DNA of 64,000 nucleotides from Porphyromonas sp. GTDB lineage: Bacteria > Bacteroidota > Bacteroidia > Bacteroidales > Porphyromonadaceae. The notes under the pieces are model-generated. The model was given only the letters and a program-made list of their open reading frames with translations, made no database searches and was not told the DNA's origin. The stretch spans positions 22,656-86,655 of the forward strand of contig JAUNLH010000002.1 in the NCBI GenBank assembly GCA_030532365.1, given 5' to 3'. Below are positions 1 to 64,000 of the stretch, piece by piece; within the stretch, counting starts at the first letter, position 1; each line of letters starts with the position of its first letter. The position numbers were made by a program, and so were the translations under genes.

Positions 1-278
1 GCTTTCATGGCAAGGAGCTCCAACCGCTCTCCCAGGTTGCCAAAAGTCATGAGTGAGGCCAATAATATCGACAGTATCAGAGCTAGTGGAGTTGCCGTCA
101 TCGAGGCGTAGAAGAGCAGCTTGAGGAAGACGAGTGCATCGATCCCCTTTCCCACCAGATCCCCTACATAAAACCATAGCATCTGCATCACCAAGATAAA
201 GAGTGTCACTACAAAGCTGATGAGCAGTAGTGGCACAAAGGTCTTGATGATGTATTTATATAGCTTCTTAAGCCCCAC
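1..278 (-). CDS. LptF/LptG-family (YjgP/YjgQ) permease, N-terminal part only; the gene runs off the left edge of the window
   Basis: Not in the ORF track (GTG start, truncated). Reverse-strand translation from GTG at 276-278 reads (M)GLKKLYKYIIKTFVPLLLISFVVTLFILVMQMLWFYVGDLVGKGID...LASLMTFGNLGERLELLAMK. This looks like the typical N-terminus and first TM helices of LptF/LptG permeases. Confidence 0.5.
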   Translation of the reverse strand, partial: MGLKKLYKYIIKTFVPLLLISFVVTLFILVMQMLWFYVGDLVGKGIDALVFLKLLFYASMTATPLALILSILLASLMTFGNLGERLELLAMK

Positions 279-301
279 AGTGTTACAGTCAGACCTCTTG
301 C

Positions 302-682
302 TTAGCGTGCAAGGGGTAGGATCTCAATCCAATATCCATCGGGGTCGCTGATGAAGTAGAGCCCCATGTCATGATTTTCGTAACATATCACTCCCATATC
401 TCTGTGATACTCACGCCACTCATCATAGTCCCCCTCGACCCTCATGCAGAGATGGTACTCTAGATCCCCCAAGTTGTAAGGCTCAGTACGATCACGTAGC
501 CAGGTGAGCTCTAGCGTGAAGCCAGTCGCACTATCACCCAGGTACACAAGGATGTAGGAGCCGTCTGTGGCCTCCTTGCGACGCACCTCCTTAAGTTCGA
601 GGGCCTTTTCATAGAAGTCGATACTCCGCTGAAGGTCAAGTACATTGAAGTTAAAGTGGTCAAATCTTGTCTTTAGTTCCAT
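302..682 (-). CDS. VOC-family protein (glyoxalase I / lactoylglutathione lyase-like)
   Basis: 126-aa ORF. FDHFNFNVLDL..SIDFYEKAL near the N-terminus and DPDGYWIEI near the C-terminus are the paired VOC-fold signatures. Confidence 0.75.
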   Translation of the reverse strand: MELKTRFDHFNFNVLDLQRSIDFYEKALELKEVRRKEATDGSYILVYLGDSATGFTLELTWLRDRTEPYNLGDLEYHLCMRVEGDYDEWREYHRDMGVICYENHDMGLYFISDPDGYWIEILPLAR

Positions 683-688
683 GATATC

Positions 689-1186
689 CTAGTCTATGCT
701 GTACGAGGGATCTTCTCCCTCTAGTTTGAAGCGTATGCGCCATCTGTGCTTCTCGGGCAAGTAGTCGTGTGAGTAAAGGACCATCCTCCCACACTCCTTT
801 GTCGAAGCCACATGGTCACCGATACAGAGACAGGTGTCGTAATCGCCCACCTTCGCTATACGTACTGCCTGAGAGGCATCCTCGGGGATACGACTTAGGT
901 CTACTCCGTACTTAGAAGCCTCAGCTTGAGTCGTCACTTCAAAGGTTACTGGAAGATCCTGCATGAGCACTGCATTCACCTCATCTTCGAGTCTTTGAGC
1001 ATCCTCATCTGTGGGCTCCCAGTCTACTGAGAAGTCCATCCTTGACTTCATGCGTTCGATATGAGTGCCTACACTTCTCCCAGTGCCAAAGAGCTTCACC
1101 ATCGCTCCATTGATCACGTGCTCCACAGTGTGCATGGGTGGGTACTCCTTCTTGTCGTGAGCGTTAAAGTGTACTTTCTCAGCCAT
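689..1186 (-). CDS. AlaX-type alanyl-tRNA editing domain protein (tRNA_SAD)
   Basis: 165 aa. Carries the zinc-binding HxxxH (HTVEH) and CxxxH (CIGDH) motifs of the Ala/Thr-tRNA synthetase second additional domain. Confidence 0.7.
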   Translation of the reverse strand: MAEKVHFNAHDKKEYPPMHTVEHVINGAMVKLFGTGRSVGTHIERMKSRMDFSVDWEPTDEDAQRLEDEVNAVLMQDLPVTFEVTTQAEASKYGVDLSRIPEDASQAVRIAKVGDYDTCLCIGDHVASTKECGRMVLYSHDYLPEKHRWRIRFKLEGEDPSYSID

Positions 1187-1204
1187 CGGATTGTAGGGCT
1201 AAAG

Positions 1205-2107
1205 TTAAAGTGTAAAGCTCTGACGACCTATGAGATAGCCATCTGCGAAGAGCTCCACCCGATAGGTGCCCTCTACGAGAAACTCCTCAATGTCCCAGTA
1301 CATGGTCACCGGTATTGCCTCGCCTGCATACTCTACCTGGCGAGAGATCGAGTAGGGCACCTGACCACCCTCGAAGGGCATGGTACCACTGATAGCAGGT
1401 TGGGAAAGCAGAGTATCGTCTGGCTTGATGATCCTCATGTAGATCTCCTTGAATCCCGGCTCTGCAGTCACATTTTGGTCGAGTTGGAAAGTAAACTCCA
1501 GCTGCCTCATATTACGTATGCGATTGGTCTCACGTCCTCGTGAGTTGAGCCCCCTCTGACGAAAACCGGATACTGTGAGCTTAGCTGCTAGCTCTACCTG
1601 CTCAGTGAGCCGCTCTTTCTCCCGTCTCAGCTGGCTACGCTCTGAGGAGACACGCGAGATCTCCTGCCGTACCTGCTGGTTCTCAGCACGTAATTGCTCA
1701 TTTGCCGCATTGAGTGAGTCGATCTGCACTACATAGCTCTTGAGGATGCTTCGTAGTGTATCAAGCTCTCTTCTTAGCTCTGCTATCCTCCTGGCGTTGG
1801 TGCTCTTGACGGTTTGTAGCTCCTCCATCAGGCGTTGCACCTTTGCTTGCTCTGATGCCAGCTGGTATGCAAGTGAGTCGTTGCTGACTTCAAATTTATA
1901 TCCCTCGTACTGCAGAGATAGCTCATTGTACTCCTCGGTCAGCATCTGTTTTTCCAGCTCGGCGAGCTGCTGCATCTCCGATATCTGCTCCCTCTGGTTA
2001 AGTATGAGGTAGGCACCCGCGCCGATGAGGAGGAGCAGTACTATGCCCCCGACGATCATCAGCGCTTGCTTGCGCCTCTCCTTGTCTGCGTTAGAAGCTT
2101 CTTTCAT
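1205..2107 (-). CDS. Membrane-anchored coiled-coil protein, function unknown
   Basis: 300 aa with one N-terminal TM helix (ALMIVGGIVLLLLIGAGAYLIL). A roughly 150-aa heptad-rich Q/E/L/R segment follows, then a beta-rich C-terminal domain. No motif recognised. Confidence 0.6.
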   Translation of the reverse strand: MKEASNADKERRKQALMIVGGIVLLLLIGAGAYLILNQREQISEMQQLAELEKQMLTEEYNELSLQYEGYKFEVSNDSLAYQLASEQAKVQRLMEELQTVKSTNARRIAELRRELDTLRSILKSYVVQIDSLNAANEQLRAENQQVRQEISRVSSERSQLRREKERLTEQVELAAKLTVSGFRQRGLNSRGRETNRIRNMRQLEFTFQLDQNVTAEPGFKEIYMRIIKPDDTLLSQPAISGTMPFEGGQVPYSISRQVEYAGEAIPVTMYWDIEEFLVEGTYRVELFADGYLIGRQSFTL

Positions 2108-2115
2108 CTTGCCTC

Positions 2116-2796
2116 TTAGTTGGAAAGTGTCTTAAATCTTTTACCATCCCACAAGTAGCTGATCCCATCCTCTTTTAGGAGGTTAGGAACTGTGGGAAAC
2201 TGGAGCTGGAGTATCGGCTCATCGAAGGAGGTTACCCTTATCGATAGGATCGGAAGCTCCTCTGCATAGTGAGCCTCGTAGGAGAGTGCTCCGCTTGTGG
2301 TGAGTGCCCGCTTCACGTCACGCTGCTCTACATTCTCAGGGTCGACAAAAAAGTCTTGAGTCTCCGGAAGGTCGATTATCCCATTTAGGTTCACCTCGAG
2401 CCAGTCTGCTCCGTAAAACTTAACCACTGACTGGCGGGGCGTGACCATGCTTGTGACGATCATACTAATGTAGTGCCCACTGGTAGACCTTTTGAGCAAC
2501 TTTAGCTCTACGTTCGTGTCTGCATCTAGCTTAAAGCGGAGGTACGAATGACTCATCACCTCGATCTCGCATTGCCCCCCTAGGAGGTTCATGGTCGGCT
2601 TACCCACCTCTCCCTCTCCGCGAGTGCCCTCGTAGTTGCTCACCATACTCTGCTTCGTGTTGCTATTGAGTAGCGGAAAGACATATTCAGGAGCTTCGAG
2701 AAATGCCTTTCTGACACTCAAGCCCTTCTGAGCAGAGAGCTGGGCAGAGTAGAGAAATAAGATGCCTACAAGTATGATTGTTGCCCTGCGGTTCAT
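2116..2796 (-). CDS. Secreted hypothetical protein
   Basis: 226 aa with a signal peptide (ILVGILFLYSAQLSAQ). Its start overlaps the stop of the upstream GH125 gene in an ATGA arrangement. No catalytic motif recognised. Confidence 0.6.
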   Translation of the reverse strand: MNRRATIILVGILFLYSAQLSAQKGLSVRKAFLEAPEYVFPLLNSNTKQSMVSNYEGTRGEGEVGKPTMNLLGGQCEIEVMSHSYLRFKLDADTNVELKLLKRSTSGHYISMIVTSMVTPRQSVVKFYGADWLEVNLNGIIDLPETQDFFVDPENVEQRDVKRALTTSGALSYEAHYAEELPILSIRVTSFDEPILQLQFPTVPNLLKEDGISYLWDGKRFKTLSN

Positions 2797-4226
2797 AGAT
2801 TATTTAGAAGCTCTAGCTTACCCTCATCTATCAGTCTGAGTATCAGCTCCCCAAAGAGGGAGTTTTGCCAAGCAAACCAGCTACGAGTGAAGTTGGTGGG
2901 ATCGTCCTTATGAAACGACTCGTGCATAAAGCCGGTCCCAGCATCGGTATCCATCAGCATCTTTACGCACATTGCTATCTCCTCGTCGCACTGGCTGGTG
3001 AAGGCTCTCATCATGATACTCATGGGCCAGACCATATCGTAGCCGATGTGCGGACCGCCTATGCCCTCTCCGGCAGTACCACGGAAGAAGTAGGGGTTAT
3101 CCTCACTGAGGACAAACCGGCGGGTATTCTGGTAGATCGCGTCATCCACTGCCACGTCACCGAGGTATGGCAGGGCAAGGAGGCTAGGTACGTTGGAGTC
3201 ATCCATTAGGTTGTGGTTGCCGTAGCCGTCTACCTCAAAGGCGTAGATCTCGCCATACTTCGGATGATCGTAAACTGCGTACTCACGAAGCGCCTGCTCT
3301 ACCTCATCAGCTAGAGCTAGCATCTCATGGGCGAGCGCTGGCTCATCGTTTACAGTTGTGAGGATCTCTGCAGCTTTGCGAAGGCTAGTAACGGCAAAGA
3401 AGTTGCTCGGGATCAGGAATTGGAAGTGGGTGGCATCGTCAGAAGGGCGAAATGAAGAGACAATCAGACCCACAGGGTTTACCGGCTCACCCCAGCCCAT
3501 ATTGGACTTTGAGTCGGTGCTTCGCTCGGTAACGCGCATAAACTGGTACGAGCCACGCCCCTCCTTGCGTTGCTGGTCTTTGAATGTTGCCAGTGTAAGA
3601 CGCATGGCAGTGACAAAGGTGTCGTCAAAGATGGAGGTGTCACCTGTCACCTTCCAGTACTCGTGGGCAAGCCTAATGGGGTAGCAGTGCGAGTCGATCT
3701 CCCATTTGCGCTCGTGCACTCCTGGCTTCATGTCTGTTAGGTCGTCCTTCCAAGGGCCCATCACCTCTTCTTGGATAAAGGCATTGGCAAAGGGGTCTTT
3801 GATGATCTGCTTGAGCTGCATCCGCACTGTACCCGCTATCATCTGCTTGATGGCTGGGTCGATATTGGCATATCTCAGGTATGGCCACACTTGTGCTCCG
3901 GAGTCGCGTAGCCACATCGCTGCGATGTCACCGGTGTAGACAAAGGTCTCCGGTTGTCCCTCCTCGTCGATGCGGAAGTGTACCGTCGTGTCGATCGTAT
4001 TGGGCAAGCAATTGCCAAACATCCAGCTGAGCTTGGGGTTTGTGAGCAGGCCCTGCACCCTTACGATGTCTGCCTCTACTGCCTTTGAGGTAAAGAGGCG
4101 CTCCTCCAGAGGAGGTCTCTGACTGGTATAGTGCTCTTGTGCTATGGCATGAGGTGCGATAAATGATGTTGTAGCAATGATCACCCCGGCGATGGTGCTA
4201 CGGAGTACTTCTCCAAATGGTCTCAT
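2793..4226 (-). CDS. Glycoside hydrolase family 125 (DUF1237; metal-independent exo-alpha-1,6-mannosidase-like)
   Basis: 477 aa with a signal peptide. TGDIAAMWLRDSGAQVWPYL and EIDSHCYPIRLAHEYW match the conserved GH125 blocks as I remember them. Confidence 0.75.
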   Translation of the reverse strand: MRPFGEVLRSTIAGVIIATTSFIAPHAIAQEHYTSQRPPLEERLFTSKAVEADIVRVQGLLTNPKLSWMFGNCLPNTIDTTVHFRIDEEGQPETFVYTGDIAAMWLRDSGAQVWPYLRYANIDPAIKQMIAGTVRMQLKQIIKDPFANAFIQEEVMGPWKDDLTDMKPGVHERKWEIDSHCYPIRLAHEYWKVTGDTSIFDDTFVTAMRLTLATFKDQQRKEGRGSYQFMRVTERSTDSKSNMGWGEPVNPVGLIVSSFRPSDDATHFQFLIPSNFFAVTSLRKAAEILTTVNDEPALAHEMLALADEVEQALREYAVYDHPKYGEIYAFEVDGYGNHNLMDDSNVPSLLALPYLGDVAVDDAIYQNTRRFVLSEDNPYFFRGTAGEGIGGPHIGYDMVWPMSIMMRAFTSQCDEEIAMCVKMLMDTDAGTGFMHESFHKDDPTNFTRSWFAWQNSLFGELILRLIDEGKLELLNNL

Positions 4227-4242
4227 GTCGTCTTGTAGTATG

Positions 4243-5676
4243 TTATTTCTGAGTTAGATAATCCAGATCCTTAAGTTCTGGGGTCACTAGTATCGCTATC
4301 TGCTCACCCCCTCTAGAGATCTCGAAGACCAGCTCTTTGACGATCGGTGAGTTGATATAGGTACGGTGGCTAAATAGATAGCTAAATGCCGCCTTGTACT
4401 TAGGCTTCTGTATGGCATCTGCCACCTTGAGGTATCGGTCTACCCTCCAGTACATATTTTGTTTCAGCCCATTGTCGCTAGGGAAGACGGTGTCGGCATT
4501 GCGATATTTCCAGGTGTCTTCGATAAACTCCTTGTATGCCTCAGTCATACGATCTACAGAGCTGTCGAGAGGTAGTCCGTTGATGGCTTGTATGATGTCG
4601 CCTGCTTTGATCCCGGCTTTATCCGCTGGGCTACCCTGGTCTACCCATGCCACCTGCTGTAGGTTGTCCATGTCGTAGTAGATGCCGGTGTAGCGATAGC
4701 TGTTTTTGTGTAGTAGGAAGATGGGGTTCATCACGTACCTCATCATTGGGAAGTTTGCCAGCATCAGGGGTGCAAATGCCTGAGCATAGCTGTCGGTTCT
4801 GTAGGAGTCATTGAGCTTCTCGCGTGCAGTGACGCCCCACACCTGCTCCCCAGTCTTAGACTTCAGGAGTGCCACATCGATCACGAGTAGATGGGTACCG
4901 GAGAATGAGGGGGAGTTAACGCTGAGAAATGGATACTCTGCCATCTTGCCAGTTGTCCCACTAGCTCTGTAGTTGTGCAGCCCGTCATTGATGTCGACCT
5001 CCTCACCAGCTCGGTAGTGGGGGTTTTGCTGTAGGGCGTGCTTTACTATCACTGTCAGATCGCCACCGGTGGCTACCTGCTGGAGCCCTTTCTTGGTCAG
5101 CTCTTTGGCTATCTCCCGCTCTACGCTGTCAAGCGTCTGGGTGTCGAAGGAGAATGTCTTGTAGTTGAGGAAGCTCTCCTTGGTAGGTAGAGAGTAGGTG
5201 AATGGCATCGTAAAGCGGCGATCCACTACATCCTCTAGACTGTACATATTGAAGGCTGCTGCCACCTGAGACTCCCCTAGTGCTCGCGATGGTCGGCACT
5301 CTTTCTTGAGGATCACTCTCTGCTCAGGTGTGCCGATCCTGCTGATGGTCAGCTCTACTTGCTCCTTGGTCGGGTCTAGGAGTGTATTGATGAGGGTCTC
5401 CTCGTTGATGACTTGTGTATTTTTGCCATTTACAGTAAGGATGATATCCCCTACGCGCAGTCCTGCTCTGGAGGCAGGAGAGTCGGGCTTTACCTCTGCT
5501 ACGGTAGCAAATGAGTCGCCCCATGACTCTTGATAGCTGATCTGATAGAGCAGACCGAGATCGCATGTAGTCGTTGCGGTGCCTACCCGCTGCGCTTCTG
5601 CTCTATTGCCCCACCCACTGAGCGAAAGAGTCATGAGTAGGATGCTAGTTATAGCGAAAAGTCTATTTTGTTTCAT
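4243..5676 (-). CDS. Secreted protein with two PDZ domains
   Basis: The ORF track gives 4243..5766. I prefer the ATG at 5676 (MKQNRLFAITSILLMTLSLSGWGNRAEAQ, a signal peptide). Two PDZ signatures are present: GLRVGDIILTVNGKN and GIKAGDIIQAINGLP. Confidence 0.7.
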   Translation of the reverse strand: MKQNRLFAITSILLMTLSLSGWGNRAEAQRVGTATTTCDLGLLYQISYQESWGDSFATVAEVKPDSPASRAGLRVGDIILTVNGKNTQVINEETLINTLLDPTKEQVELTISRIGTPEQRVILKKECRPSRALGESQVAAAFNMYSLEDVVDRRFTMPFTYSLPTKESFLNYKTFSFDTQTLDSVEREIAKELTKKGLQQVATGGDLTVIVKHALQQNPHYRAGEEVDINDGLHNYRASGTTGKMAEYPFLSVNSPSFSGTHLLVIDVALLKSKTGEQVWGVTAREKLNDSYRTDSYAQAFAPLMLANFPMMRYVMNPIFLLHKNSYRYTGIYYDMDNLQQVAWVDQGSPADKAGIKAGDIIQAINGLPLDSSVDRMTEAYKEFIEDTWKYRNADTVFPSDNGLKQNMYWRVDRYLKVADAIQKPKYKAAFSYLFSHRTYINSPIVKELVFEISRGGEQIAILVTPELKDLDYLTQK

Positions 5677-5717
5677 ATCATACAAGCCACTCCCCTGACT
5701 GAATTGTCGATCAAGCA

Positions 5718-5725
5718 CAAATATA
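5718..5725 (-). promoter_or_regulatory. Candidate Bacteroidota sigma-A -7 box (TATATTTG) for the PDZ gene
   Basis: The reverse complement of 5718-5725 is TATATTTG, an exact match to the TAnnTTTG consensus. It lies 42 nt upstream of the ATG at 5676. Confidence 0.35.
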
Positions 5726-5945
5726 CACAAAAAGCAGGCAGTGACCCCCTTTGAGTGGTTTCCCAATAATAAGAAAGATTAAATCGCAGCTCCTCTTGAC
5801 GATCAATAGGTCGCTTATTAGATTTGCGCAAGTGTGATTGTCAAAAAACATGCATCTCGGGTCTTCATGCTCGTCCCCCTGGTAGCAAAGTTGGATCTTT
5901 AGTGGATGCTTGTATTTATACGGGTTCTGAACTTGTCGGCGTGCT

Positions 5946-6055
5946 ACCTCCAAACTAAGAAAATCTAAGTTCCCAACTTAGGTGTGTCGAAGTTCCCAAC
6001 TTAGTGCAATCGAAGTTGGGAACTTAAGTAGATCGAAGTTGGGAACTCCGATATC
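5946..6055. repeat. Brick array A: leader plus four 23-bp phased palindromic units
   Basis: The units are TCTAAGTTCCCAACTTAGGTGTG / TCGAAGTTCCCAACTTAGTGCAA / TCGAAGTTGGGAACTTAAGTAGA / TCGAAGTTGGGAACTCCGATATC. Cores start at 5967, 5990, 6013 and 6036. The leader ACCTCCAAACTAAGAAAATCTAAGTT starts at 5946. Confidence 0.85.
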
Positions 6056-6081
6056 CTTAAGTGCCATCTGCCGTAAAGTGT

Positions 6082-6118
6082 AAATAGAATTGCTCCTTGC
6101 TCTTTTGTGCAAGGGAGC
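6082..6118 (-). terminator. Candidate intrinsic terminator after the gldE-like/PPTase genes
   Basis: The minus strand reads GCTCCCTTGC-ACAAAAGA-GCAAGGAGC (9-bp stem with one bulge), followed by AATTCTATTTAC. It lies 48 nt after the stop at 6166. Confidence 0.4.
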
Positions 6119-6165
6119 TCTAGCAAGGGTGATCTTTCGGGAACTCCTGCTTCCTGCCTAGCCGC

Positions 6166-6780
6166 TCAGATAAGTGGCTCATCCTGAGAGATCCAACGGA
6201 TGGGGAGGGGGGTGCTGTGGGGAGTCGTGTAGGTGAGGAGTGCCCCGTTAGGGAGCTGATGGTACCGCACGAGTATGCTTGTCTCAGGACCTTCGCTTGG
6301 CTGGATATGGATAGAGACTGCTTCAGAAGTTGCATTGGTAAGGGTGAGCTGACTGCTAAAGCGTGTGATCTGCTTTGAGTATGCCTTGTAGGCGGCCTCC
6401 TTGGCACACCAGAGAAGTAGGGGAGACAGCCCGAAGCTCTTTAGCAGTTGTCGCTCGATCGCAGTGCTGTACCGCACTAGTAGTCGAGCCGCTTGATCTT
6501 CTTTCTCCTCTATATCGATACCAAAGTGTGCCTCCCTCTCTGCGACTAGTCCGATGGCTACGAGGTGATCGGAGTGTGAGATGCTGATGGTCTGCTCTGG
6601 GTACTTCGGTAGGTAGGGAGCACCAGAGGGGTGATGGGCGAGGGCGGGTGCCGCGTGTGTGATGCTCTTGAGGAGCTCACTTACCGCCATCCCCTCGCTC
6701 TCCTGCGGATCGCGATAGCTGATGAATATGCCCTCGGGTAGTGTGAGGTTAGGATCGTGCATCATCGTGATCCTTGGCAT
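6166..6780 (-). CDS. 4'-phosphopantetheinyl transferase superfamily protein
   Basis: 204 aa with the GIDIEE and WCAKEAAYKA motifs of the PPTase (ACPS) fold. Its 5' end overlaps the 3' end of the upstream gene. Confidence 0.7.
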   Translation of the reverse strand: MPRITMMHDPNLTLPEGIFISYRDPQESEGMAVSELLKSITHAAPALAHHPSGAPYLPKYPEQTISISHSDHLVAIGLVAEREAHFGIDIEEKEDQAARLLVRYSTAIERQLLKSFGLSPLLLWCAKEAAYKAYSKQITRFSSQLTLTNATSEAVSIHIQPSEGPETSILVRYHQLPNGALLTYTTPHSTPLPIRWISQDEPLI

Positions 6781-8122
6781 TGGCTTCTCTGTCAGTGGAG
6801 GAGGGGTCGCCAGGGATGAAGAGGACTTTGCTGATACGGCGGCGCCCCATTTCGAGGATCCGGAAGGTGTGGCAGTCGATCTTGATCTCCTCGCCTGCTA
6901 CGGGGAAGTCTCCCTTAGCTTCGAGCAGAAGTCCTCCGACCGTATCCACCTCTTCGAGCTTACTCGCTATCTCCTGGAAGTCTTGTAGCTTGGCGACACG
7001 CAGGAAGTCGATGAGAGAGATCTTGGCATCCATGACGATCGTGCCGTCATCATTGATCTTGTAGAGCTCCTCCTCGTCATCGTATTCGTCTTCAATCTCT
7101 CCGAAGATCTCCTCCAGTAGGTCCTCCATCGTAACTAGTCCGCTGGTGCCGCCAAACTCGTCCACAACGATTGCCATGTGGATCTTCTGCTGGCGAAACT
7201 CCTCGAGTAGGGTATTGATCATCTTGGACTCAGGGACAAAGAAGGCATCGCGTATCAAGGACTGCCAATGGTAGTCCTCGGGCTGGCTGAGGTGCGGTAT
7301 GAGGTCCTTGGCGTATATGATACCCTTGATATTATCGATGTGGTCGTCGTAGACGGGGATGCGAGAGTAGCCCTTGTCTTGGATAAACTCTTTGACCTCG
7401 TTGAAGGGGGTGTCGTACTCTAGCCCTGCGATGTCGATGCGAGGAGTCATCACCTCACTGGCACTCTTTTGATAGAAGCGCACAATCTCCTTGAGCAGAC
7501 CCTTCTCCTCTACGTCATCGGTGGTTAGGTCGATCGCCTTGTGTAGCTCCTCGGCAGTTACCTCCTCTGAGGGGCTCCTCTGAAATGGCTTTGCTGCCCA
7601 GTCTCCTAGGCGTACGAGCCCTTTTGTGAATGGCTTGAGCGCACTCATAAGTCCAGCGGTAGCGCCAGAGAGGCGCCGTGCCATGGTGATTGCGTTTTTC
7701 TGGAAGTATATCTTTGGTATCACCTCAGCGAAAAGGAGTATCAGGAAGGTGATGGCCACCACCTGGAGCAAGAAGCCGACGACTGGGGAGTTGGAGAAGT
7801 CGAAAGTCTGTGTGACAAAGTACTCAGAGAGCATGACGATAGCCGTATTGACGAAGCTATTGCCGATCAGTATAGAGCCTAGAAAGTAATTGGGGTTGGA
7901 GAGGATGTCGAGCACTAGCTCGTCTCTCTTGTCATTGCTCTTGCGTAGCTCGTCTAACTGGCTTGGGGATAGGGAGTAAAAGGCAGTTTCGGTACCTGAA
8001 AATAGCGCACTGAAGATCAAGCAGAGGAGTATCAGGAGCAGTGCTGTGATACTGCTGAAAGTGAGGGGGTAAGTGACTACGCCACTAAAAATGCTCGATA
8101 AGTAGGGGTCTGGTATATCCAA
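6749..8122 (-). CDS. CNNM/DUF21-CBS-CorC_HlyC membrane protein (GldE-like, annotated 'hemolysin' type)
   Basis: 457 aa with an N-terminal 4-TM DUF21 region, a CBS pair ([20 protein letters not shown]) and a C-terminal CorC domain. Apparent TTG start at 8122. It sits downstream of ssb, as gldE does in Bacteroidota. Confidence 0.75.
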
Positions 8123-8162
8123 GGTCTGACTCTATGCTAGGTTGGGTGGTTGGTGATCGGCG

Positions 8163-8618
8163 CTAGAATGGGATCTCACTATGGTCTTTGGCTAGAGTGT
8201 CGAGATACTTGTCATAGGGAGCAGTGGAGGCTTTCGCTGGGCTGCTTTCTTGCTCCTCCTTGGGCTTCGGCTCCGCGATGACCTCTATCTTCTCGGCTAG
8301 TATCACCGCACTCTTTCGGCGATCTCCTCGATTGGTGCGCCATTGTTGATAGGTAAGTCGGCCCTCTACTCTTACGAGCATGCCCGGGCGGATGCTCAGC
8401 TCTACCTCTTTTGCTAAGTCGCGGTAGCAAAGGATGGAGTGCCAGTCGGTGATCTCTCCGACTACCGGCATCCCCTTGCTGTCGAGCTTGCCTTCGGTAT
8501 TGGTTGCTAGGGAGAAGCGGGCAGAGCAGACTTCCGGATCAATGTACTTGATCTTTGGCTCTTGTCCGACATTACCAACGAGGGTGATGTGGTTGTATGT
8601 CCGATTTTCCTTTCGCAT
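8163..8618 (-). CDS. ssb: Single-stranded DNA-binding protein
   Basis: 151 aa with an OB-fold N-terminus (ITLVGNVGQEPKIKY...WHSILCY) and an acidic/hydrophobic C-terminal tail ending in IPF. Confidence 0.9.
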   Translation of the reverse strand: MRKENRTYNHITLVGNVGQEPKIKYIDPEVCSARFSLATNTEGKLDSKGMPVVGEITDWHSILCYRDLAKEVELSIRPGMLVRVEGRLTYQQWRTNRGDRRKSAVILAEKIEVIAEPKPKEEQESSPAKASTAPYDKYLDTLAKDHSEIPF

Positions 8619-8723
8619 CTCTTAGAGCGTGTGTGTCAACTTACTCGGTGCAAAGTTACTACAAATTGGATACTTATCTCATCCGTTGGCGGGGTGTGCC
8701 TTTGTAGGGCTTCGACTTAGCTT

Positions 8724-9182
8724 CTAGTGGGGTAGGTACTCGTCGTAGCGCTCCCCAAATGCTGCCAACTCGCGGACTAGGGTGCTGCTGACCATCGCAA
8801 GCCGTGGATCAGCTAGGAGAAATAGTGTCTCCACTCCGAAGTGGTTGCGATTGACATCGGCTATAGCACGCTCCTGCTCAAGGTCTGAGGCGGTGCGTAT
8901 GCCGCGGATCAGTACTGCCCCATCGAGTGTAAGAGCGTACTTAGCCGTAATGCCCTCGTGGTGGGTCACGACGATGTGTGGCTCTCCCTCGTAAAGGTGG
9001 CGGATCGTGGCTAGTCGCTCGTCTAGTGGCTGGAAGGGCTGACCCTTATGAATGTTGACGCCTACGACGATATGTAGCTCATCGACAATGGATAGCGCCC
9101 TTCGGACAATATCATCGTGTCCAATGGTGAATGGGTCGAACGAGCCGGCGTAGACCCCTATGTGGTGCTTGCTTCTCTCCAT
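8724..9182 (-). CDS. coaD: Phosphopantetheine adenylyltransferase
   Basis: GVYAGSFDPFTIGHDDIV carries the (T/H)xGH nucleotidyltransferase motif. I prefer the ATG at 9182, one nt after the parE stop; the ORF track extends to 9215. Confidence 0.85.
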   Translation of the reverse strand: MERSKHHIGVYAGSFDPFTIGHDDIVRRALSIVDELHIVVGVNIHKGQPFQPLDERLATIRHLYEGEPHIVVTHHEGITAKYALTLDGAVLIRGIRTASDLEQERAIADVNRNHFGVETLFLLADPRLAMVSSTLVRELAAFGERYDEYLPH

Positions 9183-9183
9183 C

Positions 9184-11073
9184 TCAATCCTCCTCTGGCT
9201 GTAGGTTCTCGACAATGAAGTCCTGGCGGTCTGAGGTGTTGCTCCCCATATAAAACTCGAGGAGCTCCTGTACGTTGTCTTCCTTTCGCATAACTACGGG
9301 ATCGATGCGCATGTTCTCTCCGATAAACTCCTTGAACTCATCGGGGCGGATCTCTCCGAGACCTTTGAAGCGAGTGACCGAAACTCCCTCGCCTAGTTTG
9401 GCGATGGCTCGATCTCGCTCAGCCTCATCATAGCAGTAGATCGTCTCCCGGTCTTTCTTGTCTCGCACTCGGAAGAGCGGTGTCTGGAGGATGTATACAT
9501 GGTTTTGCCGGATCAGCTCTGGGAAGAAGCGGAGAAAGAAGGTGATGAGCAGGAGACGTATGTGCATGCCATCTACGTCCGCATCGGTGGCGACGATCAC
9601 CTTGTTGTACCGGAGTCCTTCGATGTCGTCCTCGACATTGAGGGCAGCTTGAAGTAGGTTGAACTCCTCATTCTCGTAGACGACCTCTTTCTTCCGACCG
9701 TAGCAGTTGAGTGGCTTGCCTCTTAGGGAGAAGACCGCTTGATGCTCAGCGTTTCTGCTCTGGGTAATGCTTCCGCTTGCAGATAGACCCTCGGTGATGA
9801 AGATCTGGGTATCCTCCTTGTTTTTAGCTTTAGGATCGTTGTAATGCTGCGTGCAGTCGCGTAGCTTGCGGTTGTGGATGTTTGCCTTCTTGGCTCGCTC
9901 CTTTGCTGCCTTCGAGATCCCTGCGAGCGACTTGCGCTCTCGTTCGTTCTCCTGTATCTTCTGTAGGAGCGCGTCGGCGGTCTCCTCATTCATGTGCAGG
10001 TAGTCATCCAAGCGCTCTTTGAGGAAGTCGCTGACAAACTTCTGGATCGTTGTACCTCCCTCAGCGATTTCACGGGAGCCTAGCTTAGTCTTTGTTTGAC
10101 TCTCAAAGAGTGGATCCTGTATGCGGATGCTGATCGCAGCCGTAATGCCGGAGCGAATGTCATTGTAGTCAAAGTTGCGGTTGTAGAAGTCTCGGATGGT
10201 TCTAGCTACGTGCTCTTTGAACGCTGAGAGGTGAGTGCCGCCATGGATCGTATTCTGTCCGTTGACAAATGAGTAGTACTCCTCGCCGTACTGAGTTGAG
10301 TGGGTAATGGCAACTTCTATGTCTTTCCCCACAAAGTGAATGATGGGGTAAAGTGGCTCGGAGGTCATAGTGTCGTTGAGCAGATCTAGCAGTCCGTCTT
10401 TCGAGAAGAAGCGCTCTCCGTTGAGGTAGAGCTTCAACCCAGGCTGCAGGTAGGCGTACATCCGCATCATCTCCTCTACAAAGTCCTTCTGGTAGCGATA
10501 GTTCTTAAATATCGTGTCATCGGGTGTGAAGGAAACCAGAGTGCCAGTTGGCTCGGATGGGGCATCGAATAGCTCTCCATCCTCTACCAGCTCTCCGCGC
10601 TCAAAGACTACGGTCTTGCCCTTTCCGTCTCTGTACGAAGTTACCTCTGTGCGGGTACTTAGTGCATTGACAGCTTTAAGTCCGACACCATTGAGACCGA
10701 CTACTTTCTTAAACACCTCATTATCGTACTTGGCGCCGGTATTCATCGTCCCTACCGCTTTCACAAGCGATCCTTGCGGGATTCCTCTACCGTGGTCACG
10801 GATCGTTACCTGTCTCTCCTCGCTGATAGTTACCTCTATCGACTTGCCATACCCCATGGTATACTCATCGATAGAGTTGTCTATCACCTCCTTAAGTAGG
10901 ACATAGATGCCGTCGTCCTTGGCAGTGCCATCTCCTAGCTTTCCGATGTACATGCCGGGTCGGAGCCGTATATGCTCCATCGGCTTTAGAGTAGCTACAG
11001 AGTCTTCATTGTACTTCTCTGTAGCTCTCTTCAGGTCTAGTGTGTCGTCTTTCTCCCTCTCGTCTATTGTCAT
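9184..11073 (-). CDS. parE: DNA topoisomerase IV subunit B (type IIA topoisomerase ATPase subunit)
   Basis: 629 aa with a GHKL ATPase N-terminus (EVIDNSIDE, GLNGVGLKAVNALS), Toprim EGLSA and the DADVDGMHI motif. It is shorter than the adjacent bona fide GyrB and lacks the GyrB C-terminal insert. That pattern fits Bacteroidota ParE. Confidence 0.8.
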   Translation of the reverse strand: MTIDEREKDDTLDLKRATEKYNEDSVATLKPMEHIRLRPGMYIGKLGDGTAKDDGIYVLLKEVIDNSIDEYTMGYGKSIEVTISEERQVTIRDHGRGIPQGSLVKAVGTMNTGAKYDNEVFKKVVGLNGVGLKAVNALSTRTEVTSYRDGKGKTVVFERGELVEDGELFDAPSEPTGTLVSFTPDDTIFKNYRYQKDFVEEMMRMYAYLQPGLKLYLNGERFFSKDGLLDLLNDTMTSEPLYPIIHFVGKDIEVAITHSTQYGEEYYSFVNGQNTIHGGTHLSAFKEHVARTIRDFYNRNFDYNDIRSGITAAISIRIQDPLFESQTKTKLGSREIAEGGTTIQKFVSDFLKERLDDYLHMNEETADALLQKIQENERERKSLAGISKAAKERAKKANIHNRKLRDCTQHYNDPKAKNKEDTQIFITEGLSASGSITQSRNAEHQAVFSLRGKPLNCYGRKKEVVYENEEFNLLQAALNVEDDIEGLRYNKVIVATDADVDGMHIRLLLITFFLRFFPELIRQNHVYILQTPLFRVRDKKDRETIYCYDEAERDRAIAKLGEGVSVTRFKGLGEIRPDEFKEFIGENMRIDPVVMRKEDNVQELLEFYMGSNTSDRQDFIVENLQPEED

Positions 11074-11092
11074 TCTCTACTCTCTCCTATTC

Positions 11093-12238
11093 TCAGTCCA
11101 GCTCTTTGATATACGCGCGTCGCCTCTTGTGTCGCACTCTCTTGAAGTATTTCCATTGGAGCGATACACTTGCGTTAGTCTCGAGTTCCGGGTTGCTCTC
11201 CAGATAGCGTACATGGTATTTATTCATGATCGGTATCAAATCCTCAAATATGAGGGCATTGACCCCCTTATTCTGATACTCCTCAGCCACGGATATCAGC
11301 AGCATATCCACCACCTCAGGTCGCTTGGCGTTGACCGCTCTGAGCAGGTGTATGAAGCCAGTGGGAAAGAGCTTACCCTTAGCTTTCTGCAGAGCTCGGC
11401 TCATGCTGGGCATCGTGATACCAAATCCGACAAGTGCATTGTCCGCCTCTCGTACTATGAAGCTACAAAAATCCAGCTGTAGGAAGTTGATGTACTGCCC
11501 CGCCAGCTGATCGATCTGCTTATCAGTCAGCTCTACATAACCGTAGAGGTGCTTGTAGGTGTCGTTGAGTAGATAAAAGATATCTCTCGCATAAGGCATG
11601 ATCTCCTTTTTCTTCCGGAACTTAACCACCCTAAGACCGTACTTCTCCCGCACGATATTGCCCATTCTGATGTGCTTCTCCGGTATGCTCGATGGCACGT
11701 AGACCTTGTACTCGACCCAGTCGGTATCCTTCTCAAAGCCCATGTACTCCATATGGCGGATGTAGTAGGGGTAGTTGTAGTAGGTAATCATGGTGCCTAG
11801 CTGGTCGAAGCCCTCTACGAGCATGCCCTCCTTGTCCTGGTCGGTAAAGCCCATCGGACCGTGGACCGCCTCACAGCCTTTCTCGCGACCCCACTCTTCG
11901 ACAGCTTGCATAAGCTTCTGAGAGACAGCGAGGTCATCGATGTAGTCAAACCACCCAAAGCGCACTTGACTTTGGTTCCATATATCATTTGCCTTGTAGT
12001 TGCAGATGCCTGCGATACGACCCACCACCTCGTCTCCCCTGTATGCGAGAAAGTAGATAGCGTCACAGTATTCAAAGGCAGGGTTCACCTCGCGGTCCAG
12101 AGTCTCGAGCTCGCTCTCCAGCAGAGATGGCACGTAGTAGTCATTGCCTTTGTATAGCTTATGTTCAAACTCGACGAAGGTCTTCAGCTCTGCCTTGGTA
12201 TTCACCTCCTTGATGACAATGGAGGAGTCGTCCTCCAT
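11093..12238 (-). CDS. Large GNAT-like N-acyltransferase-fold protein, function unknown
   Basis: The ORF track gives 11093..12451. I prefer the ATG at 12238 (MEDDSSIVIKEVNTKAELKTFVEFEHKLYKGNDYYVP), because homologues as I recall them begin this way. ATGs at 12313 and 12301 are alternatives. The C-terminal VAEEYQNKGVNALIFEDL resembles an acetyl-CoA binding segment. Confidence 0.5.
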   Translation of the reverse strand: MEDDSSIVIKEVNTKAELKTFVEFEHKLYKGNDYYVPSLLESELETLDREVNPAFEYCDAIYFLAYRGDEVVGRIAGICNYKANDIWNQSQVRFGWFDYIDDLAVSQKLMQAVEEWGREKGCEAVHGPMGFTDQDKEGMLVEGFDQLGTMITYYNYPYYIRHMEYMGFEKDTDWVEYKVYVPSSIPEKHIRMGNIVREKYGLRVVKFRKKKEIMPYARDIFYLLNDTYKHLYGYVELTDKQIDQLAGQYINFLQLDFCSFIVREADNALVGFGITMPSMSRALQKAKGKLFPTGFIHLLRAVNAKRPEVVDMLLISVAEEYQNKGVNALIFEDLIPIMNKYHVRYLESNPELETNASVSLQWKYFKRVRHKRRRAYIKELD

Positions 12239-12458
12239 AGGCGACCTGAAGTATCGAAAGAGCCTCCGTCCGTATTTGTTGGAGGGCAGGCTTACATTCA
12301 TCGGGATCTTCATAGCACGTTTTGCTCTTATTTGTGTATAAGTAGAGCACAAATTTAAGTATAATTTCTGATAAGTGCCTTTTGACGCTACCGCGGAGAC
12401 CCGCTCGACACAGGGTATCAGGGTCGCTATTTGCTTAGGTAAGTTGGACAAAAATCGT

Positions 12459-12466
12459 TATCTTTG
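12459..12466 (+). promoter_or_regulatory. Candidate -7 box (TATCTTTG) for gyrB
   Basis: Exact TAnnTTTG match, 97 nt upstream of the gyrB ATG, in the divergent intergenic region. Confidence 0.3.
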
Positions 12467-12553
12467 TGTGATAAGAAATATAGATGCACAGCGGAGGGAG
12501 TGCCCATCGAGATGCACTCTAAAAAGCTGTCTAAAAGCATATAGATTAAGTAG

Positions 12554-14557
<2,004 letters not shown>

Positions 14558-14586
14558 TAGATAAGTATCCATAGGATCAAAGACGA

Positions 14587-14626
14587 GCGAGTCGTGCAAG
14601 TAATCACTTGCATGGCTCGCTTTTTT
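14587..14626 (+). terminator. Rho-independent terminator of gyrB
   Basis: GCGAGTCGTGCAAGT-AATC-ACTTGCATGGCTCGC forms a 15-bp stem with two G-U pairs. TTTTTT follows it, 30 nt after the gyrB stop. Confidence 0.8.
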
Positions 14627-14767
14627 GAATGACCACCTACGGATACTAAAGACCCTTATATGATATCAAAATAGTAATCGAAATGCCACTCGGGCGGTGC
14701 CTTGTTGTAGATAAAGAAGCACTCCTCAGTCACCTCTTCTGGTGCGCCCTCTTAGCTAGAGGCTCCC

Positions 14768-14871
14768 TGACCTCCGAACTTAAAAAATCTAAGTTCCCAA
14801 CTTCGATCGATCTAAGTTCCGGTCTTAGGCAAATCTAAGTTCCGAACTCCGACGAACCGAAGTTGGGGTCT
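14768..14871. repeat. Brick array B: leader plus four 23-bp phased units
   Basis: The leader is TGACCTCCGAACTTAAAAAATC. The units are TCTAAGTTCCCAACTTCGATCGA / TCTAAGTTCCGGTCTTAGGCAAA / TCTAAGTTCCGAACTCCGACGAA / CCGAAGTTGGGGTCT. Cores start at 14791, 14814, 14837 and 14860. Confidence 0.85.
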
Positions 14872-15048
14872 GCGTTTCAGAGAAGCTCCTAGGGAGGTTA
14901 TCTATAAATTCCTTTTCTAATAGATAGTACTTTGAAACTAATGAGGGTAGGGGGTGGGGATGTGCCTTTTCAATAGGTGGCAGAAATTCGTATCTTTACA
15001 GCTAAAAGGGGGTGGATCGTAATCGAGATCGTGAGAGAGGTTATTAGA

Positions 15049-16836
15049 ATGTTCTGCAGGTACAAATCGATATATAAGGGGTGGGTTGCACTATTATTCA
15101 TCACACTCATACTGAGTTCTCCTGCTCTGAAGGCACAAGAGAGCACCGATCGGGTTATGGATGAGACTTTGCTCTTTGAGCGTCTCTACAATAGGGCGAT
15201 GCAGGTCAATGAGCAAGACCCTACCCAGCTCTCCAAGCGTATCAATCTGCTCTGGATGGCGAGCCTGGTGGATGGTGATAACCCCGCTGTGCTCTCTGAG
15301 CTGGGCAAGGTGTACGGCTTGTGGCTCAATCAGCCGGCTGTCGGTCTCTCTATGCTTGAGACCGCCTTTGCCAATTCGGGCAACGACCTTTACATCGGTA
15401 TGGACCTCTTCGGGCTTGCTGTGGAGAGTAAAGACTATGATGTGGCGGAGCAGACCGCACTTAAGCTCCTAGAGAAAGATCCCAATAGCATACAGATCCT
15501 TGGAGCGCTGGTCTCCATTTATGAGGAGTCCGGACAGGAAGAGCTTGCCCTCAGCACACTACGACGGATCAAAGAGTACAACGAGCGACATGCCAAGCGA
15601 CCCGAAATCATCTATCGTGAGGTGAGCCTATTGGTGTCGCTGGATAGGCGAGAGGAGGCGATACAACTACTTGAGGAGCACATGTCGGAAAACCCCAAAG
15701 ATCCCACCTCCTATTCGTATATGATTGCCCTCTATACTGATTGGGCTGAGGCTGACAAGGCAATAGAAGTGATCGGGAGAGCGCTTGAGCGAATACCAGA
15801 CAATCCTATGATCAGGGAGGTTGCGGTCTCTTCTTATGCCCAACAAGGGCGATACCAAGAAGCGGTGGATCTGATACTAGAGGTTGCCAAGAGTGAAGGG
15901 GCGACGCAAGAGATGATCTCTGACTTAATCCTCTCAGCACGGAGAGGAGCGAAGTCTGTGACGGAACTATTGCCCTATTTGATGCCGGTAGAGGAGGAGA
16001 TCATTAAGCTCCTCCCTGAGACCGATCTCTTGGTGAGGGGGCTTGCTATTGAGCACTTCTTCGTAGGAGACTCGATACAGGCAGAGACGCTCTTTATGGA
16101 TCTGGTGAGGCGAGAGACACAGCTCGAGGAGCCCTATCACTATTTCATAGAGCAACTGATGTCTGAGGTCGATGATGAGTCTATTGCTAGCCAGATAGAG
16201 GAAGTGCTCGGGCATGGGCTCAACGCTCTACCAGAGGATGGCTTGATACAGCTATCTGCTATCTTTTTGTCGTTAGAGCAGGGCGATACGATTGCACATG
16301 TGAATAGGGTAAACCAAGCGATCGAGCTGGTGCCAAGGAGCGATCAAAGGTATGGGATGATAGCGCTCATCAAGGCTGACATGGAGCAGGAGGAGGACAA
16401 CTGGGAGGAGGCACAGCACTACTATGAAATAGCGATCACCTATCCTAACCCATTGGCTTATAATAACTACGCCTATGGGCTTGCCAATCGCGGGACAAGG
16501 GAAGACTTGGTGAGGGCTGAGGAGCTCGCACGTCGCGCAGTACAGATGTCCCAAGATGACTCTCCTCATGCCCTTGATACCTATGCTTGGATCCTCTACC
16601 TGAGGGAGGCATATACCTTGGCGCGCCTATATATGGAGAAGTCGCTAGAGCAGATGGAGGAGCCCGATCCTCTCTACTACGAGCATTATGCCCTTATACT
16701 GGTAGCGCTGGAGGACTACCATGGGGCAATCGAAGCGTGGCAGAATGCTCTTGACGCTGGGGGAGATGCAGATAAGATTGCTATCGAGATGGCGCAGTTG
16801 CGAGAGATGATGGATAAGAGCGAGCTGGAGCAATGA
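15049..16836 (+). CDS. Secreted tetratricopeptide-repeat (TPR) protein
   Basis: The ORF-track start at 14977 is a GTG. The ATG at 15049 gives a signal peptide (WVALLFITLILSSPALKAQ). The remainder is made of repeated TPR-like helical pairs. A near-consensus -7 box, TATCTTTA, lies at 14991-14998. Confidence 0.7.
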   Translation: MFCRYKSIYKGWVALLFITLILSSPALKAQESTDRVMDETLLFERLYNRAMQVNEQDPTQLSKRINLLWMASLVDGDNPAVLSELGKVYGLWLNQPAVGLSMLETAFANSGNDLYIGMDLFGLAVESKDYDVAEQTALKLLEKDPNSIQILGALVSIYEESGQEELALSTLRRIKEYNERHAKRPEIIYREVSLLVSLDRREEAIQLLEEHMSENPKDPTSYSYMIALYTDWAEADKAIEVIGRALERIPDNPMIREVAVSSYAQQGRYQEAVDLILEVAKSEGATQEMISDLILSARRGAKSVTELLPYLMPVEEEIIKLLPETDLLVRGLAIEHFFVGDSIQAETLFMDLVRRETQLEEPYHYFIEQLMSEVDDESIASQIEEVLGHGLNALPEDGLIQLSAIFLSLEQGDTIAHVNRVNQAIELVPRSDQRYGMIALIKADMEQEEDNWEEAQHYYEIAITYPNPLAYNNYAYGLANRGTREDLVRAEELARRAVQMSQDDSPHALDTYAWILYLREAYTLARLYMEKSLEQMEEPDPLYYEHYALILVALEDYHGAIEAWQNALDAGGDADKIAIEMAQLREMMDKSELEQ

Positions 16837-17714
16837 GACGTGCAGTAAGTAAATATACACTCCTCGGGTGGTTGTCGCTCCTACTTCTGGTGGCTGGAGT
16901 TGCCTCCTCGTGTGGTACTCAGAAGCGGGTCACTAGTGGCACCACAGCGGCACTTCCTACACTCTCGAAGAGGGAGTTCCTTAAGGCTTATAGCCACCTC
17001 TCGGCTCCTGTGGTGGTAGATGCAAAGGGGACCATTACGATGAATAGCGATGGCAAGACCAACTTTTCGAGTCCGATGCGATGGTCGCTAGCTCGTGATA
17101 GCCTCTTTGTCCTCTCCGTGCGCCCTCTAGGACTTGTGGAGGCGCTTAGGATGACAGTGAGTGAGGAGCACCTAGTGATCTTGGATAGGATCAATAGGAG
17201 AGGCTTCACGGCAGAGGATCCCTCGCTATTGTATCAGACAGCAACGGGGGTGACAGGCTTTGATGTCGCCATCCTCAAGAGTATAGCTCAGCAAGAGCCC
17301 TTTTCGCTCCTCCATGGCAGTGGAGTTGGGGTTCTGCGACAGATGGACTTCGCTCGCGATAGCCGTTATTACCGCTTTGAGGAGAGGGACAGACGAAGTG
17401 GGGCGCTTGTGGTGCACCTCTTCAGTCCGGCACTAGTCTTGGTAGAGAGCCAGTTCCGGATACCCAATGTCGGTGAGATTCGTGTCGCATATGGCGCACA
17501 CGAGTATCTCGATGGTCCTCTCTTTGCCACTCCGGTTGCTCGCCAGACTGATGTGACCCTGACGCTCATCTCAGAGCGGGAGATGGAGCAAATGAGGCTA
17601 AAGGTAGAGCTGGATGACCTGCGCAGGGAGCTGAGCCAACAGCCTGATACTGAGCTACCAAGTAGGTATCAGAGGTTGACCATACAAGAAATACTTAGGA
17701 GTTTCAGAGAATGA
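16833..17714 (+). CDS. Lipoprotein, DUF4292-like
   Basis: 293 aa with a lipobox (LLLVAGVASSCG). ATGA overlaps at both ends couple it to the TPR and M23 genes. This trio is conserved in Bacteroidota as I recall. Confidence 0.55.
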   Translation: MRRAVSKYTLLGWLSLLLLVAGVASSCGTQKRVTSGTTAALPTLSKREFLKAYSHLSAPVVVDAKGTITMNSDGKTNFSSPMRWSLARDSLFVLSVRPLGLVEALRMTVSEEHLVILDRINRRGFTAEDPSLLYQTATGVTGFDVAILKSIAQQEPFSLLHGSGVGVLRQMDFARDSRYYRFEERDRRSGALVVHLFSPALVLVESQFRIPNVGEIRVAYGAHEYLDGPLFATPVARQTDVTLTLISEREMEQMRLKVELDDLRRELSQQPDTELPSRYQRLTIQEILRSFRE

Positions 17715-18982
17715 AGTGTGTGTGGCGATATATCCCGTTGCTCTTGGTGTTGACACTCTTTGTGGTTCAGCCATTTATGGCTCAGACGCCCCCGAAGTCT
17801 GCAGCCGTACAGAAACTGGAGCGCCAGCGTAAGAGTATCCTAGAGAGCATCGAGCGGGTCAATCAACTGCTTAAGAAAGCCTCTACGGATGCAAAGAGCA
17901 GTCTCCAGCAGCTTCAGCTCCTAGAGAGCCAGATACGGTCGAGAGAGAAGATCATACAGACCCTAGAGGCAGAGATCAAGGTGACTGAGTCGCAGATAGT
18001 TGAGTTTCAAGTGAGGATAGCTGAGCTCGAAGAGCAATTTGCGAAGCGTCAGAAGAGCTACGTCTCCTCTATTCGTGCGATGCAGCGTCGCACCAAGACG
18101 GAGGATCAATTGTTATTTATCCTCTCCGCAGAGGACTTCGCGCAAGGGCTAAGGCGGGCTCGTTACCTCGCTGAGTATGCTACTTGGCAGAAAAAGGAGG
18201 GGGAGAAACTCCGTGCCTTGAGGGAGGAGCTTGATAGGGAGAAAGCGAATCTGGAGGCACAGAAAGAGCAGAAGGAGGTGCTTTTGACGAGCCGTAAGGA
18301 GGAGCAGGCAAACCTGGAGAACGATCGGAGCAAGAGCAGAGCTAAAGTGAAAGAGCTTAGGGGGCAGGAGAAGGAGCTTCAGCAGGAGCTGAAGCGTCAG
18401 AGAGCCCAAGCAGCGGCACTCAATAAGCAGATTGAGCAACAGATAGCTCGGGAGATCGCTGCAGCTGAGGAGGCAGCTCGGAAGCAAAAAGGACAGACCG
18501 GCAAGGCAACTCGCCAGGCTGCTACCAAGGGGGGCTATGCAATGACGGAGGCTGAGCTTAAGCTCTCTAGTAATTTTGCAGAGAATAGGGGGAAACTCCC
18601 AGCTCCGATCTCAGGGTACTATACAGTGATAGCACCTTTTGGCATCTATTCACCGGAGGGTTTGCGTAATGTCAGGGTGAATAACAGTGGTATCGACATC
18701 CAAGGTGCACAGGGAGCGGAGGCTCGGGCTGTTTTTGATGGGGTCGTAACCAAGATCTTTGTGGTAGAGGGGTATGACAATTCAGTCATCGTTCGGCACG
18801 GTAACTACCTTACCGTGTACAGCAATCTTACAACTGTATACGTCAAGACAGGCGACAAAGTCTCTACCGGACAGGCACTGGGTAAACTCTACAGTGACCC
18901 TGCGCTGGGTGGAGCTACCAAGTTGCACTTCCAGCTGTGGAAAGAAAGAACCAAGCTAGACCCCCAGCTATGGATCAGATAA
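17711..18982 (+). CDS. Peptidase M23 family protein with N-terminal coiled coil (EnvC-like murein hydrolase activator)
   Basis: 423 aa with a signal peptide and a long Q/E/K/L coiled coil. The C-terminal LytM/M23 domain includes GIDIQGAQGAEARAVFDGVV and HGNYLTVYSNL. Confidence 0.8.
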   Translation: MKCVWRYIPLLLVLTLFVVQPFMAQTPPKSAAVQKLERQRKSILESIERVNQLLKKASTDAKSSLQQLQLLESQIRSREKIIQTLEAEIKVTESQIVEFQVRIAELEEQFAKRQKSYVSSIRAMQRRTKTEDQLLFILSAEDFAQGLRRARYLAEYATWQKKEGEKLRALREELDREKANLEAQKEQKEVLLTSRKEEQANLENDRSKSRAKVKELRGQEKELQQELKRQRAQAAALNKQIEQQIAREIAAAEEAARKQKGQTGKATRQAATKGGYAMTEAELKLSSNFAENRGKLPAPISGYYTVIAPFGIYSPEGLRNVRVNNSGIDIQGAQGAEARAVFDGVVTKIFVVEGYDNSVIVRHGNYLTVYSNLTTVYVKTGDKVSTGQALGKLYSDPALGGATKLHFQLWKERTKLDPQLWIR

Positions 18983-18991
18983 GTAGGTGTG

Positions 18992-19984
18992 ATGACAAAG
19001 GTATTGCATAGCATAGATGAGTTGAAGTCCGAACTAGGATCAAACGAACAGTTGGTGGTGTCAGTGGGCTTCTTTGATGGGGTCCACAAAGGACATCAAT
19101 CGTTGATCAAAACGCTGCTCCAAGAGGCGGAGAAAGGCAATAAGCGCTCCGTGATTATCACCATGGATGAGCACCCGAGCAGAGTCCTGGGAGGCGATGG
19201 CGGTCAGGTGCCTCTCCTCACCTCTCAAGCTGAGCGTCTGCGACTTTTAAGAGCCGCGGGAGCGGATTTTTTACTGGTACTCACGTTTGATCGAGCTCTA
19301 TCTGAGATGAGCGCCGAACAGTTTCTTCAACCCCTGATAGAGCTAGGACTGAATGAGCTAGTATTGGGCTATGACAATAGGTTTGGTCATAATAGCCAGA
19401 GGTTAAGTCAGGAAGAGTTTGACACGCAGATCCGAGCAATGGGTTTGACGCTAAGGAGGGTAAAGCCCTTTGTCATAGATGGCGAGGTCACCGTTAGCTC
19501 GAGTGCGATACGGACTGCCCTAGCAGCTGGTGACTTCTTAGCTGTAGAGCGGTTGCTCGGGAGACCCTACTCTCTGGAGGGCGAGGTGGCTAAAGGGCGT
19601 CAGATCGGTAGATCTATCGGGTATCCCACTGCCAACCTATTTCTCGATGACGCTGAGGTGCTTCTGCCCAAGACTGGGGTCTACATCGCAGAGGTGATGT
19701 ATGGCGGAGAGCAGTACAAAGCAATGGGGTATCTCGGGAGTAGCCCGACAGTCACAGGATCAATGCAGGGCGAGCAACGTTTTGAAGCATTTTTGCTAGA
19801 CTTTAAGGGGGACATTTATGGCGAAGAGATAGAGGTCTATCTCCGCCTTTATCTACGTGGAGACATTCGTTTTGGCACCTTGGAAGAGCTGAAGCAGCAG
19901 TTGACCCAAGACGAAGTGCGCACCCGCAACTTCTTTAAGCAACAGGGACTTAGTGATACAAATAGAACAAAGCTGTGGAACTGA
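18992..19984 (+). CDS. ribF: Bifunctional riboflavin kinase / FMN adenylyltransferase
   Basis: VSVGFFDGVHKGHQSLI marks the FAD synthetase N-terminal domain. GRQIGRSIGYPTANL and the following block mark the riboflavin kinase C-terminal domain. Confidence 0.9.
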   Translation: MTKVLHSIDELKSELGSNEQLVVSVGFFDGVHKGHQSLIKTLLQEAEKGNKRSVIITMDEHPSRVLGGDGGQVPLLTSQAERLRLLRAAGADFLLVLTFDRALSEMSAEQFLQPLIELGLNELVLGYDNRFGHNSQRLSQEEFDTQIRAMGLTLRRVKPFVIDGEVTVSSSAIRTALAAGDFLAVERLLGRPYSLEGEVAKGRQIGRSIGYPTANLFLDDAEVLLPKTGVYIAEVMYGGEQYKAMGYLGSSPTVTGSMQGEQRFEAFLLDFKGDIYGEEIEVYLRLYLRGDIRFGTLEELKQQLTQDEVRTRNFFKQQGLSDTNRTKLWN

Positions 19985-20829
19985 TAGATATAAAAAAGGT
20001 CATACGTCAGAAGTACAAAGGCTATATGCCCAACTTCGTCTTCAAGTGGCTCGAACGCTTGATTGAACAAGATGAACTTAATAGGCTTCATACCCTCACC
20101 AAAGATATGAGCGGAGTGGATGCTGCTGACCGGCTCATTGAGGAGCTAGACCAGTCGGTTGAGGTGATAGGAGCAGATAGGTTGCCACCTAAGGAGGAGC
20201 GTTGCCTCTTCGTCTCTAATCATCCCCTCGGAGGTGCGGATGGCATCATATACACCTCGCTTCTAGGCAGGTACTATGATGGTAACATCGCACTCCTAGT
20301 AAATGATGTGCTCCTTAACCTAGAACAGTTCTCCGATGTCTTTGTTCCGGTCAATAAATATGGCACTCAGGGGCGTGATAGACACAAGATGATCGAAGAA
20401 GCCCTTCAGTCGGATAAGCAGGTCTTTACATTTCCTGCTGGTCTCTGCTCTAGGCTAGAGAACGGAGAGATACGCGATACTGAGTGGCATGTTAGCTTTG
20501 TACGTATGGCAAAGAGAAGTCAACGTACCGTGGTACCTCTGTACTTCGATGGAGTCAATAGCGACCGCTTCTACAACTGGGCTAATAGACGCAAGCGGAT
20601 GGGTGTGAAGTTTAACTACGAGTTGATCCTACTCCCTTCTGAGTTTGTTCACTCCAAGGGCAAGCACTATCGGATATACGTCGGAGAGCCCATTGCTCCT
20701 GAGGATCTCCCGTCTGGCACTTCCATTCATGCCTTTGCCGATCGCGTCTATCAAGAGATCTACAACTATCCAGAGCGATATGCCAATGAGCCAAAGGAGT
20801 TGCTCGTGTCGAAGAAAGAAAAACACTAA
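19975..20829 (+). CDS. PlsC-like lysolipid O-acyltransferase (GlsA/ChoB-like glycine-lipid acyltransferase)
   Basis: 284 aa with a GTG start overlapping the ribF stop. The acyltransferase block is SNHPLGGADG. It lies directly upstream of the N-acyltransferase gene, matching the Bacteroidales glycine-lipid pair. Confidence 0.65.
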   Translation: MELIDIKKVIRQKYKGYMPNFVFKWLERLIEQDELNRLHTLTKDMSGVDAADRLIEELDQSVEVIGADRLPPKEERCLFVSNHPLGGADGIIYTSLLGRYYDGNIALLVNDVLLNLEQFSDVFVPVNKYGTQGRDRHKMIEEALQSDKQVFTFPAGLCSRLENGEIRDTEWHVSFVRMAKRSQRTVVPLYFDGVNSDRFYNWANRRKRMGVKFNYELILLPSEFVHSKGKHYRIYVGEPIAPEDLPSGTSIHAFADRVYQEIYNYPERYANEPKELLVSKKEKH

Positions 20830-20842
20830 GAACCACCTCAAT

Positions 20843-21862
20843 ATGAAACATCCTGACAACTATCAAGACCTTATAGCCCCCATTGATCCGGCTATCATCA
20901 AAGCCGAACTTTCGGAGCAACACCTGCTGCGCAAGACTAATAGAGCGGGCAATGAGCTATACACATTTCGCGCACAGGAGGCGCCCAATACGATGCTCGA
21001 ACTTGGGAGGTTGCGTGAGGAAGCCTTTAGGTATTACGGAGGTGGCACTGGGAAACCTGCTGACATCGATGAGTTTGACCTTGATCCCGATGGGTACTAT
21101 CAGCTGATTGTCTGGGATCCAGAGGAGCACATAATTCTAGGCGGTTATCGCTATATGCTTGGTGGAGATGTAAAGGTAAAGGATGGCAAGACGATGCTCG
21201 CTAGTAGTGAGATCTTTGACTACTCCGACCTCTTCCTCAAGGAGTATCTTCCTAGGAGCATCGAGCTGGGTCGGAGCTTTGTCCGAGTGGACTACCAGCA
21301 GGCTGGGTTGAGACCTAAGTCGATCTTTGCCCTTGACAACCTTTGGGACGGGCTAGGAGCGTTGATCTTGATACACGACCAGTACGAGTATTTCTTTGGC
21401 AAGGTGACGATGTATAAGGACTACAATCGCCAGGCACGCGATCTCATCATCTACTATATGAACACTCACTTTAGGTCGGAGGTCGATCTCATGCATGCTC
21501 TCTATCCGGTTCCCTACGAGACCCCAGTAGAGGAGCTAGCTGAGGTGATCAAAGGAGAGGATGCAAAGGCGGACTACAAAGCTCTCAATAAGGCGGTGCG
21601 CGACCTAGGTGTCAATATCCCTCCTCTAGTCAATGCCTATATCGGGTTGTCCTCCTCTCTTATGGTCTTCGATGTCAGTCTCAATGCGGGATTTTCCAAT
21701 GTAGAGGAGACCGGCATCATGATCCCGATGTTAGAGATCACAGAGGATAAGAAGCGGAGACATATTGAGAGCTTCCTCCGTGATGCGGCAAAGAAGTACC
21801 GACCCAATCTGATTGCCCGTATCCGTAAACGCCTAAGACCCGGGACTGCCTCAGACAAGTGA
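20843..21862 (+). CDS. GNAT-family (hemolysin-like) N-acyltransferase (GlsB/ChoA-like glycine N-acyltransferase)
   Basis: I prefer the ATG at 20843 (MKHPDNYQDLIAPIDP...); the ORF-track start at 20645 lies inside the previous gene. LGRLREEAFRYYGGGTGK..DIDEFD is typical of the ornithine/glycine lipid N-acyltransferase family. Confidence 0.7.
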   Translation: MKHPDNYQDLIAPIDPAIIKAELSEQHLLRKTNRAGNELYTFRAQEAPNTMLELGRLREEAFRYYGGGTGKPADIDEFDLDPDGYYQLIVWDPEEHIILGGYRYMLGGDVKVKDGKTMLASSEIFDYSDLFLKEYLPRSIELGRSFVRVDYQQAGLRPKSIFALDNLWDGLGALILIHDQYEYFFGKVTMYKDYNRQARDLIIYYMNTHFRSEVDLMHALYPVPYETPVEELAEVIKGEDAKADYKALNKAVRDLGVNIPPLVNAYIGLSSSLMVFDVSLNAGFSNVEETGIMIPMLEITEDKKRRHIESFLRDAAKKYRPNLIARIRKRLRPGTASDK

Positions 21863-22453
21863 GGCGAAAAATGTGGTCAGTAGGGGTACGCTCAAGTCGC
21901 AGACAATTCCGTGATATATAGAGGGTACCAAGTACTCTTGTCCTGAGCTCTTTAGGATAAATGGCAGTGGCACCTCCATGGTCGTCGCGCCACCGGCAGC
22001 AATGGGAGCGTATGGCCCAAACCAGCGAGCTAGGGGGTTGCTGAATAGTATGGCCATCAATTCGCGAAAGACATTGGAGAGCAGAGCGATCATCCCTAGC
22101 GTCACTCCAAGCTCCTCAGTCACGATAAGACCTGAGAGCGTGTAGCAGCCCTGCCCTGCTGAAATAGTGAGTGTGGCAAAGAGGGGCTTGACCAAGACTG
22201 CAGCGGCGAGTGCACCGCCGAGTATAGTCCCTATCATTGTGAGGATAGGGAGGAATAGAAGTCGCTTGGGTAGGCTACGGAAGCTCTCAAACATCTTACT
22301 ATCACTTCCGACCGACAGACCTACGCAAAACATGAGCATGTAGAGTAGGTAAAGTGTTATGTTTGACTCAGCTAAGTCGATGGGGAGTAGGTCGAAGCGA
22401 CCAAAGATGATGCCGAGTGCAAATATGCCTGCTAGGAGCAGTGTATCTTTCAT
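21851..22453 (-). CDS. LysO/DUF340-family membrane protein (large subunit-like), copy 2
   Basis: 200 aa, polytopic. Contains WFGPYAPIAAGGATTM and SGQEYLVPSIYHG. By eye it is roughly two-thirds identical to the adjacent 22538..23146 gene. Confidence 0.7.
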   Translation of the reverse strand: MKDTLLLAGIFALGIIFGRFDLLPIDLAESNITLYLLYMLMFCVGLSVGSDSKMFESFRSLPKRLLFLPILTMIGTILGGALAAAVLVKPLFATLTISAGQGCYTLSGLIVTEELGVTLGMIALLSNVFRELMAILFSNPLARWFGPYAPIAAGGATTMEVPLPFILKSSGQEYLVPSIYHGIVCDLSVPLLTTFFASLV

Positions 22454-22537
22454 GACTTGTTTCTTTCTTGTTAGAGATTAAGTGAGCGATCTGCTTTTTA
22501 ATGAGTTATGATCATTTCCCCTGCCATGGATAAGCCC

Positions 22538-23146
22538 CTAGAGCGTTACCAATGAAGCAAAGAAAGTCACTGAAAATGGGACGCTAAGATCACAGATAAA
22601 ACCGTGATAGATAGAGGGCACTAGGTACTCTTGTCCTGATGCTTTCAAGATAAATGGCAGTGTGACGTCCATCGTCGTTGCACCTCCTGCTGCGATAGGG
22701 GCATAAGGCCCAAACCAGCTAGCGAAGGGGTGACTGAGTATAATTGCCATGAGTTCGCGTATGATATTGGCTAGAAGTGCTATGGTGCCCACGGTTATCC
22801 CCAGCTCCTCCGTCAGGATCACACTCGACAGTGAGTAGTATCCGAGCCCGGCGGAGAGGGCAATCCCTGAGGCTACAGATTGCTTTAAGATCAATGCCGC
22901 TACCGTACCTCCTAGCCAGGATCCTGCAATGGTCAGGAATGGTAGCAGTAAGATCCGTATAGGTAGCTTCCGAAAGCTCTTCAAGGTCTCACTGTCATTG
23001 CCGATAGAGAGACCTACGCAAAACATCAGCGCATAGAGCAGATAGAGCACCAACTGCCCTCCTTGTACATCGAGAGGAAGGTGGTTGAGCCTGCCTAGGA
23101 TGATGCCGACAAGAAAGACGCCGACTAGGAGCAGGTTGTCCCTCAT
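22538..23146 (-). CDS. LysO/DUF340-family membrane protein (large subunit-like), copy 1
   Basis: 202 aa with the same conserved blocks as copy 2. Its start overlaps the stop of the small upstream membrane gene in an ATGA arrangement. Confidence 0.7.
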   Translation of the reverse strand: MRDNLLLVGVFLVGIILGRLNHLPLDVQGGQLVLYLLYALMFCVGLSIGNDSETLKSFRKLPIRILLLPFLTIAGSWLGGTVAALILKQSVASGIALSAGLGYYSLSSVILTEELGITVGTIALLANIIRELMAIILSHPFASWFGPYAPIAAGGATTMDVTLPFILKASGQEYLVPSIYHGFICDLSVPFSVTFFASLVTL

Positions 23147-23421
23147 GATTCCTCTTGCCCTTTCTTACGCCCCCATCGATAGAGTAGCCATGCTAAGAGC
23201 ACGCTGCCGAGGATTGCAAAGATGGCGATCGCGAGTGCAGCACCTCCGAGCTCGGGGAGGTTTTGTACCACCTCTTCGGAGCTACCGACCTCAAGCCCGA
23301 GGGCAAAGAGGAGCAAGAAGACCAAGACCGTTATCACCTTACCTACTGGTTTCAAGGAGTGTGCTCTGAGGAGCCAACCGACAAGTAGCCCTGCCAGTAA
23401 TATACCTATGATTGCGAACAT
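23143..23421 (-). CDS. Small LysO/DUF340-associated membrane protein (N-terminal module encoded separately)
   Basis: 92 aa with three predicted TM helices. It is translationally coupled to the downstream DUF340 gene. Confidence 0.6.
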   Translation of the reverse strand: MFAIIGILLAGLLVGWLLRAHSLKPVGKVITVLVFLLLFALGLEVGSSEEVVQNLPELGGAALAIAIFAILGSVLLAWLLYRWGRKKGQEES

Positions 23422-23570
23422 TCTTTTATTCTAATACTATGTCAAGTTGATAAACTTTTTCTGCCTAATGATGCCCAGATCAAAACGGGGCTCAATATAA
23501 TATTCTTTCCGCACTTTTCATAAAGCTGGAGGTAGATCCCACATAAATATGTGATAAGAAGCATAAATTT

Positions 23571-23673
23571 AGACCCCGAACTTAGAAAATCTAAGTTCCG
23601 GTCTTAGATGTATCTAAGTTCCCAACTTAGATGAGTCGAAGTTCCGGTCTTAGATTTTCTAAGTTCAGGGTCT
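23571..23673. mobile_element. Brick array C: complete 103-bp MITE-like element with 25-bp terminal inverted repeats
   Basis: The left end, AGACCCCGAACTTAGAAAATCTAAG at 23571-23595, matches the reverse complement of the right end at 23649-23673 with one mismatch. Five cores are phased 22-23-23-22 nt apart. Confidence 0.8.
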
Positions 23674-23693
23674 CGTATTTGCTTGGTACCGGA

Positions 23694-30266
<6,573 letters not shown>

Positions 30267-30279
30267 CTTTTGGTCTCTA

Positions 30280-33200
30280 TTAGAAGGTTAATTGCAATCC
30301 AACTGTGTACGAACGTGTGAAAGGATAGATGAGGTTGTCAATACCTGTATTGAGCACACTGCCTCTAGAGAACTCAGGGTCGATACCTGAGTATTTGGTG
30401 ATGGTTAGTAGATTTTCTCCGCTGATATAGAATCTTAGGTTGTCTATCTGAATGCGTTCGAGGAGACTCTTGGGAAGGGCGTACCCAATCTGTACTTGGC
30501 GCAATCTCACGAAGTCACCCGACTCAAGGAAGCGGTCGGACTCTAGCATGTTGCCATTAGGGTCTGAGAATACAGCTCGAGGCACAGAAGTGTCTCTGTT
30601 GTTTGGCGTCCATGCCTCGAGAGTAGACTTGAGGAAGTTGGAGCCTGAGTTCATACCCTCATAAAAGTAGCGGTTACCATTGTACAGCTTATGACCAAAT
30701 GCACCACTGAGTAGTAGTGAGAGGTCAATGCCCTTGTAATTTGCACCAAATGAGAGGTTTGCCTCAACTTTAGGCATTCCTGATCCGCAGTATTCCTTGT
30801 CTTGATCGTTGAGTACACCGTCACCGTTTACATCGACAAACCTAATGTCACCGGGCTTGGCGTTGCGCTGTAGGAGAGCTCCATCCTCTCCCTTATGAGC
30901 CATTACCTCCTCTTCGCTCTGGAAGATCCCGTCTGTCCTATAGAGGTAGTAAGCACCGATAGGTGCGCCGATGCGTGTCTGAGTTGGGAAATGCTCTGTA
31001 CCATACTTGAGCCCCTCGCCATAGATGGCTTGTCCCTCGTCTGATAGGTCTAGAACGCGGTTCTTGAGCGTGCTCACGTTGAGCCCGACGTTGTAGGTCA
31101 GTCCTTGGTACTCATCATTCCAGTTAAGCTCCAGCTCCATACCGCTGTTGCGGATCCGACCGACGTTGAGTGTCGGATTATTTAACCCTGCTGATGGGGG
31201 TAATACCTTTGTGATCAGAAGATCACGAGTCTCGTTATTGTAGTAGTTGACTGATCCGCTGAGCCTATTTCTGAAGAATCCGAAGTCGAGTCCTATGTTT
31301 TTGTTATCCGAAGTCTCCCACTTCAGTCCGCGGTTCTCTAGGTCTCTGGAGATGCTACCTGGCCAAGGGTTTTCTCCCTTGCCTGTGACGTAGCCTTGCC
31401 ATTTGGTATTTCCAGTAGAGATGAGAGATACGAAGTCGTACTTTCCGAGTGCCACCTCATTACCTAGGCGCCCCCAGCTAGCCCTTAGCTTGAGGTCGGA
31501 GATGGTGCCATCTTCGGGGAAGAAGTCCTCCTGGCTGATCCTCCAGCCTAGTGCTACAGATGGGAAGTACCCCCAACGGCTGTCTGCTCCGAACTTCGAT
31601 GAGCCGTCTCTGCGGAGTGTCAGCTGAGCCATGTATTTGCTCTGATAGCTATAGTTGAGGCGCCCGAAGATGGAGAATCTGCGGTAGTCTACTCTTGTGC
31701 CCTCACCGCTATAGGTGCCCCCTTCTCCAGCATTGATAGTGTCAAAGCTAGGATCTAAGAAACCGGCTGGCACCTCAGTGGTGACCAGGTTGCCATGCTC
31801 ATCTACGCTGTATGTGATAGACTTGCCCTCGACACTGACACTACTCCACTTGTACTTCTCATTGGTAAGCGAAGTCCCTAGCATTGCACCAAAAGAGTGG
31901 TCAGAGCCCGTAGGAGAGTTGTAATTGAGGACGTTGTCAAATATCTGTTCTTCCCAATAGCCTGAGAACTCTGTGTGCTCGGTATACTGCTGCTTTGAGC
32001 GGATATCTGCCACGTAGGGAGCCACGTGGTCTGATTGTTTCTCGTGCTCTCCTCTATAGCCGTAGCTGGTTCGGAAGGTGAGTCCATCGTAAAGGTCAAA
32101 CGTCAACCCTACATTGGCATTGGTATTGTACTTCTGGTTGAGGCGTTTACGATAATCGTTGTCCGCCATTACGTTTCTGTTGTTTGGGAGCCCATCGAAG
32201 TTGGTAAGCCCGTAGCCCGACTCTTGAGTCTCATCATAGATAGGCACGAGCGGAGAGATCATGTACATTTCCTTTAGGCTATATCTAGGCTGCCTGCTAG
32301 CTGTGTACTTAAAGCTCAGGTTCGCATCCATTGATACGATCCCCTTCTTGAGGTTCAGCTTTGTACGAGCTAGGTCGTGTCTGTAGTTGTTGCCCAGGAA
32401 GATACCCTTATCATCGCTCCTATTGTATGATATTGTGTACTTTCCCTTAGAGCCACCTCCTCGGATACCTACCATGTAGTTCTGAGATAGTCCATTACGA
32501 AGCATAGCATCTTGCCAGTCAGTATCTACACCTGTGTTATGCGTGATGTATGTAGGTAGTGCTATCTGTTCACCTGAAGAGACATGAGCGTTGAAGTTGT
32601 CGTACATCGACTTGTGTATCTGTTTGTACTCCTCAGCATTTAAGAATTCTAGCCTCTTCGCCACCTTTTGAGCGCTGAGGTAGCTACTGAACTCCACCTT
32701 GATCTCGTCCTCGATGCCAGATTTTGTAGTTATGAGTACTACTCCGTTGGCAGCGACTGAACCATAAATAGCAGCTGCAGCACCATCCTTTAGTATTTCC
32801 AAGGAAGCGATATCCTGAGGATTGATAGAATTGATGTTTCCTGGGAATCCATCAATAATGTAGAGTGGCTCGTTGTCGCCAAAGGTGTTGACACCACGGA
32901 TCTTTACACTCACCCCAGATCCAGCATTGCCACCACTCTTCATGATATTCACACCTGCCACCTTACCCTGGAGCGCTTCTGCGGGGTTAGTCGTAGCACG
33001 CTTTGTCAGATCACCTCCGTCAACGGTCGTGATGGCACCAGTTACGTCGCTTTTACGCATAACACCATAGCCCACTACGACCACCTCGTCAAGTAGATCA
33101 GCATCTTCTTGCATGACGATATTAAGTGGGGTATCTGCTGAGGTGATCTTGATCCTCTGAGACGCAAATCCCACATAGCTGCATTCTAGAATATCTCCGA

Positions 33201-33717
33201 TGGCAGCCTTGATTTCAAACTCCCCATCCAGGTTGGTGGCAGTTCCTCCACTCCGGTCTTCAATCTTAATGGTTGCTCCAATCACCTCCCATCCGCTAGC
33301 ATCTACCACTTTACCACGGATGGTGTGCATTTCGCTAGTTACTGGCTCTTGAACCGTAGTCCTGTCGCTGATAGAGAGGTACTTATCTTGATGTGTGATG
33401 CGCTTGCCTGTGATTTTTTCAAGCTGACCTAGCAGTTCATTCAGCGCCCAGTTCCCTTTTGGAAGAGTGATCTTTTCTGAGATATCTATCTGTCCTTCAT
33501 TAAAGACAAAGAGGCAACCAGTTTGCTCCTCCACCTTCTCGATTAGCTCTCCAAGGGTTACAGAGGTATTGGTAAGTGTAACAGTGCCTGACTGTGCCCA
33601 AACTAGTGTGTAAGATGGGCTGAGACATAAAAGTAGTAGGAGTACAGTGGCTCTAAAGCGACTCTGTGTAGCATGTCGAAGCCAACTCCAAATCTTATTG
33701 ATGTTGTGATTCATCAT
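30280..33717 (-). CDS. SusC/RagA-family TonB-dependent receptor with N-terminal STN signalling extension
   Basis: I prefer the ATG at 33717; the ORF track extends to 33807. After the signal peptide comes an STN-like block (VTLTNTSVTLGELIEKVEEQTGCLFVF). A carboxypeptidase-regulatory-like domain follows, then the TonB box/plug (LDEVVVVGYG) and a beta-barrel ending in F. Confidence 0.9.
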   Translation of the reverse strand: MMNHNINKIWSWLRHATQSRFRATVLLLLLCLSPSYTLVWAQSGTVTLTNTSVTLGELIEKVEEQTGCLFVFNEGQIDISEKITLPKGNWALNELLGQLEKITGKRITHQDKYLSISDRTTVQEPVTSEMHTIRGKVVDASGWEVIGATIKIEDRSGGTATNLDGEFEIKAAIGDILECSYVGFASQRIKITSADTPLNIVMQEDADLLDEVVVVGYGVMRKSDVTGAITTVDGGDLTKRATTNPAEALQGKVAGVNIMKSGGNAGSGVSVKIRGVNTFGDNEPLYIIDGFPGNINSINPQDIASLEILKDGAAAAIYGSVAANGVVLITTKSGIEDEIKVEFSSYLSAQKVAKRLEFLNAEEYKQIHKSMYDNFNAHVSSGEQIALPTYITHNTGVDTDWQDAMLRNGLSQNYMVGIRGGGSKGKYTISYNRSDDKGIFLGNNYRHDLARTKLNLKKGIVSMDANLSFKYTASRQPRYSLKEMYMISPLVPIYDETQESGYGLTNFDGLPNNRNVMADNDYRKRLNQKYNTNANVGLTFDLYDGLTFRTSYGYRGEHEKQSDHVAPYVADIRSKQQYTEHTEFSGYWEEQIFDNVLNYNSPTGSDHSFGAMLGTSLTNEKYKWSSVSVEGKSITYSVDEHGNLVTTEVPAGFLDPSFDTINAGEGGTYSGEGTRVDYRRFSIFGRLNYSYQSKYMAQLTLRRDGSSKFGADSRWGYFPSVALGWRISQEDFFPEDGTISDLKLRASWGRLGNEVALGKYDFVSLISTGNTKWQGYVTGKGENPWPGSISRDLENRGLKWETSDNKNIGLDFGFFRNRLSGSVNYYNNETRDLLITKVLPPSAGLNNPTLNVGRIRNSGMELELNWNDEYQGLTYNVGLNVSTLKNRVLDLSDEGQAIYGEGLKYGTEHFPTQTRIGAPIGAYYLYRTDGIFQSEEEVMAHKGEDGALLQRNAKPGDIRFVDVNGDGVLNDQDKEYCGSGMPKVEANLSFGANYKGIDLSLLLSGAFGHKLYNGNRYFYEGMNSGSNFLKSTLEAWTPNNRDTSVPRAVFSDPNGNMLESDRFLESGDFVRLRQVQIGYALPKSLLERIQIDNLRFYISGENLLTITKYSGIDPEFSRGSVLNTGIDNLIYPFTRSYTVGLQLTF

Positions 33718-33766
33718 AAAGCTGTTGTTCAATAGTTTTTTGATTGTTGTTGTAAATATGTTATTA

Positions 33767-34753
33767 TTACTCTCCGATTTTAATTGTGTGTTCACCGACC
33801 ATCTCATAGCGTAGCCCTAGACTACAACATACCGCCTCCACTATGCTCTTAAGACTGTCCCCCTGGCGTATCTTACCACTAAGTCTGCGGTCTTTCAGCT
33901 CCTCGTTGACAAATATGATCTCTGCCCCATACCAGTGCCCGATCTCTGCAAAGATCTGAGAGAGAGGAGTATTCTTATACTGCACAATGCCTACTTTTCG
34001 GTTTGCTATCTGCGAGAGAGACTCGAAATTCTTTACAAGTCGTCCATCTCGTAGGAGCAGGCTCTCTCCAGGTGTAAGGGGTACGGTGTCCCTTGCCGAG
34101 TACAAAGTCACTCCACCCTCTAGTAGCGATAGGTGAAGTGGAGATAGCTGATCGGACTGAAGATAAAACTGTGTTCCTGTGACGACTACATCATACCCAC
34201 ACTTAGTCTCTACCTTAAAAGGCGCGGTCTTATTGTGTGCCACATCAAAGAACGCAGCTCCCTCTAGCCGCACATTACGGTGTTTGCCTTTTGAGTAGCG
34301 TGCATCAAAGGTCATCTTTGAGCAGGGGCTGAGGTGGATAGTTGTGCCATCGTTCATGGTGAAGAGCAACCTCTGTCCTGTGGGTGCTGCTACCTCCGTC
34401 ACTTGTTGGCTCAATACTTGATCAGTACGATATTCGCTGTATATGCGTCCCCCTAGCACGATGATTAGCACTGCAGCAGCATATTTTATCGATTGCATCC
34501 AGAGCTTCCTCCATTGTTGCTGCTTCGTGGACTTTTTCCACTGTCTTAGGCTTCGCATACCATTACTCATGTCTCCCTCTCTTGGGGCTGCTACAAGTAG
34601 CGAGATGGTGTTATATCGTCTTCGCAGTCCCTTTGCTATTTCAGGGCGCTCCGACAGGTATCGTTGTAGCTCTTCCGCCTCTGTTGCAGTGAGCTGACCC
34701 GTCAGATACTTCTCTATCAGCGACTCGTAATATGTATGATCAGTTGGCATCAT
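33767..34753 (-). CDS. FecR-family anti-sigma factor
   Basis: I prefer the ATG at 34753 (MMPTDHTYYESLIEKYLTGQLTATEAEEL). It has one TM helix (YAAAVLIIVLGG) and a periplasmic FecR domain. It sits directly upstream of the STN-SusC gene. Confidence 0.8.
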   Translation of the reverse strand: MMPTDHTYYESLIEKYLTGQLTATEAEELQRYLSERPEIAKGLRRRYNTISLLVAAPREGDMSNGMRSLRQWKKSTKQQQWRKLWMQSIKYAAAVLIIVLGGRIYSEYRTDQVLSQQVTEVAAPTGQRLLFTMNDGTTIHLSPCSKMTFDARYSKGKHRNVRLEGAAFFDVAHNKTAPFKVETKCGYDVVVTGTQFYLQSDQLSPLHLSLLEGGVTLYSARDTVPLTPGESLLLRDGRLVKNFESLSQIANRKVGIVQYKNTPLSQIFAEIGHWYGAEIIFVNEELKDRRLSGKIRQGDSLKSIVEAVCCSLGLRYEMVGEHTIKIGE

Positions 34754-34877
34754 TTCTTCTTTCTTGGACTGTCCTTTACTTATAGACGCGCTCCCCTTCA
34801 AAAACCCTTAAAGAAAATTGAACTTTTTTCTTGATTTTGATGAAATACATTAGTAGGCTTTCGTAAATGGTTGAGGT

Positions 34878-34919
34878 ACAATAGAAAACCACGTATTCGC
34901 AAAATGCGAATACGTGGTT
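34878..34919 (-). terminator. Rho-independent terminator of trxB
   Basis: A perfect 15-bp stem, AACCACGTATTCGCA-AAA-TGCGAATACGTGGTT, spans 34887-34919. On the minus strand it runs straight into TTTTCTATTG. Confidence 0.75.
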
Positions 34920-35007
34920 GTGTATGAAGCCCCTATTTGGGGCTGATGGCTGTGTCCTATATCTCTAGTGGCTCTCTAGCGATGATTGCTCTATATAAGC
35001 TTACTTG

Positions 35008-35949
35008 TTACAACAAGAAGCGCTCTGCTTCTAGTGCAGCCTTACATCCACTCCCTGCTGCGGTGATGGCTTGGCGGAAGTGTGGATCGGCTACGTCACC
35101 GGCAGCAAAGACACCAGGGACACTGGTCTTGGTAAAGCCAGGCTCTACCTTGATGTATCCGAGTTCATCAAGCTCTATCTGCCCATCAAGGAAATCAACT
35201 CTTGGGGTATGCCCAATACCAAGGAAAAATCCATCGATAGGTAAGTCGTAGTGCTCTTCGTCCGGCTCTCCTAGGTGTTTTACCAGATGTACGCCCTGTA
35301 CTGAGCCGTCGCCATAGAGTCCTTCGGCCTGATGCTTCCAGAGGATCTCGATGTTGTCAGTATCAAGGACTCGGTCTTGCATTACCTTTGATGCACGAAG
35401 TTCATCACGACGTACGAGCATGTACACCTTTTTGGCTAGTGAAGCGAGATAAAGAGCTTCGCCACACGCTGTGTCACCACCACCTACGACAGCGACCGTT
35501 GCATCACGGTAGAAAAATCCATCGCAGGTCGCACATGCACTCACTCCCATGCCACGATACTTGACCTCGTCTTCTAGTCCGAGGTATTTAGCGGTAGCAC
35601 CTGTCGCAATAATTACTGTCTCTGCGGTGATGGTGTACTCGCCCTCATTGATCTCAGCCTTGAAGGGGCGGTCAGAAAGATCTATCTTCGTCACTCTTCC
35701 CGACCTCATGTCCGTCCCAAAACGCTCAGCCTGCTGGCGGATCTCAAGCATCATCTCCGGACCAGAGATCCCCTCGGGATAGCCTGGAAAGTTCTCTACA
35801 TCAGTCGTAGTGGTAAGTTGCCCACCTGGCTCCATGCCTTCTACGAGGATTGGCTCTAGGTTTGCTCTGGAGGCGTATATTGCCGCAGTGTATCCCGCTG
35901 GTCCTCCACCTATGATCAGTACCTTTGTCTTAAGCTCGTTATTATCCAT
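35008..35949 (-). CDS. trxB: Thioredoxin-disulfide reductase
   Basis: 313 aa with the FAD GxGxxG motif (IIGGGPAGYTAA), the redox-active CATCDG motif and the NADPH motif VVGGGDTA. Confidence 0.92.
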   Translation of the reverse strand: MDNNELKTKVLIIGGGPAGYTAAIYASRANLEPILVEGMEPGGQLTTTTDVENFPGYPEGISGPEMMLEIRQQAERFGTDMRSGRVTKIDLSDRPFKAEINEGEYTITAETVIIATGATAKYLGLEDEVKYRGMGVSACATCDGFFYRDATVAVVGGGDTACGEALYLASLAKKVYMLVRRDELRASKVMQDRVLDTDNIEILWKHQAEGLYGDGSVQGVHLVKHLGEPDEEHYDLPIDGFFLGIGHTPRVDFLDGQIELDELGYIKVEPGFTKTSVPGVFAAGDVADPHFRQAITAAGSGCKAALEAERFLL

Positions 35950-35973
35950 ATTTATATTGTTTGTCTCTGATTG

Positions 35974-36576
35974 TTATCTTAAATCTATAACCTCTATACC
36001 AGGGAGTTTGTTCGGTTCGAAGGAGAAGAACCCTTTTTCATGCATCTCAGGATAGCTACCTTTCTGTATCTTCTTGATATCCACACGGATGTGACCTTCA
36101 AGCCCTTGCTCCTTCACTTCGATCCAAAGTGGTCTGCTGTGGCTGTCTATCGCCACCTTCATCCACTCAAAGGTGTTGCTACCGCTCTTCTTGGGTTTCA
36201 CTGTCAGTATGCCATTATTCTGAGCGATCATGTAGTCCTCATGGTTCAAGGACTCCAGCGAGAGTAGGGGATTTAGCTCTCCGAGTTCTTTCTCTTGGGG
36301 CGTCGTTAGGTTGATCTCACCATTTTGTGCGACGTAGAGCCAGAGGTTTCCCCCATCGTACCAAGCCCTAATGTCCATGCTTTCGAGGTAAAACTTCTTG
36401 CCCGCTCCGTAGTAGATCCCGCTCTGTGCATAGTCTCCTATTGTTAGGAGGTACTCGATCATTAGCCCATCGGTCGTATCAAGATGTCTCTTGACACGCT
36501 CTATATCAGGCACTTGTGCTCCCACCATGGTGATGGTGAGTATCAGCGTCAGTAGTAGTGTCAGTATTCTCTTCAT
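35974..36576 (-). CDS. LolA-like outer-membrane lipoprotein carrier protein
   Basis: I prefer the ATG at 36576, which gives a signal peptide (MKRILTLLLTLILTITMVGAQ); the ORF track extends to 36633. It is about 200 aa and lies immediately downstream of ftsK, the position lolA has in Bacteroidota. Confidence 0.55.
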   Translation of the reverse strand: MKRILTLLLTLILTITMVGAQVPDIERVKRHLDTTDGLMIEYLLTIGDYAQSGIYYGAGKKFYLESMDIRAWYDGGNLWLYVAQNGEINLTTPQEKELGELNPLLSLESLNHEDYMIAQNNGILTVKPKKSGSNTFEWMKVAIDSHSRPLWIEVKEQGLEGHIRVDIKKIQKGSYPEMHEKGFFSFEPNKLPGIEVIDLR

Positions 36577-36586
36577 TGCACCATTC

Positions 36587-39043
36587 CTAGTTGTCATCAG
36601 GGTTGCTGTTGAGTAGCAGATCCAGCTGGTCATTGCTCTTAATCAAGACCTCACGTGGCTTACTGCCATTTTGAGGTCCTACGATCCCAGCTGCCTCTAG
36701 CTGTACCATGAGACGGGCAGCACGGTTGTATCCGATAGCGAAGATTTGCTGGATGAAGGAGGCCGATGCTTTTTGCTCCGCTACTAGTCGGAAGGCAACC
36801 TCATCAAAGAGTTCATCTCGCATGTTAGGATCAAGCGCTCCTTTGTCGCTTGGAGCATCTGGATCATCCACCTCTGGGAGCGGGTAGGCGCTTAAGTATC
36901 CACGCTGGTCGGAGATGAAGTGTACTACATCGGTCACCTCTGGAGTGTCTACAAAAGCGCACTGCACACGCACCAGGTCGTTGCCCTGTGAGTAGAGCGA
37001 GTCTCCTCGACCTACTAGTCTATTAGCCCCGGCTGCATCAAGGATGATGCGAGAATCGACAGCCGAAGTTACTCGGAAAGCGAGACGACCAGGGAAGTTA
37101 GCCTTGATCGCACCAGTGATGATGCTAGCTGTCGGACGTTGTGTAGCGATGATGGCATGTATCCCCACGGCACGAGCCTTCTGTGCCAGTCGTGTGATCG
37201 GTGTCTCTATCTCCTTGCCTGCAGTGATGATGAGATCCCCGTACTCATCAATGATCAGTACAATGTATGGGAGATAGCGATGCCCCTTTTCGGGATTGAG
37301 CTGGCGATTGGTGAACTTCTCGTTGTACTCCTTGATGTTGCGCACCATCGCCTGCGTGAGCAGGTTATATCTGTCGTCCATCTCTTGGCAAAGCGAGTTG
37401 AGTGTATTGGCAGCCCGCTTGGTATCTGTGATGATGGTCTGATCCTCCTCAGGTAGCTTCGCCATGTAGTGCTTCTCTATCTTGCCATACATGCTAAACT
37501 CCACCATCTTAGGGTCGATCATCACAAACTTAAGCTCTGAGGGGTGTTTCTTGTAAAGCAAGGAGGTGATCACAGCATTGAGCCCCACCGACTTACCCTG
37601 ACCTGTCGCACCGGCCACCAATAGGTGAGGCACTTTAGCTAGATCAAAGATAAAGACATCATTGGTGATGGTCCGCCCTAGAGCCACGGGAAGCTCGGCT
37701 TTGCTCTCCTGAAATGCTCGCGACCCAAGTACAGCACGCATGCTCACGATTTGAGGATTCTTATTAGGTACTTCAAGTCCTATGGTCCCCTTGCCCGGCA
37801 TTGGAGCTATGATACGTATCCCATTAGCAGAGAGGCTCATGGAGATGTTATCCTCCAGGTTGCGAATGCGAGAGATGTGGATCCCATCCTCGGGCACCAC
37901 CTCATAGAGCGTGATCGCGGGGCCTACCGTGGCAATGATCGACTTAATATCAATGCCAAAGCTCCTCAGGGTATTGATGATCAGCGTCTTATTCTCCTGG
38001 ATCTCGTCCTGGTCTATCTCACGGTTTCGCTCCTCATAGTTTTTCAGTAGATCGACGCCCGGCATCTGGTAGTGCGATAGGTCACGCTTAGGGTCATAAG
38101 GTCCTAGTTGCTCCACCAAAGCCTCCGAAGCCGTTTTAGGAGCTTCCTCCTCTTCACTATGGCGAGCATCGATTACTTCAAGCGTCACCTCTTTCTCTCC
38201 CTCCGAGACCACTTTCTGTTGCTCCACCTCAGGTATCGATTGTACCCTATCCAGCAGTGGATCAGGAGTGGGGGAGGGTTGCTCCTCCACTTGCTGATGA
38301 TCCACAGTTATCTCCGGATCCTCCTCCATTTCTGGCAGAATGAGCTTCTTCTTGTCCTGCTCCTTCCTCCGTTGGTCGCGGCGGTCTGCCCAGTTGTTAA
38401 ATCGGCTCCTTACCCCCCTAAAGAAGATAAAGAGCAAGAGGAAAAGTAGGAGGAATATCGCCAGTAGCACCCCAAAGTATCCCACCCTTACGTAGAGCCA
38501 TTGATACATCTGCTCTCCTACGATCCCACCAGGGTAAAAGAAGAGTCGATCTGCGAAACCACGAGTTATCGTCGCGAGGGTTAGTGCACTCCAGAAGGTA
38601 GCAGCTGTGCAGAGGAGGGTCTGACGTAGGTAGTTGATGCGCACCACCGTCAAAAGTTTAAGCCCTATGGCGCCCATGAGGTAAATGAGGAAGACCAGCC
38701 CTAGCCCTACCCATTCATTGACTAGCTTGTGCATTAAGTAGGAGCCAGCAACGCCTGCACGCCCCTTAAGCTCAGGGTTTAGCTCCTCTGGTGTGCGGTC
38801 GAAATGTCCTAAGACGACACTCTGATCTGGACCTCCAGTAGCCAGATAAGAGATGAACGCATAAGTCAGATAAAGCGCACCAATGGTTAGGATCGCACCC
38901 AGGATCACAGAGAGAAAGCGCTCCCGCCCTACGAGGTGCGAGAGTCCTTCACTCATCCTACTGCCAAGGCTCTTGCGCTCAGCAGTCTTTGGTTTTGCTC
39001 TATTGGGTGTTGGGCGCGTGCGCCCCATGTTCTTTTTGCTCAT
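36587..39043 (-). CDS. ftsK: DNA translocase FtsK
   Basis: 818 aa with N-terminal TM helices and a linker. The motor domain has Walker A (GATGQGKS) and Walker B (LIIDEYGDL). The C-terminal gamma winged-helix domain includes SASFIQQIFAIGYNRAARLMVQLE. Confidence 0.92.
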   Translation of the reverse strand: MSKKNMGRTRPTPNRAKPKTAERKSLGSRMSEGLSHLVGRERFLSVILGAILTIGALYLTYAFISYLATGGPDQSVVLGHFDRTPEELNPELKGRAGVAGSYLMHKLVNEWVGLGLVFLIYLMGAIGLKLLTVVRINYLRQTLLCTAATFWSALTLATITRGFADRLFFYPGGIVGEQMYQWLYVRVGYFGVLLAIFLLLFLLLFIFFRGVRSRFNNWADRRDQRRKEQDKKKLILPEMEEDPEITVDHQQVEEQPSPTPDPLLDRVQSIPEVEQQKVVSEGEKEVTLEVIDARHSEEEEAPKTASEALVEQLGPYDPKRDLSHYQMPGVDLLKNYEERNREIDQDEIQENKTLIINTLRSFGIDIKSIIATVGPAITLYEVVPEDGIHISRIRNLEDNISMSLSANGIRIIAPMPGKGTIGLEVPNKNPQIVSMRAVLGSRAFQESKAELPVALGRTITNDVFIFDLAKVPHLLVAGATGQGKSVGLNAVITSLLYKKHPSELKFVMIDPKMVEFSMYGKIEKHYMAKLPEEDQTIITDTKRAANTLNSLCQEMDDRYNLLTQAMVRNIKEYNEKFTNRQLNPEKGHRYLPYIVLIIDEYGDLIITAGKEIETPITRLAQKARAVGIHAIIATQRPTASIITGAIKANFPGRLAFRVTSAVDSRIILDAAGANRLVGRGDSLYSQGNDLVRVQCAFVDTPEVTDVVHFISDQRGYLSAYPLPEVDDPDAPSDKGALDPNMRDELFDEVAFRLVAEQKASASFIQQIFAIGYNRAARLMVQLEAAGIVGPQNGSKPREVLIKSNDQLDLLLNSNPDDN

Positions 39044-39123
39044 CCTTATCTTTTGTCAAGGAGCCCGCTCACTACATACCTGCAGTGAGGGGCTCCCTCA
39101 GTATCCTACAAGTAGCTGGATCT

Positions 39124-40614
39124 CTACTCTTTAAGTATCACATCATGAGCCCCGCCCTCCACGATAGAGGTAGAGGAGACCAGTGTCAGCTTGGCATGCT
39201 TCTGCAAGTGCTTGATGTTTGTTGAGCCACTGCTACACATGGTAGACTTGATCTTTGCAAGTGTCTGATCTAGAGAGTCCTTCATCTTACCGGCATAGGG
39301 CACGTAGCTGTCTACCCCTTCTTCAAACTTCATCCCAGAGAAGTCACCGCCACTGTCGTAGCGCTGCCAGTTCTTAGCACGGTTGGATCCCTCGCCCCAG
39401 TACTCCTTGACATAGTTGCCATTGATACGCAACTTCTTGCTTGGGCTCTCGTCGAAGCGAGCGAAGTAGCGCCCCATCATCAAGAAGTCTGCCCCCATGG
39501 CAAGTGCTAGCGTCATGTGGTAGTCAAGTACCAGTCCGCCGTCAGAACAGATGGGGATGTAGACGCCGTGCTCCTCGTAGTATCTGTCACGCGCCTCTGC
39601 CACATCGATCACAGCTGTAGCCTGACCACGACCGATACCCTTTTGCTCACGAGTGATACAGATAGAGCCACCACCGATACCGACCTTGACGAAGTCAGCT
39701 CCTGCCTCTACCAGATAAAGGAAGCCCTCTTGGTCCACCACGTTACCAGCACCGATTGGTAGTTCGGGGTAGTGCTCTTTTACCCACGCTAGGGTATCCT
39801 TTTGCCATATAGAGTAGCCATCCGACGAGTCTATACATACGACATCGACACCGGCCTCTACCAGAGCTGGCACTCGCTCCTTGTAGTCGCGCGTATTGAT
39901 ACCTGCACCTACCAGTAGTTCCTTGGTCTCTTTGTCAGAGAGCTCGCTTGGGTTTTGGCGGTGGTTGTCATAGTCTTTGCGGAATACAAAGTAGCACAGC
40001 CTCTGCTCCTCATCGATGATGGGCAGAGAATTGAGCTTATGCTCCCAGATGATGTCGTTCGCCTCGGAGAGGGTGATACCCAGCTTGCCGACAGCTAGCT
40101 TGTCAAATGGGGTCATGAACTGATGTATCGGAGTCTCCCGTGGGGTGGTGGAGAGACGGTAGTCACGGCTGGTCACCACGCCTAGGAGCCGCCCTCCTGA
40201 AGTGCCGTCTTCCGTGATTGCAATCGTAGAGTGCCCAGTCTTGTGGGTCAGTGCCAGCACATCCTCAAGCGTCTGATCGGGCTTAAGGTTGGAGTCACTT
40301 GTCACGAAGCCGGCTTTGAACTTCTTAACCCTTCTAACCATCTCCGCCTGCTCAGAGATCGGCTGTGAACCGTAGATAAATGAAAGACCGCCGTTGCGTG
40401 CCAACTCTATTGCTAGCGTGTCGTTAGAGACTGACTGCATGATAGCACTGACAAACGGTATGTTGAGCCTGATCTTTGGCTCTTCACCCTCACTAAACTT
40501 AGTGAGTGGGGTTTGCAAATTGATGTTCTGTGGTGTACACTCCCTAGTGGTTAGCCCCGGTATCAGGAGGTACTCTCCAAATGTGTGTGAGACCTGCTCT
40601 AAGAATATCGCCAT
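39124..40614 (-). CDS. guaB: IMP dehydrogenase
   Basis: I prefer the ATG at 40614 ([22 protein letters not shown]); the ORF-track TTG at 40731 adds an unlikely leader. A CBS pair is inserted in a TIM barrel. The catalytic loop is [12 protein letters not shown]. Confidence 0.9.
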
Positions 40615-40680
40615 ATCTCGCTCTCCTCTCTCTTCTATTGTTACAAAATGAGGTACACCTATCGGTACCCAACTTGCATG

Positions 40681-40688
40681 CAAAGTTA
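40681..40688 (-). promoter_or_regulatory. Candidate -7 box (TAACTTTG) for guaB
   Basis: The reverse complement of 40681-40688 matches TAnnTTTG. It lies 67 nt upstream of the guaB ATG and overlaps the near-palindrome AACTTGCATGCAAAGTT at 40671-40687. Confidence 0.3.
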
Positions 40689-40772
40689 ATGAAAAAGCGG
40701 CAAAGTACACTCCTCCTCTAGACCATAGCAAAGTCTACAATGAGGAGGCATCCCCCGCTTGTCTGCATTCGC

Positions 40773-40872
40773 AAGTTAGATCAATCGGAGTTCCCAACTT
40801 CGATCTGTTTAAGTTCCGAACTTCGTTGTGCCTAAGTTGGGAACTTAGATTTTCTAAGTTCGGATGTCGTTT
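40773..40872. repeat. Brick array D (inverted orientation, leader at the right end)
   Basis: The units are TCGGAGTTCCCAACTTCGATCTG / TTTAAGTTCCGAACTTCGTTGTG / CCTAAGTTGGGAACTTAGATTTT / CTAAGTTCGGATGTCG. Cores start at 40788, 40811, 40834 and 40856. Confidence 0.85.
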
Positions 40873-40897
40873 TTATTTCTTTATTGATGTAATGTAA

Positions 40898-40920
40898 GAC
40901 GCAGGTCGAGCGTCGTGCTA
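40898..40920. repeat. Degenerate solo copy of the GTACGAC..CCGACCTGCGTCGG hairpin module, abutting a stop codon
   Basis: The minus strand reads TAG-CACGACGCTCGACCTGCGTCTTAC. It shares an exact 11-mer, CGACCTGCGTC, and ACGAC with the left end of the 46413 element. Confidence 0.45.
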
Positions 40921-42018
40921 CTGCCGATAGAGTAGGATGGAGCGCAGACGTGCTTGGTCCGCTTTGTCAAAATCCAATACCTCCTCGAGGTACTTGGAGA
41001 TGGAGCCATAATTGTGCTCGATGGCGCTGGTGACGGAGTGCAGGTCGTTGGGGCGAGAGCGGTAGTACTCCGTGAGCGTCTCTTGTATCGCTGTTGTTAG
41101 GAAGAACCCATGCGGCTCTAACTGGTTGACCGGCAGGAGGGCATTGCTCAGGAGGTAGTCATTGATGATGTCCGAGCGACTGACTCCTAGGATGTTCTGT
41201 ATCAGCATGGTGATGAAGGCAACGCGAGTATTGCCCAGGTCGTCACTGATGAGGATCGGATAGTGCTCTGGCTCTAGGAGGAAGTGGAGCACACTGCTGA
41301 TCTGGTGGGTGCTCTCAAAGGCGATGCTATTAAAGAGGTCATTGTAGAAGTAGACCACGCTCTCAGCGTCTACCTTACCGGAGTATATCTTCTCTTGAAA
41401 TCCGTTGAAGTCGACATAGACATCCGGCTCTATGGTGGCGAACTTTGCGTATGGTATCTGCGAACTGCTTCGTCTCGGCTGTCCGTAGGCGCTAGCGAGG
41501 CTGAGGTGGTTCTTGATCCTCATCCTTGAGATGAGGGGCTCATCTTCGCGCTGTATCCTTGAGAGGTCGCCGGAGCGATAGATCATGCCCCACCGCATTT
41601 GCTGACCACTGTCTGTCATGTATCCTCCTATGTCTCTGAGGTTCACGGGCCCTGCTGTGGGTATCACCCTAGTGGAGGTGACACGTGTCTCCTGCCCATC
41701 AAAAACCATTAGGAAGTAGGTCTGCTCTATTAGGTCGTGGCTGGTGTAGGTGGTGGTCTCCTTGCGGATTGCCTCAATAACAAAGGGTTGCCAGCTGGTG
41801 GCAAAAGCATCGTTGGAGACAAAGATCTCTACATTGCCCTCCATGCTGGGCTGCACATCCCACCGTATGCGGTAGTTGCCCTCTCTATCTTGCTGGGTGA
41901 TGGTGTCGATGTAGTAGGGCTGCTTGGCACAGGAGAAGAGCAGCAGGAGGAGTACCGCGGTCAGTGCGCCTCTTGCAATGGTCCCCTGCTGGGGTCTCTC
42001 TGTTGTTGCCCTTTTCAT
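40918..42018 (-). CDS. Y_phosphatase3-family (tyrosine/lipid phosphatase-like) protein with degenerate active site; predicted lipoprotein
   Basis: 366 aa with a lipobox (LLLLFSC) and an N-terminal beta-sandwich-like region. VNLRDIGGYMTDSGQQMRWGMIYRSGDL and IINDYLLSN are family hallmarks. The P-loop position reads SDDLGNTR, where the family normally has HCxAGKDR. Confidence 0.65.
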   Translation of the reverse strand: MKRATTERPQQGTIARGALTAVLLLLLFSCAKQPYYIDTITQQDREGNYRIRWDVQPSMEGNVEIFVSNDAFATSWQPFVIEAIRKETTTYTSHDLIEQTYFLMVFDGQETRVTSTRVIPTAGPVNLRDIGGYMTDSGQQMRWGMIYRSGDLSRIQREDEPLISRMRIKNHLSLASAYGQPRRSSSQIPYAKFATIEPDVYVDFNGFQEKIYSGKVDAESVVYFYNDLFNSIAFESTHQISSVLHFLLEPEHYPILISDDLGNTRVAFITMLIQNILGVSRSDIINDYLLSNALLPVNQLEPHGFFLTTAIQETLTEYYRSRPNDLHSVTSAIEHNYGSISKYLEEVLDFDKADQARLRSILLYRQ

Positions 42019-42047
42019 CGATTATCTATCTATCCCTTTTCTTACCC

Positions 42048-42055
42048 CAAATCTA
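42048..42055 (-). promoter_or_regulatory. Candidate -7 box (TAGATTTG) for the phosphatase-like gene
   Basis: The reverse complement matches TAnnTTTG, 30 nt upstream of the ATG at 42018. Confidence 0.3.
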
Positions 42056-42130
42056 GACAAAGTATCGATTATATGGGCGGGTAGAGGGGATGTTTCAATA
42101 TCTTTACCCTTTTTTAGCAATGTGAGGGTA

Positions 42131-42169
42131 TAAAATGAGGGGTCGGCAGGAGGTGTGCTCCTACCGACC
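42131..42169 (-). terminator. Candidate intrinsic terminator of the beta-barrel OMP gene
   Basis: GGTCGGCAGGAG-GTGTG-CTCCTACCGACC at 42141-42169 forms an 11-bp stem with one mismatch. On the minus strand it is followed by CCTCATTTTATAC. Confidence 0.55.
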
Positions 42170-42212
42170 CAGTATCAATTGTTTATGCTACTTCTTTAAG
42201 CCTATAGCTCTA

Positions 42213-42872
42213 TTAGAAGCGGTAACCTAGTGAAACGAAGAAGTTGATGTTCTTCTGAGTTAGGTTGTCAACTCTAGACATGTCAGCAAGACCGAACTGT
42301 GAACCAACACCTAGCAGGATGTTGCGGTACTCAGCACCGGCACCAACCTGGATACCAGCGTCGAATGGCTTGTAAAGACCACCGTCCTCCTTAAACAGGT
42401 TGTCCTTGCTCTCGCTATTGATGGTAATACCTAGGAGAGTACCAGAGCCAGAGGTCGTAGTATTGACACCGTAAGCTAGGTATGGACCAGCATTTACAAA
42501 TACTCCAAAGCCGTCAGCTACGTTAAAGGCGAAGTTAGCCAGAATAGGAAGCTCAACGTATCCAAGAGTAGTCTTGATCTCACCCTTGCTGTTATCGCCC
42601 TCAGACGCAGACTTTGCACCCTTGGTAGAGTAGTAGAGACCTGGCTGGATGCTGAATACAGCAGGGCCGAGGTCTGCAACTGCTAGGTCTAGTGCAGCAC
42701 CAACGCGGAAGCCAGACTTCACGCTGTTGCCCATCTTGTCGCCCTCCTTGCTAGTAGAGATGTTTGCACCTTGGTAGCCAGCACTTACGATAACTGATGG
42801 ACGTACCTGCGCCATTGCTCCTAGAGTAAAAATGCTTAGAGCTATTGCTAAAAAAGTTCTTTTCATGTTCAT
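42213..42872 (-). CDS. Small outer-membrane beta-barrel (porin-family, OMP_b-brl_2-like) protein
   Basis: 219 aa with a signal peptide (ALSIFTLGAMAQ). It has alternating amphipathic beta-strands with aromatic girdles and a terminal Phe (SLGYRF). Confidence 0.75.
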   Translation of the reverse strand: MNMKRTFLAIALSIFTLGAMAQVRPSVIVSAGYQGANISTSKEGDKMGNSVKSGFRVGAALDLAVADLGPAVFSIQPGLYYSTKGAKSASEGDNSKGEIKTTLGYVELPILANFAFNVADGFGVFVNAGPYLAYGVNTTTSGSGTLLGITINSESKDNLFKEDGGLYKPFDAGIQVGAGAEYRNILLGVGSQFGLADMSRVDNLTQKNINFFVSLGYRF

Positions 42873-43002
42873 GTTTTCTATCCTTCTAAAAGATGAATAT
42901 AATACTCAAGTCTATACGTACCTTCCCCCAATCACTCGAACAAAGCTAAGTAAAATGCTGCTACACTACCTAGGCTTTGTAATTCTTTAACCTATTCTAA
43001 TA

Positions 43003-44052
43003 TTAGACAAGACATGCCCACCAGAGTATGATGGCGATGAGCAGCAGGACTATTCGTATCCAAGCCGTTGTCCTCGACCTTAGTATCAGCCCTATCGGTA
43101 GCAACACGATGATGAGGATAACAGCGATCACCACTACTACTATCAGTAGTGAGGATAGTAAAAATAGGATGGTGCTAAAGCTAAAGGCCCCAGTTACAGC
43201 GAAGAGTTCTGACAAGGTGGTGACGTTAGACATTGACTCCCAGAAGGGGGCTTCAAATAGTCCGGCTGTGTACTTTATGATCCAGAAGATGGACCCTCCT
43301 AGAAGTATGATGAATAGAAGGGCGGTGATGATCCAGAGGATGGTATTGCTCTTGCTCTTCTTTGCAGGCTTCGTCACCTCATCCAGGGTCTCTACTTCTG
43401 GGGCTCTCTTGGCGTAGCTGTCTTGAGATATCTTGTGTAGGATGCTCTCGGGTGTTACGCTGCACCCCTCCATCTCTAGTCTCTCCTCTACGGTGATTGC
43501 CTTTGGTACAAATATCCAGTAGGCGAGGTAGATGAGGAATAGGGCACCGCCTGCAGGGGTGAAGAGTAGCAGGATGAAGATGACCCTCATGATATTGGGG
43601 TCAATACCAATGAGGTGCTTTAGCCCTCCGAAAACACCTGCCACCATGCGGTCATTAGGATTGCGGTAGAGCTTGTGATTGCGGAGGAGAAACTCTTTCG
43701 TGTTATTAGTTTTCTCCTCAGCTCTTGCCTCGGCTGTCTTTGTGTTCCCAGGCTCGCTATGAGTGGTATGCTCATTGCTCTCCATATCCTCTCCGATGAT
43801 ATCCTCTACCTTGCCCACCTGCTCCAGCACCTCTCTTGTCATCTTAGTCGTGATGACGTCGTACCCGTGACTTAGCTGTTCGGAGAAGAGATCCGCAATA
43901 CGGCGCTCTAGGTCAGAGACGATCTCGCCCTCTGGGTCGTCTTGGTAGAAATAGTTGTGTAGGCTTTTGAGGTATTGGTTTAGAATGTTATACGCCTCCT
44001 CCTCAAGATTATAAAAACTGCCTGCGAGGTTGATGTTGATAGTCTTTTTCAT
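43003..44052 (-). CDS. PspC-domain membrane protein
   Basis: 349 aa with a PspC motif (RMVAGVFGGLKHLIGIDPNIMRVIFILLLF) followed by several TM helices. It lies downstream of the PadR gene, which is a common pairing. Confidence 0.8.
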   Translation of the reverse strand: MKKTININLAGSFYNLEEEAYNILNQYLKSLHNYFYQDDPEGEIVSDLERRIADLFSEQLSHGYDVITTKMTREVLEQVGKVEDIIGEDMESNEHTTHSEPGNTKTAEARAEEKTNNTKEFLLRNHKLYRNPNDRMVAGVFGGLKHLIGIDPNIMRVIFILLLFTPAGGALFLIYLAYWIFVPKAITVEERLEMEGCSVTPESILHKISQDSYAKRAPEVETLDEVTKPAKKSKSNTILWIITALLFIILLGGSIFWIIKYTAGLFEAPFWESMSNVTTLSELFAVTGAFSFSTILFLLSSLLIVVVVIAVILIIVLLPIGLILRSRTTAWIRIVLLLIAIILWWACLV

Positions 44053-44061
44053 AACGTCGTC

Positions 44062-44544
44062 TCACACTTCTTTGTATAAGTCATTTACACTCTCTTCTTT
44101 CCCAATCATCTGCTCCCTCGCTCCTTCGTCAGATGTCTGGTCGTCAGGTACTTGCTCTAGGGGTGTCTCTACCTCAGAAGATGGCACAGCCTCGAGGGTT
44201 GCTTGCCTTTGTATTTGCTCTACAGCTCCCGTGAGTGAGCCCCATGCGGTGCTAAGCTGTGCTAATACCTCGCGCCCCTTGTCTGTGATGAAGTAGTACT
44301 TACGGGGTGGCCCCTGTGTGCTCTCTACCCATGCGTAGGTGACTAGCTCCTCTTTGCGTAGGCGATTGAGGAGCGGATAGAGGGTACCCTCCACCACAAT
44401 GAGGTCGTTCTCCTTGAGCAGAGCTAGCAGGTCTGCGCTGTATGCCTCGTGGTGCTGCAGGATCAGTAGGATGCAGTACTCTAGCACCCCTTTCTTCATC
44501 TGCGATTGCACGCGATCGAGGATCTTGGCTGTCTCGTCATTCAT
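44062..44544 (-). CDS. PadR-family transcriptional regulator
   Basis: 160 aa with a winged helix: GVLEYCILLILQHHEAYSADLLALL...GTLYPLLNRLRKEELV...PPRKYYFITDKG. Confidence 0.85.
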   Translation of the reverse strand: MNDETAKILDRVQSQMKKGVLEYCILLILQHHEAYSADLLALLKENDLIVVEGTLYPLLNRLRKEELVTYAWVESTQGPPRKYYFITDKGREVLAQLSTAWGSLTGAVEQIQRQATLEAVPSSEVETPLEQVPDDQTSDEGAREQMIGKEESVNDLYKEV

Positions 44545-44925
44545 ACGCTTTCTCCTCTTTGTGAATCAATCAGTTGGACTTCTCTAATCATTTTAGGACA
44601 TGGAGTGGGCTCGGTCGTGATACAATCACCTCAAGCATCGCTCGTATGTCATGCACAAATGTAGGTAAAGTTTGGTACTTTGCAAAGCATAGTACTAAAT
44701 ATATATTAGGGATAGTGGGGTAAAAGGGTGAGATTCCCCTGCAGTAGAGCCGTGGGGGACGGTAAGGAGGTGGATGAACAAAAATGCATGAAAGGGTACC
44801 AAAGGGTATGAAAGTGTATGAAATAGGATTGTGCCCTTTTTGCGGTGGTATATTTGCATCGCAGTTCTCTCATAGGGATCTGCGACGCGTTCTTTGACAT
44901 ATTGGATAAAAAAGTTTGTATGGGC

Positions 44926-44955
44926 TGAACCTCCATCGGACGTCGTACCACATCA
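44926..44955. repeat. Truncated copy of the hairpin-module end (TGATG..GTACGACGTCCGA)
   Basis: The minus strand reads TGATGTGGTACGACGTCCGATGGAGGTTCA, compared with the left end of the 46413 element, TGATGGTACGACATCCGACCTGCG. Only the first half of the module is present. Confidence 0.5.
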
Positions 44956-44981
44956 ATTGCAGATTTAGTGTGTATAATTTG

Positions 44982-44989
44982 TATCTTTG
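44982..44989 (+). promoter_or_regulatory. Candidate -7 box (TATCTTTG) for the fucosidase gene
   Basis: Exact TAnnTTTG match, 79 nt upstream of the ATG at 45068. Confidence 0.3.
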
Positions 44990-45067
44990 TAGTGGTAAGA
45001 GATGTGAAATAACCCGATGATAGAGCATTCGACCCTGTCGCTAGAGAACACAAACAAAAGCTACACT

Positions 45068-46384
45068 ATGAGTAAGAAAAGAATCTTTATCTGCCTTTTT
45101 ATCGCTTTAATGGCATGCAGTACACTTTTTGGTCAAACCGGATACACCCCCTCTCCGTGTAATCTGGAGGCTCGAGAGAGATTTGAGGAGAGTCGATTTG
45201 GTATCTTTATCCACTGGGGCTTATACAGTATGTTTGCCCAAGGAGAGTGGTACCTCAATAACAAAATTAACAAAGATGAGTACGCCAAGGCGGCTTCTGC
45301 TTTTTACCCGACACTCTTTGATGCAGAGGAGTGGGTCAGAGCCATTAAGCGGTCAGGTGCTAAGTATGTGACTTTTACCACCAGGCACCATGATGGTTTC
45401 TCGATGTACCACACCGAGACCAGTGACTACAATATCGTGGATGCTACGCCCTTTGGGCGTGATGTGCTCGCTGAACTTGCAGATGCGTGTCGGGAGGAGG
45501 GCCTCAAGCTGCATCTTTATTACTCAATCTTGGATTGGATCCGCCCAGACTATCCTGTAGGTCGGACGGGATTGCATACCGGACGTGTGCCGGCTCCGGA
45601 CTATGACTCCTACTTTGACTTTATGAAAACTCAGATGCACGAGCTTCTGACCGGATATGGTGACATTGATGCGGTTTGGCTCGACGGCTATTGGGATCAC
45701 GATAGTGACTCGATCCCATTTGACTGGCGGATGGAGGAGTTCTATGACTACATCCATGAGTTGCAACCGTGTTGCCTGATTGGTAATAACCATCATATCG
45801 CACCGTTGGAAGGAGAGGACTTTCAGATGTTTGAGCGGGACCTGCCGGGGGAGAATACTGCCGGACTCTCAGGGCAGGAGATAAGCCGGCTCCCACTGGA
45901 GATGTGCCAGACGATGAATGGGATGTGGGGATACAAGATTGCTGACCTTAACTATAAGAGTACTGCTGACTTGATAAAGCTTTTGGTGCGTGCCGCCTCC
46001 AAGGGCAGCAATTTGTTACTTAATATAGGACCGCAGGCCAATGGAGAGTTGCCAGCGCAGGCAATCGAACGATTGAATGGCATAGGAGAGTGGATGGACG
46101 TGTATGGGGAGACGATCTATGGCTCCAAGGCTGGGCTTGTGGAGCAGCAATCTTGGGGTGTCTCCACGACAAAGGGAGATAAGCTCTTTCTCCATGTCTT
46201 GGAGGATGTAGAGCGGATTACCGTTACTTTGCCTCGTAAGCCTATTCGTGTCGTAGATTATATTACAGGTCAACCGATCCCTTGTCGTCAGCTAAATGGA
46301 GGAGTAGTGCAGATGGAGATTCATCGTCCAGCAGGTACGGTAGATTACGTGGTAGAGGTAGAGTTTGCTGCCACCACCGAATAG
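45068..46384 (+). CDS. Alpha-L-fucosidase, glycoside hydrolase family 29
   Basis: I prefer the ATG at 45068, which gives a signal peptide (IFICLFIALMACSTLFGQ). GH29 blocks are present: RFGIFIHWGLYS, AKYVTFTTRHHDGFSMY and VWLDGYW. Confidence 0.9.
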   Translation: MSKKRIFICLFIALMACSTLFGQTGYTPSPCNLEARERFEESRFGIFIHWGLYSMFAQGEWYLNNKINKDEYAKAASAFYPTLFDAEEWVRAIKRSGAKYVTFTTRHHDGFSMYHTETSDYNIVDATPFGRDVLAELADACREEGLKLHLYYSILDWIRPDYPVGRTGLHTGRVPAPDYDSYFDFMKTQMHELLTGYGDIDAVWLDGYWDHDSDSIPFDWRMEEFYDYIHELQPCCLIGNNHHIAPLEGEDFQMFERDLPGENTAGLSGQEISRLPLEMCQTMNGMWGYKIADLNYKSTADLIKLLVRAASKGSNLLLNIGPQANGELPAQAIERLNGIGEWMDVYGETIYGSKAGLVEQQSWGVSTTKGDKLFLHVLEDVERITVTLPRKPIRVVDYITGQPIPCRQLNGGVVQMEIHRPAGTVDYVVEVEFAATTE

Positions 46385-46412
46385 CATTGATCCACTCCCA
46401 GAAGGTTTCGTG

Positions 46413-46756
46413 ATGGTACGACATCCGACCTGCGTCGGAGTCGGTATTTTCATTCATCGGTTTTGTACCAGGGTGGCGCTCAGACTCGTTGCGTCTTCGC
46501 TTATCCTCCCCTAGGCTCTTCGATCCCGCGGAGGGCGGGATCATTATTGCCCCGGCTCCTCGTAGGTGTGCTTATGGTACGTACTCGTCGTCATCCGGGA
46601 TCAATGGCGGATGTTTGGGTGTTCGCTGTAAGTGAACAACCCTGCGGACTCGCAGGGTTGCAGATCTTAGCGAAGGGTAAGAGGCGAAGCCTCGCCGCCC
46701 TGGTATAAGGGTGGCGACCCTCACCCGACTCCGACATAGGTCGGACGTCGCACCAT
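46413..46756. other. Unclassified 344-bp GC-rich, hairpin-dense element bounded by 32-bp inverted hairpin modules (candidate structured ncRNA or non-autonomous mobile element)
   Basis: The left end at 46413-46444, ATGGTACGACATCCGACCTGCGTCGGAGTCGG, matches the reverse complement of 46725-46756, ATGGTGCGACGTCCGACCTATGTCGGAGTCGG. Internal stem-loops lie at 46522-46542, 46592-46613, 46621-46637, 46638-46659 and 46681-46693. A 13-bp long-range helix pairs 46466-46478 with 46693-46705. The two ORF-track ORFs here have junk-like composition. Confidence 0.6.
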
Positions 46757-47547
46757 TACTGTTTAGCCTGCTTTTTCTTGAGTTCGATCAGCTTATTGAG
46801 CTTCTCACTCTCCTTTGCAAGCTTATAACCGAGCTTGTATAGTTTGGGTGCTTGTTTGTGGTCGTAGATGCTGAACTTAGAAAACTTAGGGCTGTCGATG
46901 AGTATATCGCAGGCGTAGTTGTCGTAGATGACATTTTCTTTGCTGATGAGGTTCCAACAGCGGAGCCCGATGTTCTTGATGTTCATGTCGTACTGATCCG
47001 CTATTTTAGAGCCGATATTGACACCGATCAGGATGTCGCAATAGTCTCGAATCGTGGTGACGGGGAAGTTTTTGTACAGCCCTCCATCGACAAAGTAGTG
47101 GTCGTCGATCTTGACTGGGGCAAAGACGATCGGCAGGGTGCAGGATGCCAAGACGGTCAGAGCCGCGGACCCAGACTCAAAGACGCGGGTACGACCGAGA
47201 TCGAGGTCTGTGGCAACGACCTTGACGGGGATACGACTATCCTCGAGGTCTGCATCGCCGAAGAACTCCTTTAATGCCTTTTGTAGAAATGATGATGAGA
47301 CGAGTCCTCCGTCGTTGCGCTTCGTGATGAGTTCGAGCTTCCGCGGATCTACCTGTGAAAAGAAATCGTAGATCTCCTCTGCAGTATGTCCCATGGCATA
47401 GGCGGCAGCAACGATGGAGCCAGCACTTGTGCCCGAGACGATGTCGGGGTGGATGCCATTTTCCTCCAAGTACTTCAATACGCCCACATGGGCAAAGCCC
47501 CTAGCACCACCGCCACCGAGTGCCAAACCAATTTTGCTATACTTCAT
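46756..47547 (-). CDS. Patatin-like phospholipase
   Basis: 263 aa with the oxyanion GGGxRG motif (LGGGGARGFAHVG), the nucleophile GxSxG (GTSAGS) and the catalytic DGG (VDGGLY). Confidence 0.88.
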   Translation of the reverse strand: MKYSKIGLALGGGGARGFAHVGVLKYLEENGIHPDIVSGTSAGSIVAAAYAMGHTAEEIYDFFSQVDPRKLELITKRNDGGLVSSSFLQKALKEFFGDADLEDSRIPVKVVATDLDLGRTRVFESGSAALTVLASCTLPIVFAPVKIDDHYFVDGGLYKNFPVTTIRDYCDILIGVNIGSKIADQYDMNIKNIGLRCWNLISKENVIYDNYACDILIDSPKFSKFSIYDHKQAPKLYKLGYKLAKESEKLNKLIELKKKQAKQ

Positions 47548-47642
47548 CTTTATACCCTCTTAGATGTTTTGAGAGCCGGCTCTCCATGGTATATAGGAAA
47601 GGCCGGCTCTCGATATTATGGTTTTATGATCCGGTCGTCTCC

Positions 47643-48092
47643 TTAGAAGGCTAGGAAGGTCATGATGGCGACAAGTAGGGCAAGGATGGCGTACAGCTCA
47701 GGGAAGACTGCCATCACCATGGTAGAGGCGAAGACGTTGTGCCCGTCGGCTGTTGCTGCGATACCATTGGAGAGGATCTTGCTCTGTAGTATGGCAGTAC
47801 CAAGTCCTACAATACCGAGGAGGAGACCACAAAGCAGGATGGCCACAGCTACCTGAAAGCTCATCTCCGGTCCGATCAGTGGGCTAGCCAAGAAGTAGCC
47901 GATGAAGCCGTAGAGCCCCTGCGATGAGGGGAGGGCTGAGAGTCCGATGTACTGCCCCATGCGGCTAGGGTCTTTGCGCATAGCACCCACAACGGTCCTA
48001 CCACATGCGGTAAGCCCTTTTGCACTGCCGTAACCGGAGAGTCCTACCATCAGAAGAATGCCTGCGTAAGCTAAAAATAAGTTTAGTTCCAT
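47643..48092 (-). CDS. V-type ATPase subunit K (proteolipid c-ring subunit)
   Basis: 149 aa with four TM helices and a single conserved carboxylate in the last helix (VFPELYAIL). It is the last gene of the V-ATPase operon. Confidence 0.85.
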   Translation of the reverse strand: MELNLFLAYAGILLMVGLSGYGSAKGLTACGRTVVGAMRKDPSRMGQYIGLSALPSSQGLYGFIGYFLASPLIGPEMSFQVAVAILLCGLLLGIVGLGTAILQSKILSNGIAATADGHNVFASTMVMAVFPELYAILALLVAIMTFLAF

Positions 48093-48140
48093 AAGTTTTC
48101 TATTCTTTGCACAATCTATTGTTGTTATTTATTTCGTTGT

Positions 48141-50003
48141 TTATTCTGTCTCTGTCTTGAGCTCGCGTAGCGGATTGTATGCCTCACCGCCACCCTCGTA
48201 TGCTGAGTTATTGAAGTACTCGACATAGATGAGACGGATCGGGTGTACCAATGCTCCAATCGTGGTGAGACCAAAGTTGATCCCATGCCCTAGCAGTAGG
48301 ATGATCGCTCCTATTGGTATGGCGATGAAGATATTTAAATCGGAAGTCACCATCATGGCAAGGTTGTTGAACACCTGCCCGAGTACTGCACCGGTGAGAC
48401 CGATGGCAAATAGTCGGATGTAGGATAGGACATCACCAATGAGCCCTGAGGCGTTGTTGTAGGTCTCCCAAAGAGCGATCCCAACGTTTAGGAAGATATT
48501 CTTGCCTGGAGAGTTGTAGAAAAGGATCAGTAGAACGCTTAAGCCAACTACTCCGTATAGCACATATTCGACCCACTTGGGTATGGTGATCTGTGCCATA
48601 GGAAGTATGAACATAAGCCCAGCCAGTAGTATGACTGTCGGCCAAGCATACTCGGAGAGTGCATGGCGTAGACCCTTCTGTTTTTGCTTTTTGTAGGCGG
48701 CTACATACTTGCCAAAGATGACATGGATGAATCCTATTGCTACGGAGATCACCATCATATTCTCGGATGAGATGAAGTACTCTCTGATAGCTGCAAGCCA
48801 CTCTACCTTTACCAGCTCAATACCGAAGAACGACCCTGAGAAGAAGCCGATGACAAACCCGGAGAGTCCTAACCACTGCCCCAGCTCGAGGAGCGGCTTG
48901 GTGCTCTCCTTGGCCTTGGGTTTCATGAAGGTGCTGGCGAGGAGTAGCAATAGCCCGTATCCGGCATCGCCGAAGCAGATACCGAAGAAGAGTAGGAAGA
49001 ATGGAGCTACCAGCGGTGTGGGGTCGATCTCGTAGTAATTGGGCAGTGAGAACATCTCCACCAACGGCTGGAATACTCGTGCAAAACGACTATTCGTGAG
49101 CTTGATGGGTGGCTGCTCTTGATCCTCTACAAAATCGAGCTCTACATACGCATAGCCTGCCTGGCTCAGTGCTAGCTCCATAGATGAAGCTTGGCTCTCG
49201 GGTACCCAGCCCTCTAGGATCACCAGTTTATCCTCAAAGAGTCGATCGCCCTGGAAGTTGGCGTACTCGAAGTTGAACTCGTTTTCGAGCCTTATCAGCT
49301 CCTCCTCTGCAGGATGTGGATGATAGGCAAGGTATACTAAGGTCTCATGGAGTGCCTGGAGCCTCCCTTCGATGGTTGTCTGCTCCACCTCAAGCATGCT
49401 TTTGCTGCGGGTTGGTAACTTCAGCAGATCGGCATTGGGTAGACCAGTAGGTACCTTATTGGTGTCTAGGGTAACAAAATACAGAAACCTCCCCTCATCG
49501 TTGATCGGAACTGCGCTTTGGCTTTCCTCCCATTCGGGGTTGTACTGTTGCTTAGGTATCTTCCAGAAGTGGAGGTGCTGTCCGGACTGCTCTAGCTTGG
49601 TAATGAGTGCAGGGTCAAAGTCACCCCAGGGCTCTAGCTCTTGTAGGTCAGCCTTGACAGCCGAGAGGGCTCGCTCCTCTGCTGCTACCTTCTCATCCAG
49701 CTCTGTGATGGTTTGTAGGTAGTCCGAGTAGTTGCTCGGCAGTCCACCCGACAGCTCTGTATGTGGCAGAGTATCAGGGTCTTGATCTTCCTCTAACTTG
49801 TGGTTGGAGCGTAGACGTGCTAGTCGTGTGAGAAGGGCATTGACCTCAGACTGGTCGATCGAATTTTGTTGAAACCGTGCTACCTCTTTGGTGCTGGTGC
49901 GCTCCTTGACGTGGATGACACCAAGATCTCTAGCGAGGACCAGGAAGTTGTGGTACTCAGGCTCAAAGAGGAAGTAGGAGTATTTCTTCATCGGTTCAAT
50001 CAT
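48141..50003 (-). CDS. V-type ATPase subunit I (a-subunit, stator/ion channel)
   Basis: 620 aa with an N-terminal cytoplasmic coiled region and a C-terminal multi-TM domain. The conserved Arg lies in SYIRLFAIGL. Its start overlaps the subunit D stop in an ATGA arrangement. Confidence 0.85.
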   Translation of the reverse strand: MIEPMKKYSYFLFEPEYHNFLVLARDLGVIHVKERTSTKEVARFQQNSIDQSEVNALLTRLARLRSNHKLEEDQDPDTLPHTELSGGLPSNYSDYLQTITELDEKVAAEERALSAVKADLQELEPWGDFDPALITKLEQSGQHLHFWKIPKQQYNPEWEESQSAVPINDEGRFLYFVTLDTNKVPTGLPNADLLKLPTRSKSMLEVEQTTIEGRLQALHETLVYLAYHPHPAEEELIRLENEFNFEYANFQGDRLFEDKLVILEGWVPESQASSMELALSQAGYAYVELDFVEDQEQPPIKLTNSRFARVFQPLVEMFSLPNYYEIDPTPLVAPFFLLFFGICFGDAGYGLLLLLASTFMKPKAKESTKPLLELGQWLGLSGFVIGFFSGSFFGIELVKVEWLAAIREYFISSENMMVISVAIGFIHVIFGKYVAAYKKQKQKGLRHALSEYAWPTVILLAGLMFILPMAQITIPKWVEYVLYGVVGLSVLLILFYNSPGKNIFLNVGIALWETYNNASGLIGDVLSYIRLFAIGLTGAVLGQVFNNLAMMVTSDLNIFIAIPIGAIILLLGHGINFGLTTIGALVHPIRLIYVEYFNNSAYEGGGEAYNPLRELKTETE

Positions 50004-50620
50004 AGTTGGAACTCCTCCTTTCTCTTCTTGTCGCGCTCTTCGAGGTTGGATCGCATGATCTTCTGAGAAGCCTTTGATAGAGCTTCCTCATCCTCAAGAT
50101 ATCGCTTGATCTTACGGATAGCATCTTGGTATCCTGGTATCTGTACTTTCTCGAATAGGTTGACCTTTTGGGTTGTTTTCCTACGTGCATGCTCGAGGAC
50201 ATCGAGCTTGAGGCGTCCTACCTCTGCACGTATGCCGACAGTTACCATCTCCTTTAGGATCTGGGTGCCCTCCATGAGCCAGGTAGGGTTGTTCATAAGG
50301 CTGAAGGGAGCCACCTCGAAGTCTACCTGCTCTAGCTCGGGGATGCGGATGCCAGCGATATTGTGCATCCGGAGGTGTACATCACCTACACGGATGAGAC
50401 TAGTGTCGAATTCGCCCCATAACGCTTCGGTGCTGCCAAAGTTGGCAAGGCTCTCTTCGAGCTGTTGCTCCAGAGCTTCGACCTCACCCTTGGTACGCTT
50501 GACCTCCATCCTGAGTGCGCTCTCCTTACTCTTGATCGTAGGGAGCATGCGCACACGAGATTTAAGGTTTCTCTCCTGCTGGTGTAGCGAAGTCTTATTA
50601 TACTGAAACTTTATAGCCAT
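50000..50620 (-). CDS. V-type ATPase subunit D (central stalk)
   Basis: I prefer the ATG at 50620 (MAIKFQYNKTSL...), 8 nt after the subunit B stop. It is a long helical hairpin protein in the position typical for subunit D. Confidence 0.8.
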   Translation of the reverse strand: MAIKFQYNKTSLHQQERNLKSRVRMLPTIKSKESALRMEVKRTKGEVEALEQQLEESLANFGSTEALWGEFDTSLIRVGDVHLRMHNIAGIRIPELEQVDFEVAPFSLMNNPTWLMEGTQILKEMVTVGIRAEVGRLKLDVLEHARRKTTQKVNLFEKVQIPGYQDAIRKIKRYLEDEEALSKASQKIMRSNLEERDKKRKEEFQL

Positions 50621-50628
50621 GTATGCTC

Positions 50629-51957
50629 CTACTCTACGTCGGAAGGCCAATACTTATCCACCAAGTCTTGACGGATGTTGACCTCAGTCTTAGTGAAGTT
50701 TTCTGCAAAAAGTTGCCAAGCGATGTCGAGCATCTTGGTGGTGTCGACGTTGACATCCACTGCTAGAAGGCGCTCGGCATAACCACGGGCGAAGTTGAGT
50801 GCACGCTGGTCGTAGTCGGTGAGATCAAACCCATTTTCTCGCTTTGTCTGGGCGTTGGCAGCATCGGAGTAGAGACGTACGGAAGCATTCATCACCTGTG
50901 GGTGGTCTTCGCGGGTCTTCTCACCGATGACCAACTGCTTAAGTCGTGAGAGTGAGCGGAATGGGTCGACGATGATCTTATTAACCTCACTCTCGTTGCG
51001 GAGGTATAGCTGACCCTCTGTGATATAACCTGTATTGTCGGGCACGGCGTGCGTGATATCGCCACCAGAAAGAGTAGTCACAGCAATGATTGTGATCGAG
51101 CCTCCGGTGGGTAGCTGTACCGCTTTCTCGTAGATCTTTGCCAGGTCGGAATAAAGCGAACCGGGCATGGAGTCTTTGGATGGGATCTGATCCATCTTAT
51201 TGGAGACGATCGCGAGAGCATCTGCGTAGTTGGACATGTCGGTAAGGAGTACGAGTACTTTCTCGTTTTTCTCCACCGCGAAGTACTCAGCTGCTGTGAG
51301 TGCCATGTCTGGGATGAGCACGCGCTCCACAGATGGATCTTCAGTGGTGTTGATAAAACTGATGATGCGATCGAGTGCTCCTGCGTTGGCAAAGGTGTTG
51401 CGGAAGTAGAGGTAGTCGTCATTTGTCATACCCATGCCGCCGAGGATGATCTTATCGGACTCAGCTCGGAGTGCTACGGTTGCCATCACTTCGTTGTAGG
51501 GCTGACCTGAGTCGGCAAAGAATGGGATCTTCTGCCCTGTGACCAAGGTGTTATTTAGGTCGATACCGGAGATACCGGTAGCGATGAGCTCCGAGGGTTG
51601 CTCGCGTCGTACAGGATTAACCGACGGCCCACCGATCTCTACCTCGGTGCCAATGATCTCTGGACCACCGTCGATGGGATCACCGTATGCATTCATGAAG
51701 CGTCCACTCAGTGCCTCTCCAACCTTCAGAGAAGGAGCATGCCCCAGAAATACTACCTCGGCATCGGTAGGTATCCCCTCAGTGCCCTCGAAGACCTGGA
51801 GTGTCACCTCGTCTTCCTGTATACGAACCACTTGAGCCAGCCTGCCATCGATGGTTGCTAGTTCGTCATAGCCTACACCCTTGGCATTGAGCGTACAGGT
51901 GGCTTTGGTCACCTGTGTAACCTTAGTATATATCTTTTGAAAAGCTTTTGTCTTCAT
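50629..51957 (-). CDS. V-type ATPase subunit B (regulatory)
   Basis: 442 aa, an A/B-ATPase beta-like fold without a canonical P-loop Lys. Conserved blocks include PSVNPVRREQP, GQKIPFFADSG and GSITIIAVTTLSGGDITHAVPD. Confidence 0.9.
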   Translation of the reverse strand: MKTKAFQKIYTKVTQVTKATCTLNAKGVGYDELATIDGRLAQVVRIQEDEVTLQVFEGTEGIPTDAEVVFLGHAPSLKVGEALSGRFMNAYGDPIDGGPEIIGTEVEIGGPSVNPVRREQPSELIATGISGIDLNNTLVTGQKIPFFADSGQPYNEVMATVALRAESDKIILGGMGMTNDDYLYFRNTFANAGALDRIISFINTTEDPSVERVLIPDMALTAAEYFAVEKNEKVLVLLTDMSNYADALAIVSNKMDQIPSKDSMPGSLYSDLAKIYEKAVQLPTGGSITIIAVTTLSGGDITHAVPDNTGYITEGQLYLRNESEVNKIIVDPFRSLSRLKQLVIGEKTREDHPQVMNASVRLYSDAANAQTKRENGFDLTDYDQRALNFARGYAERLLAVDVNVDTTKMLDIAWQLFAENFTKTEVNIRQDLVDKYWPSDVE

Positions 51958-51967
51958 TCTCTACTCC

Positions 51968-53716
51968 TTATGCTGCGTTTATCAAATCCTTGAGCTCTTG
52001 GTGGTATTTCTTGTAGTCGTCACTGTCGAGGACTGAGTAGTTCATCTGCTTCATGACGTTGATAACCTTTTTGAAGAAATCGGAGATCTGGACGAAGTCT
52101 TCAAACTCGAACTCCTTGTCATTGATCTCAATGATCTGCTCGAGGATGATCTTTTGACGCTCAAGTGGTGTCACGGAGTCGACCTCGTCAAAGGCATCTT
52201 GCTGATAGAGGATAAAGTCCATCAGCTCGGACTTCCAAAATACTGTGTGGTACTCTAGTGGCACACCGTCATCACCAAGGATATTGATCTGCTCTGCCAC
52301 CTCCCGGCCTCGTATCATGGTCTGCTTGACCTTCTCTACCATTGGGAGCCACTCTTTGCCCATATTTTCAGAGACATAGGACTGGAACTCAGGGTACTCC
52401 AAGTACTTAGAGTAGCTGTCTATGGGGTTGACAGCAGGGTACCGCTTACGGTCGGCACGATCCTGCTCTAGTGCGTAGAAGCAGCGTGCCACCTTTTGGG
52501 TATTCTCTGTTACCGGCTCCTTGAGGTTACCTCCTGCTGGCGATACTGTACCGATGAAGGTGACGGAACCAGTCTTGCCATCGTCGAGCTGTACGTGGCC
52601 TGCGCGTGCGTAGAAGTTGGCAATGATGGCTGAGAGGTCCATGGGGAAGGCATCAGGTCCGGGCAGCTCTTCAAGTCGGTTGGACATCTCACGTAGAGCT
52701 TGTGCCCAGCGTGATGTGGAGTCTGCCATGAGTAGTACCTTGAGCCCCATGGAGCGGTAGTACTCTGCCATAGTCATAGCGGTGTAGACGGATGCCTCAC
52801 GTGCCGCTACTGGCATATTGGAGGTATTGGCAACGATGATCGTACGCTCGATCAGCTTGCGACCGGTATGCGGGTCGATCAGTTCGGGGAACTCCTTGAA
52901 GATCTCTACCACCTCATTGGCACGCTCACCGCAGGCTGCCATGACTACGATGTCGGCCTCTGCCTGTTTAGAGATGGCGTGCTGTAGTACGGTCTTACCA
53001 GTACCGAACGCACCAGGGATGAAGCCGGTACCACCCTCGAGGATTGGGTTCATGGTGTCGATCACTCGCACTCCGGTCTCTAGGATCTTATGTGGGCGTG
53101 GCTTCTCAACGTATGCCTTGATGGCTTTCTTTACGGGCCACCTCTGTACCATAGTCACATCGTGGGTATTGCCAGAGACGTCCTCCAGTGTAGCTATAGT
53201 GTGGTCTACATTGTATTGCCCCTCGGTGACGATAGACTTGATCGTGTAGTTGCCTTCGAATGTAAAGGGAACCATGATGCGGTGCGGCTGGTGGTTCTCC
53301 TCTACTTCGCCCAGCCATGAGCCTGCCTTGACGGTATCGCCCACCTTGGCTAGTGGGGTGAAGTCCCAAAGGCGCTCCCTATCGAGGGGATCTGTGTACT
53401 GCCCTCTGCGGAGGAATACACCCTCCATTGCATCTAGGTCGTTTTGTAGTCCGTCGTAGTTCTTTGAGAGCATGCCTGGGCCTAACTGTATCTCCAGCAT
53501 GTGCCCCTCAAAGGTTGCCTTGTCGCCGACTTTCATGCCACGGGTGCTCTCGAATACCTGTACGACCGCCTCGTCGCCGACGAGTTTGATCACCTCAGCC
53601 ATGAGTTCTTGCCCTTCTGTCGTGATGAAGCAGATCTCATTTTGTGCCGCGGGGCCATCTATCCGGATGGTCACAAGGTTGGAGACGATGCCTATCACTC
53701 TGCCAGTTGTTTTCAT
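51968..53716 (-). CDS. V-type ATPase subunit A (catalytic)
   Basis: 582 aa with Walker A GAFGTGKT and Walker B LLMADSTSRWAQALRE. The non-homologous insert typical of A subunits is present. Confidence 0.92.
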   Translation of the reverse strand: MKTTGRVIGIVSNLVTIRIDGPAAQNEICFITTEGQELMAEVIKLVGDEAVVQVFESTRGMKVGDKATFEGHMLEIQLGPGMLSKNYDGLQNDLDAMEGVFLRRGQYTDPLDRERLWDFTPLAKVGDTVKAGSWLGEVEENHQPHRIMVPFTFEGNYTIKSIVTEGQYNVDHTIATLEDVSGNTHDVTMVQRWPVKKAIKAYVEKPRPHKILETGVRVIDTMNPILEGGTGFIPGAFGTGKTVLQHAISKQAEADIVVMAACGERANEVVEIFKEFPELIDPHTGRKLIERTIIVANTSNMPVAAREASVYTAMTMAEYYRSMGLKVLLMADSTSRWAQALREMSNRLEELPGPDAFPMDLSAIIANFYARAGHVQLDDGKTGSVTFIGTVSPAGGNLKEPVTENTQKVARCFYALEQDRADRKRYPAVNPIDSYSKYLEYPEFQSYVSENMGKEWLPMVEKVKQTMIRGREVAEQINILGDDGVPLEYHTVFWKSELMDFILYQQDAFDEVDSVTPLERQKIILEQIIEINDKEFEFEDFVQISDFFKKVINVMKQMNYSVLDSDDYKKYHQELKDLINAA

Positions 53717-54675
53717 ATATATTGCTTTTTTTGTCCTAAACTACTTCTCTTAAGAGCACCACTTTGCTCCGCCATGCGGCGATACTCATTTAACTCCTCT
53801 CTCCCCTCCTCATTGAGGTTGTTGATGATCTCTCTGAATGCCTCAGCACCCTGCTCTCTGTCTAGCTTCTTCCAGCGGTTAAGGATCACAAGGCGTAGGT
53901 AATAGGCGATCATGGCATTGATGGAAGCAAAGTCTGCAAAGGTGAATGAATCCAGAAGTCGCCACTTGAGGGCGTCTATCTTCATCTCTCGCTTCTTTAG
54001 GTCTTGCTCCTCGGATATCTGTAGTATCTCTGCTACTACGTCTGCATCCTTGAGATAACTCAGTTCTTTCCACTCGCCGCTACGTAGGAGCTGGAGTAGT
54101 TCGCTCTCTCCAATGAGATAGAGCTTAGCGTCGAGGTCAAAGTCTCGGACAACTATCGCAGCAAATATAGCAGCTATGGATCTCTCGAGCTTGCTCCAGA
54201 GCTTTATCAGATGACTCCCCTCGTCTTGAAGATAAGTAAAGTAGCGGTCTGCCAGGTGGTCAGCTGCGAAGCCCTCTTTTTGCCTTTCTTCTGGAGTCAA
54301 TTGCAGAAAATGACGGACATAGTCGACCATATACTTTGGGTACGCTTTGAGGTCTAGGGCCTCTCGGTCGTAGGGGACAGGCATCCAGGGGTCGAGCTTC
54401 GCCTCCTCTCCCATCCACTTTACCAGCGTTGCTAGCTTCTCTCGGTTTAATGCGAGTAGCTCTGGCGAGACTTCTGGGAGAGGGCGCTCCTCAAGCATGC
54501 GAGCTAGGAGATCGTTGTCTCGCTCAAGGCGTATAAGGTCTAGTTGTCGCTTGTCGCGCTTGTCTAGGAGTGGTAGGAGTAGATGTATAAACTCCTCGGG
54601 AGTGTATAGGTGTGCCGTCTGATTCTCCAATGAGAGAGCGGGCAACGCCGCACCTAAGGTGTAGTACTGTGCCAT
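53713..54675 (-). CDS. DUF2764-like protein occupying the V-ATPase subunit C position
   Basis: 320 aa and all-helical. It is coupled by an ATGA overlap to subunit A and sits between E and A, as in Bacteroidota V-ATPase operons as I recall. No motif-level proof. Confidence 0.55.
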   Translation of the reverse strand: MAQYYTLGAALPALSLENQTAHLYTPEEFIHLLLPLLDKRDKRQLDLIRLERDNDLLARMLEERPLPEVSPELLALNREKLATLVKWMGEEAKLDPWMPVPYDREALDLKAYPKYMVDYVRHFLQLTPEERQKEGFAADHLADRYFTYLQDEGSHLIKLWSKLERSIAAIFAAIVVRDFDLDAKLYLIGESELLQLLRSGEWKELSYLKDADVVAEILQISEEQDLKKREMKIDALKWRLLDSFTFADFASINAMIAYYLRLVILNRWKKLDREQGAEAFREIINNLNEEGREELNEYRRMAEQSGALKRSSLGQKKQYI

Positions 54676-54692
54676 CTCGTTACCCTTTTGTA

Positions 54693-55313
54693 CTATGCTT
54701 CTTTTGCGGGTGCTTCGCTGAAGAGCAATGACTTAAGTCGTGGGCTTAGGAAATCTTGGAAGAAGGCCTTAAACGCCTCATCGCTAACCACCACCTTGTA
54801 GGAACCATCTTTGGGAGCTAGTTCGAACTGTGTTGGTCTTCCAGCTACTTCTTTGATCTCTAGGCCCTTGTCGAGCACCTCCTTAGCATGTTTCTGGAAG
54901 TATGAAGTCAGCTGCTCAGCGTCACTCGTGCTTATCTCCACGCCATTGGTCTCCTGCTCGAACATCTGCTCGCTCATCTTTGCTACTACAGCGTACAGTG
55001 CCTCTGGACTAGTGAGAGACTCATCTACACCGCGCTGTACTGCCTCCGTGGTGACCATGTCGGTGATCTTTGCCTGTAAGCTAGCCATGGCGTGCTCTAC
55101 AGCAGCAGCGATCTCCTTTTCTGATCTGGCTTTGAGCTGTGCGCTTTCTTCTTTGGCATCCTTTATGATTGCGTCTGCCTCCTGCTTAGCTTTCTGCAAT
55201 AGTTGATCTCCCTTCTGCTCGGCTTCGGAGATTATTTGGCTCGCTTCGCCGGATGCCTTTTCTACTCCATCTTTGTAGATTTTGTCGGCTAGTGCCTGAA
55301 TCTTGCTGTCCAT
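54693..55313 (-). CDS. V-type ATPase subunit E (peripheral stalk)
   Basis: 206 aa with a long charged N-terminal helix (A/E/K/Q rich) and a globular C-terminus. It is the first gene of the operon. Confidence 0.75.
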   Translation of the reverse strand: MDSKIQALADKIYKDGVEKASGEASQIISEAEQKGDQLLQKAKQEADAIIKDAKEESAQLKARSEKEIAAAVEHAMASLQAKITDMVTTEAVQRGVDESLTSPEALYAVVAKMSEQMFEQETNGVEISTSDAEQLTSYFQKHAKEVLDKGLEIKEVAGRPTQFELAPKDGSYKVVVSDEAFKAFFQDFLSPRLKSLLFSEAPAKEA

Positions 55314-55392
55314 ACTATTTATCCCTGTTTTTTTGTCCTATTTATGGTTGTGGTCCGTCCCCTTAAATCCGCAGTTATCTATATGATACGAA

Positions 55393-55400
55393 CAAATTTA
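55393..55400 (-). promoter_or_regulatory. Candidate -7 box (TAAATTTG) for the V-ATPase operon
   Basis: The reverse complement of 55393-55400 matches TAnnTTTG. It lies 80 nt upstream of the subunit E ATG at 55313, in an AT-rich divergent region. Confidence 0.35.
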
Positions 55401-55598
55401 CGGATAAATTATATAGAAATCTAGAAGAAATGGTTTGTATTATCACCACTCTACGAGATTTAACGCCCTTTTCCTCTTTGAGGGAAGCTAAAGTTTTACT
55501 AAATGGTAGAGATGTTTTATTTTCATGCCTGATAGTGGTTTCATATCACTGACTTTTACTATTATTTGTCTTAATAAGACAGCAAATTGAAAAATGAC

Positions 55599-55606
55599 TA
55601 TATTTG
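55599..55606 (+). promoter_or_regulatory. Candidate -7 box (TATATTTG) for the ECF sigma gene
   Basis: Exact TAnnTTTG match, 66 nt upstream of the GTG start at 55672. Confidence 0.35.
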
Positions 55607-55671
55607 TGAGAGTGACAGTTAATTGTTGTGCTGGTCTATAATCAGGTTGACTAGCGTAAGGTGCAGCGTAC

Positions 55672-56214
55672 GTGGAGATTAAGTTTGAAAAGTTCTATAC
55701 GGAGTACCACCCTATCCTGCTGAGATTTGCCCGACGCTATATAGCCGACCAGAGCGTGGCGGAAAATGTGGTGCACGATCTATTTGTCAAGCTGTGGGAA
55801 AAGCCAGAGCTTCTTGATGGTGTGCGCTCTCCTGCGAACTACCTCCTCACAATGTGCCGCAATGCTTGTATAGATCAATTAAGACAAGATTATGCCATCG
55901 CTCTACACTCGCACCTCTCAGATGGAGAGAAGTGGCTCCTGGAAGAGCGTCTCCAAGCCCTCTATCAGATGGAGGAGTTGAGCCCTTATGACGAAGATGT
56001 CTTTGTGCAGCTAGAGCAGAGTATTGCTCAGCTTCCTGCGCGGTGCCAAGAGATACTTCGGCTCTACCGCTTTCAGGGACTGAGCTATCAAGAGATCGCA
56101 GATCAGCTGGAGATCTCACCCCGCACTGTAGAGGCACAACTTCGTATAGCTATGCAGAAGTTGAGAGAGATGATGCCTTCCTCTCTACTGCTATTGTTAT
56201 TTGCTATCAGATAG
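55672..56214 (+). CDS. ECF-type RNA polymerase sigma-70 factor (Bacteroides-expansion type)
   Basis: 180 aa with a GTG start. Region 2 is LLRFARRYIADQSVAENVVHDLFVKLWEK. Region 4 contains the HTH (YRFQGLSYQEIADQLEISPRTVEAQL). No FecR gene follows it. Confidence 0.85.
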   Translation: MEIKFEKFYTEYHPILLRFARRYIADQSVAENVVHDLFVKLWEKPELLDGVRSPANYLLTMCRNACIDQLRQDYAIALHSHLSDGEKWLLEERLQALYQMEELSPYDEDVFVQLEQSIAQLPARCQEILRLYRFQGLSYQEIADQLEISPRTVEAQLRIAMQKLREMMPSSLLLLLFAIR

Positions 56215-56848
56215 CTAGCTTAGGGAGCACTACCAGCGGGGCAGAAACATGCGTCTCTAGGTAGTGCCTGGTCTCTGCTGTGATTTTATCGTCGGTAGCG
56301 ATCCCTTCGTTGTATACGAGTAGAGCGACGGGGATCTCTCTCTTCTGCAGCACCTCCAGTGTAAGGAGTGTATGATTGATGCTACCAAGTTTGGCAGTGG
56401 CAACTAGGATGACTGGTAGCTCTTCGCTCTTGATGTAGTCAACGGTAAGATAGTCCTCTGATAAAGGCACCATGAGACCACCGGCACCTTCTATCAGTAC
56501 CTTGTCGTATTTGCTGAGGAGCTTCTTCGTGCTTTCCTTTGCTTTCTCAAGCTCTAAAGGACGATTGTCTATGGCTGTCGCCATGTGTGGTGAGCAAGGA
56601 TAGCTAAATACGAGTGGGCAGGTGGTGCCATCTTTGTCTACATCAAGAAGGGGGCGATTCTCCACCTGGCGATGAACGATGATGTCCTCGCTGATGCCAT
56701 CACAGCCAGTCTGGATGAGCTTTTGCGTGACAACGTCGACGCCCTCTTTGAGTAGTTGGCTAGAGATCCAACCGGTAGCGATACTTTTGCCTGCGTCGGT
56801 GTCTATCCCTGTGACGAAGTAAGTGGAGTGGGGGAGTATATCTTTCAT
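56207..56848 (-). CDS. bioD: Dethiobiotin synthase
   Basis: 213 aa with the P-loop GIDTDAGKS, EGAGGLMVP, and a position in the bio operon. Confidence 0.85.
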   Translation of the reverse strand: MKDILPHSTYFVTGIDTDAGKSIATGWISSQLLKEGVDVVTQKLIQTGCDGISEDIIVHRQVENRPLLDVDKDGTTCPLVFSYPCSPHMATAIDNRPLELEKAKESTKKLLSKYDKVLIEGAGGLMVPLSEDYLTVDYIKSEELPVILVATAKLGSINHTLLTLEVLQKREIPVALLVYNEGIATDDKITAETRHYLETHVSAPLVVLPKLAI

Positions 56849-57636
56849 GATGGTAAGTGTGCTGTAACTAGAAGTGCAACATAGGTGAGTGGAAGGGGCT
56901 CATGAGGTGCCAGCTGAGCGATGCTCCGGTATTGCTCCTCAAGAGTAACAAGCCTACTGGCAGTCCAGGCAGGTCCTTCATTTTGTGCACGAAGGGCATT
57001 AGTACCGGTCTGCTTAAGATGTTGAAGTAGCTTTATCAGAGAGGGAAAGTAAAGAGTTTCTCTCCTCTCTTCCATGTGGATCTCAGTAAAGCCAGAGGCT
57101 TGTAGCTGCAAGTGGTGCTCCTCTTTACTCTGATATTGTAGTCCTTGCCCCGTCGCCTGTCGTAGTTGGAGCAGGTTGTCAGGCAAGAACGTACTATACG
57201 TCAAGAATCCGCTGGGAAGCAGAGCCTCTGAAGCCTTTTGAATGAAGCTAAGGGGTGTATGCCACCACTGTATGGCACTGCTGCTTGTGATGAGCGTATA
57301 GTGGCGTGATGACCAATCCAGCTCTTCCGCATCGCCAGCGATGAAGCGGGGTGTTGCTCCTACTTTCTCTCTAAGTTGAGACTCTATCGCTGGTGATAGG
57401 TCATTGAGGGTATACAGATAGCTGCTGTTGCCGAGCCAGCTCATGAGTTCATGGCTGTATAGCCCTGTGCCACAGCCTACTTCGAGTACCTCACCTGAGA
57501 GTGGTCGTACGTCTTGGTTTTTAGCTAGTGCTACGAGCTCTTGTGCGATATATCGCTGAAATACAGCAGCCTGGTCGTACCCCTCTGCAGCTGATGAAAA
57601 ACGGCGTAAGATAAGCCCTTTGTCTATCATACTCAT
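56845..57636 (-). CDS. bioC: Malonyl-[ACP] O-methyltransferase
   Basis: SAM-binding motif VLEVGCGTG. The N-terminal RRFSSAAEGYDQAAVFQ is typical of BioC. I prefer the ATG at 57636, which overlaps the bioG stop in an ATGA arrangement. Confidence 0.8.
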   Translation of the reverse strand: MSMIDKGLILRRFSSAAEGYDQAAVFQRYIAQELVALAKNQDVRPLSGEVLEVGCGTGLYSHELMSWLGNSSYLYTLNDLSPAIESQLREKVGATPRFIAGDAEELDWSSRHYTLITSSSAIQWWHTPLSFIQKASEALLPSGFLTYSTFLPDNLLQLRQATGQGLQYQSKEEHHLQLQASGFTEIHMEERRETLYFPSLIKLLQHLKQTGTNALRAQNEGPAWTASRLVTLEEQYRSIAQLAPHEPLPLTYVALLVTAHLPS

Positions 57637-58313
57637 AGCTTTAGCAGCTCTTGCCAAGAGTGAAACTCGTAAATCGGGTAGTGTCCTAGCCCTGGAAGCA
57701 CCTCTGTAGTGACGTTGTGCTTATTCCAGTAGCGCAGCTGATTGGAGGGTGGTACAATGAGGTCCCGTTCGCTTACGTAGGCGAGGTCCCAGCTAAGCTG
57801 AGGGGGGGAGCCATCTGGTAGTGCTCTCACTGCCTCGTAGACTCCAGTTAACTCAGACCTGAGGTCTTCAGTGCTCCTAGCACTAAAGGAGTTATATACA
57901 GCGAGTAGCTTCTTGCCACCGCACATTCGGCGATCAAAACGAGCGCGATTATCATCGTCCAGCCCAGAGAGCGTCTTTTCAAAGATAGGAGTAGGGATGC
58001 CATACAGATCGTGCATGGGCAGTGGCGTTCCATTGATTGCAACTGCTTTGGATATTCGAGGTAAGTGAGGGGCAAGGAGGTCAGCTGCCCATACCCCCAT
58101 GCTCCATGCGACGAGATAGATGCTATTGTATCTAGATAGTTCAATATCAGGGAGATAGAGAGCACTTACATCTTTGTAGTCCCAAAAGGAGCATTGCTCC
58201 CAGCCCTGAGGTAAGCCGAGGTTGGTGACCACCTCTGGTGTGGTACCCCAGCCTGTGAAGTATAGTAGGAGTGTATGAGGACTGCTGTTGCTATAAGTGA
58301 TTTGATGCTGCAT
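57633..58313 (-). CDS. bioG: Pimeloyl-[ACP] methyl ester esterase, BioG type (DUF452)
   Basis: 226 aa with LLLYFTGWGTT and the nucleophile-elbow-like VAWSMGVWAA. It sits between bioF and bioC, as in other Bacteroidota bio operons. Confidence 0.7.
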   Translation of the reverse strand: MQHQITYSNSSPHTLLLYFTGWGTTPEVVTNLGLPQGWEQCSFWDYKDVSALYLPDIELSRYNSIYLVAWSMGVWAADLLAPHLPRISKAVAINGTPLPMHDLYGIPTPIFEKTLSGLDDDNRARFDRRMCGGKKLLAVYNSFSARSTEDLRSELTGVYEAVRALPDGSPPQLSWDLAYVSERDLIVPPSNQLRYWNKHNVTTEVLPGLGHYPIYEFHSWQELLKL

Positions 58314-58327
58314 GATACTATGCTTGT

Positions 58328-59458
58328 TTACAGATACTTACGAGTAAGTTGCTGGAGGGAATTTAGCTCCTTTAGTGTCATGGATGCTGTGAGCGAGAGA
58401 CGAAGTCGCTCTTTTCCAGCTGGAACCGTAGGCTTGCGGATAGGGCGTACATAAAAGCCTGCTCTAATGAACTCCTCAGCTGCCTCCTGGACGGCTTCGT
58501 TACCAGGTACAATGATCGGGATGATTTGCGATGGATGTCCCGGTACGAGTACTTCTGTGAGTTTACGTAGGTGCTCTCTTCGCTCTTTCATTTTTAGTAC
58601 CCTGTCTAGGATAAAATGGCTCCACGCCACAGTGATAGGAGGTAGGGCAGTGGAGAAGATCAAAGGGCGAGCATGATTGATCAATAGATCATGGATCGCA
58701 TCGCTCTGTATGGAGTACGCACCAACCGAGCAGAGGGCTTTGCCAAGTGTTCCTACCACTAGATCTATCTCGGAGAGTAGCCCTTCAGCTTCTGCTAGCC
58801 CTAGCCCCCTTTCGCCAAATACTCCGACAGCGTGAGCCTCATCAAGGTAGAGGTAGGTATTGGGAAAGCGTTTCTTTAGTGTTACTAACTCTTTCAGTGG
58901 AGCTACGTCGCCATCCATGCTAAAGAGACTCTCGGTGATGATCCAAGTTGCATCGTAATCACTCGATCGCTCTTCTAGCAAGTGCCCTAGATGCTCTAGG
59001 TCATTATGGCGGAAACGGGTGAAGTGGCACTTGGGTGAGAGCCGGATGCCATCGATAATGCTTGCATGCACCAGTCGGTCGGCAAGGATAAGCACCTTAC
59101 CATCGGCAAGGACTGGTATGATGCCAGAGTTGGCATGGTAGCCACTGTCCCAGAGGAGAGCACTCTCGGCATTATATAGTTGGCTCAAGTGCTCCTCGAA
59201 CTCCCAGTAGACAGGAGCATTGCCGGTCAGCAACCGCGAAGATGAGCTACTAGGGGCGTGGTGTGGTGCTTCTGTCTCGAGAAACTCATGCCACAACCCT
59301 CGCTCCTCTTGTAGTCCTAGGTAGTCATTACTGCTTAGGTTGAGACAACGATGCCCACCCTCCAGCGTTATCTCCTTGCCAATGAGATCATAAGGAGCTA
59401 ACACCCGATGGTTGCTACTCCTTTGTAGCTTTGCCTGTGATCTTTCGTATAGAGTCAT
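58328..59458 (-). CDS. bioF: 8-amino-7-oxononanoate synthase
   Basis: 376 aa, alpha-oxoamine synthase fold. Contains [20 protein letters not shown] and the PLP lysine context TLGKAL. Confidence 0.85.
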
Positions 59459-60747
59459 GAGTCTAGGATCACCTTAGTGAGCCCACGTGTGAGGTGTAGT
59501 AGCTCCTCATCAGTAATGGCTAAGAATGGAGGCATGATGTAGACCAGTCTCCCAAAGGGCCTCAGCCAGACCCCTTCAGCTACAAAGCGTGGGATCAGCT
59601 TCTGCATGTCTACAGGATCACGCATTTCTACGACACCTATTGCACCGAGACAGCGTACCTCGCGGATAGATGGGTGGCTGGAAAGCGGAGTTAGCTCAGC
59701 TCGTAATAGTTCCTCGATCTCTTTCACCCTCTTCTCGTAGGGAGCTTCTAGCAGCATGCGAGTGGACTCCAATGCAACACGGCATGCGAGCGGATTCCCC
59801 ATAAAGGTCGGACCGTGCATAAAACAACCTGCTTCTCCAGAGCAGATGGTGTCAGCGATCTCCTTGGTTGTGCAAGTAGCAGAAAGAGTGAGGTAACCTC
59901 CTGTCAGTGACTTACCTATGCAGATGATATCGGGGATGATGTCGGTGTGATAGGTTGCTAGGAGCTTGCCTGTGCGTCCAAACCCGGTCGCGATCTCATC
60001 GAAGATCAGCAGACACCCGTATTCATCAGAGAGGCGTCTGAGTTGATTGAGGTATTCAGGATGGTAGAAGTACATGCCACCAGCTCCTTGTACCACGGGC
60101 TCTACAATAATTGCAGCGATCTCCTCGCCATGTTCTTGGAGTAAATCCTTCATGGGGCGCATCTCATCGCCCTCCGGATCCCAGACGCCATCGAAAGGGG
60201 TACTAGGCTGAGGTACAAAGAATTGTATCGGCAGTGAGGCTCCGAAGTAGCTATGCATGCTGGTGACAGGGTCGCATACAGACATCGCATGCCAGGTATC
60301 GCCGTGGTATCCACTGCGAATAGTGGCAAAGTATTGCCTCTGTCTCTCCCCACGCGAGAGCTGGTATTGAAGCGCCATCTTAAGAGCTACCTCTACGGAG
60401 ACAGAGCCACTATCTGCATAAAAAATCTGATCCATACCCGGTGGTAAGATCTTATCAACTAGGATCTTACCTAGCTCTACAGCTGGGCGGTGGGTCAGTC
60501 CACCAAACATCACATGAGACATCAGTTCGGACTGCTCCTTAAGTACTTTGTTAAGCCGTGGATGGTTGTACCCATGGATAGTAGCCCACCATGAGCTCAT
60601 GCCATCTGTGAGCCTTGTGCCATCCTCGAGAGTGATGGTACAGCCTTCGGCATGAGCTACAGGGTAAACTCGTAGAGGGTCAATGGTCGAGGTGTAGGGA
60701 TGCCAGAGGTGTGCTCTATCCCATGCCAGTAGTTCGTTTGTCGTCAT
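59455..60747 (-). CDS. bioA: Adenosylmethionine-8-amino-7-oxononanoate aminotransferase
   Basis: 430 aa, class-III aminotransferase. Contains [25 protein letters not shown] and the PLP lysine in [10 protein letters not shown]. Confidence 0.88.
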
Positions 60748-61730
60748 TTCCAGTCTGTCACTTTCTTGGTGTCATACTCCATCTCCTCAAAGAGTGCCAT
60801 ATCTTGCTCTGTGACGGATGCCTTGGTAGTCAGTAGGTCTCCGGTGATGGCAGCATTGATGCCAATATAGAGTGCTTTTCTCTGCACCTCAGGCGTTAGT
60901 AGAGCCCGCCCTCCACTAAACCTTAGGAAGGCTGTTGGATTGGCTAAGCGAAAGAGAGCGATTGTTAGGAGTACTTCATCACCCTCCATAGGCTCTTGAT
61001 GCTCAAGGGGTGTACCACTGATAGGGTGGAGGATATTGATCGGAATGCTCTCTATCCCAAGGCTATGTATGTACATCGCCATCTCTGCCCTTTGTTGTCT
61101 CGACTCTCCCATTCCTACGATGCCGCCACTGCAGAGCCGCAGTCCCACTTTGCGAGCTGCACGTAGGGTCTCTTCCTTCTCCGCTTGGGTGTGCGTGCTG
61201 CAGAGATGAGGGAAGTAACTAGGAGCACTCTCTATATTGCAGTGGTAGGTAGTGCATCCTGCATCACGTAGTCGGATGAGAGCCTCCTCCGATGCAAGCC
61301 CCAGTGAGGCACAGAGCTCTAGCTTCTCCCCCTCTTTCTTGATCCCCTCTAGTATCTCTACATACTTGTCTACCTCCTTGGGTGAAGGGCGACGGCCACT
61401 AGCTACCAAGCTAAATCTCTTGATCCCCTGTCCCTGGTTGTGGAGTGCTTGCTCTCTTACCCTCTCTGGAGGCAATATGCCATACTCATCGCAGTTGGTG
61501 CGGTTGTGGGCACTCTGAGCGCACCACTTGCAATCCTCTGGGCAACGTCCGCTCTTCACGTTGATGATTGAGCAGGTATCAAAGCCATTGCCTATCAGGC
61601 TCCGAGTGATCCTATGGCATGCTTCGTATAGCTCTTTGCGGGGTAACTGCTCTACTGCAGCGAGGAGCTCGTCAGCTGACTCGAACCTCCACCCCTCTAT
61701 GATCTTGTCTGCTAGTATATTAGACGTCAT
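60744..61730 (-). CDS. bioB: Biotin synthase (radical SAM)
   Basis: 328 aa with the CxxxCxxC motif [11 protein letters not shown] and a YHCNIES block. It is the first gene of the bio operon. Confidence 0.9.
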
Positions 61731-61744
61731 TTAGTCTTTTCTCA

Positions 61745-61787
61745 CAAAATAGACGAAGTGCCGGGCATTGAGCCAGAGCACTTCGTC
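61745..61787 (-). terminator. Inverted repeat between the POT transporter and bioB (candidate terminator or operator)
   Basis: GACGAAGTGC at 61752-61761 pairs with GCACTTCGTC at 61778-61787, giving 10-bp perfect arms and a 16-nt loop. On the minus strand it is followed by TCTATTTTGTG. It ends 21 nt before the bioB ATG. Confidence 0.4.
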
Positions 61788-61816
61788 GTAGTACAATGCA
61801 ATATAATGTGCAAGGG

Positions 61817-63391
61817 TTACGCCTCCTTTACCTTAGCGTACTTACCCTCGCCTGTGATACGGGTTAGCCAGTTGACCATTGAGAGCATGATCACCATAGC
61901 GATGCCTGCTGCAGCGACAAAGACAAGCCAGCATATATGCAGTGGTACACTCTCGTAGAGGATACCGCCGATAAAGAGGATCGAATTACCAACCGCAGTT
62001 GCTGCCAACCAGAGACCCTGCATCAGACCCTGTAGGTGGGGTGGTGCTACCTTTGATACAAAGGAGAGCCCTAGCGGTGAAATGAATAGCTCAGCTACAG
62101 TTAGGATGAAGTAGAGCCCAACCATTACCCATGGTGTCAGTAGCTCAAAGTTAGTCCCCGTCTTGATAGCTGCTGTTGATGGCAGGTTAAGTGAGATGAC
62201 TGTAAGGTACACGTATGCAAGAGCTGCAATGCCCATACCGATAGCAATCTTCATAGGAGTTGAGATCTCCTTACCTTTATTCTTGCGCCATGCGAAGAAC
62301 CACATCACCAGTGGGGTCAGTGAAACCACGAAGAAGGGGTTGAGCGTCTGGAAGATCTCTGCACCCTGGATCGTTGTAAATCCGAGGTCTAGCTTGATGA
62401 TATCAAGGTTGACGTAGTCGCGAGCGAAGTAAGTGAGTGAATAACCATTCTGGTGGAATGAGAACCAGAAGAAGATCACCACGCCAAACACTGCAAAGAG
62501 TGCGTAGATGCGTTGCTTCACCTCTGCAGCGCTCATTTTCACCTCTTCAACTGTCATCTCAGTGCCTCCAGCTGTCTGGATGGTTTTGCCTGGGTCTGGG
62601 AACTTAGACTTATTGACAATGAAGATGATAAGTGAGACAAACATCATCACAATAGCTGCCATAAACGCATAGTGGAAGCCCTGTGAGAAGACGCTCAGGT
62701 ATTCGTTTACAAATGCTGTGAGGTCAGTGACTACAGTGCCTGACACGCTGTTAGCAAGGGTTTGCAACTCATCGATACGGAGCATAGATGTGCCCTTCTC
62801 TAGAAACTCGTGGCTGAGCTCAGGGAGGGTAGCGTTGTAGTCAAATCCGTTGTGCAGCAACCACCAGTTGCGTACACCAACTGCGATGAATGGAGCAAAG
62901 ACAGCACCTATATTGATGAACATATAGAAGATCTGGAAACCTGCATCTCTATTGTCAGAGTAGCGAGGATCGTCGTACATCTGACCAACGATTGCTTGTA
63001 AGTTCCCTTTGAATAATCCATTACCTAGGGCGATAATGAAGAGACCTCCACAGCTAAGCAGTAGGCTCAGCACCATGTTGTGTACTGGTGTAGGAGTGGG
63101 GTAGCCAATCATTATGTAGCCAATCGCCATCAGGAGGATACCAGTGACGATGGTTCCCTTGTAATTCTTAGTTTTATCTGCGATGATACCGCCTAGTACA
63201 GCAAATAGATAGGTTGCTGCATAGAAGGCAGAGTAGATATACCCTGTGACCTTAGCACTGAAGCCAAACTTAGCTGAGATAAATAGTGTCAGGATGGCCA
63301 TCATGATGTAGAAGCCAAAGCGCTCACCCATGTTGGCTAGTGCCGCAGAGATGAGTCCCTTAGGGTGTTTTCTGGTTTTTGTTTGTGTCAT
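61817..63391 (-). CDS. POT/PTR2-family proton-dependent di/tripeptide transporter (MFS)
   Basis: 524 aa with about 14 TM helices. PTR2 signatures are present: GERFGFYIMMAILTLF and FYMFINIGAVFAP. Confidence 0.85.
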   Translation of the reverse strand: MTQTKTRKHPKGLISAALANMGERFGFYIMMAILTLFISAKFGFSAKVTGYIYSAFYAATYLFAVLGGIIADKTKNYKGTIVTGILLMAIGYIMIGYPTPTPVHNMVLSLLLSCGGLFIIALGNGLFKGNLQAIVGQMYDDPRYSDNRDAGFQIFYMFINIGAVFAPFIAVGVRNWWLLHNGFDYNATLPELSHEFLEKGTSMLRIDELQTLANSVSGTVVTDLTAFVNEYLSVFSQGFHYAFMAAIVMMFVSLIIFIVNKSKFPDPGKTIQTAGGTEMTVEEVKMSAAEVKQRIYALFAVFGVVIFFWFSFHQNGYSLTYFARDYVNLDIIKLDLGFTTIQGAEIFQTLNPFFVVSLTPLVMWFFAWRKNKGKEISTPMKIAIGMGIAALAYVYLTVISLNLPSTAAIKTGTNFELLTPWVMVGLYFILTVAELFISPLGLSFVSKVAPPHLQGLMQGLWLAATAVGNSILFIGGILYESVPLHICWLVFVAAAGIAMVIMLSMVNWLTRITGEGKYAKVKEA

Positions 63392-63454
63392 AAAGATAGG
63401 TTTACTGTGTTAATGTGTATGTAATCTGTGTTTATCTCGTTATTATCCATCTTT

Positions 63455-64000
63455 CTAGTCTTGGGCTGCTACCTCTTGTACCTTTGCTATGGCACCGCTA
63501 TCAGTGTGAAATAAGATCGCAGTGCGTACACCCTTGGTGGTAAATAGCGTCTCGTCAAGGACCTCAAGGGCACCTAGCTGCGCTACAGGGATCTCCTGCT
63601 TCGCTATCGCATCGCCTCTGTAGGTCAGTGTCACCATCACTCTACCCGGTACCACATAGATGATACCGCGTCGTAGCGCACGCTCCTTTTGGCTCTGCTC
63701 CTTTTCAGACAGCGGAACTGCCTCTTCGAGCACCTCTATATTGAGGTAAATCGGCTCTCCCCTCAAGTCATCGGCATGAAGTAGCCCCTCTTGCTCTGAG
63801 AAGCGAAATGCCACTCTCTGCTCTCTGACAGAGGGGTCTAGTCCAGTCACAAGGTGTGTCTCGCGTACCTCAGTGTGCTGTCCGAGGAAGTATTGTGTCA
63901 GCTGCTGCTCTGTCTGATCCAATCGCCCTATTGCTAGGCGTAGTGCTTCCCCGTCTCTAAAGGGCTGCTCACTCTCTCCACTGATCACTCTATTCTTGCT
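63455..64000 (-). CDS. Hypothetical protein, C-terminal part only (gene continues beyond the right edge)
   Basis: The reading frame stays open to position 64000 (SKNRV precedes the listed GTG). No motif recognised. Confidence 0.5.
   Translation of the reverse strand, partial: SKNRVISGESEQPFRDGEALRLAIGRLDQTEQQLTQYFLGQHTEVRETHLVTGLDPSVREQRVAFRFSEQEGLLHADDLRGEPIYLNIEVLEEAVPLSEKEQSQKERALRRGIIYVVPGRVMVTLTYRGDAIAKQEIPVAQLGALEVLDETLFTTKGVRTAILFHTDSGAIAKVQEVAAQD

Follow-up and report, generated by a model that had tools for sequence, protein, structure and literature searches.

What is the 103-nt sequence at positions 23571-23673, and why does a sequence built of regularly phased palindromes recur beside functionally unrelated genes within the 64,000-nt stretch of Porphyromonas DNA analysed here (the window)? 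The first-pass annotation had described the locus as a MITE-like dispersed element, had compared it with the BrickBuilt repeats of P. gingivalis, and had offered an array of protein-binding operators as the alternative. The sequence at 23571-23673 was exactly as quoted there, and both the 22-23-23-22 phasing of its units and the inverted repeats of its outer 25 nt, which differ by one mismatch, were verified in this copy, hereafter copy C.

Copy C is an inverted repeat of the form 50/3/50 nt with 80% complementarity, and it is composed of five units, or bricks, phased at 22-23 nt. AAGTT cores start at 23593, 23616, 23639 and 23661, and the corresponding position of the first unit, 23571, is occupied by an AGACC variant. 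The brick core is CTAAGTT-NNN-AACTTAG, a 7-3-7 palindrome present in the three inner units, and the flanks of the inner units extend it to 9-3-9 (ATCTAAGTT...AACTTAGAT). The 23-nt unit consensus of the family is ATCTAAGTTSSSAACTTAGATNN. At the two outer positions stand shortened forms of the unit, AGACC...AACTTAG on the left and CTAAGTT...GGTCT on the right, which jointly make up terminal inverted repeats of 15-25 nt, with AGACCCCGAACTTAG and its reverse complement AGACCCTGAACTTAG as the ends of the element. These palindromes of 17-21 nt, recurring with a period of 22-23 nt, are short, clustered and regularly spaced in the manner of REP-type units. TRF reported a period of 23 at 23589-23666, and the same period at 5962-6040 and 40789-40861. 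The parts of copy C are as follows.

23571-23673, no strand assigned: copy C, five bricks, serving as type copy and better preserved than the others (from the 50/3/50 near-palindrome, folding and profile HMM)
23571-23585: left terminal brick, AGACC-CCG-AACTTAG, pairing with 23659-23673 as terminal inverted repeat
23591-23607: internal brick, CTAAGTT-CCG-GTCTTAG, with a GGTCTT variant in the right half-site
23614-23630: central brick, CTAAGTT-CCC-AACTTAG, a perfect palindrome of 7-3-7, or 9-3-9 if flanks are counted, at the axis of the hairpin formed by the whole element
23637-23653: internal brick, CGAAGTT-CCG-GTCTTAG
23659-23673: right terminal brick, CTAAGTT-CAG-GGTCT

The same bricks had been claimed at three other loci in the window, and this was confirmed by end-to-end alignment and by profile HMM, with small adjustments of the spans.

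5944-6058, no strand assigned: copy A, brick loops CCC, CCC, GGG and GGG
14768-14874, no strand assigned: copy B
40765-40870, no strand assigned: copy D, left end degenerate

The family is real and lies far beyond chance in the window, as was found by the pattern and HMM searches for further copies that the first-pass annotation had proposed. Allowing up to two mismatches, CTAAGTTNNNRWCTTAG gave 21 matches against 1.4 expected, and the looser core RAGTTSSSRNCTY gave 23 matches against 0.5 expected, every one of them within loci A-D. The profile HMM built from the four copies recovered exactly those four in the window at 92-100 bits, with zero degenerate extras, and a search of the window for the end motif likewise matched only the four copies. 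A partial fifth copy, E, was found about 850 nt past the right end of the window (positions 1-50 of L030, a short-read contig of the same species), so that the copies in hand are four in the window and one just outside it. All of copies A-D consist entirely of five bricks and measure 103-115 nt, and the similarity between copies ends at the outer bricks; the terminal inverted repeats are weaker in A, B and D yet still recognisable. Aligned end to end, the four copies fill about 110 columns with a mean column identity of 69%. Since they align over their whole length and the HMM returns four whole copies and no degenerate extras, what recurs is a defined element, about 105 nt long, rather than a minisatellite of variable length.

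The copies have diverged considerably, and unevenly along the unit. Pairwise identity among A-D is 67-75% and is similar in either orientation; assignment of a polarity relative to genes or chromosome was attempted and given up as unreliable, identity being alike in both orientations. The left half-site, TC(T/G)AAGTT, hardly varies, and every one of the 16 internal bricks carries its AAGTT; the right half-site reads AACTT in about 10 of the 16 and GTCTT in five. The 6-nt spacers between bricks are nearly free of information (approximately 0-0.8 bits). The 3-nt loops flip between C-rich and G-rich (CCC vs GGG) at aligned positions of different copies, which is the expected product of template switching in quasi-palindromes. 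An invariant half-site in copies that are otherwise diverged fits a constraint on a recognition site. Recognition would most simply be the work of whatever enzyme copies the element, and less probably that of a DNA-binding protein of the host. The G+C content of the copies is 0.41-0.47, compared with about 0.51 in the window. Stop codons interrupt 22 of the 24 combinations of copy and frame, the other two being frames of copy D that are open across its 106 nt only, and the copies are without coding capacity. At 25-33% divergence, none of the five known copies is demonstrably a recent insertion. Target-site duplications had been suggested as a check, and no consistent direct repeat was seen at the boundaries of A-D when these were read by eye in copies that are old and have partly degenerate ends. 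A literature search on the core sequence matched solely an unrelated primer.

Because every unit is self-complementary, the whole block can be folded into a long single-stranded DNA or RNA hairpin, or into a cruciform. As RNA, the two strands of copy C were predicted to fold into a single long hairpin of -56.6 and -57.5 kcal/mol, with z-scores of -9.9 and -11.4 against shuffled sequences, and as DNA the value was -33.7 kcal/mol (z -11.3 against shuffled sequences). Copies A, B and D fold less well (z -3.4 to -6.8), and individual bricks are weak DNA hairpins of -3 to -5 kcal/mol. The symmetry axis of the hairpin falls on a spacer in copy A and on the central brick in copy C. A search of the whole window against Rfam returned no family at the gathering threshold; at an E-value threshold only miRNA-precursor models appeared, far under their cut-offs, and these matches are spurious, reflecting merely the presence of a long hairpin.

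The four copies are all intergenic and all lie in gaps between co-directional ORFs, as the first-pass annotation had noted. This placement is true of every copy and carries no signal: 47 of the 53 gaps in the window are co-directional (p about 0.62), and co-directionality was rejected as a property of the element. The distances to the neighbouring genes were also roughly as had been claimed once start codons were corrected, the copies starting 21-211 nt past the upstream stop and ending about 150-265 nt ahead of the next start.

Copy A: between the PPTase gene (stop at 6166) and a PDZ/DUF4136 gene, both on the minus strand
Copy B: 211 nt past the gyrB stop and 145 nt past the gyrB terminator, upstream of a TPR-protein gene
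Copy C: GH63-like gene at 23694-25640, minus strand, with its stop 21 nt away; LysO-family gene starting at 23421, 150 nt away
Copy D: 48 nt past the Y_phosphatase3 stop, with the guaB -7 box about 75 nt beyond

Two of these settings contain recognisable signals of their own. gyrB has a strong intrinsic terminator at 14585-14622, which precedes copy B, and the guaB promoter box, TAACTTTG, lies at 40681-40688 on the minus strand, beyond copy D. The genes that flank the four copies are functionally unrelated, and the element is thereby found dispersed to unrelated loci. The window genes scanned belong to an ordinary core chromosome (parE, gyrB, ssb, ribF and ftsK), with a V-type ATPase operon and a SusD/GH2/GH63 polysaccharide-utilisation locus among the others. 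No transposase or RAYT was found among the approximately 40 of 54 window genes scanned with Pfam; for a RAYT this says little, since RAYTs are single-copy genes and the window is about 3% of the genome.

We then consider how widely the family is distributed. GyrB and IMPDH of the window are both 100% identical to proteins of an uncultured Porphyromonas sp. MAG. The nearest relatives of the host after that are 86% identical in GyrB and 88% in IMPDH; the named ones are Porphyromonadaceae bacterium W3.11 (80-81%) and P. levii and P. somerae (78%), and P. gingivalis is not among the best 120 GyrB matches. No copy was present in about 58 kb of sequence from relatives with 80-88% identity in GyrB/IMPDH (L025-L028 and L031-L034), where about 4.5 would be expected at the density of the window. 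Around gyrB and guaB, synteny differs in the nearest relatives and the insertion boundaries are unmappable there; the relatives L031/L032 retain the guaB promoter, without bricks. Zero copies were found in viral contigs (two scans) or in JGI metagenome contigs (two scans), where the one match, L029, was an unrelated sequence of high G+C content. A scan of reference genomes gave at least 23 loci, and none from the host species among the matches listed. Among the sequences sampled, the brick family is restricted to the host lineage.

Within the host species, a second sample (SRR24915805) is identical at copy C, and three independent short-read contigs of that sample have an end within copies C, E and D. 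With the copies making up less than 1% of the sequence, chance is an improbable cause, and the contig ends suggest either that near-identical copies exist at other places in the genome or that hairpins led to a loss of coverage. Such contig ends are as expected for a multi-copy repeat, and strong hairpins could also break sequencing or assembly. Extrapolated from the five copies found in 65 kb, the genome would contain about 170 copies, on the assumption that it measures about 2.3 Mb. Small intergenic repeats interrupt assemblies and seed rearrangements, they can change the stability of transcripts or the activity of promoters, and to our knowledge they have been little studied in Bacteroidota beyond P. 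gingivalis. The brick family explains where the short-read contigs of its host species stop, and it offers a species-specific marker sequence.

We believe that the element is best explained as an intergenic repeat of the MITE/REPIN type that forms hairpins, is non-autonomous and is specific to its lineage, with a probability of roughly 60%. It shares with generic DDE-type MITEs its terminal inverted repeats, small size, absence of coding sequence and multiple dispersed copies beside unrelated genes. Weighing against this explanation are the divergence of the copies, the lack of visible direct repeats at their boundaries and the Pfam scan, which gave no transposase or RAYT in roughly 40 of the 54 window genes. 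The element would be mobile now or would formerly have been so, copied into permissive intergenic sites by a transposase that is encoded elsewhere in the genome and that would recognise the brick half-site or the hairpin. Any effects on the neighbouring genes, for instance as a hairpin at the 3′ end of a transcript or a barrier to read-through, would be side effects and not the reason for which the element exists. The earlier description as a MITE-like dispersed element stands as regards a short non-coding family with inverted ends and 23-nt units; that it transposes, by what kind of enzyme and in how many copies across the genome is what we infer.

Two alternatives would give the bricks a function in the host. 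The operator array suggested in the first-pass annotation would serve a dimeric DNA-binding protein that regulates the downstream gene or organises the chromosome locally, with three to five palindromes per array. Each 7-3-7 palindrome spans 17 bp, the centres of its half-sites lie 10 bp apart, and in this it has the geometry of a classical dimer operator. Two further traits would suit such a protein, namely the invariance of the half-site TCKAAGTT beside drifting spacers and the position of every copy 150-265 nt upstream of a gene start. The downstream genes, however, are functionally unrelated, and the distance to the promoter is not fixed, copy D lying about 75 nt upstream of the guaB -7 box and copy B following the gyrB terminator and preceding the next gene. 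In a close relative the guaB promoter and 5′ leader motif are retained with no bricks at all, and the common terminal inverted repeats and the fixed block of five units are traits of an element, not of operators that evolved independently. On account of the unrelated neighbours, the varying promoter distances and the brick-less guaB promoter of the relative, we regard a regulatory operator array as improbable. Alternatively, within the mRNA of the upstream gene, the long hairpin could terminate transcription, stabilise the 3′ end against exonucleases or provide a processing site. A stop codon lies 21 nt before copy C and 48 nt before copy D with no intervening terminator, the hairpins are very stable as RNA, and a U-rich stretch, AAAUUUAUGCUUCUUAU, follows copy C on the sense strand. 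Such a U-tract is missing after the hairpin on the sense strand of A, B and D, and copies A and B follow separate terminators, in the case of B the gyrB terminator and in that of A a terminator-like hairpin judged by eye; a dedicated role as terminator or RNA stabiliser is for these reasons unlikely as a general function. The register of the symmetry axis also differs between A and C, and Rfam yields only the spurious miRNA-precursor models. Terminator scans of 23100-23800 and 1-20000 did not list copies C, A or B, and copy D was judged from its sequence. Taken as a whole, we consider a function in RNA decidedly improbable.

A closer rival places the bricks in a REP/BIME-like system, as the equivalent, in Bacteroidota, of the palindromic units of REPs. 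The hairpins or duplex dimers would be recognised by a nucleoid protein or by a Y1 transposase (RAYT) that is domesticated and present in single copy, and the five-brick block would be a BIME- or REPIN-like cluster long retained in the genome. The palindromic units are short, regularly spaced and clustered, and their loop orientation flips; no target-site duplication was seen, as is the case with HUH/Y1 enzymes; and one half-site is strongly constrained in copies that are old and diverged. The scan of reference genomes also turned up analogous arrays of phased 22-nt palindromes with different cores in other Bacteroidales. Among the matches listed, which come from several Bacteroidales MAGs, L005, L007 and L017 have the core AAAGTCGGCAACTTT, L011 has the core GAGTCCGGAACTYAT, and L018, from Porphyromonas sp. 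UMGS18, has the core AAAGTTCCCGCCTTGGAACTCG; most of these arrays lie between long ORFs. Their resemblance to the bricks is partly built in, since AAGTT...CTT pairs were a requirement of the search. Independently of that requirement, a 38/2/38-nt hairpin made of 22-nt units with the core AGTTGCAACT was found upstream of guaB in a Porphyromonas relative. Against the same reading, nearly every REP family bears a GTAG or CGTC tag (PMC3733652), and no such tag is present in the brick alignment, where the conserved flank is TC(T/G)AAGTT. REP stems are G+C-rich, whereas the brick stems are A+T-rich and singly weak (-3 to -5 kcal/mol), and no RAYT occurs among the roughly 40 window genes scanned. We hold each part of this proposal, the REP-like units, the RAYT or nucleoid protein and the retained BIME-like cluster, to be possible but unlikely. 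It departs from the MITE/REPIN-type explanation only in the enzyme and in the degree of domestication.

A still broader proposal follows from the invariant half-site, the analogous arrays (L005/L007/L017, L011 and L018) and the hairpin upstream of guaB in the relative, all of which we treat as hints. There may be an undescribed system in Bacteroidales, comparable to REP/BIME with RAYT, in which lineage-specific phased palindromes of 22-23 bp (here TCKAAGTT-N3-AACTT) are kept by a dedicated protein, perhaps a domesticated transposase or a nucleoid-associated dimer. The sequences of the palindromes would turn over between species while the architecture is kept. We consider this speculative and rather unlikely; if the pattern in Bacteroidales were one system with a dedicated protein, the bricks would be of wider interest.

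The brick family can be set beside several known systems. A 77-bp inverted repeat upstream of the P. gingivalis operon for the K-antigen capsule can reportedly bind HU and affect expression. Compared by description only, it is likewise a large intergenic inverted repeat of Porphyromonas that could fold into a cruciform or stem-loop, and it differs in being a single locus for which no brick periodicity is reported. BOX elements of Streptococcus pneumoniae are modular small intergenic repeats without a transposase of their own, having terminal modules that are partly complementary and internal modules in tandem. They have a stable secondary structure, and their modules are of 45-59 nt and non-palindromic; they belong to another phylum and have no known sequence relation to the bricks. 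REP, BIME and REPIN sequences resemble the family in their short imperfect palindromes, clustering, changes of orientation, intergenic position, lack of target-site duplications and larger hairpins formed by clusters (PMC2817692, PMC3116915, PMC3733652). With their RAYTs they are found mainly in Proteobacteria as variable mosaics, in contrast to the fixed five-unit block with terminal inverted repeats described here. MITEPgRS/MITE464 of P. gingivalis is also a Porphyromonas MITE with internal tandem repeats, but its units are of 41 nt, its ends are of the IS5 type (GAGACTGTTGCA) and its elements are longer (PMC4596501).

BrickBuilt is the system to which the locus had been compared from the start. 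In BrickBuilt (Klein et al. [quoted passage not shown] The two share the genus, the 23-nt period and a strictly intergenic position, and they are alike in their predicted long stem-loops, the lack of an Rfam match and a species-limited host range; the brick ends also start with (G)AGACC, like the IS5-type ends. The architectural part of the comparison holds accordingly, and membership in the BrickBuilt family does not. The BrickBuilt unit gave 0 matches in the window at up to three mismatches, and the unit sequences are unrelated (AGAYCATARTATCCTCTCRTRTG vs ATCTAAGTTSSSAACTTAGATNN). The brick units are palindromic, unlike those of BrickBuilt, their number is fixed at five instead of varying, and no copy has a non-repetitive leader or tail. 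The ends, GAGACCTTTGCA in BrickBuilt, are AGACCCCGAACTTAG in the brick family and are themselves bricks, and the terminal repeats diverge beyond the first 5-6 nt, with at most (G)AGACC in common. The pattern search and the comparison feature by feature thus reject identity with BrickBuilt at the sequence level, and the chance that the element is a member of that family is very slight. The likeness is one of architecture and not of descent. The bricks form a new family of small intergenic repeats, of a kind of element that is already known. Their build is unusual, with five self-complementary 23-bp units in a fixed block, and their host is an uncultured lineage of Porphyromonas.

A partial fifth copy of the brick family (copy E), ACTTCGATACATCTAAGTTCGGAACTTAGAATTTTTAAGTTCGGGTATCG, was found just past the right end of the window, at positions 1-50 of contig L030, which corresponds to about window 64,850-64,900, and a DUF4831 gene lies ~280 nt downstream of it. 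L030 is one of three short-read contigs from the same species (Logan SRR24915805) that terminate within copies of the family, as follows:

L024, end at window 23579, in copy C
L030, start, in copy E
L035, end at window ~40834, in copy D

These positions suggest assembly breaks caused by repeats or hairpins.

Copy C is located at the 3′ end of a polysaccharide-utilisation-like locus on the minus strand. This locus and other features of the window and of guaB regions from relatives are listed here:

Window 14585-14622 (+), strong intrinsic terminator, 17-bp stem and T-run, 28 nt past the gyrB stop
Window 23694-34801 (-), polysaccharide-utilisation-locus-like region with FecR-type anti-sigma factor, SusC-sized large ORF, SusD-like gene, GH2 and GH63-like glycosidase
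Window 44788-44823, 10-nt tandem repeat ATGAAAGGGT x 3.6, within a putative 115-aa ORF
Window 40655-40690 (-) and L031 ~4460-4500, guaB promoter/leader motif
L033/L034 9641-9727, upstream of guaB in a Porphyromonas relative (IMPDH 83%), 38/2/38-nt hairpin with 92% complementarity

The putative 115-aa ORF had no Pfam match. Two tandem LysO-family paralogues (PF03956) of ~200 aa each were observed at window 21851-23421 (-). Apart from these, a 92-aa ORF in that region matches the family's N-terminal part.

At guaB, the window species and the L031 relative, with 88% IMPDH identity, have a conserved promoter and leader motif, TAAnTTTGCAnGCAAGTTGG(G)TACC. The hairpin upstream of guaB in L033/L034 is composed of 22-nt units with core AGTTGCAACT.

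Phased arrays were also observed in other Bacteroidales, in contigs matched by a pattern that partly builds in the resemblance. Among the matches listed, Bacteroidales MAGs of human-gut and yak-rectum origin have arrays in which a 22-nt unit with the palindromic core AAAGTYGSCRACTTT occurs 5-7 times, and 16-nt inverted repeats, ATCGAAAGTACTGAAA / TTTCAGTACTTTCGAT, border those in L005 and L017. The arrays are:

L005 7110-7290, L007 2950-3110 and L017 1190-1380, AAAGTYGSCRACTTT arrays
L018 2093-2227, Porphyromonas sp. UMGS18, 22-23-nt phasing, core AAAGTTCCCGCCTTGGAACTCG, ~6 copies
L011 6070-6180, Bacteroides MAG, 22-23-nt phasing, core GAGTCCGGAACTYAT

More 22-23-nt phased arrays with different cores were among the matches listed from other Bacteroidales (L015, L019 and L023); these, like those of L018 and L011, are mostly intergenic.

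Compared with the brick family of the window, the L033/L034 hairpin has a like architecture but a different sequence. Palindromes of CAAGTTGSCAACTTG, clustered at 25-29-nt spacing in Chloroflexota MAGs among the matches listed (L002 290-400; L006 2670-2720), look similar to REPs.

Follow-up and report, generated by a model that had tools for sequence, protein, structure and literature searches.

Palindromic elements between bacterial genes

Among bacterial intergenic elements, MITEs are classically recognized by their terminal inverted repeats, short length, lack of coding capacity and stable fold, and those of the Correia/NEMIS, Nezha, Chunjie and ERIC types, whose two ends fold onto each other, are intergenic, non-coding and shorter than 400 bp (PMC3184786). 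REP and BIME sequences of Enterobacteria and Pseudomonas, and SPRITE of S. pneumoniae, are imperfect palindromes, rich in GC and about 35 nt long, that have a bulged stem and a 5' tail and are arranged in inverted orientation. They lie preferentially between convergent genes, where a role in termination and in the stability of mRNA 3' ends has been proposed (PMC3184786). Bidirectional intrinsic terminators take up the same position and offer GC hairpins on either strand, while GOLLD, ROOL, OLE, raiA and HEARO are encoded in long GC-rich, helix-dense intergenic regions devoid of an ORF.

The element described here is a real, statistically striking, orphan intergenic palindrome of 350 bp, found in a 64-kb stretch of DNA from an uncultured Bacteroidales bacterium, Porphyromonas sp. 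(the window, which denotes the whole stretch that was analysed). As in MITEs, its ends are terminal inverted repeats, it is shorter than 400 bp, non-coding and intergenic, it is predicted to form a very stable hairpin (-170 to -178 kcal/mol) and it overlaps the end of a gene. It differs from MITEs in that no target-site duplication, second copy or partner insertion sequence was found in the window, in its branched interior with a unique centre of about 100 nt, and in being GC-rich relative to the intergenic DNA of the host. With REP, BIME and SPRITE it shares the size and composition of the palindromic module, the 5' tail, the bulged stem and the inverted arrangement. However, REP sequences are present in tens to hundreds of copies, whereas the 35-nt module of the element occurs twice in the 64 kb, both times within the element itself; moreover, its inverted pair is set 280 nt apart instead of being adjacent, and no RAYT-type transposase was seen. 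The likeness to bidirectional terminators includes the position, the GC hairpins on either strand and a U-rich tail on the left module (+ strand), but the element is about ten times larger, contains multiple nested helices and has no U tract for a minus-strand transcript. It has in common with GOLLD, ROOL, OLE, raiA and HEARO the long, GC-rich, helix-dense and ORF-free intergenic region, and is distinguished from them by the lack of any match in Rfam 15, by helices that appear to come from one inverted duplication and by G-U pairs that are symmetric between the strands.

A previous sequence-only reading of this stretch had compared the element to a large structured ncRNA on the one hand and to non-autonomous mobile elements of PATE or REP-pair type on the other. 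The PATE option does not hold, since the end hairpins are mirror images of each other and form true terminal inverted repeats; elements derived from IS200/IS605 have none and carry subterminal hairpins that face the same way on one strand. Read on the + strand, the bulge is 5' in the left-arm hairpin but 3' in that of the right arm. The REP-pair option fits as far as anatomy is concerned, but a second copy, a target-site duplication and a transposase were not found in the 64 kb. The element is best filed among bacterial intergenic foldback or REP/MITE-like elements that carry terminator-like hairpins, as a member of no defined family.

Location and architecture of the element

The element wholly occupies the gap between a fucosidase and a patatin-like phospholipase gene arranged tail to tail (Table 1), and its two halves are inverted copies of one another. 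The GC content of this gap is 57.4%, compared with 29-51% for the other 16 gaps longer than 60 nt, and it is the sole long GC-rich intergenic gap of the window. The patatin gene is the last gene after a V-type ATPase operon, and its stop codon (TTA on the + strand, at 46756-46758) falls within the outermost bases of the right arm. The neighbourhood is of a housekeeping nature, with gyrB and parE, SSB, FtsK, IMPDH, the V-ATPase operon, biotin synthesis and a Sus-like locus. A pair of genes for B subunits of type IIA topoisomerases, both gyrB/parE-like, are separated by about 1.5 kb, at 9184-11073 (- strand) and 12554-14557 (+ strand), and two adjacent paralogues of the LysO exporter family at 21851-22453 and 22538-23146 (both - strand); both pairs are ordinary and are given for context.

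Table 1. Coordinates of the element, its parts and the flanking genes (positions in the window; a dot marks features given without strand)
Feature	Coordinates	Strand	Description
Fucosidase gene (GH29 alpha-L-fucosidase)	45017-46384	+	Pfam PF01120, E = 1.2e-103; flanks the element on its left and converges on it
Left terminal arm (module A-left)	46410-46444	.	Inverted repeat of 35 nt, 86% complementary; repeat finder
T-rich spacer TATTTTCATTCATCGGTT	46445-46462	+	U-rich tail after the A-left hairpin; from sequence and fold
Second nested inverted-repeat arm, left, TTGTACCAGGGTGGCG	46463-46478	.	16 nt, 88%; repeat finder
Third nested inverted-repeat arm, left, CTTATCCTCCCCTAGGCTCT	46500-46519	.	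15/20 against the reverse complement of 46662-46681
Hairpin D-left, GATCCCGC-GGAGG-GCGGGATC	46522-46542	.	Perfect 8-bp stem; fold -16.6 kcal/mol
Non-palindromic centre	46543-46636	.	Two small hairpins, 46592-46613 and 46621-46637; arm-to-arm alignment stops here
Hairpin D-right, CAACCCTGCG-GACT-CGCAGGGTTG	46637-46660	.	Perfect 10-bp stem; inverted repeat, 100%; counterpart of D-left
Third nested inverted-repeat arm, right	46662-46681	.	Partner of 46500-46519
Small hairpin GAGGC-GAA-GCCTC	46681-46693	.	From sequence; present in folds
Second nested inverted-repeat arm, right	46693-46708	.	Partner of 46463-46478
Right terminal arm (module A-right)	46725-46759	.	Inverted repeat of 35 nt; mirror image of A-left
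Patatin-like phospholipase gene	46756-47547	-	Pfam PF01734, E = 8.9e-41; right flank

The sequence-only reading had bounded the element by two inverted modules of 32 nt (46413-46444 and 46725-46756) identical at 28 of 32 positions, and had listed a series of helices between them. Both the count and each of the helices, at the coordinates given for them, were confirmed against the sequence. The inverted ends are present, but the homology does not stop at 32 nt: it reaches about 120 nt per arm, with a local score of 33 versus 9.9 +/- 1.6 in shuffles. The element as a whole forms a long, imperfect palindrome (foldback), larger and more symmetric than the earlier reading suggested, and its centre, of about 100 nt, is unique. 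Identity between the arms decays inward: it is 86% over the terminal 35 nt, 88% over the conserved block that follows, and about 68% further in (21 of 31 positions, from the third block into the D hairpins). As a direct repeat, the further partial copy suspected at 46556-46581 does not reach significance, and an organization in two tandem units was rejected, as direct similarity is not significant either.

At the tips, the repeat finder extends the 32-nt modules to arms of 35 nt, separated by 280 nt, which contain exact common blocks of 8 nt and 11 nt. Each of the two modules has a bulged 10-bp hairpin; that of A-left is a GC hairpin at 46419-46443 (CGAC-A-TCCGAC / CTGC / GTCGGA-GTCG), with a local fold of -19 kcal/mol on the + strand. 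In the second helix all 16 positions pair on the + strand, two of them as G-U, and the arms of the third are paired in the + strand minimum-energy fold. D-right reaches -20.2 kcal/mol on the - strand (z = -4.9).

Fold strength and strand symmetry

The minimum free energy of the whole element is -177.6 kcal/mol on the + strand (z = -8.45) and -169.5 kcal/mol on the - strand (z = -9.48), with z-scores alike on the two strands, and its folding was matched by none of 100 shuffles. When all 350-nt segments of the 64 kb were regressed on GC content, none ranked ahead of the element on either strand (residual z = -4.06 and -3.93). The terminal arms are not the only source of this stability: the interior without them remains structured, with z = -3.65 on the + strand and -4.78 on the - strand, and the 214-nt core alone is modestly structured (z = -1.8 and -3.4, respectively).

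The next most structured regions of the window are a family of repeated intergenic palindromes in the gaps 5956-6062, 14796-14867 and 23571-23673. They consist of units like TCTAAGTTCC(C/G)(A/G)RCTT and TCGAAGTTGGGAACTT, in which the arms measure 29-50 nt, show 71-80% complementarity and stand 3-10 nt apart. They look like the REP/BIME equivalent of this genome, and they are unrelated in sequence to the element.

The differences between the arms bear on which strand, if any, the structure serves. Counted by hand, 10 of the 12 differences in the three long-range helices are transitions, and the mismatches that these create become G-U pairs six times on the + strand and four times on the - strand, so that G-U pairs show no strand preference. 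The sequence-only reading had proposed that the two transitions between the 32-nt modules would be G-U only on the minus strand; minus-only pairs do exist, but there are three of them, not two, together with one plus-only pair. In the local hairpins, 49 of 50 pairs are Watson-Crick by our own count, which is what either DNA palindromes or structures required on both strands would lead one to expect. Along the 35-nt arms, all five differences fall in the tail, bulge or loop and none among the 20 local stem positions (hypergeometric p = 0.009, calculated by hand and post hoc). Judging from this pattern of substitutions, the local hairpins look more constrained than the pairing between the arms and appear to be the maintained part of the element. 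Template-switch mutation in quasi-palindromes can itself make perfect hairpins in the absence of selection. None of the hairpin loops of the element is a GNRA or UNCG tetraloop.

Searches for RNA, coding, promoter and mobility signatures

At gathering thresholds no Rfam 15 family was matched in the whole window. A search of 46300-46850 relaxed to E <= 10 gave a single match, a 16-bit hit to CRISPR-DR45, which lies outside the element and is due to chance. The element thus matches no known RNA class, in agreement with the sequence-only reading, which had recognized none. ARAGORN found no tRNA or tmRNA, and tmRNA, RNase P and 6S RNA were rejected as candidates given the lack of Rfam or ARAGORN signals. 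As for promoters, the Bacteroidetes -7 motif TAnnTTTG is absent from 46100-47100 on either strand and no sigma-70-like site is present inside the element.

The view that the gap holds no credible ORF was borne out: peptide pieces from the six-frame translation gave nothing at E <= 10 against an index of 5.8 billion proteins. A 105-aa open frame compared with 1.84 billion representatives had only a chance match, to a tandem-repeat protein. Logan calls a 93-aa ORF at 46263-46544 (- strand), which takes in the fucosidase 3' end as well as the left third of the element; since the element-derived part of it, about 55 of the 93 aa, has no homologue in the six-frame query, this call is almost certainly spurious. 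A pseudogene remnant was rejected because protein similarity is absent in every frame, and so was a small protein or type I toxin-antitoxin mRNA with a hok-like fold-back, as the six-frame translation contains no ORF that has a hydrophobic run of transmembrane length.

With regard to mobility, the ORFs of 150 aa or more in the window include no transposase, integrase, recombinase or reverse transcriptase. BLAST, a pattern search and a covariance model revealed no second copy or fragment of the element in the 64 kb. A target-site duplication is lacking, since all that the flanks (AAGGTTTC and TGTTTAGC) have in common is a non-adjacent GTTT. An integron attC site and a rolling-circle single-strand origin were also considered and rejected, the resemblance being limited to trivial motifs without supporting gene context. 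An assembly foldback artefact was dismissed because the arms are imperfect, whereas chimeras yield perfect repeats.

The locus in related genomes

When patatin, V-ATPase subunit K and fucosidase were looked up as exact matches, the flanking proteins turned up on one other contig, which belongs to the same strain and shows 100% identity over 7167 nt; the source organism is barely sampled, essentially once. The k=31 de Bruijn assembly of Logan passes straight through the element and continues for 3 kb or more to either side. Given the way Logan contigs are constructed, an unbroken k=31 contig speaks against further copies of near identity in that sample.

Neither flanking gene has the element beside it in its nearest relatives. 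On the patatin side, the closest homologue (63% identity) conserves the V-ATPase-patatin order, and its stop is followed by a plain GC hairpin and by a downstream tail unrelated to the element. The C-terminal tail of the patatin studied here departs from that of this relative after residue 254. The contigs of the relative (8769-8824 of L024, SRR11913457, and 1282-1339 of L025, SRR11913454) stop 56-58 nt past the patatin stop, their ends reading ...CAATGATTGATCAATCTTT(CA), and a repeat or strain-variable segment may start there. Scanning genome contigs for patatin returned betaproteobacterial genes 33-45% identical and two short partial matches at 72-80%. On the fucosidase side, the closest homologues (73-78% identity) have a cutC or aldehyde dehydrogenase gene downstream, without the element. 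The element thus sits at a gene-order break in both directions. In L040 (5050-5434; also in L041 and L042), the gap between the 78%-identical fucosidase and a convergent aldehyde dehydrogenase gene measures 385 nt; it is AT-rich, has TTCTTCCGAAGTATC-like units repeated in direct orientation and, towards its end, a GC hairpin, and is similar to the element in size and unrelated to it in sequence.

Wider searches gave a similar picture. Plasmid and phage collections gave no homologue by BLAST in distant mode, and pattern scans of viral contigs returned nothing beyond short matches at chance level. A metagenome scan with the arm consensus TCCGACCTNNGTCGGAGTCGG produced 11 loci, all of them bare 21-mers with the exception of a 31-nt match in L034 (JGI contig Ga0155041_114, 4266-4298). 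This match, TCCGACCTRTGTCGGAGTCGGGTRAGGGTCG, agrees at 29 of 31 positions with minus-strand sequence from the right arm and the 10 nt that follow the arm. It comes from an unrelated organism, where two tRNA genes lie directly downstream of it and the neighbouring gene is pilin-like. The extension past the searched 21-mer matches at 9 of 10 positions, with a chance of roughly 1e-3, and nothing else aligns. A covariance model built from the two arms and run over the window and 22 loci detected no further copy.

A proposed shared 3' end for two convergent genes

We tentatively favour, at somewhat short of even confidence, the view that the element is a lineage-specific foldback palindrome with MITE- or BIME-like anatomy that acts in cis as a 3'-end structure for both convergent genes. 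Its anatomy, its uniqueness, its strand symmetry and the absence of coding, promoter and mobility signatures are observed; from there we infer both an origin and a terminating or stabilizing role. In such a scenario the element would have arisen by insertion of an inverted repeat, or by inverted duplication, where the fucosidase gene and the V-ATPase-patatin operon met tail to tail. On the + strand, the A-left hairpin followed by UAUUUUCAUU would work as an intrinsic terminator about 35 nt past the stop codon of fucosidase. As for patatin, its transcript has the stop codon in the right arm and, on the - strand, would then enter a series of perfect GC hairpins, including D-right (46637-60), trailed by UUCACUU, and the full transcript could close nested stems of 35, 16 and about 20 bp. 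The structure on the patatin side may thereby keep transcription from running on into fucosidase antisense and shield the 3' end.

The fact that the element spans the entire gap between the two convergent stop codons supports a shared 3' end. The left module on the + strand, in which the hairpin 46419-46443 is followed by GTATTTTCATTC (the U-rich run being also given as GUAUUUUCAUUC), is terminator-like by eye. The consensus terminator scan does not report this module, probably because its stem carries a bulge; long-stem terminators with a U tract do exist elsewhere in the genome, for instance at 14585-14622. Several considerations weigh against a shared 3' end. On the - strand the hairpin of A-right is followed by GGUGAGGG, without a U tract, so that a canonical terminator fails to explain the end of the patatin transcript; a length of 350 nt far exceeds what termination needs; the consensus scan gives no terminator anywhere in the element; perfect hairpins may come from template-switch mutation; and long GC-rich intergenic regions are also a classic signature of structured-RNA genes.

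The latter point leads to the alternative of a structured RNA, about 350 nt long, that would be new and confined to this lineage, either a gene or a 3'-UTR domain, closed by a long stem between its 5' and 3' ends. It would be made at the 3' end of one of two units, the V-ATPase-patatin operon or the fucosidase gene, and have its helices kept by selection on RNA structure. The most stable fold of the window, the only long GC-rich intergenic region, at least four helices each improbable by chance, an interior that remains structured without the terminal arms, and perfect hairpins that persist at equivalent arm positions despite about 40% divergence would all suit such an RNA. Nonetheless, we consider it quite improbable: no Rfam match appears even at E <= 10, the Bacteroidetes promoter motif was not found nearby and no homologue turned up in anything searched, while the element is missing at the syntenic site of the nearest relative. 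Furthermore, its helices appear to stem from a single long inverted duplication, with G-U pairs devoid of strand bias and no GNRA or UNCG tetraloop. A near-perfect 35-bp duplex is unusual in functional bacterial RNAs and usual in repeat transcripts. Another reading, which we regard as unlikely, is that of a decayed or low-copy foldback element of MITE type that was inserted at the 3' end of patatin, supplied its stop codon and is now idle. The 35-bp terminal inverted repeats, the length below 400 bp, the lack of coding capacity and the long stable RNA or DNA fold are those of a MITE, and identity that peaks at the tips and falls inward is what transposase-binding ends would leave. The location at a gene-order break on both sides with respect to the nearest relatives, the patatin stop inside the right arm together with a C-terminal tail that diverges after residue 254, and a GC content atypical of the intergenic DNA of this genome point in the same direction. 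Against it, the flanks carry no target-site duplication beyond the non-adjacent GTTT, there is no transposase within the window, and neither a second copy nor a fragment was found in the 64 kb, nor a copy in the viral, metagenome, plasmid and phage collections; the k=31 assembly running through the element likewise argues against near-identical copies in that sample. In addition, excising the element with one GTTT would deprive patatin of a nearby stop codon.

Genomes of Bacteroidales contain many invertible segments of a few hundred bp flanked by inverted repeats, and the 35-bp repeats could in principle be crossover sites at which a recombinase flips the 280-bp interior. The exact blocks of 8 nt and 11 nt common to the arms would be in keeping with an inverton. 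We judge this very improbable, because the interior has no TAnnTTTG promoter to switch, the position is 3' of both neighbouring genes, no recombinase gene is present in the 64 kb and about 120 nt of inverted homology exceed the needs of a crossover site; the sole other assembly, which is of the same strain, shows the same orientation.

The consequences differ among these readings. If the element is a shared 3' end, it adds another bacterial intergenic palindrome that ends convergent transcripts and brings in no new principle. A discrete stable RNA would amount to a new large ncRNA class in Bacteroidales, and a family of such foldbacks at gene-order breaks to a new MITE family in a poorly sampled lineage. 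For annotation, the element is of immediate use in that the spurious 93-aa Logan ORF lies across it.
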